Assembly (NCBI GenBank): GCA_047967505.1
Contig: CM106538.1
Origin: Dipteris shenzhenensis
Lineage: Eukaryota
DNA: 64,000 nucleotides
Reading direction: 5' to 3' (one strand)
This document shows, piece by piece, positions 1 through 64,000 of this stretch (its first letter is position 1; each line of letters begins with the position of its first letter). The translations under genes and the position numbers were made by a program. The notes below the pieces were generated by a model that saw nothing but the letters and a program-made list of their open reading frames with translations, made no database searches and was not told the DNA's origin.

Positions 1-29
1 ACATATAACATGGTATTTGCAAAACATTG

Positions 30-410
30 ACATTTGTGAATCTAGACGGATGCCTTTGTTCCTAGGTAAAGCAATAACATGCCAGGGAATACAGGCATTA
101 CGTGTCTACCCAATTGAAACTCTAATGTTCTAACACCTAGTTTTTCTTGGATGGTGGCAGGTAAGTGGACCCTGACCCTGGAACCTGGACTACTTGATGG
201 ATTCGACACCCTTTTCTAATCTTGTGTTCCTATTGCTAGCTTAATATGATTATAAATTCTCATTTTTGTTAGAATTTTGCAAACTCTCAATTTTTTACAA
301 GTCCCAACTTAGATGTTGTAAATATTTTTGTACTTGTCTCATATATAACTTTTTATCCAAATGGTGGAATTAATTGTATGGCCCATTTATTAATGGGACT
401 ATTAAATCTA
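30..410. repeat. Dispersed repeat, inverted copy at ~50490-50890
   Basis: Colinear blocks match in reverse complement, e.g. cttggatggtggcaggtaagtggaccctgacc vs ggtcagggtccacttacttgccaccctccaag, and gaatctagacggatgcctttgttcctaggtaa vs ttacctaggaacaagaacatccctctagattc. Confidence 0.8.
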
Positions 411-413
<3 letters not shown>

Positions 414-448
<35 letters not shown>

Positions 449-506
449 CACACACACGCACACACACACACACACACGTGCGTGCGCATGCATGCATGCA
501 CACACA
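414..506. repeat. (CA)n microsatellite
   Basis: Direct inspection. Confidence 0.95.
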
Positions 507-942
507 TTCGTTGCTTTGAATTCCAGAGGTAATTTTTTTCTATCGCCTTAAGCCCACTCAAGCCCTAGTCTAAGGGAGTGCTTCATGGTCCCTACACCCC
601 ACACAAGGTAGGGGGCTAGATGAAACTACTCTCAAGGTGTAGGGTGCCTGGATTGCTCAATGGAAGAAGTGGTTTTGTCATTTTCTCTTTTGCATGCATT
701 CAATATTCATGCATTATGTATCATGCAATAGATGTTAGACATCACTAGTCGCACTAAAACATGGATTTTGTATATGTAGATATTATATGCAATTTGCAAA
801 CTTCCATATAGTTTTTTGGTGAGATGGAAGGTTACATTGGCTCTAAGCATAAGCATGCATGCTATGTTTCCAAAGGCATAACACAAACTAGTTAATCAGT
901 TGTGCTTTGAGAGAAGATGCTAGAGTAGATAAATAATAGGTT

Positions 943-1105
943 TGTGTGTGTTTGTGTGTACACACATGCACACATGTGCATGTGTACACACATGCACATA
1001 TGTGTGTGTGTAAACACATGTGCACATGTGTGCACATGCATGCATGCATATGTGTGCACGTGCATGTGTGTGTGTGTGTTTGCATGTGTGTGTGCAAGTG
1101 CATGT
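943..1105. repeat. Degenerate (TG)/(CA)/TGCA alternating purine-pyrimidine tract
   Basis: Direct inspection. It explains the spurious H/T/C/V-rich ORFs at 888-1174. Confidence 0.9.
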
Positions 1106-2992
1106 TGTGACATGAAGTTGGGGGTAATAAACTTCACGCACCTCTTCACTTCCTACTGCTTTCAAACTGAGTGATAGAGATCTTTATCACTGGGAAAGGG
1201 ACATTAGAAATAAGCTTTTATACCAAGAGACCACACCATACTTTCCTCCCTTAGATGAGAATAAAGATGGTAACATCCCAAGTGATGTTGTACTCAAGCA
1301 TAGGGAGAAGGAAAGCATCAGCAGAAGCCATAATCTTAGTAAGCCGGTCTGTGCCAAAGAGAAGAGCGATACATTGTTAAAAGAAGATCTTGCGGCTCAA
1401 CATGACGTGAACTAATATATATCGAGGAGTTTGAAGGGGATGATTGGGTCAGATGGGTAGGTTCCGAGGAAACATTGCACCTCCTTCATAAATACCTTTA
1501 CAATTGCCTCAAAACACTCTCCAAAATATTATAAGACATAGAGACCCATAACTTTCAACAAATACATGATATCAAATATTCAAACACATATTAAAATGCG
1601 TCTTCAAATGGGCTTCGCTCTGATATAAGTTGCATAAGAAACAGAGAAGCGGTCGGAAAGATATGGGCAGTTTACTAGACGGGGGTAAACATTATCTGGG
1701 AAAAAACAGTCACACACAGAGTCATAGATTTTTGTTTTGACATCCAATACAATAATTGAATACATAAAATGATGCTCCTTGAAGAGAGCTTTGTGGTAAT
1801 ATAAGTTTCATTCAAATGGGACCATCGAGCAAAAAGTTATGAGCAAAATATTGACAAGGGGTCAAACTATCATGAAAAACACTTACTCCTTCTATTGGTG
1901 CCGACTTGGGAGACTACTACCTCCATGCTTAGACTTAATTAATGATCTAAGTCCCATAGAGGTCACCTAGGAGGTAAGAAAGAGCCCTTTTGTGGCTTGG
2001 GAAATAGATAAACCATGTATGCACAATGAGCAGCCAAATAGACAACACTTCTGAGCACTTTGGAAGAGAAAGCAATGGAAAAAAAGGGAAGAGACACTCA
2101 CAAGTGAGAACTGAAGTGACCTTCATTACCAATAGAGTGAGACTCCACTCTAATGCAACTCAAAATACTACAAACACAAAGGAGAAGAAGAGGTTTCATA
2201 CGTACAAGAGGGAGCGGAAGCTCCAAGACTACTCATAGAGAGAGAATGAACTAGAGAGAGATGGACTCAAGAGTCTACATAAGAGAATATCTACAAGAGG
2301 GAGAGAAGGCTCATGGAAGAGGTTTGAGGAGACTAGAGCTACAACAACATGAGGCCTAATGATGGAAGAGATGAAGAAGGGAGAGGAGGGCTCCTTTTAT
2401 AGAGATTTTGTCACCCTCCTTCACCCATTTATAATTGCTGCCTGTAGATTCTTTTCCCCATCAATCACATAAGCCCGTGTGTCACCATCCATGTCCTTTT
2501 TGGCTACTCTTGCCATGTGTCCCATCAAAAGATGCTCAAGACTCTTAAAATATTGAGAAAGTCAAAAGTCTCCCCACATGGAGCCCTCGCTTTTCCATAT
2601 GTCCACATCCTCCTTATTCCACATGGGAATTCTAGAAGGATTCCTCTTGACTCCACACTCCTCCACATGCCTTCCACATGCTTGGCATGTGGCCTCTCTT
2701 ATATTATTGGAACACATGGACATGAACCCACCTCTTTATATGACTCACTCTTCCTATTTTCTAAAAACCCCATAATATACACAAATAACTCTCATGCCAT
2801 ACCAAGGTATTTATAATTCATACCTATGGTATTTACAATGATCCATTCCACTCATCCTCTTAATCCCATACAATATCTTAGAAAATAGAAATAAGTGAGA
2901 GCTGCTAGGCTATCACTAGATACTCAAAATCTTATCAAACATAGAAGAAAACAATACCAATGCCAAATAAAAAATATCAATTTTTGGTGTCA
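1106..2992 (-). repeat. Probable 3' LTR of the Tat-like element (~1.9 kb)
   Basis: Minus strand starts TGACA at 2992 directly after the PPT. TATA-like CTCTATAAAAGG lies near 2393-2404. The far end (...GTCACA at 1106) is tentative because there is no second LTR to compare. Confidence 0.55.
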
Positions 2993-3007
2993 GATCTTTC
3001 CCCCCCC
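2993..3007 (-). promoter_or_regulatory. Polypurine tract
   Basis: Minus strand GGGGGGGGAAAGATC, immediately before TGACA and just after the pol stop. Confidence 0.75.
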
Positions 3008-3048
3008 ATAGCAGATCCTCTCTAGTAACAGAGAGGGTCTGCTAGCCC

Positions 3049-5900
3049 TCAAGGTGGTTGAGCATAGAAGAATTTAAGATGATACTTATTGGTGCATCCG
3101 AGTATCACCATGCCATTAAAATCCTCAAGCTGATAGGTTCCATTCAAGGTGACATTCATATACATCCTTATGGAGGCGTGGCCAAAAGTAACCAATCTCT
3201 GCTTCTGTTGTGGAGTTAACCCTCGAGGAAACATGCCTTCTTTCACATATTGCTGAACATCTTGCAGTTCTGGCCATCCAGTGTCTACCAAAGAAACCAC
3301 CCCTCGGTCTTGTACTACAATGGCTTGAGTAGCCAGCTCATCTGCCCTTTGATTTTCTTTTCTATTTATATGAACAAACTTGCAAAAATCAAATTGACTG
3401 CATAGTGCCATAGCCTTTTGATTAAGCTCCTTCAAATGAGGACTTCTTGTCTTGTGATACCCTTGCATTTGCTTTATAATAAGCTGAGAATCTCCTCTTA
3501 CTTCCCATTCTTTAACTTGACTTTGAAGACAACCCTCCAAACCAAGAATCAAAGCATTATACTCAGCTACATTGTTAGTTGTGATACTTGAAAACTCTTG
3601 TCCTCTCGCCCACACCTCTTGACCTTTACAATTCATCAAGAGTATCCCCTCGGCTCCCTATTGGCATGAAGGACTAAAAGCCCCATCAAAATACAAGACA
3701 AAAGCTGTTGGTGGTGTCTCCCTTTCATCATTAATGTCCTCCTTGTATTTCTTTTCTTCTCTTAGATCCTGCCGTCTTGTGAGCAACAAATCTGCCATAG
3801 TGGACCTAGTGGTATTTTCAATGACAAAGAGAAAGAGAACTCTTGAAGCTCTGACAACCATTTTGCAAATCTCCCCCCAGGATTAGGCTTGCGAACTAGA
3901 TATGCTAATATAGACTGAGAGGTAAGGAAGAAAAATGGCTGAGGTAATAAGTAGGAGCGAAACTTTCTGAATGAAAACACCAAAGAGAGGGCTTTTTGCT
4001 TCATTTCTTCATACCTTGTTTCCACCTCTGTATGCTGTCAGCTGGCATAATAGATGGGTTGCATTCTACCTGCCTCCCCTTTTTGTAGCAATATAGCACC
4101 AACTGTATGCAAAGATACACTTGGATTTACATAAAAGTCTTGAGACCAATCAGGGGGCTTCAATATTGGGCCCTTACTCATGGCCTCCTTAAGTTGCTGA
4201 TAAGACTCTTGTTGCTCCACACCCCATTGGAAAGAAACTCCTTTTCTTGTCAACAAGTTCATGGGATGCACTATCTCTGTGAAATCATCACAAAACCGCT
4301 GATAATACTTGCTCTTTTCTAGAATTCTGTGAACACCAGTGACATTCTCAGGATTTGGCAATGCATGATTGCTTAATTTTGTGAGGATCCATTTCCAGGC
4401 CTTCTTCAGACACAATATACCCCAACAAGACTACTTTTGTTTGAGCCAAATGACACTTGCTAGGATTTAGATACCCTTTTGCTTCATCAATCCTAGCTAA
4501 GGCCATCTTTAACTTCTCCATGTGATCTGTGGGCCGAGAATAAATGCAAAAATCATCCAAAAACACCCTTATGAACTTTCCCAAGTAAGGCTTGAGCACT
4601 TGACTCATGAACCTTTGAAATGTAGCTGGTGCATTGGTCAACCCAAAAGCCATCACTCTATAAGCAAAAACTCTCCAAGGTGTGACAAATGATGTTTTCT
4701 TTTGATCTTCCTCCCAAATATGAATTTGAAAGTACCCAGAGTACCCCATCACATATAGAATACATCTCATGCCCTGCTACTTGGTCTAGTATTTCATCTT
4801 GGAATGGCAAAGGAAAATGATCCCTCTTAGTGCATGCATTCAAAGGATGAAAGTCCACACAAACTCGCCACTTATTTCCTTTCTTTGGTGTGACAACTAC
4901 AGGAGATATCCATTCTGAATCATCAACAGGAAAGATGAATCCCAACTCAAGTAGTTGTGTTACCTCTTTCTTTAGTGCCTCAGCTTGGATCATCCCCAAT
5001 CGCCTTAGCATTGCATAATTGGCTTCAACTCAATCTTGTGCTCCGCAAGAGAGACTGGTCGAACCTATGAATAGCTTGTTGCAAAGAGACATTGAAAATC
5101 ATCTAAGATATCCAAGTATTGGAACTTCTCACTACCTGCTAATAGAGAATCACCAAGAAGCTCTTCATTGCATTGGCGTCATTTAGTGTGCTCCACATCC
5201 TCCACATGAAGTGTCTCTATAGGATCTTCTTGTACCACCACCTTGTTCCCTCCTGACTCATCCCAATCAACACCAAGACAAAGACCAAAGGCCACTCCTT
5301 CCACCTCATCCTCTGAGCTGGACTCCTCAGAGCTACACCATGTCTCTTCTTCTTCATCGGTTAAGTCAGAGCTCTCGAACTCTTTGATATTAAAGACTCC
5401 ACCTTGACAACTTCCTTTCTGTGACTTTTGATGTTATAGCGCACCTTCTTATCATTTCCTTTCAAAATCAATTCTCTAGTATCCCACTTTTGAATAGCCT
5501 TCACCTTGTGTAGCCAAGGCATTCCCAAAATCAATGGATAGGGATGTGCATCTGGCTTAATAGGGATCACCTGAAAAGTAGTCAGCACAGAAATTTCACA
5601 TACATCCACTTCTAGATTCTTCACAACTCCCAAGGTCTTAACCCTATTGTTGTCAGCCAATTTGATGCGATAAGGAGAGGTAGTACTAGAGTATTTAAAA
5701 TTAGCATCTATCATGGTCTTCTCACTCATGACATTAATCGATGCACCTCCATCAATGTACACATTAGAAATCACTTGACCATCAATGATCACATCAACCA
5801 CACGTACATCATCACCAACATCTATATCTACCTTTTGAACAATAGGAATGGCACTTTCTTCTTTTTCTTCTTTGATACTCTTGTGCTTGCTAGCTTGCCC
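3049..5900 (-). pseudogene. Frameshifted Ty3/gypsy pol
   Basis: Protease VYIDGGASINVM (5361-5801). RT WISPVVVTPKK..WRVCVDF, FGLTNAPATFQR, VFLDDF (4348-5011). RH PILKPPDW..PIYYAS (3762-4415). aRH LYFDGA, TNNVAEYNAL, GDSQL, NQRADELA (3049-3700). INT tail GTYQLEDF..HLKFFY. Confidence 0.92.
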
Positions 5901-7699
5901 TCGTAGTCATGATAAGTAGATATTGGTGTTGGATTCAATCACCTGTGGTCTCTCAAATTCTCCTCAAGTTCCAGACACTCCATGGATTGTCTTGCATGGT
6001 GATCAAGATCTTACCGACACCAACCATAAGAAATCCCTCCTCAACCAAAAATATCAACCAGACCAATAGGAAGATCATCATGAAGTCATTGCTAGTGTGG
6101 AAGGTGGGGCCCGCCATGCCACCCCATCGGCTAAAAACTTTACAAAGAGAATCAAAGAAGCTGCCAGGTCCATTGGGTCAAGGATGGAGAAAAGATTTAA
6201 TTTTTTTAGATATGCCTATAAAGTCTTTGCTTACTAATTGGGGTGGAGAGGAGCAAGGGTTTGGATAGGAAAACACAAAGGTTTTATCATTGTAGTTTCA
6301 CCCTCTTAACTCACACTGAATTGATTGATTGTCATTGCAAGAGATTAATGTGATGAGTGCCAAGAGATTAATGTGATGAATTGCAACTAAATGCTTGATT
6401 TTATACTGACATGTCATTCATTTCATCTTATATTGTATTTCATTCTTCATGAATTGATTAAACATAGGATATTTCTTATATGCAAGGTAGCGGGATAGCT
6501 TATACACATTGCTTAAAAAGGAACTAAGAAATTTGAGTCATATAGCTTATGTTTTTAAGTTTACATATATCAAAGATTAAATTACGTACAAGTGGCATTG
6601 ATAATACCATATGTAATGTTTCATTGTCAAATTATTAAATTTGATTTACAATTATTGAGCAATTATTGAGACCTTTACATGAGTTGCAATGCCTCTCCAA
6701 TGCCTACATGATCAAAACTTTTGTAATGTTAATATTTTCTTTTAATAAAATTTTTTCTCTTTTGCAAGAAAAATTAATCCATAATGGGGTAGATTTTAAT
6801 GAGACCTTTGCAGGAGTTGCAATGTCTACATGATCAAACCATGGATGACAAGATATAGTTGCATTTGTGTGAAGTCATATGATATGGTCCATAGAAGGAT
6901 GATGGATTATTGTAAGACGACCATATTATAGAATAATAATTGTTTATCTAAACTCTATAGGTCACAGATGTGAAGAATATGCATTCACATAGGCACATAG
7001 AAGGATAGGCATTCATTAAATCGGCATAAAGCATATGCTAGCATTCACATATAGCATAAACATACATCATAATGCATATAGAAATGTAGAAGCATGAGGA
7101 AGCATGGACATAGGTATATAGAAACATAGAAGCATAGACATAGGAATTCACACGGGCATACATAAACATAGGCATATAGCTTAAAGTATTTACATGAAAT
7201 TTACATAAAGCAACCTGGTGCCTGCTAGGTCAACCATAGAAATAGCCTACGAGGTCTCTCTACCTATATCAACTTTCCATCATGTAATATTAACAATAAC
7301 ATCAAATTGGCTATCTATCCAAGAGTATTTTGATATGAGTAGAAATAGCTTATTTGCGATGCATGTAGGAATTCTCATCTAGGCCACAATTCAATTCTTG
7401 AAGCCACAGAGCTTGAGGTGTGGAATGGTCAAGCTTTTGGAGTATGTGAGAATGCTATAGAGATCTTCCATAGAGGAAGAGATTCAAAAGCTTCAAAGCA
7501 TCATAGAAACACTATTCTGATGCACCATCGTATGTGGCAAAACATTGAAGGACGATGGTCTATTTCATAGTTTTTCTTCTTTTTGTTTAACCCTATGAGT
7601 GGATGAGTCACAAAGATTTTATGCATACAGAGATTTGTGTATTGTTGATAAGTGTATTAAAGCATTATTGTAGGGTGTTTTGAGTCCTACACGGCCCCC

Positions 7700-7996
7700 T
7701 CTGTGTGAGTAGGGTGATTGAACTTGCTAACTCGTTTGGTGATTAACTAGTTGACATGACGGGGTTCTCAACATCCTCCCTCCTTAAGCTACTGGGAAGA
7801 TAAAAAGTTGCATCAGGAGTGAGGCTTGTTGTGCCTTTTGAAAGATTTCAAAGTTGGTGGAGGTGTTATCATGGTATCTCAAAATATTGTGGTTGAGATT
7901 ACATCTGATCATTGCTATAAGGATGGTGACTCAATTTCCCAAGAAGACCAAAACTCAGGTAGACTTGTGCTTGGAATCAACAATGAAGGTGGCCAA
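7700..7996 (-). mobile_element. PPT/LTR junction fragment of another LTR retrotransposon
   Basis: Minus strand CTTAAGGAGGGAGGA followed by TGTTGAGAACCCC (LTR start at 7773). Extent unknown. Confidence 0.5.
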
Positions 7997-8599
7997 GACT
8001 CCTTGTGTGGTGGTCAGATTCGTGTCAATTAGAATGCATTATAGATAAGCATGCACTTGAAAATTTGTTAACAAACCTTATATAGTGAAAATTTGTATTC
8101 TTTTAATAAGTCAATTCCTTCATCCAATTATACCCTATCTAGGTGTTCTCTTAAATTAGTATTTTCAAAAGTTTTCTTATTCTAACTATTGTCAAACAAC
8201 ATGCAAATTTGAAATGAGAGTGACCCCGATAGAGGAGGGCACAAATGACACACACATGACTTAGTGAGGTGGACAAAGTGGTGCTAAGGTGGTAAGGAAT
8301 ACCTCGATCAGGTATCCACATGGGGTTGCCACAATGTAAACAAACCAACCAACAAAAAAGAAATATTTTGAAAAAATTTTGATTTTTTGGAAGACTCCTC
8401 TTGCTTAGATTGTCCCTCCTCGTTCCACCTTGAGCTTGTGCCATCTCCCCTCTCTTTCTCTCTCATTTAGCCTCCCTTGTTGCGATCCTCTTCTCGCCCT
8501 TCTCCGCTCTCACTTGCTCTACTCCTTCGCCCATGGCTTCCTCTGTTGTTGCCCCTGCTGCTGCTGCCAACTCCCTCCACTCCTCCCAGGTTCCTCCTT

Positions 8600-8630
<31 letters not shown>

Positions 8631-10079
8631 GGTTTTTTCTCTTTCTCTCAATGAAATGGCTTGTAGTGGAGCAGCGGCACCCAATATGCTAAGAATTAAA
8701 ATGCGCTCAAGTGTGAGATTTTTAGCATCCCACTCTTGCCTTGTAGCGTTACATGAATAGAGCAGCGGCACCCAATCTGTGAGAATTTAAATGCACACAA
8801 TAGAGAGATTTTCATCATCCTGATCTGGTGTTTGTAGTGTTGCATGCGTAGAGGAGGGGCACCCAAAATAAGTAGAGGATGCGAGAATTAGAATGTGTGA
8901 GCGAGAGAGAGGGAAGAGAGAGAGAGTCCTTCCCCACCTCCCTCCCTTCCATGTCCTTTTTGCTCATTTTAGTTTGGGGAGTAGAACTAGGACACTGGTG
9001 AGTCGTGACTACATGCTTTGTGTTTCTTCCAAGTTCCGTTGCTTTGTACAGTGGCTCGTTGAGGAAACTCTGTTTGTTGGGAATTCTTCATGTTGTCTCT
9101 CGACGAGCTTCTGCTGCTTCTCCCACCTCAGTGCTCACTCTTATGCCTTTGAAGCTTCCTGGTCTCACACTTCCACATCAGTAGCCCTCTCGAGTCTCAT
9201 CATCCCACAAACTAGGCCTAGCTCCCTCATTGCTTGTGCGTTGAACATCAAAATAGAAAAGTTCAAGCGTTCATATATTATTGAGTTTGGATAGAAGTCG
9301 CTTTCATGAGTGGGTCTCCTCAGTCTTAGCATGATGTTTGCCATTGTTTCATTCATCCACCATCATTCCACTGTGAGTTTTGCCTGGTCATCATGACTCG
9401 TCATTCATGAATGAGGGTTGTTGCTGTGGAGTCCCTCCCCCAGCTTGGGCTCAAGAAATCCGTTGATGAAGATTGCAAGCATGCATTGGCGGAATGGCAA
9501 GTAAATCAATCTGATAGTTATTCAAGGCAAGCACATAGGTGATCGACAATCCAGCGAGACTTGCATCGTAAAATCTCGTAATTCAATGCAAGATGTGAAA
9601 ACTTAAAAGATGTTCGATTACTTTTCAAAGTGACAGTGAGAAGAAAGAGGAGACTATTGAGCCAGAGAGATTTTCTTCATAGGGAGTAGGGACCCAACAA
9701 AAGCTTGTGACTCCCTTCATGATGCCTCCCCTAATCCATGATCAGGAATCGAACTTCAACTTTGAAGTCTTGTCTCGTCTTTTGCCTGAAGCTATGATTT
9801 TTTATCCTGCAAAATGACATATTGTACTTACTTGAGAAATAGCATGGTAAAGCAATATCTACGAGGGTCGTAACTCTTGTGGTCCTCCCTTTACGTGCTT
9901 TTTTGTGGCAACTAAAGGAAAACTTAGGCAAGGAGGCATTGGGTATTAGCAAAGGAAAATCTTGGGTCTATCTAGCCGAAAACAAGTTTGGCCTACATCA
10001 AAGACCATAAACAGCTGAGAGTGAGTATGAGAGAATTATGAACAATAAGTCTGGCCTATGTCAAAGACCATAAACGGCT

Positions 10080-13000
10080 TGTGAAGATAGTGGGAGAGAG
10101 GAAAGGAGTCTCACTTGCGGCTTTCTCACATACACAATGGGGGAATACACACACAGGTGGAGGCTGAAAATAGTTTTCCTCTTCTTAGTTGTGAAAGCCA
10201 AAAAAGAACTCTAGTATAAAGAAATAGAAGAACCCTATATGTGGGTCTCAAACCAAACTCAACTAACTAAGGTGGCATACTAACTGAGCCACGAACTAGA
10301 GTAGATAAGGATAGCTGTCATCCAGCTATTATTCGTGGGTGGTGTACCAACCGCATCTACAGCTAACAAGTCGGTGACATAAATGCACAACGATCACCCT
10401 GGCATATCGCGAGTGGAGCTCGATATCTCAACACTCCCCCTCGAGCTCAATCCCAATCCTTGCACACCATGGAGGTCTCTGAACTTGCGTAGCTTCTCTG
10501 TGCCCAATGCCTTCATGAATATGTCAGCTACTTGATCCTCTGTGCTGACATAAACTAGATCAATAAGACCTAGTAAAACCTTCTCCTGCACATAGTGATA
10601 ATGCACCTCAATGTGCTTTGTTCTAGCATGATAGACTGGGTTATTTGCCAAGTGTATACTACTCATGTTGTCACAATAAATGACAACTGGCCCATCTGTA
10701 GACTTGCTAGAGGACACTGTAGGTCCACTGATATTTTGTGACTGTTGCATTGAGTTCTGTGCAACATTACCATTTTGTGCATCTACATCAATCATCACAT
10801 TTACTGGTTTATACCAGCTGCTCATCTCATAAAAAACAACATCTCTGCTCAATGTAAACTTACGAGTAGAAGGGTTATAGCATCTATACCCTTTCTGTTG
10901 AGAGAATAACCAATAAAGATGCACTTCTCAGCTTTTAGATCCAACTTGGACCCCAACTCATCTGGCACATGAACATAGGCAATGCAACAAAAAATTTTCA
11001 AATGAGAAATGTCTGGTTTCCTACTAGTATACATCTCCTCTGGTGTCATGCCATGTATTGCTGCAGTGGGAGTCCTGTTCATTATGTAAACTGTTGTAGC
11101 CATTGCTTCAGCCCAATAATAATTTGGTAGATCTTTCTCATTTAGCATGGCCCGAGATGCCTCTCCAATATGCCTGTTTTTCCTTTCTGCAAGTCCATTT
11201 TGCTGTGGGGTATGACTGCATGAATATTGCTGCTTTATGCCATGCTCCTGCAAGAACCTTGCAAACTCATTTGAGAGATACTCTCCCCCTCCATCTGACC
11301 TTAGGCATTTTATTTGCATGCCTGTTTCTTTTTCAACCATAGCTTTAAAAGCTTTGAAGTGCCCAAACACTTCACTTTTATTTTTCATAAAATACACCCA
11401 AACTTTTCTGCTGAAGTCATCAATAAAAGTGACAAAATAGTGGCAGCCTCCAATAGATGCAGCTTTAGTAGTCCACACATCAAAGTGGATTAATTTCAAT
11501 GGCTTTTTACTCTCTTGAACATGCCTAGGAAATGGTTTCCTTGCCTGTTTTCCAAACTAACAGGCTTCACAAACCTTATGCATTTCTACAACCTTGAATT
11601 TTTGCAATCCTGCAACAATATTTTGGGCTTGCATTGATTTAAGTCGCTATATATTAACATGACCAATGCGTTTATGCCAGATGTCAATATCTGCAACTAC
11701 ACCGATCCCATGTGCAAACATTGTTGCACTCAATTCAGGCATGCCCGCATCCAACGTAAACATCCTACCTTTCTTCTTTCCTTTTGCTATCAAAAGCGAC
11801 CGTTATCTTTCATATCCTCAACAAAGCATCAATGAGGATTAAATCTGACCTGCAAGCCCTGCTCAACCATTTGACCAATAGAAACCAGGTTCTTAGTGAT
11901 GTTCGGGACATGAAATACATCAGACAGGTATTTCTTTTTCCCATCCTACATAGACAAAGGAATTTTACCAATCTGCACAATAGGATGTGCAGTATCATCA
12001 CCAGTCTCCACAAATCCTGGTTTTTCCATTTTCCTTGCATCTTGCATCCATTCTGCATGACCTGTCATGTGGTTTGATGCACCTGAGTCAACATACCACA
12101 CATCATTTCGTTCTTCTGCACTTGTCACAGAATTGGTCATATGCTGCACCATAAATAGATGCTCATTTCTATCATTACCCTATCTACTAGAAGATGCATA
12201 ATTGCCTTGCTGCAATTTTCCATTCATGATGTCATTCTACTTTTTGTAGCAGTCCTTAGGCATATGACCCATTTTACCACAGTAGTAGCATTCAACATTG
12301 TTGCTTGCATTTTGGCCTCTCTGCCATCCACCACGGCCTCTTTGGCTCCCCCTGCCTCTAAAGTTACCATGTCCTCCTCCATAGGATTGGTTTTCTTGAG
12401 TTTGCTACATATTCTGATTTCTACCACGGCCTGTAGATCGGCCTCCTCTACCTCTGCCTCTACCTCTTCCAGCATTTGAGTAGAAGACAGTTTCTTTTGA
12501 AGTTCCTCCTGAAGAAGATGCACCCCCATTTCTCTGCTCTTCAGAAATTAGAAGAGCAAACAACTCTTCAAAGTCAGGAAATTTTTCACGGACGGCAAGG
12601 ATGTCCAGAACTGTGCATAATCCTTTCCTAGACCATTCAAGGTCATAGAAACTAGATCATCATCTTCCACTGGCAACCCAATGGAAGCAAGTGCATAATC
12701 CTTTCCTAGACCATTCAAGGTCATAGAAACTAGATCATCATCTTCCACTGGCAACCCAATGGAAGCAAGTGCATCTGCAATTTTCTTCACCTTCATGTGG
12801 TAGTCATTGATGCTCAAATTTTCTCTCTGCACATTATGCAACTCCTGTTTGAGCTGCATTTTCTTGGCTTGCGTATTTGTGCTGTACATTTTTGCCAAAG
12901 TATCCCATGCCTCCTTTGGCGTACTTGCATCCTGAATATGCACAATCATAGAATCCGAAATATTGATAGACAGCCAGTACATAACTTTTCTGGCTCTCTC

Positions 13001-14088
13001 ATGCCATCCTTTAAATGCCTGCATTTCCTGTTGATTGCAAACATTAGGAAGAACTGGTTCTTCTTCATTTCCTATAATGAACTCCCAATAGCCTTTTCCT
13101 ATAAGGAAATTCGTCATTCTAAACTTCCATGCCTGAAAGTTATTCTTGTCAAGCTTTTCAGTGACAATCCGTGAAAGAGAATCAAACGCCATTACAAAAC
13201 ACTGCAAAATATTCTGTCACTGTGAAAAAACACAGGTTTTGCCTCACACGAGCAGATCTTCAAAACTGACGAAAGTGGTATTTGGCCACAGAGTCACTTC
13301 CTAGTGACGATTTTGCATCAACAGGCAACAAGCATGATTCTGCAACTCCCAATATCTTTGCACACAGGCATACGATGTGATTTCTATGGCAACTTTTCAT
13401 CGACCAGCTGAGCAGTGGTCGCACAGCAAAAATAGGACCTTTTTGTGAGTGCCTGTGAAGAACTTTCGCCTTCAAAACGAGCCCCGAAATGGCCTCGAAT
13501 CAGAAAAATAAAGTCACCGAGGGCTTTGCCCATGCCCGCAGCATATACTACGCTCTTGCCACACCGTAAAGGGTGTCTCAATCTGAGACAATGCACTCTT
13601 GCACTTCTAGCTGTGCTACCTGCAGAGATTTGCTCCCAAACTCGAAATAGGAAAGCAACACTAGTCCTCTTACCAGGACACCGCGAACATGGTTTGCTTT
13701 CTTGAGCTCCTTACCATGAATAAGGCTCTGATACCATGTGAAGATAGTGGGAGAGAGGGAAGGAGTCTCACTTGTGGCTTTCTCACATACACAATGGGGG
13801 AATACACACAGGTGGAGGCTGAAAACAGTTTTCCTCTTCTTAGTTGTGAAAGCCAAAAAAGAACTCTAGTACAAAGAAATAGAAGAACCCTATATGTGGG
13901 TCTCAAACCAAACTCAACTAACTAAGGTGGCATACTAATTGAGCCATGAACTAGAGTAGATAAGGATAGCTGTCATCTAGCTATTATTCGTGGGTGGTGT
14001 ACCAACCACATCTGCAGCTAACAAGTCGGTGACATAAATGCACAACAGTCACCCTGGCATATCGCGAGTGGAGCTTGATATCTCAACA
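10080..14088 (-). mobile_element. Ty1/copia element (family A), two LTRs, RT deleted, copy 1
   Basis: LTRs 10080-10433 and 13737-14088 (TG..CA). TSD CGGCT at 10075-10079 and 14089-14093. PBS TGGTATCAGAGC (tRNA-iMet type) at 13725-13736. PPT GAGGGGGAG next to 10434. Confidence 0.97.
10440..13192 (-). pseudogene. Copia gag-pol remnant (gag, PR, INT, RH C-terminus)
   Basis: gag KLDKNNFQAWKFRM; protease WYVDSGASNHMT; integrase LRSDGGGEY..PQQNGLAERKNR; RH IYCDNMSSIHLANNPVYHARTKHIE. Frameshifted, with no RT motifs. Confidence 0.95.
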
Positions 14089-14665
14089 CGGCTGAGAGTG
14101 AGTATGAGAGAATTATGAACGATTGGTCTGGCTGCATCAAAAGTTTGCTCATGGCAACAATTGGTATTGAGCATCAAACAGCAACCTACGATCAGCAAGT
14201 TGTGTCCAGCTATGGCGGAGGCTTCATCCATTATTTGCAACTGGGAATCGTGTATTTTCTCACCGATTGACAATGTGGCTTGCTCAGTCATTGCTGGCAC
14301 ACACAGATGCTTCAATAGATGTTTAAATCACCATGGCGAAGGAAAAATGAATTTGATCATAGAAATTGATGGGGCGAGCAGCTTGAATTGTGAGATCGTA
14401 TACAGGACTCTCATTGACTCGCAATTCAAGCATCATCCCAAAATAATCCTCCCCAAATCTCGGTTAATTCTTTGGGGAAAGCTCCAAACTTACATTGGAT
14501 ATTGTAGCAGAATTCATTTTTGTTTTGTCTCTGGCTTGTTGTGGGAAAGTCTCAAGCACTTGCCATTGTCTTCTTAGTCCTCCCTCCTAAAATTGGAGAT
14601 GATGGGGGTGTGAAATCATGATTGAATGCCCTTAATTAACAAGGAAACTGTGTCAGGTGTGTGTA

Positions 14666-14700
<35 letters not shown>

Positions 14701-15496
14701 ATCGAGAGTGATGTCCTGAACTATAAAATTCGTGATGTTTAGTTGACCTTATTGTGTGCTTATGGTTGGTTACAGATTGCACGAACAGAGGTGAGCACCT
14801 CATATACATACACTTCTGTTTATCCTTAATTAATCCAGGTACTTATAATTTTCATCTCTATGTTAGTATGCTTCTTCTATATTCTTCTTTATGTTTTGTT
14901 ACATGGACATGTAGCTAGAATGTTCTTTCCCATCATTAATTATTCTATTTGAGTCTTTTGGTTGATTCTCGTGTGCGTGTGTATGTGTTGCTTGTCATGA
15001 GAATGACCTGGATGTCTCTTCTCTAAAGGTGTTTTCCCAGTGCTTTTGGTTTTTTAGAATAGTCTTTTCTTGAGACTATTCTCATTTAAAAAACTTTTTT
15101 CTGATATAGATTTTGTAGTTTCATTTAAAAAAAAAGTGTGTATGTACACACACATACACCCACATATAATATTTTTATTGTTTAAGAGGATTTGTCCTTT
15201 CTATTGAAAATGATAAGTTTGGCCTTATAGATCAAAATTGAAGAGTTAAGTTGAGTTGGTTTAAGCCCTCGAAGGTCTTTCTAGTCAAATATTTATTGAA
15301 TGATATAACTCGTTTGTGGAGTGTTTTAGTTTTTAATTAGAAAGTCATTATTTAAATGAGAAGGTCTAATTTTATATTTTACTTTATGATTATGCATATT
15401 CATTATGTTTGAATAACTATTTAAACACTGTAAGAAATTTTATTTGAATTTTACTCCTTTGTTGTCTTAGCTCGTAACTTTGAAATCCATTACTTT

Positions 15497-16480
15497 GAGA
15501 ATCCAGTCTTAGTATCTAAGCGATCTAGCCTCAGGAGTACTCTGGTATCTTAACACGGTCTATAATTCCCTTGGAAGAATGCTTAGACAATCAAGTTACG
15601 TATGTAAGCAATTTAACCTCAGGAGCACTCCGATCTCTTGATATCGTTTGCAATTCCCCTAACAGAATGCTTAGAGAGTCAGGTCATGCAATGTATAGTA
15701 TGTAAGTAATCTAGCCTCAAGAGCACTTCAGTCTCTTGACATGGTCTGCAATTCCCCTGGCAGAATGATTAGAGAATCAAGTCGTGCAATGGTATAGTAT
15801 GTAAGAAATCTAGCCTCGGGAGCACTCCGGTCTCTTGACATGATCTGCAATTCCCTTGGCAGAATGCTTACAGAATCAAGTCGTGCAATGTATAATATGG
15901 AAGCAAGCACTTGGATCTCTTGACCCAGTCTGCAATTCCCTTGGCAAAATGTTTACAAAATCAAGTCGTGCAATGTATATTATGTAAGCAATCTAGCCTT
16001 GAGAGTACTATGGTGTCTTTACATGATCTGTAATTCCCTTGGCAGAATGCTTAGAGAATTAAGTCATGCAATGTATAGTATGTAAGCAATCTAGCCTCAA
16101 GAGCACTTTGGACTCTTGACACGGTCTGCGATTCCCCTGGCAGAATGCTTAGAGAATCAAAGTCATGCAATGCATAGTATGTAAGCAATCTAGCCTCGAG
16201 AGCACTCTGAGGTCTCTGGACACAATCTGCACTTCCCCTAGCAGAATGCTTACATAATCAAGTCATGCGATTTATATTATGTAAGCAATCTAGCCTCGGG
16301 AGCACTCCAATCTCTTGACATTGTTTGTAATTTCTCTCGCAGAATGCCCACAAGTCATGCAATGCTTAGTATCTAAGCAATCTAGCCTCAGGAGCACTCC
16401 GGTCTTTTGACATGGTCTGTAATTCCCCTAGCAGAATACTCAAAGAATCAAGTTGTGCAATGCATAGTAATGTAAGTATA
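15497..16480. repeat. ~98-bp tandem array, ~10 units (copy 1)
   Basis: The CTAGCCT anchor recurs at 15525, ~15613, 15711, 15810, 15993, 16091, 16190, 16290 and 16382. Confidence 0.93.
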
Positions 16481-19400
16481 TCTATTTCGATCACTTACTA
16501 TAAATTTCAAGCTCACTAATGTGTGTATATCTAATGTATATGTGCTCAATAGATTTTTAGTAATGATGATGGATTTGTATTGTGTGGTGTGTCCATGGGA
16601 GATTGATCAAACCGCCTCTATGCTATCCTTATTGGTGTGCATGTCTCTCATGATGATCGAACAAAAATTTAGACCTAGGGATTTGCCTTCATTCCTCTGA
16701 TCTTGCATGTCAGTCAATGATTGGAAACACATCTACATGCTCACAAGAATCAAATTGTATAGTTGAGAGAGAGAGAGAGAGGGAGAGAGGGAGAGAGAAA
16801 ATCTTACAAAAGCAAGTAATTTTGTTTTATGTGCAGAAGGTAACATGGAGTCTTTATGATGAGATGATAAATACTAACTTTTCCTAATAGGAAAAGTGGC
16901 ATATAGGCAACGTGATGCTAGTGCATGCATCATATTGAATATAAACACTTGCACTAAATTAACATAATGCTACTACATGCATCATATTTAATATAAAAAC
17001 TCCCATAAGATCAACATAAGGTTAAAGTTTTGGCCATCTTCTAATAAGTTTGTTCTATTTTATTCATGGTTCAATTCAAGTTGCTTCATGCAAAACTCTA
17101 GTAGCTAGTGACAGTTTGGGAGCATGCAAGGGAAACAAAATTGGATAAGGTGAAGTAAATACATGAGATTTTGGGAATTGAAAAGATCAAAAGTTGAAAA
17201 TATGTTCTATTAGGTACTAGTATGGGTGTAAAGCATGCATCTCCGTGACATACAAATTAAAGTGTTTTATTTAATTATTCAATACAATTTCTCATAAGTA
17301 GCATCTGTTTCAACTTACACTAAAATGTACAAGAGGAGGTCAAAAAATATAAGCTTCTCAAATTTCATATTTATTGAAGGGATATAATTATTGATCCAAA
17401 AATTCATAGTAGGGGTATATAAAATAGATAAAAAGTGATTACAGAGGGGTTTTCTAAATACCTTTTGAACACACGTTGTATAGCTAGCTTATGTAAGGTG
17501 GACCCTTCAAGCCTCGTACCCACTCTTATTTCCCCCTCTATGTTCTCAGTGAGATTGATCACACCCTCAAATACATAGCCATGCTCCTCATATCCTTGCC
17601 TCATTCTCAGGTACTTGCTCACTACTTCTGTGTGCCAGCAACTCCACTTTCTTGTGACCTTCATACTTTCACCACTTCATTACTGCAAGCTTTCTTCTTA
17701 CCGTTCAATAGATATGCCTCCTGCTAGCTCTCTTTTAGAAGATCTGCATTCTAAAATTGATTTTGTGACTTGCACTTTGGATTCCGACTAGTGTTATACA
17801 CCCATGCTTTCCTCAACTTTCTTACGAATCAAGAAATATTTCGATGATTCCTATCCAACCAAGGGTTAGCCATGCATGCAACACATGGCACCTCAATATT
17901 CTTGACATGTGGCACTCTCATAAGCACACCTGCCACATCATCGTGCTATATGCCACATTAGCCTTAACCACTTATCTGCCACATCAGCCTTATCCACTTT
18001 TCTACCCCATTAGTAGTCCGCATAAGCATGCCACACCACTTGCCACGTTGGTTGACACATCATCAATGACACATCAACACTAATGGCCCTAGTGCCATGT
18101 CACTAGCCTAGTCAATAGGACACATCATTAGTTGATTGCACCTTTTCCACATCATCATCCATGTGGACACTACCACATCATCATTGGCAGCCATGACAAT
18201 AGTTCCCAATCACTTGCCACATGAGCACCAATGCCATGTCATTCTGCCACAAAGTAGGGGCACATCATCATACCATGTCAGTTGCCCAGTCAACAGCATA
18301 GTTAGTCAAATAGTTTCATGTCATTAGTTCCAGCGAGGAACACTTGCCTCCACACAGGCACATTTTTTGTATTCTTCATGTGACACAAAGTGCCATGCCA
18401 TCATAGAACAAATCATTATTTTTCCCTCTCTCTTAGGATCAAAGTTTGGCCATCCTTTTGGGAGCCATAAATTTTGATCCAAATGGAATTTCATAGTGCT
18501 CTAAAATGCAAATGAGCACCTCAGTTTGGTAGTTTGAGGTGCTCTACACAATGAGCACCTCAGTTTGGTAGTCTGACTTTATCCAATACTCTTAATAAAA
18601 AATGAGCACACTATCCATTGCAGCGTGCCCATCAGCATAGAAAAATGAACGAGATAAAATTCATTTGCTACATTTTTTTCTCTGACTCCTTGTGTGGTGG
18701 TCAGATTCGTGTCAATTAGAATGCATTATAGATAAGCATGCACTTGAAAATTTGTTAACAAACCTTATATAGTGAAAATTTGTATTCTTTTAATAAGTCA
18801 ATTCCTTCATCCAATTATACCCTATCTAGGTGTTCTCTTAAATTAGTATTTTCAAAAGTTTTCTTATTCTAACTATTGTCAAACAACATGCAAATTTGAA
18901 ATGAGAGTGACCCCGATAGAGGAGGGCACAAATGACACACACATGACTTAGTGAGGTGGACAAAGTGGTGCTAAGGTGGTAAGGAATACCTCGATCAGGT
19001 ATCCACATGGGGTTGCCACAATGTAAACAAACCAACCAACAAAAAAGAAATATTTTGAAAAAATTTTGATTTTTTGGAAGACTCCTCTTGCTTAGATTGT
19101 CCCTCCTCGTTCCACCTTGAGCTTGTGCCATCTCCCCTCTCTTTCTCTCTCATTTAGCCTCCCTTGTTGCGATCCTCTTCTCGCCCTTCTCCGCTCTCAC
19201 TTGCTCTACTCCTTCGCCCATGGCTTCCTCTGTTGTTGCCCCTGCTGCTGCTGCCAACTCCCTCCACTCCTCCCAGGTTCCTCCTTCCCCCCCCCTCTCT
19301 CTCTCTCTCTCTCGGTTTTTTCTCTTTCTCTCAATGAAATGGCTTGTAGTGGAGCAGCGGCACCCAATATGCTAAGAATTAAAATGCGCTCAAGTGTGAG

Positions 19401-20495
19401 ATTTTTAGCATCCCACTCTTGCCTTGTAGCGTTACATGAATAGAGCAGCGGCACCCAATCTGTGAGAATTTAAATGCACACAATAGAGAGATTTTCATCA
19501 TCCTGATCTGGTGTTTGTAGTGTTGCATGCGTAGAGGAGGGGCACCCAAAATAAGTAGAGGATGCGAGAATTAGAATGTGTGAGCGAGAGAGAGGGAAGA
19601 GAGAGAGAGTCCTTCCCCACCTCCCTCCCTTCCATGTCCTTTTTGCTCATTTTAGTTTGGGGAGTAGAACTAGGACACTGGTGAGTCGTGACTACATGCT
19701 TTGTGTTTCTTCCAAGTTCCGTTGCTTTGTACAGTGGCTCGTTGAGGAAACTCTGTTTGTTGGGAATTCTTCATGTTGTCTCTCGACGAGCTTCTGCTGC
19801 TTCTCCCACCTCAGTGCTCACTCTTATGCCTTTGAAGCTTCCTGGTCTCACACTTCCACATCAGTAGCCCTCTCGAGTCTCATCATCCCACAAACTAGGC
19901 CTAGCTCCCTCATTGCTTGTGCGTTGAACATCAAAATAGAAAAGTTCAAGCGTTCATATATTATTGAGTTTGGATAGAAGTCGCTTTCATGAGTGGGTCT
20001 CCTCAGTCTTAGCATGATGTTTGCCATTGTTTCATTCATCCACCATCATTCCACTGTGAGTTTTGCCTGGTCATCATGACTCGTCATTCATGAATGAGGG
20101 TTGTTGCTGTGGAGTCCCTCCCCCAGCTTGGGCTCAAGAAATCCGTTGATGAAGATTGCAAGCATGCATTGGCGGAATGGCAAGTAAATCAATCTGATCG
20201 TTATTCAAGGCAAGCACATAGGTGATCGACAATCCAGCGAGACTTGCATCGTAAAATCTCGTAATTCAATGCAAGATGTGAAAACTTAAAAGATGTTCGA
20301 TTACTTTTCAAAGTGACAGTGAGAAGAAAGAGGAGACTATTGAGCCAGAGAGATTTTCTTCATAGGGAGTAGGGACCCAACAAAAGCTTGTGACTCCCTT
20401 CATGATGCCTCCCCTAATCCATGATCAGGAATCGAACTTCAACTTTGAAGTCTTGTCTCGTCTTTTGCCTGAAGCTATGATTTTTTATCCTGCAA

Positions 20496-23400
20496 AATGA
20501 CATATTGTACTTACTTGAGAAATAGCATGGTAAAGCAATATCTACGAGGGTCGTAACTCTTGTGGTCCTCCCTTTACGTGCTTTTTTGTGGCAACTAAAG
20601 GAAAACTTAGGCAAGGAGGCATTGGGTATTAGCAAAGGAAAATCTTGGGTCTATCTAGCCGAAAACAAGTTTGGCCTACATCAAAGACCATAAACAGCTG
20701 AGAGTGAGTATGAGAGAATTATGAACAATAAGTCTGGCCTACGTCAAAGACCATAAACGGCTTGTGAAGATAGTGGGAGAGAGGAAAGGAGTCTCACTTG
20801 CGGCTTTCTCACATACACAATGGGGGAATACACACACAGGTGGAGGCTGAAAATAGTTTTCCTCTTCTTAGTTGTGAAAGCCAAAAAAGAACTCTAGTAT
20901 AAAGAAATAGAAGAACCCTATATGTGGGTCTCAAACCAAACTCAACTAACTAAGGTGGCATACTAACTGAGCCACGAACTAGAGTAGATAAGGATAGCTG
21001 TCATCCAGCTATTATTCGTGGGTGGTGTACCAACCGCATCTACAGCTAACAAGTCGGTGACATAAATGCACAACGATCACCCTGGCATATCGCGAGTGGA
21101 GCTCGATATCTCAACACTCCCCCTCGAGCTCAATCCCAATCCTTGCACACCATGGAGGTCTCTGAACTTGCGTAGCTTCTCTGTGCCCAATGCCTTCATG
21201 AATATGTCAGCTACTTGATCCTCTGTGCTGACATAAACTAGATCAATAAGACCTAGTAAAGCCTTCTCCTGCACATAGTGATAATGCACCTCAATGTGCT
21301 TTGTTCTAGCATGATAGACTGGGTTATTTGCCAAGTGTATACTACTCATGTTGTCACAATAAATGACAACTGGCCCATCTGTAGACTTGCTAGAGGACAC
21401 TGTAGGTCCACTGATATTTTGTGACTGTTGCATTGAGTTCTGTGCAACATTACCATTTTGTGCATCTACATCAATCATCACATTTACTGGTTTATACCAG
21501 CTGCTCATCTCATAAAAAACAACATCTCTGCTCAATGTAAACTTACGAGTAGAAGGGCTATAGCATCTATACCCTTTCTGTTGAGAGAATAACCAATAAA
21601 GATGCACTTCTCAGCTTTTAGATCCAACTTGGACCCCAACTCATCTGGCACATGAACATAGGCAATGCAACAAAAAATTTTCAAATGAGAAATGTCTGGT
21701 TTCCTACTAGTATACATCTCCTCTGGTGTCATGCCATGTATTGCTGCAGTGGGAGTCCTGTTCATTATGTAAACTGTTGTAGCCATTGCTTCAGCCCAAT
21801 AATAATTTGGTAGATCTTTCTCATTTAGCATGGCCCGAGATACCTCTCCAATATGCCTGTTTTTCCTTTCTGCAAGTCCATTTTGCTGTGGGGTATGACT
21901 GCATGAATATTGCTGCTTTATGCCATGCTCCTGCAAGAACCTTGCAAACTCATTTGAGAGATACTCTCCCCCTCCATCTGACCTTAGGCATTTTATTTGC
22001 ATGCCTGTTTCTTTTTCAACCATAGCTTTAAAAGCTTTGAAGTGCCCAAACACTTCACTTTTATTTTTCATAAAATACACCCAAACTTTTCTGCTGAAGT
22101 CATCAATAAAAGTGACAAAATAGTGGCAGCCTCCAATAGATGCAGCTTTAGTAGTCCACACATCAAAGTGGATTAATTTCAATGGCTTTTTACTCTCTTG
22201 AACATGCCTAGGAAATGGTTTCCTTGCCTGTTTTCCAAACTAACAGGCTTCACAAACCTTATGCATTTCTACAACCTTGAATTTTTGCAATCCTGCAACA
22301 ATATTTTGGGCTTGCATTGATTTAAGTCGCTATATATTAACATGACCAATGCGTTTATGCCAGATGTCAATATCTGCAACTACACCGGTCCCATGTGCAA
22401 ACATTGTTGCACTCAATTCAGGCATGCCCGCATCCAACGTAAACATCCTACCTTTCTTCTTTCCTTTTGCTATCAAAAGCGACCGTTATCTTTCATATCG
22501 TCAACAAAGCATCAATGAGGATTAAATCTGACCTGCAAGCCCTGTTCAACCATTTGACCAATAGAAACCAGGTTCTTAGTGATGTTCGGGACATGAAATA
22601 CATCAGACAGGTATTTCTTTTTCCCATCCTACATAGACAAAGGAATTTTACCAATCTGCACAATAGGATGTGCAGTATCATCACCAGTCTCCACAAATCC
22701 TGGTTTTTCCATTTTCCTTGCATCTTGCATCCATTCTGCATGACCTGTCATGTGGTTTGATGCACCTGAGTCAACATACCACACATCATTTCGTTCTTCT
22801 GCACTTGTCACAGAATTGGTCATATGCTGCACCATAAATAGATGCTCATTTCTATCATTACCCTATCTACTAGAAGATGCATAATTGCCTTGCTGCAATT
22901 TTCCATTCATGATGTCATTCTACTTTTTGTAGCAGTCCTTAGGCATATGACCCATTTTACCACAGTAGTAGCATTCAACATTGTTGCTTGCATTTTGGCC
23001 TCTCTGCCATCCACCACGGCCTCTTTGGCTCCCCCTGCCTCTAAAGTTACCATGTCCTCCTCCATAGGATTGGTTTTCTTGAGTTTGCTACATATTCTGA
23101 TTTCTACCACGGCCTGTAGATCGGCCTCCTCTACCTCTGCCTCTACCTCTTCCAGCATTTGAGTAGAAGACAGTTTCTTTTGAAGTTCCTCCTGAAGAAG
23201 ATGCACCCCCATTTCTCTGCTCTTCAGAAATTAGAAGAGCAAACAACTCTTCAAAGTCAGGAAATTTTTCACGGACGGCAAGGATGTCCAGAACTGTGTG
23301 CATAATCCTTTCCTAGACCATTCAAGGTCATAGAAACTAGATCATCATCTTCCACTGGCAACCCAATGGAAGCAAGTGCATAATCCTTTCCTAGACCATT

Positions 23401-24955
23401 CAAGGTCATAGAAACTAGATCATCATCTTCCACTGGCAACCCAATGGAAGCAAGTGCATCTGCAATTTTCTTCACCTTCATGTGGTAGTCATTGATGCTC
23501 AAATTTTCTCTCTGCACATTATGCAACTCCTGTTTGAGCTGCATTTTCTTGGCTTGCGTATTTGTGCTGTACATTTTTGCCAAAGTATCCCATGCCTCCT
23601 TTGGCGTACTTGCATCCTGAATATGCACAATCATAGAATCCGAAATATTGATAGACAGCCAGTACATAACTTTTCTGGCTCTCTCATGCCATCCTTTAAA
23701 TGCCTGCATTTCCTGTTGATTGCAAACATTAGGAAGAACTGGTTCTTCTTCATTTCCTATAATGAACTCCCAATAGCCTTTTCCTATAAGGAAATTCGTC
23801 ATTCTAAACTTCCATGCCTGAAAGTTATTCTTGTCAAGCTTTTCAGTGACAATCCGTGAAAGAGAATCAGACGCCATTACAAAACACTGCAAAATATTCT
23901 GTCACTGTGAAAAAACACAGGTTTTGCCTCACACGAGCAGATCTTCAAAACTGACGAAAGTGGTATTTGGCCACAAAGTCACTTCCTAGTGACGATTTTG
24001 CATCAACAGGCAACAAGCATGATTCTGCAACTCCCAATATCTTTGCACACAGGCATACGATGTGATTTCTATGGCAACTTTTCATCGACCAGCCGAGCAG
24101 TGGTCGCACAGCAAAAATAGGACCTTTTTGTGAGTGCCTGTGAAGAACTTTCGCCTTCAAAACGAGCCCCGAAATGGCCTCGAATCAGAAAAATAAAGTC
24201 ACCGAGGGCTTTGCCCATGCCCGCAGCATATACTACGCTCTTGCCACACCGTAAAGGGTGTCTCAATCTGAGACAATGCACTCTTGCACTTCTAGCTGTG
24301 CTACCTGCAGAGATTTGCTCCCAAACTCGAAATAGGAAAGCAACACTAGTCCTCTTACCAGGACACCGCGAACATGGTTTGCTTTCTTGAGCTCCTTACC
24401 ATGAATAAGGCTCTGATACCATGTGAAGATAGTGGGAGAGAGGGAAGGAGTCTCACTTGTGGCTTTCTCACATACACAATGGGGGAATACACACAGGTGG
24501 AGGCTGAAAACAGTTTTCCTCTTCTTAGTTGTGAAAGCCAAAAAAGAACTCTAGTACAAAGAAATAGAAGAACCCTATATGTGGGTCTCAAACCAAACTC
24601 AACTAACTAAGGTGGCATACTAATTGAGCCATGAACTAGAGTAGATAAGGATAGCTGTCATCTAGCTATTATTCGTGGGTGGTGTACCAACCACATCTGC
24701 AGCTAACAAGTCGGTGACATAAATGCACAACAGTCACCCTGGCATATCGCGAGTGGAGCTTGATATCTCAACACGGCTGAGAGTGAGTATGAGAGAATTA
24801 TGAACGATTGGTCTGGCTGCATCAAAAGTTTGCTCATGGCAACAATTGGTATTGAGCATCAAACAGCAACCTACGATCAGCAAGTTGTGTCCAGCTATGG
24901 CGGAGGCTTCATCCATTATTTGCAACTGGGAATCGTGTATTTTCTCACCGATTGA
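20496..24955 (+). pseudogene. Degenerate RecQ-like helicase remnant (copy 2)
   Basis: Duplicate of 9813-14270. Confidence 0.45.
20763..24773 (-). mobile_element. Ty1/copia element (family A), copy 2
   Basis: LTRs 20763-21116 and 24422-24773. Same CGGCT TSD, PBS and RT deletion as copy 1. Confidence 0.97.
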
Positions 24956-25384
24956 CAATGTGGCTTGCTCAGTCATTGCTGGCACACACAGATGCTTCAA
25001 TAGATGTTTAAATCACCATGGCGAAGGAAAAATTTGAAGGCTGGATCATGTAGCTAGATTAAAAACGAATTTGATCATAGAAATTGATGGGGCGAGCAGC
25101 TTGAATTGTGAGATCGTATACAGGACTCTCATTGACTCGCAATTCAAGCATCATCCCAAAATAATCCTCCCCAAATCTCGGTTAATTCTTTGGGGAAAGC
25201 TCCAAACTTACATTGGATATTGTAGCAGAATTCATTTTTGTTTTGTCTCTGGCTTGTTGTGGGAAAGTCTCAAGCACTTGCCATTGTCTTCTTAGTCCTC
25301 CCTCCTAAAATTGGAGATGATGGGGGTGTGAAATCATGATTGAATGCCCTTAATTAACAAGGAAACTGTGTCAGGTGTGTGTAT

Positions 25385-25420
<36 letters not shown>

Positions 25421-26216
25421 ATCGAGAGTGATGTCCTGAACTATAAAATTCATGATGTTTAGTTGACCTTATTGTGTGCTTATGGTTGGTTACAGATTGC
25501 ATGAACAGAGGTGAGCACCTCATATACATACACTTCTGTTTATCCTTAATTAATCCAGGTACTTATAATTTTCATCTCTATGTTAGTATGCTTCTTCTAT
25601 ATTCTTCTTTATGTTTTGTTACATGGACATGTAGCTAGAATGTTCTTTCCCATCATTAATTATTCTATTTGAGTCTTTTGGTTGATTCTCGTGTGCGTGT
25701 GTATGTGTTGCTTGTCATGAGAATGACCTGGATGTCTCTTCTCTAAAGGTGTTTTCCCAGTGCTTTTGGTTTTTTAGAATAGTCTTTTCTTGAGACTATT
25801 CTCATTTAAAAAACTTTTTTCTGATATAGATTTTGTAGTTTCATTTAAAAAAAAAGTGTGTATGTACACACACATACACCCACATATAATATTTTTATTG
25901 TTTAAGAGGATTTGTCCTTTCTATTGAAAATGATAAGTTTGGCCTTATAGATCAAAATTGAAGAGTTAAGTTGAGTTGGTTTAAGCCCTCGAAGGTCTTT
26001 CTAGTCAAATATTTATTGAATGATATAACTCGTTTGTGGAGTGTTTTAGTTTTTAATTAGAAAGTCATTATTTAAATGAGAAGGTCTAATTTTATATTTT
26101 ACTTTATGATTATGCATATTCGTTATGTTTGAATAACTATTTAAACACTGTAAGAAATTTTATTTGAATTTTACTCCTTTGTTGTCTTAGCTCGTAACTT
26201 TGAAATCCATTACTTT

Positions 26217-27200
26217 GAGAATCCAGTCTTAGTATCTAAGCGATCTAGCCTCAGGAGTACTCTGGTATCTTAACACGGTCTATAATTCCCTTGGAAGAAT
26301 GCTTAGACAATCAAGTTACGTATGTAAGCAATTTAACCTCAGGAGCACTCCGATCTCTTGATATCGTTTGCAATTCCCCTAACAGAATGCTTAGAGAGTC
26401 AGGTCATGCAATGTATAGTATGTAAGTAATCTAGCCTCAAGAGCACTTCAGTCTCTTGACATGGTCTGCAATTCCCCTGGCAGAATGATTAGAGAATCAA
26501 GTCGTGCAATGGTATAGTATGTAAGAAATCTAGCCTCGGGAGCACTCTGGTCTCTTGACATGATCTGCAATTCCCTTGGCAGAATGCTTACAGAATCAAG
26601 TCGTGCAATGTATAATATGGAAGCAAGCACTTGGATCTCTTGACCCAGTCTGCAATTCCCTTGGCAAAATGTTTACAAAATCAAGTCGTGCAATGTATAT
26701 TATGTAAGCAATCTAGCCTTGAGAGTACTATGGTGTCTTTACATGATCTGTAATTCCCTTGGCAGAATGCTTAGAGAATTAAGTCATGCAATGTATAGTA
26801 TGTAAGCAATCTAGCCTCAAGAGCACTTTGGACTCTTGACACGGTCTGCGATTCCCCTGGCAGAATGCTTAGAGAATCAAAGTCATGCAATGCATAGTAT
26901 GTAAGCAATCTAGCCTCGAGAGCACTCTGAGGTCTCTGGACACAATCTGCACTTCCCCTAGCAGAATGCTTACATAATCAAGTCATGCGATTTATATTAT
27001 GTAAGCAATCTAGCCTCGGGAGCACTCCAATCTCTTGACATTGTTTGTAATTTCTCTCGCAGAATGCCCACAAGTCATGCAATGCTTAGTATCTAAGCAA
27101 TCTAGCCTCAGGAGCACTCCGGTCTTTTGACATGGTCTGTAATTCCCCTAGCAGAATACTCAAAGAATCAAGTTGTGCAATGCATAGTAATGTAAGTATA
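26217..27200. repeat. ~98-bp tandem array (copy 2)
   Basis: Duplicate of 15497-16480. Confidence 0.93.
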
Positions 27201-30200
27201 TCTATTTCGATCACTTACTATAAATTTCAAGCTCACTAATGTGTGTATATCTAATGTATATGTGCTCAATAGATTTTTAGTAATGATGATGGATTTGTAT
27301 TGTGTGGTGTGTCCATGGGAGATTGATCAAACCGCCTCTATGCTATCCTTATTGGTGTGCATGTCTCTCATGATGATCGAACAAAAATTTAGACCTAGGG
27401 ATTTGCCTTCATTCCTCTGATCTTGCATGTCAGTCAATGATTGGAAACACATCTACATGCTCACAAGAATCAAATTGTATAGTTGAGAGAGAGAGAGAGA
27501 GGGAGAGAGGGAGAGAGAAAATCTTACAAAAGCAAGTAATTTTGTTTTATGTGCAGAAGGTAACATGGAGTCTTTATGATGAGATGATAAATACTAACTT
27601 TTCCTAATAGGAAAAGTGGCATATAGGCAACGTGATGCTAGTGCATGCATCATATTGAATATAAACACTTGCACTAAATTAACATAATGCTACTACATGC
27701 ATCATATTTAATATAAAAACTCCCATAAGATCAACATAAGGTTAAAGTTTTGGCCATCTTCTAATAAGTTTGTTCTATTTTATTCATGGTTCAATTCAAG
27801 TTGCTTCATGCAAAACTCTAGTAGCTAGTGACAGTTTGGGAGCATGCAAGGGAAACAAAATTGGATAAGGTGAAGTAAATACATATGATTTTGGGAATTG
27901 AAAAGATCAAAAGTTGAAAATATGTTCTATTAGGTACTAGTATGGGTGTAAAGCATGCATCTCCGTGACATACAAATTAAAGTGTTTTATTTAATTATTC
28001 AATACAATTTCTCATAAGTAGCATCTGTTTCAACTTACACTAAAATGTACAAGAGGAGGTCAAAAAATATAAGCTTCTCAAATTTCATATTTATTGAAGG
28101 GATATAATTATTGATCCAAAAATTCATAGTAGGGGTATATAAAATAGATAAAAAGTGATTACAGAGGGGTTTTCTAAATACCTTTTGAACACACGTTGTA
28201 TAGCTAGCTTATGTAAGGTGGACCCTTCAAGCCTCGTACCCACTCTTATTTCCCCCTCTATGTTCTCAGTGAGATTGATCACACCCTCAAATACATAGCC
28301 ATGCTCCTCATATCCTTGCCTCATTCTCAGGTACTTGCTCACTACTTCTGTGTGCCAGCAACTCCACTTTCTTGTGACCTTCATACTTTCACCACTTCAT
28401 TACTGCAAGCTTTCTTCTTACCGTTCAATAGATATGCCTCCTGCTAGCTCTCTTTTAGAAGATCTGCATTCTAAAATTGATTTTGTGACTTGCACTTTGG
28501 ATTCCGACTAGTGTTATACACCCATGCTTTCCTCAACTTTCTTACGAATCAAGAAATATTTCGATGATTCCTATCCAACCAAGGGTTAGCCATGCATGCA
28601 ACACATGGCACCTCAATATTCTTGACATGTGGCACTCTCATAAGCACACCTGCCACATCATCGTGCTATATGCCACATTAGCCTTAACCACTTATCTGCC
28701 ACATCAGCCTTATCCACTTTTCTACCCCATTAGTAGTCCGCATAAGCATGCCACACCACTTGCCACGTTGGTTGACACATCATCAATGACACATCAACAC
28801 TAATGGCCCTAGTGCCATGTCACTAGCCTAGTCAATAGGACACATCATTAGTTGATTGCACCTTTTCCACATCATCATCCATGTGGACACTACCACATCA
28901 TCATTGGCAGCCATGACAATAGTTCCCAATCACTTGCCACATGAGCACCAATGCCATGTCATTCTGCCACAAAGTAGGGGCACATCATCATACCATGTCA
29001 GTTGCCCAGTCAACAGCATAGTTAGTCAAATAGTTTCATGTCATTAGTTCCAGCGAGGAACACTTGCCTCCACACAGGCACATTTTTTGTATTCTTCATG
29101 TGACACAAAGTGCCATGCCATCATAGAACAAATCATTATTTTTCCCTCTCTCTTAGGATCAAAGTTTGGCCATCCTTTTGGGAGCCATAAATTTTGATCC
29201 AAATGGAATTTCATAGTGCTCTAAAATGCAAATGAGCACCTCAGTTTGGTAGTTTGAGGTGCTCTACACAATGAGCACCTCAGTTTGGTAGTCTGACTTT
29301 ATCCAATACTCTTAATAAAAAATGAGCACACTATCCATTGCAGCGTGCCCATCAGCATAGAAAAATGAACGAGATAAAATTCATTTGCTACATTTTTTTC
29401 TCTGACATGTAGTCTAGGCATAGACTAGCATAGCCTTAGAGGAGATTAAAATCCACCAAGCCAAGTAATCCATTGCCACATTAACCGATTAGTTCCCAAC
29501 GGCATCAGTCCATTTGGTTCTATCATCAGTATACACATTCACACATCTGACACCACTTCAGTTGTCTTGGAATTTGTTAGTTCAACACTTAAGTGCGACA
29601 TTTGGTAGAGTCATCTTCGTTGGATTCAAGACCCACATTTTTCTTGCATGCACATATGCCACCCATGTAAAGTCACACATTGTTTATTTTTGGCATTGGT
29701 TCTTGCACACATATCTATCAGCGTTGTATAGCCTCTTGGCTACTCTTGACACATAGTTATCATTACATTACTATAGGCTTGATATTTGGCATACATGTGT
29801 TCTCACATGACTTGGTTTTGATAGTTTAGCATAAGTCCCCAATGGCATCTTTCACATAGTGTTCTCATGGGTAGACACTCTCGCTAGTACAGGGGTAAGC
29901 CTGTTGCATAAAGCACCAGGATACCGCCTTCAGCATGGAGTTATCTACATCACACACTTGAAGATACACTAGTCATGACTCCAGATGAGACCTGTGAATG
30001 GAAAGAGAACCCACTTCTACCATTCATTACTATAGGGTGTGTACTAGCTTATGACACTGACTCAAGCCTGATTGGTCTTGAGAGATCAGAGACATATGTA
30101 CCACATGGTAGTATGGATCAGCCCACACTTTCTGATCATGCCAATTTATCGGTAAGTCCTTAGCATGAGGCACACTTGATGGTAAGCCCTTAGCATTAGG

Positions 30201-30789
30201 AACATTTTACAATAAGCCCTCAGCATGAGGAAGTTCCATCTACATCAGCACAACCTGATTCTAGTGATGTACAACCATCACATTCATGCATCAATCTAAA
30301 TCTATTTATTGTCACACCATATGATGAAGATATAAAATAGGAGTTCAATTATGATCATGCAATTATTCATCAGTAGTAGGTAAGTCCTCAGTACAAGGCA
30401 CTCACATCTTCTATTGCATGTAGAGATACATGCCATAGCACATTCCACTCTTTAGGTGATTTCAATCACATCTTCTACTATGCGGAGATACATGCCATAG
30501 CACATTCTTCTCTTTAGGTGATTTCATTCCAGCATCTATCCCTAATGCTTTCAACTCTGACATGAAGCATATCTTGGACACAGTTTCCTTCAAGAATATG
30601 GATCAGTAGATCAATCTTCAAGACATTCTAAATTGACTTAGTCATGCCACACTATACCACCCTTGGATCCATTGATCACCACCTCTTTCGATTAGCAAAT
30701 CATTCCTTTCTCTTATGCTTATGATTATGCATGAGCAAATGTCTCCTTCTCCTTCTCCTTTCCTTCTCTTCTTTTTCCCTCAGACATAG

Positions 30790-32738
30790 CACTATGACTA
30801 CCCCTCAGGGAACTCCTTTGCTAGCAGCCCATGGCTTTGTCAGGAGTCCCGACGAGTTTATCGCATAGATGATTGATGGGGAGGCAACGAGATTCTTCTC
30901 TCTGCTATCCCAAAGGACCTCAGCAAATCCCTCTCCTACACCGATGGCTAGACCTACTGTCCAACCGTCCCCTCTAGCCCCTTTGACTAAGGGGTCATCA
31001 ATTGGGCATGCCCATCATAAGGGAAGGAAGAGTAGGAGGGGTCACTTATGTTGTGCTAACTTGAGAGATGTAGAGGAGTTAGCACACTCACATCCCTACA
31101 TGTCTCCACTTGGTCCCGAGACCCAGTATCAGTCAAGTCCCTTGCCCTCTCCTACTCCCACTACTACTCCTCGCTCCATAAGCACTTGTAATAACACCAC
31201 TTGCTTTGACTCTGCCACTACCATGAGTCCTCCTTACCCGGTCGAGGACTTAACCTATGAAATCACGGTTGCTGCGGAGAGATAATAGAAAATAAAAAGG
31301 GCTCAGTAGCAATGATGGCCACCATGAGGCGGTTAATGAGCCACCACTTCAGGAGCGGCATAGCTACTGACTGGCAGTACCAAGATGAGGGAAAGAAGCA
31401 AGCATTCATCGATGAATTGAAAAGACAATATCCTAATCCTCCAAATTGGGAGTTCAATTTGGATTACATGAAAGAGCACATGGGGGTCCTCTAGAAGCAT
31501 CATAGATCAGCCTTGCGTACTTCCTTTGCAAAGGGGAAGGCTAAACCTAGCTGGGTAGACAAAGCTGATTGGAAGTTTTTCAAGAAGCAGTACAAGGACC
31601 ATCCCGAACTGTTCGAGGGTCAAGGAGGACTGCGAGGAGACGGCTGGACTACGTAGGTACTTCGCACTTTGGTGCAGGCGGATGGTTGGCGTTCGAGGCA
31701 ACCGTGGTAAGTCTACTTCTTCTCATTTAATGTATTTTTCTATTTGTTTTACTACATATTGCATGCACTTTATCTAACTCTCGTAAATTGGGCCCACAGC
31801 AAGCTACGATGGGTCGCCTTCCTACAGACACAGAGACGAGACGCGCGTTTTGCATAGGAACAAAGCCGTGGTTTATTGAGCAGGAGGTGCTGGGAGCGAC
31901 GATCGATTGGGCTGAGGTGGCTGCTCGCACGGTATAAGAGACACTCCTATTTATAATCTCACTTTTTAAACTATTTTATTCTTTAAGTTCCAATCTAATT
32001 TCCAATTAATATGGTTTCACTCTTAGAATCAAAGCTCGAACGTCCCATCAGTAGAGGTGAGCAGTGATAATGAGGGATTAGGCTTACATGGCTTCGATGA
32101 GGGCCAGGGATCAGGCATAGCTCATGAGGGCCAGGGATCAGGCACAGCTCACGAGGGCCAGAGATTAGGCTAGGGCGACGAGGACGAGGACGAGGATGAC
32201 GATTCGGATGAGCAGTAGTATTAGTAGTAGTATTAGTAGTAGTTTGCATATACTTCGCCATGTGTATGCTTTTGTATATCAGCTCGTTTGAGCGGTTTTG
32301 TATCACCCTTTTTGAAAGGGTAATTTTATAACAAACAATGTTATATATCTTCGACATGTATATGCTTCTGTCGCTCGGTTCATTTAAGCAATTTTGTATC
32401 ACCCTTTCCACAAGGGAAATTTTGTAACAAAAAACATTCTTTTGTAATTACTAAATAAAAAACATTAGTGGGGAAAAAGCAAGGCTTGCTGTGACCCTGT
32501 TTAGCCCCACTAATGTTTTTTTAAAGCTTTTGTTAATCGTCACTATATAGCGACGTTTACCAGTGTCGGTATATAGTGACGTTTATTAGTGTCACAATAT
32601 AGTGATGCTTATATAGCGACCGTTCTTTTCTGACACTTATAGCGATGTAGATATCGACCTTTGAGCCCGTCAAAAAAAAGCTTTTTAGTGTAAAAAAGTT
32701 CGGTATTTTCGTCGAAAAAGGGCCTATGCCTTGTAGTG
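30790..32738 (+). mobile_element. CACTA (En/Spm) element, right-hand portion
   Basis: Terminus CTTGTAGTG (reverse complement CACTACAAG) at 32730-32738. Subterminal ATATAG(C/T)GAC repeats occur in both orientations at ~32538-32660. TnpA-like exons lie upstream. Left end not found. Confidence 0.8.
31280..32070 (+). pseudogene. CACTA TnpA/Ptta-like (Transposase_24-like) spliced remnant
   Basis: KPSWVDKADWKFFKKQYKDHPELFE..YVGTSHFGAGGWLAFEATV, then a GTAAGT donor at ~31707 and a next exon QATMGRLPTDTE. Contains in-frame stops. Confidence 0.6.
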
Positions 32739-32951
32739 AATCAACATATCAAATGATCCAAATACCAAGATAAGTCTAGGAAAAGCACATGTAAGCAGGT
32801 ATAAAACTAAAGCAATTTGAGTCAATGTGACAAAACTAATAATTCACAATAGCATGAAGTCCATTTAGGAAATATTTACATAGTTCTATTGAGGGAAAAA
32901 TCCACAATGTGCGAGAAAGTCACAGGGCATGTTGTAAAGACCCATAAAAAA

Positions 32952-33682
32952 GGAGGATTTGGTAAAAAATCCACTAGCCCCTTTTGCAATTTTCGATAAA
33001 GCGAGGGCAAGATTGTGTATTCTCTCTCCCCCTCTAAGATTTGGGCTAAATGGAGTCTCTTGGAGGTGCTTCAACCTTGGCGGCTAGGGCCCTTTTTGCT
33101 ATGATTTTGTCAACATCCCCCACTTCATTTAAAAACACAAAAGGGGGGCCAAATTACCTTATTCACCCCAAGCCTATTGTGTATTCTACCTATCCCTTTT
33201 TGGGACCCATTATTAAACTCTATCCAAACCACCTGTGACTAAAAAAGGAGGGAAAATAGGCTAGGGGCTTTAAAAAGTCAGGCTAGCCTCTCTATTATCG
33301 ATTGCCACGAGTACAAAGTCCTTTGTAGGTTGTTTTCCATACTTGGGGGTGATGCCACAAGACCACGCTATGAGAATGAGAAGACAGAGGATGAAAATAC
33401 TACGTAGCAATTATAAAGACGTGGGGTTGTTTTCCCTTGCGCCCTTCTTGAAACTGTCTTTCAATGGGGCAACCATTCTTGGGGTGATCTGCTACCTAAA
33501 CAAGAATGGGGGTTAGATGAAAGTCTTGGGATAAAAAAGGACCTACTAGGCTGTCCCAAAAATAAAAAAAGAAAGAAAAATGTGGGTTGCCTAGCCTTCT
33601 ACTCGGGAAAAATTTTATTGTGAGCTTTTTAATGCGAGCTTTTTTTGAAATTTATCAAAGTTTGCGAGCTTTTTTAGAGTCC
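32952..33682. mobile_element. Short non-autonomous Mutator-like element
   Basis: Begins GGA and ends TCC, flanked by the 9-bp direct repeat CATAAAAAA (32943-32951, 33683-33691). TIR similarity is loose. The right end resembles 41633-41700 in reverse complement. Confidence 0.5.
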
Positions 33683-34118
33683 CATAAAAAAAGGCCTACT
33701 AATCAAAAAATAACAAAGTAATTACTTAACCTGTCTCTATCGATTTATCCTAAGAAACACCAAAGCAATTAGCAATTAGCAATTCTATGGAACTAAAAAG
33801 ACAAAGCTATTAATCCAAGTAATTTATATAAAATGATATCATATATAAAAATGAGCCATCACAATACCAGCAAATATGTACTATGCATTCAAGTCTATGG
33901 ATTGTTGCTAAGGCAACAAAGGTTTAACGAAACTTCAAGTAAGCATATGCCAATTTTCACGTAGTTCTATTATTTGAAAAGGCCAAAGAAATTAGTAAAA
34001 TGTTCCACATTAAGAACATTGTGTTGACTCAACACAACAAATTCTGAGCAATATGTATTGCATGTTAATGCAAAAATAGTGTCACATCAAAAAGTGAGCT
34101 ATCATAACACCAACCAAG

Positions 34119-37100
34119 TTTATATTTTCCATTCAGGTCTATGGATTTCGGCTAAGGACTGATGAAACATCAATAGTGGAAAGGGTTGGTTGGTGAATAA
34201 GCATGTGTTGATTTGGATCCAATCCCAATACACGGATGAAGATGTAATAGATATGTTTGCATGCCAGGTAAGGTTTTTGACCCAACTCTCTTTTTTGAAA
34301 ATTTGGACATGTACATATGGGTTCAGTCTTGATGTGCACATTAGAAGACATCCGAGCCTTGTCAGACCCTGTTGTTCTTAAATGGAAAATACTATGATGA
34401 AGAAGCTCTACTGTCATTTCTCCCATGACAACAGCATGCGTAGATTGAGCACTAGCTATTCTTTTTGCAGCCTCCTTAGATATGCCATGCCTCCATTTTG
34501 TGGTTCTTACCAATGTGTGTTGAGCTAGATTCCTTGGTATGGATGCCGACCCTCCATGTGCATCACAAAAATTAGTTGGCATTGGTGCCGATCCTTGAGG
34601 TACATTTGGTGTCCTCCAATTCATATGGGCTTAACCCACTATTTGCAGTCTAAAACTAGCCTTGATGAGATTGCCTATCTCCTCACTTGTGATGTTTGTT
34701 TCCACATCCACCTTCCACATAGATGGACGTTTAGAAACATGCATGATATTATGATCTAGGTGCCATGTATGAGTTACATCATCATTACAAAGCCACATCC
34801 ATTGTGCTTTTGGTCCTCCTACCCTTGGATGCCACCGTTCAGAGTAGAAACAGGGTGCCACCACTCCTTGTGAACTGCTTTGTATATATCGATTACACTT
34901 AACCTTTCCATCTATGAATCCAAGACACTTCACTTTAGAGTTTTTGGAGGTCCTTCGAATTGGCCAAAAAGTACGATGGATAGGCACCTCAATAATAGAG
35001 AGGCCACTAGGAAGGCATCCTTGTCTCATAGGTGGAGCCGTTGGGGCTTCTCTCTTGTGGGCATGGTCTCATTCTGAGATCCTTCAGCTTCCCCTACAGT
35101 GCCATGTTTTCCCCATGATGTTCTTATAGACTCCCTTTGAACTCCACCTTGCTCCATTGTGGAATCCCTAACATCCATTGGTTGGGTATTACCTTGCGGT
35201 TTTATTGAATGCCAATCTCCACCTTCTGTCTCGAACCTAATTTTTCTCGGCCGCCCTCTTTGCTTACGATCTCTAGTCTCCATCACATACCCTATCTTAT
35301 GTGAGGTGTTTTCTAAATGTATACTTGATGACTTGCTTCTCTTTCTTTGGACTGTTACCTTATCCCCATGTAATGGTCTTGGTTCTTCACACATTGGTGT
35401 CCTTGCAACTGTTTCATGCACCATTTGTGCAACTTGTGTTGGTGAAGGTGTACTCCTTGAGGTCACTCTTTGCATCAAGGCTTCCAAGTTAGGACCATCC
35501 CCAACATGCCTGCCAATCATATATGCATACTGTTTGGCACTTTGTAATAGGGCATTTGCCATGTCCGAAATGCAACAATCATATAATTGTATCTTTGTCT
35601 TAACCCTTCTCCTGCTAGCCAACTACCATGCATGCTTTCAGCTAGATTTGACCTTGGAGTGTGTGCCTCCTCCAAGGAACTCTTTGTTACGTGTGGTAAA
35701 AAAGGAGGTAATTAGAATTGGCTTATTACATTTATTTCGCTTACTACATTTATCTACAAAATACATACTGCGCTCATGAGATTCCCCCAATGGGCAATCT
35801 GCACATCCCACCAACTAAACCATATGTCCATTGAAGGAATGTCAGCCTCACGGACATGTCTTGCATGCCACCAATATTGAATGAGCTTTGCTTGCTTGGT
35901 AGCTTCTTGCTTTGTCTTACATAATCTCCAATTCTTACACATGGTGATATGCTCATTCCTCATATCCTCTTTGAAGAATTTCTTTGTGTGCTTATGCAAG
36001 CTTTGTTCCCAATGGAAGAGACATGAGCACTCAATCCCAACAATTATATTGTTTGGACCCCCATTGAAAATAGTTCTCATAGCTATCGACTTCACTCTAG
36101 CTTCATCAGACATGAAACCATGAAAATCTGCAAGGGGATACCCACATTGTTTCATTGTGGCATTCAACATCTCCCAAAATAGGATTTGGCTTTCAGCATC
36201 TTCATCTTTCATCTCACATGTGATGATGGTCATTAATTCCTGCACACTAGTAGACAAAGCCAACATTATTAAATATTATACAACTCTCTTGATGATAGCA
36301 ACATGGATACATAAGGATGGAGGGAAGTTATACCTAGGATCATAAACATGACATGCCATTGTGCTCCACCCATGCAAAGAGCATCACTAATCGCATGATG
36401 CCCTACATACATAGGTTCATCAAGGAGCTCATCATCGCTCACTCAATGGGTGTGATCAAATTGTACTCATGAATTCCTCAAATCACCATTTCCTCCTCTT
36501 CTCATGCGATTGACAAGATCCACACCAGATGCGGGACCATTGGTTGACATTTTAAAAACAAAACATTTTTCATCTAGCAAGCCTTGCCTTGGAAAACGAC
36601 TTCCATGGGAGAATGAATACATCGACCTTTTCTTTAGTAAAAGAAGGTTGTCATAGCCTTCCCCAATAGGTAACCTTGCCTTCTTCTCTTGTGCAACAAT
36701 CCATTTGAACTCTGAATGTCAACATCAGTCCTCGACTTATAAGAATTGTGGTACATACCAGGCTTCTCAATGGGACTTAACTCTTCAAGATCCACATAAT
36801 GAGATGGTTGAGAGGTTTTCTTTCCTTCTTTGCCAAACTCTTTGGAGTAAACTCTACTAGCAACATAATGCGATGAACGAGGCTCTTCAAGATCACTAAT
36901 AGTACTTGCTGCCATGATTGTATTGTGGATGGGAGCATACCTTTTTATCAAGGAGGCATCCAGTACGTAATGCTCTTGACCATCAATATCCCACTCAAAT
37001 GAAACCTTTACCTTCATTGTTGCTTCACCTTCAATAACTACCTTAAGGCAGATGAGCTTATGTGTATGGGGAAGAAGGCTTTGAAGGAAATGCGCACTAA

Positions 37101-37248
37101 CAATCCTTCTTCCATCCTTGAGCAGGATAGAGCGTGATAGATTCACTCCTTCAATAAGCCATTCAATAGAAGCCTCTTCTGTAGCCATTATGGATGACAC
37201 AACAAAAGGTACCAAAGACAGACATATGTTAAGCCTTGCTTCAGTCAA
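34119..37248 (-). pseudogene. Degenerate MULE-type DDE transposase gene with C-terminal SWIM zinc finger
   Basis: FVFKMSTNGPASGVDLV..QFDH and WSTMACHVYDP (36335-36570); FHGFMSDEA..CSCLFHWEQSL (35754-36266); SWIM CTCPNF..ACKHIYYIF (34120-34341). Stops, frameshifts and probable introns. Confidence 0.8.
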
Positions 37249-38111
37249 ACTGGTTATTAGTGGAGCTCAGAGAATATAGACAATCTTGAGAGCAGAGGGA
37301 TGGTAATCCAACATGGCATTGAGAGCAGAAGGATGATGAGGGATGATAACCCAACACGGATCATGAAAATAAGAAGGGATGAAAGAGAGAAATGCAATGT
37401 GATGCAAAGCTAGAAGGCAACCAAAGAGACTTAGAAAGTAATGGTGGGAGAGAATGAAGAGGAGAAAAGGACAAGAGAGTAGTATGAGGATGCGAGGTAT
37501 GTGGTCACGAGAAAGTAGAGTACAAATATTGCAAAGCTGGAATGATGGTGAGAAAGGTGGCAGTCGAGATTCTTTCAAAAACTTGGATTATGCCAGGATG
37601 CCACAATCTTAAGCCATAAAAGCAACATGCTATTATAGGGACGTGGATTATGCCTTGCCGCCACAATCTGACAATCTATAAAAAGCTTTGATCAACTCAA
37701 CGGAATTATCCTTCAGCATATTACCATGAAACACCAACTAGTTATTAACAAACCAAATGACAAATAGAACCACTGCCCTTGAGCCATTGAGCAAGCTTAT
37801 CTCTCAAAGGCAAGCAGTTTTGCAAGATCTTCCATATCAAAAATTTAATTTCCCCGGCAGCAACGAATACCACATCGCTCCACACCTACGTTTCGCAATC
37901 GGCCAACCCCACCAAATACCACCTTATCCTTCGCCCCCTCTCTTGGCTCTCTCCTCCCTCTCTCCTCCCTCCTTCGACCCCTCTCTCGGCTCTCTCCTCC
38001 CTCCTTCCACGTTTCCACCTCCTCCTCCTTAGCACTCACATAGCTGATCCCCCCCCCTTTTTTCGGTTTCATAGATGCCAGAGATCGCACTATCACGTGA
38101 TCTATTTGGGG

Positions 38112-38235
38112 ATTTACTCGAAAGCCATGGCTACAAAGCCATGATCTTCATCCTCCCCCTGGAAGGCACAACCGTAAGCCTTGTCGTCTGCTGCCGTATG
38201 AGTCCTAATACAATGTAGGAATTGATACTTACTTC
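38112..38235 (-). pseudogene. KCS: 3-ketoacyl-CoA synthase (FAE1/CUT1 family) gene fragment 2
   Basis: SKY..LHCIRTHTAADDKAYGCAFQGED matches the KCS RTHxGADD block. Confidence 0.75.
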
Positions 38236-38474
38236 AAAATGCTTCCACCAAAATGCTTCTTCTCTATTCAATTGGCCTTCATGAACTGTAGGTTGCTATC
38301 CATTGCCATAACTTCTGAACGTGTCCCGCCTCTATGGATGCACCACAAAGTGAGGCCATGTTGGCTGAATTCTGGCCTTGTGTGTTTCGCTGGGCATGGT
38401 TCTTCAACATTGGCTACCTGACATTTGGACGAGACTTTGAACCTGTACGCAAATGATGAGAAGATAGAACGGTA

Positions 38475-38592
38475 AAGTATTGACCACTAGAGCATACTGA
38501 TTTGGACAAATCTTTAGCAAATCTTTGGCTAGCTTGCAAGCAATGACAGATGCACTACAACCCATACCAGCCAAATGGATAGTCTTGATAAT
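38475..38592 (-). pseudogene. KCS: 3-ketoacyl-CoA synthase gene fragment 1 (catalytic Cys)
   Basis: IKTIHLAGMGCSASVIACKLAKDLLKICPNQYALVVNT matches the KCS GMGCSA motif. Confidence 0.85.
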
Positions 38593-39379
38593 CGCTAATA
38601 ATAGTTTATCTATCTGCGCTGTTAGTTCTCTCAGCAAGTCGTATGAAAAAAAGGGGGGGGCTACTGTATCCCCCCCTTTTTTTGGTCTCATAGATGCTAG
38701 AGATCGCAGAAACTGAAATGGAGACATTCCCTTTCTCTGGCATCCTTGGTAGAAATGGAATGTACTCATTGTGGTGCCGAGAAGGCCAAGAGTTGGAAAA
38801 AGATAAGAAGCGCATGATAGAGCTAGAAGATAGCGCATGATGCTTTTTGTCTTTCAAGCTTTCTCTGGAAGAAGCTCCAAGTATGTTGAGATTTCTATTA
38901 GCATTTTTTTCCATTGAGTTTTTCTAGATCGAGAGGCATTTATTGCATATGCATGCAATGTGAGTGATTTGTGCTATTCTAATTCTCTTTGGGTGTCGTG
39001 CACGCGACTCTTATCTATCTCTATGCTTGGTATTTCTTTGCTTAAGATTGTGATTTCTATTCTTTCGAAAGATTGTCATTATTTATTTGCTGTTGTATGT
39101 TATATTTAGAAGTCCCATCATCTTCACAATGGGATGCCTTTCTTGTATTCAGGGAGAAGGAACATGCATCACATTATGTGCTCTAGGTGGGAGGCATATT
39201 TTGCTAGCAGACACAGACTATGCAGTAACAGGATCTCTTAATGCAACAGATTTAGGAGTCCTAGTGTCTTCACAATGGGATGCCTTCTTGTATTAAGGGA
39301 GAAGGAGCGTGCATTGGATTATGTGCTCTCTTAGCTTATTAGGTTGGAGGCATATTTTACCTTTACCAACTATGTTCAC

Positions 39380-39620
39380 CATATATGGGCTACCATCATG
39401 AAAATGTCTCTTGAGGGAAGCCAAGGATATGAAACCAAGGATGCCAGAGAAAGGGGGGGTTTCATATGAAAATTTGCCCCACACGGGAGATAGAAAATGG
39501 ACAACGTATACTCCTAAGATGTAGAGCCTACTCACATATCAGAGAAGGCTATGGGGTAGAAGAGATCTAAAAAATCTATTGGAGCACCAAATTTCTTAGT
39601 ATAGATGATGAAATGCTATC
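39380..39620 (+). mobile_element. Possible 3' fragment of a LINE ORF2 (CCHC tail)
   Basis: KICPTREIENGQRILLRCRAYSHIRE resembles CxxC..E.E.HxLLxCxxYxxIR of non-LTR elements. Degenerate. Confidence 0.4.
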
Positions 39621-40051
39621 TTAGAGCCATGTGGTTATGTTGGCAAGATCCATGGTTCGAAATGTATTCGAAGCTTTCATAGGTCATCTCCAATAGTCTC
39701 TAGTCCTATTATTGAATTAGGATTAGTCACTATCTTAAGGGTTTGAATAATTTATATATGCTTATGCATTTTATATTCTACTATCTTAAGGATTTGAAAC
39801 ATTTTGTATAAACATGTTTCATAGTAGTGAGCATTTTCATCCTAACAAGATGGCACTAAGGCGAAAGAAATCAACTACAAGAGGTAATTCTAAAACTTTT
39901 TGGTACTGATATCCTTGGCATATCTATGATGGACGTGAGCAATATATAACTCATCTTTGCTGGTTGTGATATATATTCAAGGGAACTAAAACTTATGCAT
40001 TGAGATCTAGACCATCAAGAAAATCTGTGAGTGAGGAGTGCACATCTCGTG

Positions 40052-40890
40052 TGTGAAGAGAGTGGGAGAGAAGGAAGGAGTCTCACTTGCGGCTTTCTTA
40101 CATACATAATGGGGGAATACACACAAAGGTGGAGGCTGAAATAGCTTTCCTCTTCTTAGTTGTGAAAGCCAAAAGAACTCTAAGTACAAAGGAATAGATG
40201 AACCCTATATGTGGGTCTCAAACCAAACTCAGCTAACTAAGGTGGCATACTAACTGAGCCACGAACTAGAGTACATAAAGATAACTGTCATCCAACTATT
40301 ATTCATGGGCGGTGTACCAACCGCATCTGCAGCTAGCAAGTCGATGACATAAATGCACAACGGTCACCCTGGCATATCACGAGTGGAGCTCGATATCTCA
40401 ACACTCCCCCTCGAGCTCAATCCCAATTCCTGCACACCAAGCACGTCTCTGAACTTGCGCAGCTTCTCTGTGCCCAATGTCTTCGTGAATATGTCAACTG
40501 CCTGATCCTCTATGCTGATATAAACTAGATCAATAAGACCTAGTAAAACCTTCTTCCGCACATAGTGGTAATGCACCTCAATGTGCTTTGTTCTAGCATG
40601 ATAGAGTGGGTTATTTGCCAAGTGTATACTGCTCATGTTGTCACAATAAATGACAATTGGCCCATCTCTAGACTAATGCATATCATAAAGTAGCTTATGC
40701 AACCAAGCTACCTCACATGTAGCCATTGCTGCACCCTTGTACTCAGCCTATGTGCTCGACAAGGAAACTGTAGGCTGTTTCTTGCCACTCCAAGTGATTG
40801 CAACACTCCCAAAAGAGAACACATATCCACTGGTAGATCGTCTATCAGAAATACTACCAGCCCAATCAGCATCAGTGTATCCATGCAACA
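40052..40890 (-). mobile_element. Copia family A fragment: 3' LTR, PPT and full RNase H region
   Basis: LTR 40052-40403 is homologous to 10080-10433. RH reads [31 protein letters not shown]. Truncated at ~40890. Confidence 0.93.
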
Positions 40891-41290
40891 GCGAGATATG
40901 ATCTCTTGGAGTGCCATGATTGCTGCGTGTGCCCATAAAGGGCATGGCAAAGAATCTCTATAACTGTTTGGCCAAATGCAGGTTGAAGGTCTTGTGCCAA
41001 ACAAGATCACCTTTATCTGCATTGTGGATGCTTGTGCTTGTATGACATCCCTAAAAGAGGGTCGTGTGACCCATGCTACTATTGCTGGCAATGGATGGGA
41101 GTCAGATGTTATTGTGGGGAATGCCCTTGTCTATATGTATTGCAAGTGTGTGAACCTAAATGATGCAAGGGCAGTGTTCACAGAGATGTCATAGTGGAAT
41201 GTGGTCTCCTAAAGTGACATAAGTGCTGGTTCTGCTCAGAATGGGCATGGCAAGGCAACCTTGCAACTGTTCAGTGGAATGCAAGTGAAA
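40883..41290 (+). pseudogene. PLS-class pentatricopeptide repeat (PPR) gene fragment
   Basis: [68 protein letters not shown] shows P-L-S motif order with several stops. Confidence 0.9.
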
Positions 41291-41632
41291 AAAAGTCTCT
41301 TGATCTCTTTATTTATTGATAGTGCACTGTGTGGATGGGAATTCTCTTCATGTTGGTTTTCTATTTCTCCTCATTTCCTCCCAATCTAAGCCGTGATACC
41401 TTCATTTTGATTTGAAAGAAAGGTTTTTCCAAATTCCATGCACACATTATTGTACACACATAGTATTGCATGAGGATCCTTCCATTACTTCATAAGCCTT
41501 ACTTTACAAAGTTGTCATGTCAGGTTCATTCATATCCATAAGCAAGGCCCTCTCTCTCTAGGTGACATCAGGAGATGTCAGCCTCTAACACCCCCTCTCA
41601 GCTCCTGGATGGAATAAAGACGCTAGGGAGAT

Positions 41633-41725
41633 GGGTGAATGAAAAGCTCGCAATATTCATAAAAATTGAAAAAAAGCTCGTGACAAAAAGATCACCAAAA
41701 AATCACACCCCCTTCTACTCGGGAA
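41633..41725 (+). mobile_element. MULE-like terminal fragment related to the end at 33590-33682
   Basis: AAAAGCTCG-type repeats are colinear with the reverse complement of 33610-33682, and both regions contain CCTTCTACTCGGGAA. Confidence 0.5.
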
Positions 41726-42988
41726 GTAGCAAGCTAAGGGTGTCCACTTTTTGTTCACTCCCCAATCCTTAGGAGGTGGAAAAACAAGCTTTTTAGCACA
41801 CAAAAATGCAAATCTCACCTACTTCCCTATGGATCTAGTCTTTGAAGTCTTCTGACACAACATCACACTTGCTATTGTGCACACAATCATATAGTTTGAT
41901 CGAAAATTCGATGCACACACAAAAAATTTCTTTGTGTCACACGGCATGGTTCTAGGGTGGTCACACGTTTGTCACGAACAGAGAGTGTCATATTAAATTC
42001 TAAATTTCTCACTCATTTTAGATCAAATGTTATTGAAACTTTGTAAGTGGTCTCTTTGCATTATGTAGAGCTTAACTTGATTTATTGGTAATTTTTTGAA
42101 TGATTTATCTAATTATAAATAATTATTTATAATAAATAAAGTCATAAAATACATGCATTTTAGTAGCACACCACATTTTTTTAGTATTTTGAATAATTAA
42201 GCAAATCCAATTCAGTGGAAGGTTAGTAGGCACATAAGGGTGTGTGGTTGAATCATCAAATCCCAAATCCAACGGTTAGATTTAGGAAGATTGAAGTTTA
42301 ATTTTTACTTTTACTCCTTAGAGCATCAACAAAGAATATTAAAAATAAATCTAGTAATTCCCAAACATAACCAAACATTTCAAAAATGTCAATATTTTTA
42401 GTCCTCTGCATGATGAATAAGAGGAAAAAATTTTGGTTAAATTTGAGTAAGGGAAACATACGATATGGCCTCCAACAGTTAAATCTCCCTTTTGTGGGGG
42501 AAAAAGGGCCACCCAAGCCTAATACCAAGACAAGGTAGGCTTGGTATTAGGCTTGGTGAGGTAGGCTAGGAGCATCACCGACCCTAGTGGCAAGCCTTTG
42601 GAGTCTGCATGCTGCCCATGTGGAAGGCTGAGTCATCAAAACCATGCCATGTTGTTAGACCACGTGGTGCCATCTCATCAAGGAGATGTGACATCACTCC
42701 TTGCCATGTCACCTTACATTGCCACACGTGCTGCCACATGTGCCACCTCATCATTCCACATCATGAGCCATGTGATCACACAATGCCACCTTGGCATACC
42801 TCCTCAACCTTGCCACATCACCAATCCCTCCACCTCAATTTGCCATGTCAATCTACCACCTCATGAATGCCAACTCATCATGCCACATCACCTTTCAATG
42901 TCATGGAAGAGACTATATTACCACATCATGACCATGCATGGTGCCACATCAGCCACATGTATACAAATGACGATGTGCAAGGCATACA

Positions 42989-43143
42989 ATACCTCGATCG
43001 AGGTATATGACCGAGGACACCTAGGGATACCTCGATCGAGGTTTATACATGCGTAATGCACTGAATACCTCGATCGAGGTATATGGTCTGTGATCGAGGT
43101 ATATGATCAGGGCTCTAGGCATAGTAGACCTCGATCGAGGTAT
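42989..43143. repeat. Left array of palindrome ATACCTCGATCGAGGTAT (4 copies plus half-sites)
   Basis: Copies at 42989, 43027, 43065 and 43128. Confidence 0.95.
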
Positions 43144-43287
43144 TTGAAGGTACAAAACTTAGCCAATTAGTATCAATCTTAGCACCAAAACTTAGCCAAT
43201 TAGTTTCAATCTTAGCACCTCTCCACCAATAATAATGAAGAGCAATCTAAGAGCAATCTAGTGGATGAGTTGAGGCTCTCTATAATC

Positions 43288-44014
43288 ACTACTAGCATGA
43301 CTACGTATGAAAAATGGCACACATACTAATGAAATATGCACGTGGACTTATTTGTTGGGGATGAAACTTCACATGGCTCTTAGGCTACCCTGGACGTACA
43401 TCCACGCAAGATTTGGTCTCCAACTGATTTGGTATGCGCCACATGGAAGGACAAATGCATACATTTTTACAATCCCTACTAGCACGACTACGTGTGAAAA
43501 ATGGCGCATGTACTAACGAAATATGCATGTGGACTTATCTGTTGGAGATTAAACTTTGCACGGCTCTTAGGCTGCTGTAGACGTACATCCACGCAAGATT
43601 TGGTCTCCAACTGATTTGGTATGCACCACGTGGAAGGACAACTGTGTACATTTTTACAATCCCTACTAGCATGACTATGTATGAAAAATGGCACACATAC
43701 TAATGAAATATGCACGTGGACTTATCTGTTGGGGATGAAACTTCACACGGCTCTTAGGCTACCCTGGACGTACATCCATGCAAGATTTGGTCTCCAACTG
43801 ATTTGGTATGCGCCACGTGGAAGGACAAATGCATACATTTTTACAATCCCTACTAGCATGACTACGTGTGAAAAATGGCGCACGTACTAACGAAATATGC
43901 ATGTGGACTTATCTGTTGGAGATTAAACTTTGCACGGCTCTTAGGCTACCGTAGACATACATCCACACAAGATTTGGTCTCCAACTGATTTAGTATGCGC
44001 CACGTGGAAGGACA
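43288..44014. repeat. 187-bp tandem repeat x ~4, arranged as 374-bp dimers
   Basis: CTACTAGCA(T/C)GACTA anchors at ~43288, 43475, 43662 and 43849. Units 1/3 and 2/4 share diagnostic variants. Confidence 0.93.
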
Positions 44015-44314
44015 TTCTTTTTTCAATACCTTATGTATTAGATGTGTGAATTGAGATATTCGAAATTCAAAATCATACTCCTAATTTTAAATGTTTATGT
44101 TACATTTAAACAAACTATAAACTGAGATAAACTGAGATAAACAAAGTGTGAAGAACATCATGAAAGTACGAAAATGCTCATACATCATAAAAGTGGGAAC
44201 AATATCATGAAAGTACCACATCATGCTACAGAAGCGCATCCCTATACAAGAAACGTGTGAATAGCCGTGCATCTGCGAATACTCGTGCCTCAAATCTAGC
44301 GTGAGTAATCGTCT

Positions 44315-45965
44315 CTACATGTAGAAGACGCTGGTCCGCCCTAGCTGCTGCTCCACCCACTGCTGCAATGATGTTTGTAGCTCTGCCTCTCGCTCAATCC
44401 GGCATGCCTCCTCTGCTCGTGCCTCGTCACCTGGCATGAAATCACCATACGAAAAGCGTCGTGGAATGCATGCTGCAACCACTGATGTATCAGCACCCTC
44501 CTGCATCAGCAACGCTCTTTGTGCCTCCTCCCTATAGTGCTCTGTCAAGACTACACAGGCGAATGGATCAATGGTGTGATGATGACCAGGATATAGATTA
44601 TCCATGCCTAGTCCTCTGTATGTGGCCACATCAATGTCAGCAAAGCATACAGGGCACACTGATCGTGCCACCATGTGGCGGGTCATGCAATGGAGATGTG
44701 CGATGTGGCTGCACCCTAGTCCAAACCACCCTACAGTGTCAAACTCCTCGTGGCAAAGGACGCAAGTGGTAGTAGGAAGCCTAGCTATGACTGCTGCGTC
44801 TATGGGTGTCCTAGTCGGCACATCTACAGGGGAGGAGCGGGGTATAGGGCCACGCTGGGGTCGATCCTATGGCGAGATGGATCACGACTAATATGCCTCA
44901 ACTGCAAAATATAGTGCTCTGCATGATGGTATGCTATGCGTGTCCGAATCCTCTGCTCCTCCAAATCTGTCTGCAACAGTCGTATGCGAGACTCCATCTC
45001 CTGACGCAATAGATGTGCCTGCAATGCAAACATGTCGCGTACATGGTGAGAATTAACCAAAAAACTTTAGTTCAAAACACGCTACAAAAAAATAAACTAA
45101 CATAATCAAAATAACTAACCTCATCCCTAGACTCGGCCAACAATGCCTCCAACTCTGCAATCCGTGTGTCTCGAGCCTCCAACTCGTGCTGAGGTGGTGT
45201 AGATGTGGGAGGTGGTGTAGATGTGGGAGGCTCCATCGATGATCGAGGTGGGGGAGGTGGAATCGCAATAGATCTCGATAGGGCAGAGACCATGTGCTGC
45301 AAGGATGATGCCACTGAATGAACATCCCCCCTAATCTATCCTCCCACCGCTCGTAATAAAGGTGCAGGGATGGTGTGCAACTCAGGTGCCTCGTGTCGAC
45401 GTCGAACACCTACAATCTGATGCTCCTGACGCCCCGTCCTACCATGTCCCGCTTCTGATCTTGGACGGGTACTAAGGTAGTCCACCCGATGACCAAAACT
45501 CAGCGTATAGTTGCATGGCAAACGACCTGGCTATCCGACGGTTGTGAGGCAATCGACCACCATTCGCAGCGAGATATCTCGGATAAATGTGTGCTGCTAT
45601 GATGGGGTGCCTACAACGTAAAATATGCAAGGGGAGCCCTGATCGTGGTCGCATCGCCTCGGTGTGATCATCCCAAAACATATCCTCTAAGGCCTGCCTG
45701 TGATGTGACTCACGCTCAAACAACTGTCGAATGGCTCTCCAATCCAAGCCACCACCAGTGATCTCTGCCTCAGCCTATGCCTGAAAGCTATCCACAATGT
45801 CCTCAACTGTGTCCAATCGACCCAGAGCCTCAATAACTGATGAATCTAGACTCGCAACCAAGTGAGGGGGTGCCCTAGCATCCTGCAGTGCCCTCATCTC
45901 AGCTCTTAGCATCTCTATCTGCATACGAATAGTGGTGCTAGAACCTGTGCACTGGCTGGCGCATG
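44315..45965 (-). pseudogene. Spliced gene: unknown N-terminal domain, Pro-rich linker, coiled coil, RING-H2 finger; disrupted
   Basis: CVLC-x13-CSHIAHLHC-x10-CPVC is a C3H2C3 RING. A GT..AG intron at 45119-45019 joins ..LLAESRDE to AHLLRQEM.. in frame. There is a frameshift at ~44824-44867 and stops further upstream. Confidence 0.8.
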
Positions 45966-46899
45966 CACAAAAAAAACACATGGAAATTAATATTCTATTT
46001 GGGTAATGAAAATAATATTCTATTCAATATGACTTATAATCTATTTACGTAATGAAAACTATTTGTACGTACTCCTTGATGAGGTAGGATGTCGTTGGGA
46101 TCATCCTATGCACCTACCGGTAGATGGGCCAAATGTGTGGCTCAATATTATTAAAAATTCTTAATTTTGATTAGAATTTTTTCAAACTCTAGTTGTTGCA
46201 TTTTTAAACTTAGATGTCTCAAATATTTTTTCCTTATATGTTTCCCTTTTTTCACTTTTTATCCAATATGAAACTTTTCCACATGTGGTGTAAGGACCAC
46301 ATTGTCCACTTATGGCCCCTATACTAAGGACAGATAGTGGAGAGGTTTGGTTAATAAGACCTTCTTTGAATGCTTTACTGGCTTGGGTTTGCAATAGATA
46401 CGGAGGAGATAGAAGGATACCTAATACATTACTTTGAACGATACGCAAGCAAGGCGCATCTAGTATTTCTCAGACTACACATTAAAAAAGAGAGCGGGTT
46501 CACACTACAGACCTTTTAAAGTGAAAACTTTGAGAAAATAATTAAGCCTTTTCAATATTATCTATTTTGGTTGGGCAATCCACCTCAACTAGTGGCCATT
46601 CCTATAGATCATCACTTGGTTCCCATGCTTGGGGAGAGAGGAGACCTTTGGACAATCATAAATTACGTATGTGTTTTCGATGCGCTGGTGCATTTACAAG
46701 ATCCAATTAGCGATATGCTTATGCATCTAACCACTCTAGTGTTGGGGTCTTTGCCCATGTGGTGTGGTGTTTTAGGGATAATGCCCATGTGGTGTTTTAT
46801 ACAGCCTACTTACTCTACCTAAATTATGAAACAACTCTTAACCAACTATATAATCTATAATATTTCACATAAACGATGATTTTTTAAAAGATGGTTTTA

Positions 46900-48410
46900 A
46901 AGACTAAAATTTAAACATTTTTTTATTTAAATAAAAATAGCACCAATTTCAAAGATAGCATAGAAGCTACTTTAATCTCTCTTTTTCTTGTTCTTGTTTT
47001 CTTGTTTTTAATACATGATTTTCTTATTTTAACAAAATTCTTATTTTCTTGTTCTTGATACATGATTTCTAAAAACAAAATTTAAACGTTATATTAAATT
47101 CAAAACTTCAGTAATTTGTAAACTTCACTTATAAATTTTTTTAATAGATTATTTTAAAAAACAAATTATATACTTTTTGACATTTAAATACAAACTTCAC
47201 TAACTTAAACTCTTATTTTCTTTTTTTTATAAGATCATTTTTAAAAATAAAATTTAAACGTTTTTTTATTTAAATATAAATAACACTAATAAAAAAATAT
47301 CTTTAATCTCTTTTTTTTAAAAGATGATTTCAAAAAACAAAATATATACATTTTCAGGCTTTAAATAAAAAATTACATAATTCCAAAAATAATTTAAAAA
47401 ACTTTAAAATGCATTTCAAATTTAGAAATATTTTATAATTATTCCTATAAACTAAAATTTAAACGTTTCTTTATTTAAATAAAAATAGCACTAATTTAAA
47501 AAATAACTTTAATCTCTTTTTCTTTAAAGATGATTTTAAAAACAAAATATTTACATTTTCACATTTTAAATAAATAATTACGTAAATAATTTAAAAAAAC
47601 TTTAAAATGCATTTCAATTTTAAAAATATTTTATAATTATTCCTATAAACTAAGATTTAAACGTTTTTTATTTCAATAAAAATAGCTCTAATTTAAAAAA
47701 ATAACTTTAATCTCTTTTTTTCCAAAGATGATTTTTAAAAACCTAATTTTTACATTTTCACATTTTAAATAAAAATTTAAAATGCATTTGAAATTTGAAA
47801 TATTTTATAATTATTCCTATGAACTAAAATTTAAACGTTTTTTTAAAAAATAACTTAAATCATGATTTTAAAAAACAACATTTTTACATTTTCACATTTT
47901 GAATTAAAAATGTCGTAATTCAAAAATTTAAAAAAAACTTTTAAATGCATTTCAAATTTAAAAATATTTTATAATTATTCCTGTGAACTAAAATTTAAAC
48001 ATTTTTTTATTTAATTAAAAATAGCTCTAATTAAAAAAATAACTTTAATCTCTTTTTTTTCAAAGATGATTTTAAAAAACAGAATTTTTACATTTTCACA
48101 TTTTGAATAAAAAATGCCTTATTAAACGTTTTTTAAATTTAAAATTTTCACATTTTAAATTATAAATGTCGTAATTCAAAAATTTAAAAAAATTTACAAA
48201 TGCATTTCAAATTTATAAATATTTTATAATTATTCCTATGAACGTTTTTTTATTTAATAAAAATAGCTCTATTAATTTTTTTTTTCATTTTCACATTTTA
48301 AATAAAAAATGTCGTAATTCATAAATTTCAGAAAAACATTAAAATGCATTTGAAATTTAGAAATTTTTTATAATTTTTCTTATAAACTAAAATTTCATTA
48401 AATTTTACCA
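46900..48410. repeat. Extremely AT-rich degenerate tandem repeat (~165-200-bp units)
   Basis: Recurrent AAATGCATTTCAAATTT..TATAATTATTCCTAT(A/G)AACTAAAATTTAAACG blocks. Confidence 0.85.
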
Positions 48411-48550
48411 AAAAGAAAATGCTACATAAAAAAAACCCTACTTGGACTCTCCTGCTCCGTCCATCTCCGTCGATGTCCGTCGGTCACTCTCCGTCGCTCA
48501 CGCAATTCCGTCGACGTCCCGCAAATCCAAAATCGGTGGATGAGGAGGAG

Positions 48551-49207
48551 CTCGATCGAGGTATGCGGAATGAGGGGGGTCGCTCTCCTTTTATAAGAAA
48601 AATTAGGGTTTCTCTACCTCGATCGAGGTATTCCGCATGCATGCCACGATACCTCGATCGAGGTATTGTGACATGCCCATATATCTCGGTACATCTATCT
48701 CGATCGAGGTATTGACATGCCATGATACCTCGATCGAGGTATCATGACATGCCCATACATCTGGGTACATCCACGTCGATGGAGGTATTGACATGCCACG
48801 ATACCTCGATCGAGGTATTGTGACATGCCCATACATCTTGGTACATCTACCTCGATCGAGGTATTTACATGCCACGATACCTCGATCGAGGTATGTCGGC
48901 AGCAACCGGATGCCAAGTCATCGGTCCAGCATACCTCGATCGAGGTATGTCATCTGTCCTGTCGACTGCCCTGTCGGATGGCACATACCTCGATCGAGGT
49001 ATGCTGGACATGCCACCTTACCTCGATCGAGGTTGAGTTGGATTGCCAGGATACCTCGAATGAGGTAGATGTGGCATGTATAGGTGGCTTGCCAACAAAC
49101 CTCGATCGAGGTAGAGGCTCGGTCCGGTGAAAAAAGCCCAGCACCTCGATCGAGGTATTGGCTTGGCTCGGTTGTCCTCATTGGAGCTAATACCTCGATC
49201 GAGGTAT
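48551..49207. repeat. Right array of palindrome ATACCTCGATCGAGGTAT (~16 copies)
   Basis: Counted by eye. A 76-bp period is seen at 48649, 48725, 48801 and 48877, with irregular spacers beyond. Confidence 0.95.
48586..48610 (-). promoter_or_regulatory. Candidate core promoter of the RING gene
   Basis: Minus strand AAACCCTAA (telo-box) then CTTATAAAAAGG, upstream of a CpG-rich exon-like block ending in CAA/GTAGG at ~48441. Confidence 0.45.
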
Positions 49208-50489
49208 TGGAGACCGAAGCAAAACCTTTGTATTTTCACTCGAGCGGGTGTCACACTCACCCGAAAGTGGACACCCTTAGCTTGCTACCACCCACTCATT
49301 TTTTGTCAGCATTCAATTGAGCTTGATCACTTTAGGGCACTGATTTCAAAGTTATTGCTCCACAAGCTTGGAGATGAACTATTCAAGGGCTCTACAACAT
49401 CTATTACTTGATTGCAAGCAAATTTGCTACCAGCTCAGGATCAACCCAAGTAGAACATTGTTACTCAAAAGGGAATGCTTGATCCCTTGGAAGTCCACTT
49501 GCTCAACTTTAAAAATATTGCAATCAAAGGTAGTAAATTGTAGTTGCTATTCTAAGCTTCTTGCACAAATAGAGAAGCTTAGACATTTTACTTTGAAAGC
49601 TATGGAGCTATAAAAGGTACTTTTTAATATCTACGATACCTCATTAAAAACGACATCTTCATACACCACATTTTCACATTGATATTGATCCTTTGTTCTC
49701 TCCATGTAAAGAAATAAAAGGCTAAGATGCTTTTGAAGCTAGACAATAATTTCATTACAATGTCTCACCACATTTGGTCCAATCTCTTAGATGATCTATC
49801 AAAACAACACAAAAAATTCCATAGAATAGTTTTTAAAAAGGGGGAGACAAAAGGTCTTGGGAAAAATAACTAAGGGTGAGTACCTAGATGGATACTATCT
49901 CCATCATACAAACCGGCCATCACGTAAATGGATTTCTTAAAGATCCTTGAGAGAGTCACACTATGTTTGATGGATTTGTGTTGGTTGTATGCAATATTTT
50001 TGCACCAATGTCCAAATTTTCTCTTCCATTCAAGGGCAAGATCTTGAAGCACAACCCTAATGAGCCATATGAATTCTTCTACTTTAAAATCAATGTGAAA
50101 ATATGAGATCCAAGTTTTTGGGATTGTGAATAAGTACTAGTGGTCCTTATAATTCCTAACTATGCCTTAAAGTGGACCTCATGGTTTATGGTGGTAGATC
50201 CCATAAAATCTCAAGGAAAAAAATCATTCGATAAATCTATATGCTCATAGTGGTGAGCCTCGTGTCCAGAGCAGGGTTAGTTAAATCCTAATGCACCATC
50301 CTATTGCAGGAGGGGGCCAAATCAAGCACATGAGTATGTGTGTGTTCATCACCATGGCTCTTATAATCCATCCCCCTTGAGGGATGCTTAATGATCTATA
50401 TACTAATTCTACAAGGTCATTTTACTTTTGTACTAGAGTACAAAACCAATTGTAGGGGGACAAAAGCAAGGGCACACATATGTGCATGC

Positions 50490-50890
50490 TTTAATATTCC
50501 CATCAGGAAATGGGCCATACAAGTAGTCCATCATTTGGATAAACATATTATGTATGAGAAAAGGACAAAAATATTTGACACAACTAAATTGAAAATTTTG
50601 ACAAATTTGTAACAAATTGAGATCTTTTCTTAATAAATAGTTTGCAAAAAATTCAAGAACCTTGAGAATTTTAATTAATATTTAGTTTGCAAAAAAAACC
50701 ACAAGATAGGTAAAAAGTGTCAAATCCATCAGGTACTCTAGGTTCCCAGGTCAGGGTCCACTTACTTGCCACCCTCCAAGTAAGCCATAACTTAGAATAA
50801 TATAGCTTAATTTGGGTAGATATGTAATGCATGTGTTACCTGGCTTGTAGTCACTTTACCTAGGAACAAGAACATCCCTCTAGATTCTTA
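50490..50890. repeat. Dispersed repeat, inverted copy of 30-410
   Basis: See feature 30-410. Confidence 0.8.
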
Positions 50891-51861
50891 AAAAAAGGTG
50901 TAATGGATGCAAAATTACAAAAGTGTCATGATTAATCCACCTTCTTATATCAAAAAATACAAAAAAAGGGGGTAGTCCACACCCTGTCATTGAGAGGTGA
51001 AGATCATTTCTACATTATGGGGGGTAGTCCACACCCTTATATGAAGGATAAAATAAATTGATTAAGTAAATTAATTAACCAACAAAAAAAAGAAGGAAAA
51101 TTAAGAGATAAAATATAACAAGGGGGTAATCCCACACCCTTACATGAAAGTAGTAATGTATCTCACATAAGGACATTAAAATTTCCTCTAGATAAAAAAT
51201 ATAATTACATTATGGGATTTATAAAATTTGAGAAACTTTACTCAGGGGTCGTAAGGAAATGCTAAAAATAGGTTACATAGGGACTTAGAAAAGAAGCCTT
51301 GAATGCACATGATATAGACAAGAATCATCTTTTCATCTATGTCACTTTGTCTTCTTTTCATCTGAGTCTAGATAGGCAAAATCTTTAATCGTTCGGCATT
51401 CACGTCCCATAATTATTGACTCATCACAAATGGGGTTCTTGCAGAGACATGTTTTACCAACCAGATGTCAATTTGGGATGGTATGAAATGCTTGGTTTAG
51501 TTTGGTGGTGGAAAGTGTTCAATGGATCATTGGCTAGTAAGTGCCCTTAAACTTGCAAAACAGAGTCACAAAACATTGCTGGAAAGGGATGATTCATTTG
51601 ATCAATGAGATAACTTGGTGCAGGGGTCTCTCATAACATGCATATACTTTACATGACTAGCCTCACAAGGAAGAAATGATAATCTAATGTTAAAATATCC
51701 AAATAAATTAATGAAGGCATTTAAATAAACGAAACAATTAAAGGAACTTAGTTATTAACTGAAGGAAAATTCATGGGAAGAAATTAAGTATGACAATTAA
51801 GGAAATTAATTAAAAGAAAATAAATAAATAATAAAGAAAGTAGAATGACTAATGTAATGAC

Positions 51862-52029
51862 ATATATATATATATCATGTATGTATGTATGTATATGTCT
51901 TTATGTTAATCCTCTCATATTTTTTCTTTTTTGTTAGAGAGAAGGGGGGGGATTTTATTAAAGTAGACCAAAACAGAAAAAATGTGAGAGGATTAACATA
52001 AAGACATATACATACATACATGCATGCAT

Positions 52030-52067
<38 letters not shown>
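51862..52067. repeat. (TA)n, (TATG)n/(CATA)n and (CA)n microsatellites
   Basis: Direct inspection. Confidence 0.85.
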
Positions 52068-52074
<7 letters not shown>

Positions 52075-53649
52075 TGCTTACAAAGATAAACCGAACTATC
52101 TAAGGGACAAAACCAAAAAATAGGATAATGAAAGGGTGTTTAAAGTTAGGGAAGAGCACATTTTTGAGACTTAATAAAAGAGTTGGTATATCAATATATA
52201 TAGATAAGAAGACGTATGTAAAGACATAAGAAGCCAATATATATAAAGAGCCAAACATGTATGTAAAGATATATAAATATATGAATCCATAAATAAGGGA
52301 ACATGAGGGAATGAGTGACCAAGGCAGGGAAGGTACAAAAGGCAACTAGCATGAGAGAGAAAGAGCCATGCACACAATGACATGGGCTAGCCAAGAGGTA
52401 ACTAAGGTAGGATGCTGCTTATAGAAAGAGAATGCCTCTAGAATGCCCAAATAGGGAAGGAGATTAGTAGCACAAGATACTAAGCTACTGGGAGCACAAG
52501 ATACTAGGCCATTGAGCTTGATCTAGATTAAGTTGCCACACTTTGCAGAATCTCTAAACATAGGATCTGAACATTGAGATATTTACCAATCTTAAGATAA
52601 GTTCAATCAATTAATTGTAAGATTTGAGGACTTCAATTATCAGTATGTCCATGTAAGGAAGACTCCACGAGTGTCTCAAGTCTTCAACTCTAAGTCTATC
52701 AATGCCAATTCAAGGTATGTTGCTAGAGAGTGAGATCATAGGTGAGACCACACAAATCTCACAAGTCTCCTTCTTAAGGTGCACCAAAGTTTCAATGAAC
52801 AAAAGCAATAAAATTTTCTAAAGGCACACATGGATAGGAAGACCTACAATCAACACAACTAGAGCAAGTATCAAGTATACATGGCCAAGATTCTACAACA
52901 TAGGGAAGATCCAAAATACTTTAAGGACTAAGATTGGTATCGGCACAAAGTTTTTCTTTGTGAGAGACAAGTCTTTGTCCATCAATGCGATGTGCTTTGC
53001 ATGGATCACTCACAATTTTTCATCTTTGAAGAGTATGGTTGTGATGCTCCACAATCTCCTAGAGTGCCCTCATAGCACCTATACTAGGACACATATCATC
53101 CTTGTAGTTTTGCATCTTCAAAGAGTCCGGTTGTGACTTGCTCCATAGCCTCCTAGAGTGCCCCATAGTACTTGTACTAAGACCCATATCATCTATAGCT
53201 TTGTGTGATATCACGAACAATGCATTGGAAAGGAGACCATGAGATCAAGTTATCAGAACCTAGCTATAACTTCTTGATTTCTTTAAGTACCCTTGTTCTT
53301 GGTTTCACTTAAGGTTGCTTATTCAACCTTGGAGGTGGCACTGGTATGCACACATGGATCCATGGCCACTTATTTGCCTTGAAATTCCTCCTTCACTCTT
53401 TCCTTGCTTGTTATTCCTCATCTTGCACATCTTGCTAGTGTGCCCATTTTAAACTTGCCCCCCATGAATAACATCCTTGTGAAGGGTATTTGTTGGTGTA
53501 CTCTTTCCTCTTTCCTTTAGATCTTTACCTACTAATTGAGTTTTTCTATCTACTTTACAATAGGACCTCTAGTAAGCTTCTCACTATTTTGGAGATTTTA
53601 AAATACAATTTACTCTTGTATCAATTGGGGGAGACTATTGTCAGCCAGG

Positions 53650-54025
53650 TGAGGGCTGCATGGATTTCTCATAGGGATGATGGGGAGGGCTCTCAAGAGG
53701 GATCATGTGAGGGCTCATGAGAGTCAGGGGAGGGCTCATGAGAGTGCTCATGGGAGTCAAGGGAGAGCTCTCAAGAGGGATCATGGGAGTTATGGGAGGG
53801 CTCACAGGAGCGGCCAAGGGAGGTCTCATAGGATTCTCATGGGAGTCAAGGGAGGGATCACATGATCAGTCAAGGGAGGGCTCACAGTATTTCTCATGGG
53901 AGCCAAGGGAGGGCTCATGGGAGGTATCACAGGAGGGCTCATGGGAGGTATCACAAGAGGGCTCATGAGACATGGGAGTTATCATAGGAGGGATCATGGG
54001 AGGTATCATAGGAGGGCTCATGAGA
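53650..54025. repeat. Degenerate GGGAGGGCTCATG minisatellite
   Basis: Repeated gagggctcatg/gggaggtatcac units. Confidence 0.8.
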
Positions 54026-55533
54026 TACGGGAGATTAAACAAGAGGGACTTGTGTCACTAGAGGGATTCTTCTCAGTAGTACATTTGGAGTCCATGGATT
54101 GCAAGGAGGTCATTGTGCTAGAGGAAGAAGATTGGGATAGAGTCCTATGGTGGCATCCTGTGGGATTGGTATTGTTATGTACTCTTGCAATTGAAATATT
54201 TTTTACCATTTCTTGGTGCAACTTTTCAATATCCAAGTAAAAACAGTTGAAATAATTTATCTCAAATGATTGCACACTAGATTTCTTTTGACTCTTCCAA
54301 GTCATTGTTCCCTTTACATAATGGTACCCTCCAAGCATTTCCCTTGCATGTTGGTTTGTTTTTGTCATGCAAGCTTCATAGACCAAGATGCGGGTAGTGG
54401 AACTATATGTATCTTATACTTTCTCAAAAGAGGAGACTTCAAAATTTTAAAATAGATATCTAAGCATCATGACTTACATTAGTAGCATCACAAGATCATG
54501 ACTTACACTAGTAGCAAGAGTTTTAAAGTCATATATAAGCTTCATGACTTGTACCAGGATAATCACAAGAAACAAGCATCCCATTTGCATCCACAATTCC
54601 CTTGAAGTCCTTCATCACCTGCTTTCATCACCTGCTTAACAACTTGCAGATGTAGGCATTTGTGTCTTGGGACCTTTAGTATCCTGATGACATCACTTGA
54701 CTTCAATAAATTGCCTAAAGTGTATGAACTGTCAATATCATCTATTTATTCTTCCCATCACATCTTTCATGAAGTTTCCTAAGAAGAACACAATTGAAAC
54801 TTAACACAAACAATGTAACACAAGAGAGTGAAAATTCATTGAAACATTGGAGAACAAACCTTGTAGCCTGGGTTCTCCTCTTTCTAGAACCTCAAGTGGG
54901 TGCCCATGTATCCATGTATTGTAATTGTATTTTCATATCCTTCAATCCCAAAGGTGTTTCCTTCATATTTTATAGTAGTTCTTCTATCTTCTCTCATCCC
55001 TTGTCTACTGCCAGTTGAACTTGGCTGTAGACAAATATTTCCAAAACCATTTTTGTTTTAGCGAGCTTATAGAGTAATTCTTGCAATTCTTGCTTATAGA
55101 GTAATTCTCGCAAATATTTCTGAATCCTTTTTTTTAAAAGCTAGCTTATAGTGTAATTCTTGCAAATACTATTACTCCAAGTCTATTGCATTGGCTTTGT
55201 CATGAAAATCCTTCTTCTGCCTTTGAAGATTTGTACATTGCAACAATGGTACTTTTCCTAAATGTGTTAATTGCATTAATGATACTATTTCCTAAATGTG
55301 CTAATGACAAAATATGAAGAGGGGAGAGGAGAAGAATGGAGGTGAGGAAAGAGGGCATAGCTAGAGAGCACACCACAAATTACTAATTGTACACTAGATT
55401 TAGTTCAAACTGTAGAATATATATAAACCCATTTAGGGTTAGGGTTAGGGCATCTAACCCTTTCCTTTATAGCACTCTATAAGTGTTAGTGCTATTCACA
55501 TATGATCACATGATGTTGAGAATGGTCTCTCAA

Positions 55534-58500
55534 ACCTTCCCTCAAGATGATCATTTTGGGGAATTGAAGAAGGACTGAGCATTACATTCCATCACACCCC
55601 TTTAATGGGAATGTCCTTCCTCTATGTCAAACTCACATCAAACCAAGAGCTTGTCAGTGTTTCTCAAAAATCACTTTATCGAGTGGTTGGTAAAGATGTC
55701 TACAACATTCTCTTTGCTATCACAATGCTACAGTGTGATGTCACCAAGTAAGACTCTTTCTCTGATGAAGTGCTCTCTAACGTCAATGTGCTTTGTTTTG
55801 GAGTGATATACTGGATTCTTGGCCAATGCATAGTCACTGTCATAGTATCCATGCAACCTTGGATGACTTCCTATGTATTCTATTCCAGACTGTCTTGTAC
55901 CTCTTATGTATCTCAAGACTCTTTTGGATGCATTCTAGTGAGACTGTTTTAGATTTGCCATAAACTGTGTAAGTGAACTTACTACATAACAAATATCTAG
56001 CCATGTGATAGTCAGATATATAAGAGATCTGATGAGCTACCTATGGTACCTATCACTGACTGTAGACTTTTCTAAATCTTTAGTAAGTTTCAAACTCTGT
56101 TCCATGGGAGTGGCCGCAATCTTGCAATCTGCCATATGCAACTTCTTCAGGAGACTGTCAACATATTTGAGCTAACTCATAAAGGTGTTGTCCGAATCTC
56201 TCCAGAACTCAATTCCAAGACAATAGTGCATAAACTTCCAAGATCTTTCATGTCGAACTCTACATATAAGTCTTGTTTTAGCTTTCTGATGAAGCTATCC
56301 TTGCTTCCTGTCACAATTAGATCATCTACGTAACAAGTGCAATAATAATGTCTTCCCCTTGAACTTTGTAGTAGAGAGTATGATCTGCATTGGACTTCAT
56401 GTATCCTAGATCAGCAAAATACTTGTTGATTCTAATGTACCAACTTTTGGGTGCTTGGTTTAACCCATAGAAACTCTTCTTAAGATGGTAAACCTTATTC
56501 TCCTTTCTTGGCTCAACATAACCTGTTGGTTGTTGCATGTAGACTTCCTCGTATAGGTAACCATTGAGAAATGCATTCTTGACATCGAGTTGATACACAT
56601 TCCATTTGCTGAGTGTCGCTAGCGATATCAATAACTGTATGGAATCCATCTTTGCTACTGGAGCATAAGTCTCATCATGATCTTGACCATATTGCTGTGC
56701 AAATGCTTTTGCAACTAGTCTAGCTTTGTATCTTTGAATACTTCCATCTGGATTATACTTCACTTTGTATACCCATTTGTTTGCTATGGCCTTCTTTCTT
56801 GGTGGAAGGTCACATAATTCCCAAGTATTATTCTTATACAAAGCATCCAATTCATCATTCATAGCGGTTTGCCATTCTAGCTTGTCAATTGCATCTTCGA
56901 AGTACATTGGCTCTTCTGTAGCCATGATGGTAGTCATAAGAGCATAGTTGGTGGTTTCAACCTGAATTGCTTTGCATTTCTAAGCATGATATGTCAATCT
57001 GGCTTGAGGTCTGCTTTCCCTAGTAGACCATCTGAGCTGCTGTAGCTCTGCTTGGGGTGTTTCTGGCAATTCAAGCTCTTCATTATCAATCTTTTCCGAG
57101 ATGACTATGAAATCGATGTGTCTATCTCCTGTGTGTTTGAGGTCTTCCATTCTGATTCCTCATCAAAGACTACATCTTTGGAGATAATGACCTTCCGGTT
57201 GATGGGATCATACAACTTGTATGCTTTGCTTTCGTCACTATAGCCATGGCATGATGCATTTGCGTGACTTTGCATCCAATTTCCTGTGATGATCATCATG
57301 TATGTGGGCATATGCTATGCAACCAAATATACAAAGATGCCCAATGTGTGGCTTGTGTCCATTGAATGCTTCATAAGGTGTCATACCCTGAATCGGCTTA
57401 GTAGGAAGCCGATTAAGCAAGTCGTTTGCAGTGGCTATTGCTTTTGCCCAATATTGATTTGGAAGATGCTTCTCGCTAAGCACTATTTGCTAAACTCCCA
57501 TTCTTCCTTTCAACTCTTGCATTCTACTGAGGAGTATCTGTACAAGTGAATTGTCTTCGAATGCCGTGACTTCTACAAAAGTTCATGAATGCTGAAGACA
57601 TGTACTCACCTCCTCTATCTGATCTCATGTCTTTTATCTTTTTGCTTGTCTGGTTTTCTACCATAGCTTTTAATTCTTGAAATCTGGAAAAGATTTTAGA
57701 TTTCTCTTTAGAAAGTAGACCCAACAATATCTACTGTAGTCATTGATAAAAGTATAGTGATGAAGTGAACAATTGATGCTGCGGGTTTGGGCATAACCCC
57801 ATGCATTTGTATGTATCAAATCAAGAATACCTCTTGCTTGACAAGAGGTGCTTTTGCCAAAGTTGGTTCGCTTTCGTTTGTTGAAGCAACATGCTTCGCA
57901 AACTTTTCTAAGAAACTGTAGCTTAGGAATCCCAATTTCCATACTCTGATTCATGAGATCTAGCAAGCTCTTGAAATTGACATGACCATATCTCTTGTGC
58001 CATTTTGCAAATAGTGGCATTTGTTGCAGTTGAGCTGACATGGCATGCTTATCTGGTATTGTAGCTAGCATTCTATACAAGCATCCTTCCTTGACTCCTT
58101 TTCCTACTAGCTGAAATCTTTTAGATTTGTCTCTCATAGTGCATTCATCTCCATCAAAGATGACTCCGTAGTTGTGTTCCGTCATTTGACCAACTGACAA
58201 GAGGTTCTTATTGCTAAGCTTCAAAACATAGAGTACATCTTTCACCAACCCTTTCATACCACTTAAATTGTTCATAGGGATAATGTCGGTCCCTTGAATT
58301 GGATTCGGTGTATTATTTGTTGTGTAGATGACATTCTTTTGACCTTCTAATGGTTTCAATTTTATGAACCATTCCTCATGATTTGTCATATGAGGTGATG
58401 CATTGTTGCCGATGTATCAAGGATCCTGCTCTGCTTGGTCAACTTGATAGTTGAAATCCTCTTTTGAATTGTAATCAGTGTCTAGGTACACTGTATCAAT

Positions 58501-59205
58501 CTTCTGCATTTCCTCATTTGCAAGAAACATATTCCCATGTTCATTTGCAAAATGATTCTGACTAAAATTTCCACCACGATGATTTCCTCTTCTACAAAAA
58601 TTCCCTCGATTGTTGCTGGATTGGCCACCTTGGTCGTACTGCTTCTTGTGGGAATCTCTTTCATAGTGTCCAAACTTATGATAGTAGTTGCACTGAATGT
58701 TTGACACATTGGTGGATGCATTCCCTCATCCTTGGAATCATCCTTGATTGGAATGATATCCTCTTTGCTGATTCTGATGTTGCTGAGGATGATGCTAATG
58801 ATGATTCAAACTTTGCAGATGATGACCACTTCTCTGAAATGATCTACCTCTGCCTTTGCCTCTGCCTCTCCTTCTATCTAAAGCAGTGAATGCCTGATCA
58901 TTAGGATGACCTTTGCATGCATGAATGGCTTCAGTCCTGATTTCTTCACCAAGTAAGATTGACTGAAGTTCTTCTAGTTTTGGAATTTGCCATTGAATGG
59001 CAATACTCTGGACTAGATTCTTGTATCCCTCTCCTAGTCCATTCAGGATGACTTGAACCATTTTTGTTAGATTCTTGGTCTCTCTTGCTGACGGTTTCGC
59101 TGCTGTTGTGGAAAGTCTGGTTGATTTGGTCTCTCAGTGTGATAATCTTGGAAGTGTTCTTTGACTTGTAGAGAGCTGCAAACATATCCCATGCTTCTTT
59201 TGATC
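55534..59205 (-). mobile_element. Ty1/copia (family B) degenerate gag-pol with PPT; gag N-terminus missing
   Basis: gag KEAWD..ILNGL..Y; degenerate knuckle CNYYHKFGHYERD; INT RSDRGGEY; RT NNTWEL..KWVYKVK..YKARLVAK..QLDVKNAFLNG; RH NPVYHSKTKHIDV. PPT-like CTTGAGGGAAGG at ~55535-55546. Confidence 0.9.
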
Positions 59206-59209
59206 TGTT

Positions 59210-60090
59210 GACGGAACACAACTTTTGCCTCACACGAGTAGATCTACAAAACTGACGAAAGTGGTATTTGACCACACAGTCACTTCCTAGTGATGATTTT
59301 GCATCAACAGGCAACAAGCATGATTCTTCAACTCCCAATATCTCTGCACACAAGCATACGATGCTATTTCTGCGGTAACTTTTCACCGACCAGCTGAGCA
59401 GTGGTCGCACACCAAAAAACAAGGCCTTTTTTCGAGTGCCTGCGAAGAACTTCCGCCTTCAAAATGGGCTCCAAAATGGCCTTGAATCAGAAAAATAAAG
59501 TCACTCAGGGCTTCACCCTAAGGGCTTCGCCCTGACCCGCAACATATACTGCGCTCTCACCACACCGCGAAGGGCGTCTCAATCTGAGACAGTGCACTCT
59601 TGCACTTTTGGCTGTGCTACCTGCAGAGATTTGCTCCCAAACTTGAAATAGGAAAGCAACACTGGTCCTCTTACCAGGACACCACGAACTTGGTTTGCTT
59701 TCTTGAGCTCCTTACCACGAACAAGGCTCTGATACCATGTGAAGATAGTGGGAGAGAGGGAAGGAGTCTCACTTGCAGCTTTCTCACATACACAATGGGG
59801 GAATACGCACAAAGGTGGAGGCTGAAAATAGTTTTCCTCTTCTTAGTTGTTGAAAGCCAAAAGAACTCAAGTACAAAGAAATAGAAGAACCCTATATGTG
59901 GATCTCAAACCAAACTCAACTAACTAAGGTGGCATACTAACTGAGCCACAAACTAGAGTAGATAAGGATAGTTGTCATCCAGCTATTATTCGCGGGCGGT
60001 GTACCAACCGCATCTGCAGCTAACAAGTCGGTGACATAAATGCACAACGGTCACCCTGGCATATCACGAGTGGAGCTCGATATCTCAACA
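59210..60090 (-). mobile_element. Copia family A 5' LTR, PBS and leader
   Basis: LTR 59738-60090; PBS 59726-59737; leader colinear with 13230-13736. Confidence 0.95.
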
Positions 60091-61772
60091 CCATTGCCAA
60101 CCCACGTTATAGCACCGGCTACTCTAGCAAAGCCTCTTTGTCTATAGCCAGGCTCGACAGCCATATCTAGCTCCTAACATGTGCCGCCTTACAGCTCCAT
60201 ATATGCTCCATATATGTAGCCTAGTCGCTTCCTCAGCCTGAGCGTCCACGAACTAGATTGCACTAGAGAACTGCACCAGAGCAGTAGCTCCAAAAGCAAA
60301 AAAAGAACCTATGCGAGCATTGACTTCACACACAACTCCTTCTCTAGCAACTCTCTGTCTCCACGCTTAGCCTCCTCCATCACCCACACCACCAAAACGC
60401 TGCTTCTCTGCTAGCCCGTGGCTCTAAACGGCACGTAAAGCTCTTTTGGGATAGTTTGGTAAAAGGCTACAAAACGGGTCTAAAGAAGTTGCACCAACTG
60501 TGAGCGCAAGATTTTGATCAAAACATCGATCATGTGTGGAAGTAGATATCATTGACAGTCAAAAGGACTTCATGATCGATAGAGCTTGTAGCAAGCGTGG
60601 TGTGTTTTGGGAGGAGGAGTGCTAGCTCAGCTACGCGGTTGGCAATGAATTACAATACAATTCTCTGTCGATGTTTCCTATAATATGCATACGATTCCGA
60701 GATCTGTTGAGGCAGATCCATTTTTCTAGGTACTTTTCCTGTAACCTCGATCGATGGCAGCTCCTGCAACAAATCAAGGATGCCTCCATGCTACAAACAC
60801 CCATGGTTGTCTTCCTCACGTCGCTTCTCATCTTCATGGACGTCGCCGCCATCACGCTCAGGCCTCAAAGATTTCTTCAAAGTCTTCATTGCTAAGGCTC
60901 CCACAAAAAGCCACGTGGTAGGATAAGGCTGAACTGTGGTTAAGTTAATCCAACCACATTTAACCTTGGTTAGTTGAGTGTGGTCATTGACTGCTGGTTA
61001 ACTTAACTTGGGTAGAATTAACCTTGGTCAGCAAGTAGATAGGGTTGGTCAAGCCAACCTCTGAAGGGTCAATTCACAATACCCATGATTAGGGGTAGGA
61101 TTAGTTAAGTGCCACCTAAGCACAGAGCCCCTTGTTAAGCACAATGTGAGTGCAGCATGTGAACAGCCTCTGCCACATCATCAAGGCCCCCTCTTCTTCA
61201 CAAAAACTTCGACAAGTTGTAACTTCTTGCAATCTAAGAGGAATTTGCACATGCTCCAAAAAGGAAAAGTGATCTCCTTTTCAAGCTCTACGTGCCTATC
61301 AAATAAGAATCATTGTTAGAAATTAGACACTGCCAATATTGAAAGAAATCAATTGGTAAGACCTTTGCAACAAATGACAAATCAAAGCATGAATGTACAC
61401 ATCATTGTCATAAGCATGCCAAAAGCACAAGTGCATGAGATGACCATAGCACGAAGCATGGCATCCACACATAAAGCATTAAGGCACATGGAAGAACAAA
61501 GCATCATGCATCAAGCTACGTCAAGAGAAGAAGAGAATGCCATCGACATCAAGCATTGAGAAGCAACATCCTTTCCACCTACAGCCCATATGTTTGTAAT
61601 CAAGCCTGACCACCTAAGAGTAGCTATGAAAGCACCCAGGGGAGGTATTAACATGTAAAAACCACACTTGACCACCTTAAGTAGCAATGCAAGCACTAAG
61701 GGGAGGTGATGGATTTGTAACTCACATCTGACCACCTTGCAATAGCCAAAGGATCATGGCACCAAGGGGAGG

Positions 61773-62264
61773 TGTTGAGATATGGTGCCACGAGCACATA
61801 GATTAAAGGGCAAAGGTATGTGATAAGGAATGTATTAAAGTAGCCACCCTAGGATGTGGACTACATGATGTCGAGATGTGGATTGAGGATATCCACAAGG
61901 AGAGATGTGGATGAGAGGATCCCACATGGTTGACTATTCAAAGGGCACTCTCTATATAAGAGGCCTATCATGTATTGTTGATATAGCACATTGGAAAAGA
62001 TTGAGTGTTACATACTTCCTGTCTCTCTCCCCATGGCTTTCCATGTTTGGTTTAATCCTCCATGATCTTTATACTCATTAAGTGATAGATTAGGCTAGTA
62101 CAATCCGCACTTTGTCACATTGCGCTTGTTCTTAGTAAATCCCAAACCCACCATGCTTGTTTTACCTTTTATAGCCACTAGAATTTTGAGCAAGAATCTT
62201 ATTTGTCGCTCTTGTTCGTGATAGTTCTACTCTTAGTTGTAAGAATTCAAATTTGTATTCAACA
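61773..62264 (+). mobile_element. 3' LTR (TGTTGA..TCAACA) preceded by multiple PPTs
   Basis: 6-bp terminal inverted repeat, TATATAA at ~61953, and AAGGGGAGG directly upstream. Confidence 0.75.
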
Positions 62265-62343
62265 TTCTTCTTGATACTTTCTTCTCGTAAGTCCCTTTCA
62301 TTCTTTTCCTAAGTCAAATCTTATTTGTCGCTCTTGTAAGAAT

Positions 62344-64000
62344 TTGACCTCTCTCCCTCTCCTCCCTCTACTCCCTCACTTCTCTCTCCCTGACTCTCTC
62401 TCTCTCTCTCCCTCTACTCCCTCGCTTCTCTCTCCCTCACTCTCTCTCTCTCTCCCTCCCCTCCCTCCTCTCCCCTCTCTCTCCTTCTGCTCCCTCCTCT
62501 CCCCTCCCTCTCTCTTTCTCCCTCTCTCTCCCCTCCCTCCTCTCCCCTCTCTCTCCATTTGCTGCCCTCCCTCCCCTTCCTTCCTCCCCTCCCCTCCCCC
62601 CCTCCCTCGACCCCTCCATCCCCCCCACTCCCTCCCTCCCCTCCCCTCGTGGAGGGTGCTGACGGCCGCACCAGAACCCCCCCATTCCTCCCTCCCTCGC
62701 CCATGCCCCTGCCCCCCCTCCCCCTCCCTACCCGGCTCCCCTCCCCCCCTCCCCTCCCCTCCCCTCCCTCCCTCCGTCCCTCGACCCCGCCCCCGATCCC
62801 CTCCCCCCCCTCCGCCCCCCCTTCCCTACCCGGCTCCCCTCCCCCCCCTCCCCTCCCGCCCTCCTTGGGGGTCTGGTGGCCGCGGCCGCCAAAACCCCCC
62901 CTTCCCCGTCCCTCCCCTCCCCCCTCCAGGGGGTCCTGGCGGCCGCAGCCGCCAGACCCCCTCGGCCCCCTCCCTCCCCCACCCTCTCCCTCCCCTCCCC
63001 CCTCTAGGGGTCCTGGTGGCTACGGCCGCCAGACACCCCCTGCCCACTCCCTCCTCGGCTGCAACCCCCCCATCCCCTCCCCCCTCCAGGGGGTCTTGGC
63101 GGCTGCGGCCGCCAAACCCCCCCGCCCCCCTCCCTCCCTCGACCCCAACCTTCCCCCCACCCCCTCCCTCCCCTCTCCCCTCCAGGGGTCCTAGCGACCG
63201 CGGCCGCGAGACCCCCCCGCCCCCTCCCTCCCTTGACCCCAACCGCCCCCACCCCCTCCCCCCTCCAGGGGGTTCTAGCGGCCGTGGCCGCCAGACCCCC
63301 CCTGCCCCCTCCCTCCCTTGACCCCAACCCCTCCACCCCCTCCCCCCCCTCCCTCTAGGGGGTCCTGGCGGCCGCGGCCGCAAGACCCCCCCTGCCCCCT
63401 CCCTCCCTCGACCCTGCCCCCGCTCCCCTCCCCCCCCTTCGCCCCCCATCTTCCCTACCCGGCTCCCCTCCCCCCCCCTTCCCCTCCCCTCCCCCCCTCC
63501 TTGGGGGTCTGGCGGCCGTGGCCGCCAGAACCCCCCCCCACCCCGTCCCTCCCCTCCCCCCTCCAAGGGGTCTTGGCGGTCGCGGCTGCCAGACCCCCTC
63601 CCCGCCCTCCCTCCCTCGACCCCAACCCCCCCCACCCCCTCCCTCCCCTCCCCCCTCCAGGGGTCCTGGCGGCCACGGCCGCCAGACCCCCCCCTCCCTC
63701 CCTCGACCCCAACCCCCCCCACCCCCCTGGCGGTTGCAGCCGCCAGACCCCCCCCCTTCCCTCCCTCGACCCCAACCCCCCTCCACCCCCTCCCCTCCCC
63801 CCTCTAGGGTCCTGGCGGCTGTGGCCGCCAGACCCCCCCTCCCTCCCTCGACCCCAACCCCCCTCCAGGGATTCTGGCGGCCGCGGCCGCCAGATGCCCC
63901 CCCTCCCTCCCTCAACCCCAACCCCCCCCCCACCCCCTCCCTCCCCTCCCCCCTCCAGGGGTCTTGGCAGCTGCGGTCGCCAAACCCCCCCTCCCTCCCT
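62344..64000. repeat. C-rich satellite with GC palindrome core, running off the window
   Basis: A CT tract grades into ~15 units of GGGGTC(C)TGGCGGCCGCGGCCGCCAGACCCC separated by CCCTCCCTCGACCCCAACCC runs. Confidence 0.92.

Follow-up and report, generated by a model that had tools for sequence, protein, structure and literature searches.

What kind of element occupies positions 41726-49288 of this stretch of Dipteris shenzhenensis DNA (64,000 nucleotides in all, hereafter the window), and is the RING-H2 gene inside it part of the equipment of the element or a passenger? The segment, of 7,563 bp, is best explained, with a probability that we put at roughly two in three, as a non-autonomous class II (cut-and-paste, TIR) DNA transposon with a mosaic interior that carries a RING fragment as cargo. 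The plant genome is rich in repeats, and the segment is one member of a repeated family; the termini, the palindrome arrays, the family boundary, the missing transposase and the lesions of the gene were all observed directly. The features to which we refer are the following.

41717..41725: candidate TIR extension, unproven; ACTC then GGGAA, 3/5 complementary, the mirror at 49289-49297 being CACCC then ACTC
41726..41750, plus strand: left TIR, 25 bp, perfect
41751..42590: left arm, free of ORFs and of homologues; in X4 no other part of the family is as abundant
42590..42970, plus strand: degenerate block rich in TGCCAC and GCCACATCA
42990..43142: left palindrome array, 4 copies of TACCTCGATCGAGGTA; contig variants in X3 carry extra units
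43284..44014: 187-bp satellite, 3.9 copies with 88% matches; higher-order unit of 374 bp, 2.0 copies, 96%
44259..45018, minus strand: exon 2 of a coiled-coil/RING-H2 pseudogene; homology to P0002/P0037 in three frames, frameshifts near 44829 and 44335
45019..45119, minus strand: putative phase-0 GT-AG intron, 101 nt, recognized by reading the sequence
45120..45930, minus strand: exon-1-like region, one frame if a 5-nt indel is allowed; TAG at 45775-45777 and 45336-45338
46850..48400: AT-rich satellite, periods of 86-198 bp; TRF rows span 47136-48113
48548..49206: right palindrome array, 15 copies; 76-bp tandem unit repeated 3.6 times at 48613-48894; extreme hairpin potential
49264..49288, minus strand: right TIR, 25 bp, perfect

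The sequence GTAGCAAGCTAAGGGTGTCCACTTT stands at 41726-41750 on the plus strand and at 49264-49288 on the minus strand, and these are its sole two matches in the 64-kb window at up to three mismatches; none of 100 shuffles gave a match. The perfect 25-bp inverted termini reported in the earlier note are thus confirmed (25/25) as a unique pair. In a repeat search the inverted pair stretches to 30 nt with 93% complementarity (28/30; 41721-41750 and 49264-49293), and the likeness of the flanks beyond this, in inverted orientation, is not significant (the score was reached by 21 of 500 shuffles for 60 nt and by 84 of 500 for 120 nt). A longer TIR, drawn by outward extension (CAAAAAAT...), was rejected because its score did not rise above that of the shuffles. 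Comparison of the left with the inverted right side found nothing past 25-30 nt except the palindrome itself.

Do these termini delimit anything that recurs elsewhere? Contigs from other public runs (X1-X4) were aligned to the window for depth and differences, with small-share 'air metagenome' rows left out; depths are sums over contigs, and gaps in the cover of a run, such as 46178-46845 in X4, are not counted as absence. In two X4 contigs (records 24 and 25) the alignment begins at 41726/41727 and runs into the element, the further 64 and 429 letters, respectively, differing from the window flank. At the left end the X4 depth rises from 7.49 in 41168-41501 to 403.5 in the bin where the element begins; at the right end it drops from 90.9 in 49184-49517 to 0 in 49518-49851. 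Since contig homology sets in at the left terminus and depth falls away beyond either end, the termini mark the limits of a repeated family; together with the lack of a transposase domain, this bears out the earlier proposal of a non-autonomous, repeated TIR family. It also bears on whether there is a mobile unit at all. Local rearrangement could have left a 25-bp inverted pair that merely brackets satellites and other repeats, and the absence of a TSD, of a transposase and of a second full copy among the sequences seen would all agree with that; yet a 25/25 inverted match would not be expected by chance (0/100 shuffles), and the homology of contigs from another run stops at precisely the terminal base, with depth collapsing outside both termini, so that we regard this explanation as most improbable. 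A 22-mer of the TIR had no match in the genome contigs and none in the viral contigs of the sequence collections searched. Among the matches listed in the literature, searches with the TIR and palindrome strings gave unrelated primers or chance matches alone, and a word search (DNA transposon, RING finger, TIR, subterminal, plant) listed none that describes such an element.

None of the five standard TIR superfamilies of plants accommodates these termini and their flanks. The element begins and ends with GTAGC...GCTAC and not with the CACTA/CACTG of CACTA (En/Spm) elements, and the 3 bp at offset 0 are GAA and CAC, so that there is no 3-bp TSD. Elements of the hAT superfamily are characterized by an 8-bp TSD and a short TIR of the YARNG type; the flanks at the boundaries of our element, TCGGGAA(G) and CACCCAC(T), differ, and the one pair of similar 8-mers (CACCCCCT and CACCCACT) requires an asymmetric offset of 12 nt. 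At offsets 0 and 5 neither boundary is flanked by the TTA or TAA of the 3-bp TWA TSD of PIF/Harbinger, and the flanking dinucleotides are AA and CA, not the TA of Tc1/mariner. As for Mutator and MULEs, including short-TIR MULEs, no 9-11-mer with two or fewer mismatches, the length of their TSD, occurs at symmetric offsets; in the 256 offsets scanned, the sole weak MULE-like TSD is an asymmetric 9-mer with two mismatches, at offset 11/0 only. The earlier observation that the termini do not match CACTA, hAT or Harbinger agrees with these results, and the short-TIR MULE, then the leading alternative, finds no support, with no 9-11-bp TSD at any of these offsets bar that one weak 9-mer. Nor does the element have the long TIRs of Foldback, in which arrays of subrepeats reach the termini: its two sides are alike in inverted orientation over 25-30 nt and the palindrome alone, and its left array lies 1.24 kb inside.

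At the 25-bp boundaries there is no TSD, as had already been noticed. A candidate, the 4-bp ACTC, appears only if the TIR is drawn as the 30-nt pair matching at 28/30; it is the sole exact direct match of at least 4 bp among 256 pairs of boundary offsets, and chance alone would yield about one match of this kind. The missing TSD counts against our preferred explanation, since such a duplication should still be visible in a young element whose TIRs are perfect. It is accommodated by a composite, in which ectopic recombination or deletion has united ends from two different insertions of one family, a sub-case compatible with the transposon reading: the joining of two insertions would be the reason both for the lack of a TSD despite perfect TIRs and for the strong asymmetry of the arms, and the family is indeed multicopy. 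A composite is nevertheless quite unlikely, in that no inner copies or remnants of the TIR exist (only the two matches at up to three mismatches).

The interior contains arrays of a perfect 16-bp palindrome. In the window TACCTCGATCGAGGTA has 19 matches with at most two mismatches, 11 of them exact, where 0.00 are expected, and all 19 fall between the TIRs, with 4 in 42990-43142 and the other 15 in 48548-49206; each of the 18 occurrences of its core, CTCGATCGAG, in the window is likewise within the element. The DNA fold of 48600-49288 has an energy of -196.5 kcal/mol, compared to -93.55 for shuffled sequence (z = -20.1). Palindrome arrays at both ends had been claimed; the arrays exist and the right one is only 57 nt from its TIR, but the left one lies 1.24 kb inside its own and is therefore not 'at the end'. 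This asymmetry, and the fact that the ends are alike over 25-30 bp alone, count against our preferred explanation, as does the absence, among the sequences seen, of a second full copy, an empty site or an autonomous partner. The sole match to a metagenome contig (L001, with two palindromes 14-44 nt apart) was discarded, as the contig is GC-rich with long ORFs, looks bacterial by eye and has the hairpin alone in common with the element.

Inward of the left TIR, the left arm has an X4 depth of 403.5, 272.6 and 242.4 across the three bins of 41502-42503, and gave no Pfam match. The GCCACATCA-rich block described before does exist but is loose, with the exact 9-mer found three times in it and TGCCAC seven times on the plus strand (42720-42942). 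Both satellites listed in the earlier note were recovered by tandem-repeat and GC analysis. The region of the 187-bp satellite (43172-43839) is abundant in two runs, with depths of 87.5-116 in X3 and 101.6-273.3 in X4, and the AT-rich satellite lies where GC falls to 0.243 (46001-48000); its cover in X1 and X2 was given no weight, because the contigs continue into unlike sequence (X1 share, 0.98). The left arm, the two satellites and the RING fragment are modules each repeated in its own right. None of 57 stop-to-stop ORFs of at least 50 aa matches a transposase or DDE family in a Pfam domain search, in agreement with the claim that the element encodes no transposase, and no Rfam family or tRNA was found in 41000-50000; a scan for bacterial promoters and terminators was ignored as meaningless for a plant.

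The RING-H2 gene of this copy is a truncated pseudogene, with three frameshifts and two in-frame stops. A minus-strand ORF matches zf-RING_2 (E 7.2e-6) with 26.6 bits, just missing the Pfam cutoff of 27.3, and all eight metal ligands, read by eye, are present in the C-x2-C...C-x-H-x2-H-x2-C...C-x2-C pattern of RING-H2 E3 ligases of the RNF165/Arkadia, RNF38 and EL5 type. Homology to P0002 and P0037 is divided over frames -3, -2 and -1. In contigs of the other runs, 2 bases at 44829 are missing (depths of 2.4/2.4 in X2, 11.1/11.1 in X3 and 6.1/9.1 in X4), 7 extra bases follow 44335 (43/46.4 in X3) and 5 follow 45495 (40.9/58.3 in X3); thus, at each site other copies lack the frameshift of the window in all or most of their contig depth. 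With the changes at 44829 and 44335, exon 2 opens to 281 aa, compared to 183 aa for the longest unchanged frame, and the mended exon aligns with residues 38-300 of P0002 (E 5e-40); with the change at 45495, exon 1 becomes a single frame of 303 codons with two stops. A search for relatives of the exon 1 region, longer lengths included, found no homologues. The 101-nt intron at 45119-45019 is plausible from its splice sites, and a gene with such an intron would not be a retrocopy. Of the spliced coiled-coil/RING gene proposed earlier, then, the RING-H2 ORF, its eight ligands and a plausible GT-AG intron stand, but the gene is broken. In many other copies the frame seems to have stayed open, and by extrapolation intact copies may be of about 650 aa, with an N-terminal region, a coiled coil and the RING-H2 domain.

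The family to which the fragment belongs comprises 36 matches at E <= 1e-3 and 7 at <= 1e-10. The relatives P0004, P0005, P0007 and P0018 exceed the Pfam RING cutoff (31.9-35.6 bits), motifs outside the RING are conserved across the family alignment and correspond to no Pfam family, and all eight relatives listed come from unannotated sources (lgn/ena), without names. The RING of a model of P0002 (mean pLDDT 64.7) superposes on that of RNF165 (5ulh_C; TM by target 0.85, rmsd 1.7 over 51 columns), and also on RNF38. Unlike RNF165, RNF38 or EL5, however, the family has flanking motifs without a Pfam family and the window copy stays below the RING cutoff; Foldseek with the P0002 model found RING domains alone and none at E <= 0.001. 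Atlas returned only generic RING clusters, all scoring below 0.9, and a search with the gene region of a plasmid collection, ill-suited to a plant, gave nothing.

Is the gene, then, an accessory factor of the element? The earlier note took it for a retained accessory E3-ligase gene, and in its fullest form this explanation holds that the element is an internal-deletion derivative of an autonomous, undescribed TIR lineage whose coiled-coil/RING-H2 gene was retained and has now decayed. Several observations agree with it: the gene is multicopy, with up to 8 X3 contigs over one site; most of the contig depth keeps the frame intact at each of the three indel sites; the family of the gene is conserved, with motifs kept outside the RING; the unannotated sources of all eight listed relatives are common for genes within repeats; and the gene has a plausible intron. 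The copy numbers, however, point elsewhere. In X3 the RING module has a depth of 46-77 and the left arm of about 4, whereas in X4 the values are 7-26 and 180-400, a gap of about 10-fold in opposite directions; since run kind is a guess ('DNA?'), an RNA origin of X3 would void this comparison. Because the RING module and the terminal arm vary independently in the two runs, the fragment appears to come, by capture or nesting, from another high-copy repeat and not to be a retained accessory gene. Moreover, at least one other copy departs at 44261, where an X3 contig leaves the window and continues with 164 nt of other sequence, and the family-alignment search found no longer or fused forms, which is weak evidence. 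Nor did a transposase turn up close to any member of the family in the sequence covered. With three frameshifts, two stops, the departure at 44261 and a decoupled copy number, the accessory-gene claim is not supported, and we consider it unlikely. Differences between copies in X4 are mostly transitions (C>T 83 and G>A 64, compared to 12-18 per transversion), and in the nearest database relative, P0001, tyrosine replaces several zinc-binding cysteines, as read by eye; methylated, decaying repeats would be expected to show both features.

For the non-autonomous transposon with a RING cargo, we propose that a transposase supplied in trans by an autonomous relative would recognize the 25-bp termini, and that the same transposase probably binds, as a dimer, the putative subterminal sites formed by the 16-bp palindrome. 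The RING fragment would have been captured, or would have been nested and then reduced by deletion, and is dead in this copy. Parallels exist. En/Spm (CACTA) elements combine short TIRs with subterminal arrays of direct and inverted repeats that are bound by the element's DNA-binding protein, and the element described here likewise has short TIRs, many subterminal inverted dimers, in the form of the palindrome, and a non-autonomous body of several kilobases; unlike En/Spm, it ends in GTAGC..., has no 3-bp TSD and keeps its left array 1.24 kb inside. Pack-TYPE elements (Pack-MULE, Pack-CACTA) are non-autonomous plant TIR elements with captured gene fragments (PMC8903248, PMC6379663). Our element is similarly non-autonomous, TIR-bounded and without a transposase, and holds an intron-bearing gene fragment disabled by frameshifts and stops; it differs in that its termini lack a MULE or CACTA signature and a TSD, and in that its cargo is a high-copy repeat and not demonstrably a single-copy host gene.

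The element is one more unclassified non-autonomous DNA transposon, fairly ordinary and useful for repeat annotation. Two features stand out: the termini and flanks, which match no standard plant TIR superfamily, and the cargo family, a high-copy coiled-coil/RING-H2 family with conserved motifs and no named relatives among those listed with their sources. Were it functional, an E3-ligase-like gene amplified by a transposon would be out of the ordinary. Very unlikely, in our view, is that the element belongs to a plant TIR lineage that none of the five usual superfamilies includes (its TSD being of 4 bp or absent, and its palindromes dimer-binding) and that carries a genuine transposon-borne gene for an E3-ligase-like protein of about 650 aa by extrapolation, open in many copies; if this were true, possible roles of such a RING gene would include self-regulation and the countering of host silencing.

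The element (window 41726-49288; 7,563 bp) is a non-autonomous TIR transposon, and the observation of the earlier note, which had started from its 25-bp inverted termini, stands. At up to three mismatches the terminal 25-mer is matched only twice in the 64 kb, once at each end of the element, while shuffles gave 0 matches. The ends and the main internal repeats are:

41726-41750, plus strand: left TIR, exact copy of the 25-mer GTAGCAAGCTAAGGGTGTCCACTTT
49264-49288, minus strand: right TIR, exact copy of the same 25-mer
43284-44014: 187-bp satellite, 3.9 copies
inside the element: AT-rich satellite, periods of 86-198 bp, GC 0.243
within the right palindrome array: 76-bp higher-order unit

The TIR pair grows outward to 30 nt with two mismatches. 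Past 30 nt, the flanks are not more alike than shuffled sequences, which reached the same score in 21 of 500 cases over 60 nt and in 84 of 500 over 120 nt. All evidence on other copies comes from contigs of four coded public sequencing runs (X1-X4) aligned to the window, with depth summed over contigs. Run X4 (coded organism B) includes four listed pieces of contigs that begin at 41726, 41727, 41728 and 41735; two of these, records 24 and 25, carry 64 and 429 extra letters of their own sequence, unlike the window flank. Depth in X4 is 7.49 at 41168-41501, followed by 403.5, 272.6, 242.4 and 179.4 over 41502-42837; the element's last bin has 90.9, and from 49518 onward depth is 0. The contig starts and the drop in depth thus indicate that both termini bound a repeated family at other loci of a related genome, and, as far as contigs can show, they are transposon ends. 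That records 24 and 25 stop at 41726 and 41727, and not at 41721, argues mildly against a TIR of 30 nt, but a local alignment would in any case be halted short of 41721 by two mismatches. In line with the earlier note, no transposase was found inside: of the element's 57 stop-to-stop ORFs with at least 50 aa, not one matches a transposase family. Neither Rfam families nor tRNAs were found in the element region.

The flanks were scanned for a target site duplication (TSD) over 16 x 16 boundary offsets (256 pairs). The 25-bp boundaries are flanked by no direct repeat of 3-12 nt, in agreement with the earlier reading. Among the 256 offset pairs, an exact direct match of at least 4 bp occurs only once: ACTC, at offsets 5/5, immediately beyond the 30-nt TIR. 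Chance alone would give roughly one match of this kind, so that ACTC, a candidate 4-bp TSD, owes what it suggests solely to its coincidence with the GGG/CCC extension of the TIR. An 8-mer direct match with one mismatch, located in C-rich sequence, requires asymmetric boundaries offset by 12 nt. hAT elements are recognized by an 8-bp TSD, CACTA elements by CACTA termini and a 3-bp TSD, PIF/Harbinger by a TWA signature, Mutator by a 9-11-bp TSD and Tc1/mariner by a TA TSD. None of these signatures is present, as had been noticed for the CACTA, hAT and Harbinger termini; the 9-11-bp TSD expected of Mutator is also missing, which leaves the MULE proposed as the conventional alternative unsupported. 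The element fits no named superfamily, and no description of such an element was found in open-access text.

The 16-bp palindrome TACCTCGATCGAGGTA has 19 matches at up to two mismatches (11 of them exact; none expected), all inside the element, with four in the left array (42990-43142) and fifteen in the right array (48548-49206); likewise, all 18 occurrences of its 10-nt core in the window fall within the element. Palindrome arrays had been placed at both ends. Both exist, but only the right one is terminal, ending 57 nt short of its TIR, whereas the left one starts 1.24 kb inward, so that the ends of the element are strongly asymmetric; beyond the TIR, the two ends show no likeness. Folded as single-stranded DNA, the right arm reaches -196.5 kcal/mol, versus -93.55 in shuffles. 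The end architecture resembles that of En/Spm. Both satellites described earlier are present; the GCCACATCA-rich block is too, but as a loose, TGCCAC-rich stretch. Directly before it, at 42503-42565, a 12-nt tandem repeat accompanies a short stretch resembling a hairpin (AAGCCTAATACCAAG ... CTTGGTATTAGGCTT); in three X4 contigs, the alignment jumps here from 42455 to 42537, leaving out 81 nt. A metagenome contig of 5518 nt (L001), recovered in a scan for two nearby palindromes, is unrelated to the element, being GC-rich and bacterial-looking; it begins with a hairpin that by chance contains the 14-nt palindrome core twice.

The window is repeat-rich plant sequence (GC ~0.40), and its long ORFs elsewhere encode copia- and gypsy-type gag, protease, integrase, RT and RNase H domains. 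An LTR-like repeat (10080-10704, 13737-14089, 20763-21387, 24422-24774, 40052-40674 and 59738-60091; copies 91-93% identical) adjoins copia-type gag/integrase ORFs, and two ORF sets (10394-13216 and 21077-23901) appear to be copies of a single copia element. Summed X4 depth of ~394,000 at 40500-40833 marks this repeat as a very high-copy family. A ~370-bp repeat (73% identity) forms an inverted pair, 38-406 and 50490-50887, flanking the element region; within the element, 127 bp of this repeat recur at 46140-46266. At 35026-37266, the two strands together carry four ORFs (173-212 aa) that match no Pfam family at E <= 0.001. The window ends in a GC-rich block of CT/CCCT-type low complexity (62300-64000; GC 0.684, GC skew -0.59), which gives rise to long but spurious ORFs in more than one frame.

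The sole recognizable gene of the element contains a RING-H2 ORF (44315-44866, minus strand; 26.6 bits against zf-RING_2, slightly below the cutoff). Exhaustive searching with HMMER yielded 36 relatives at E <= 1e-3, 7 of them at <= 1e-10; the eight listed with sources all come from Logan/ENA assemblies. Relatives share a long N-terminal helix, a RIAYFRAEH-like motif, the RING-H2, a YRxWGIDDL motif and a conserved C-terminal region. No Pfam family matched the conserved motifs flanking the RING, and a fold search returned generic RING domains only. One relative (P0004) has a KIX domain besides RING models, and two others give sub-threshold bZIP-like matches. The searches made returned no relatives of the upstream exon.

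The window copy of this gene is dead. By tblastn, homology to the relatives extends from 45030 to 44259 but is spread over three frames, and it is exactly at the frame breaks that contigs from other runs depart from the window sequence: other copies have 2 bases fewer at 44829 (depth X2 2.4/2.4, X3 11.1/11.1, X4 6.1/9.1), 7 more behind 44335 (X3 43/46.4) and 5 more behind 45495 (X3 40.9/58.3). With the 44829 and 44335 changes, exon 2 is open for 281 aa (longest unchanged frame, 183 aa), and its full length aligns with residues 38-300 of the relative P0002 (E 5e-40); with the 45495 change, the upstream region becomes a single 303-codon frame with two TAG stops. In our reading, the exons would be joined in phase 0 by a GT-AG intron of 101 nt. 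One X3 contig leaves the window at 44261 for 164 nt of other sequence, and homologues extend ~90 residues past this point; on this one contig, the 3' end of the window copy is read as probably truncated or rearranged. Differences between copies in contigs of other runs are mostly transitions, and in the nearest relative, P0001, Tyr replaces several Cys ligands, both consistent with methylated repeats in decay.

The earlier note took the gene for a retained accessory E3-ligase-like function, which neither its dead state nor its depth favors. In X3, depth is 46-77 over the RING region, ~4 over the left arm and 1-2 at the right end, whereas in X4 it is 7-26 over the RING region and 180-400 over the left arm. 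RING module and arm thus change independently of each other, in opposite directions and by an order of magnitude, as expected if the modules are different repeat families joined in this copy. These depths, which are contig sums from runs whose kind is guessed ('DNA?'), speak for the RING-H2 fragment as cargo rather than a family gene.

The element is a mosaic that carries, as cargo, part of a high-copy coiled-coil/RING-H2 gene in a dead state; in this it resembles Pack-TYPE elements (PMC8903248, PMC6379663). Presumably, the element would be mobilized in trans, through its 25-bp ends and the putative palindromic subterminal sites.
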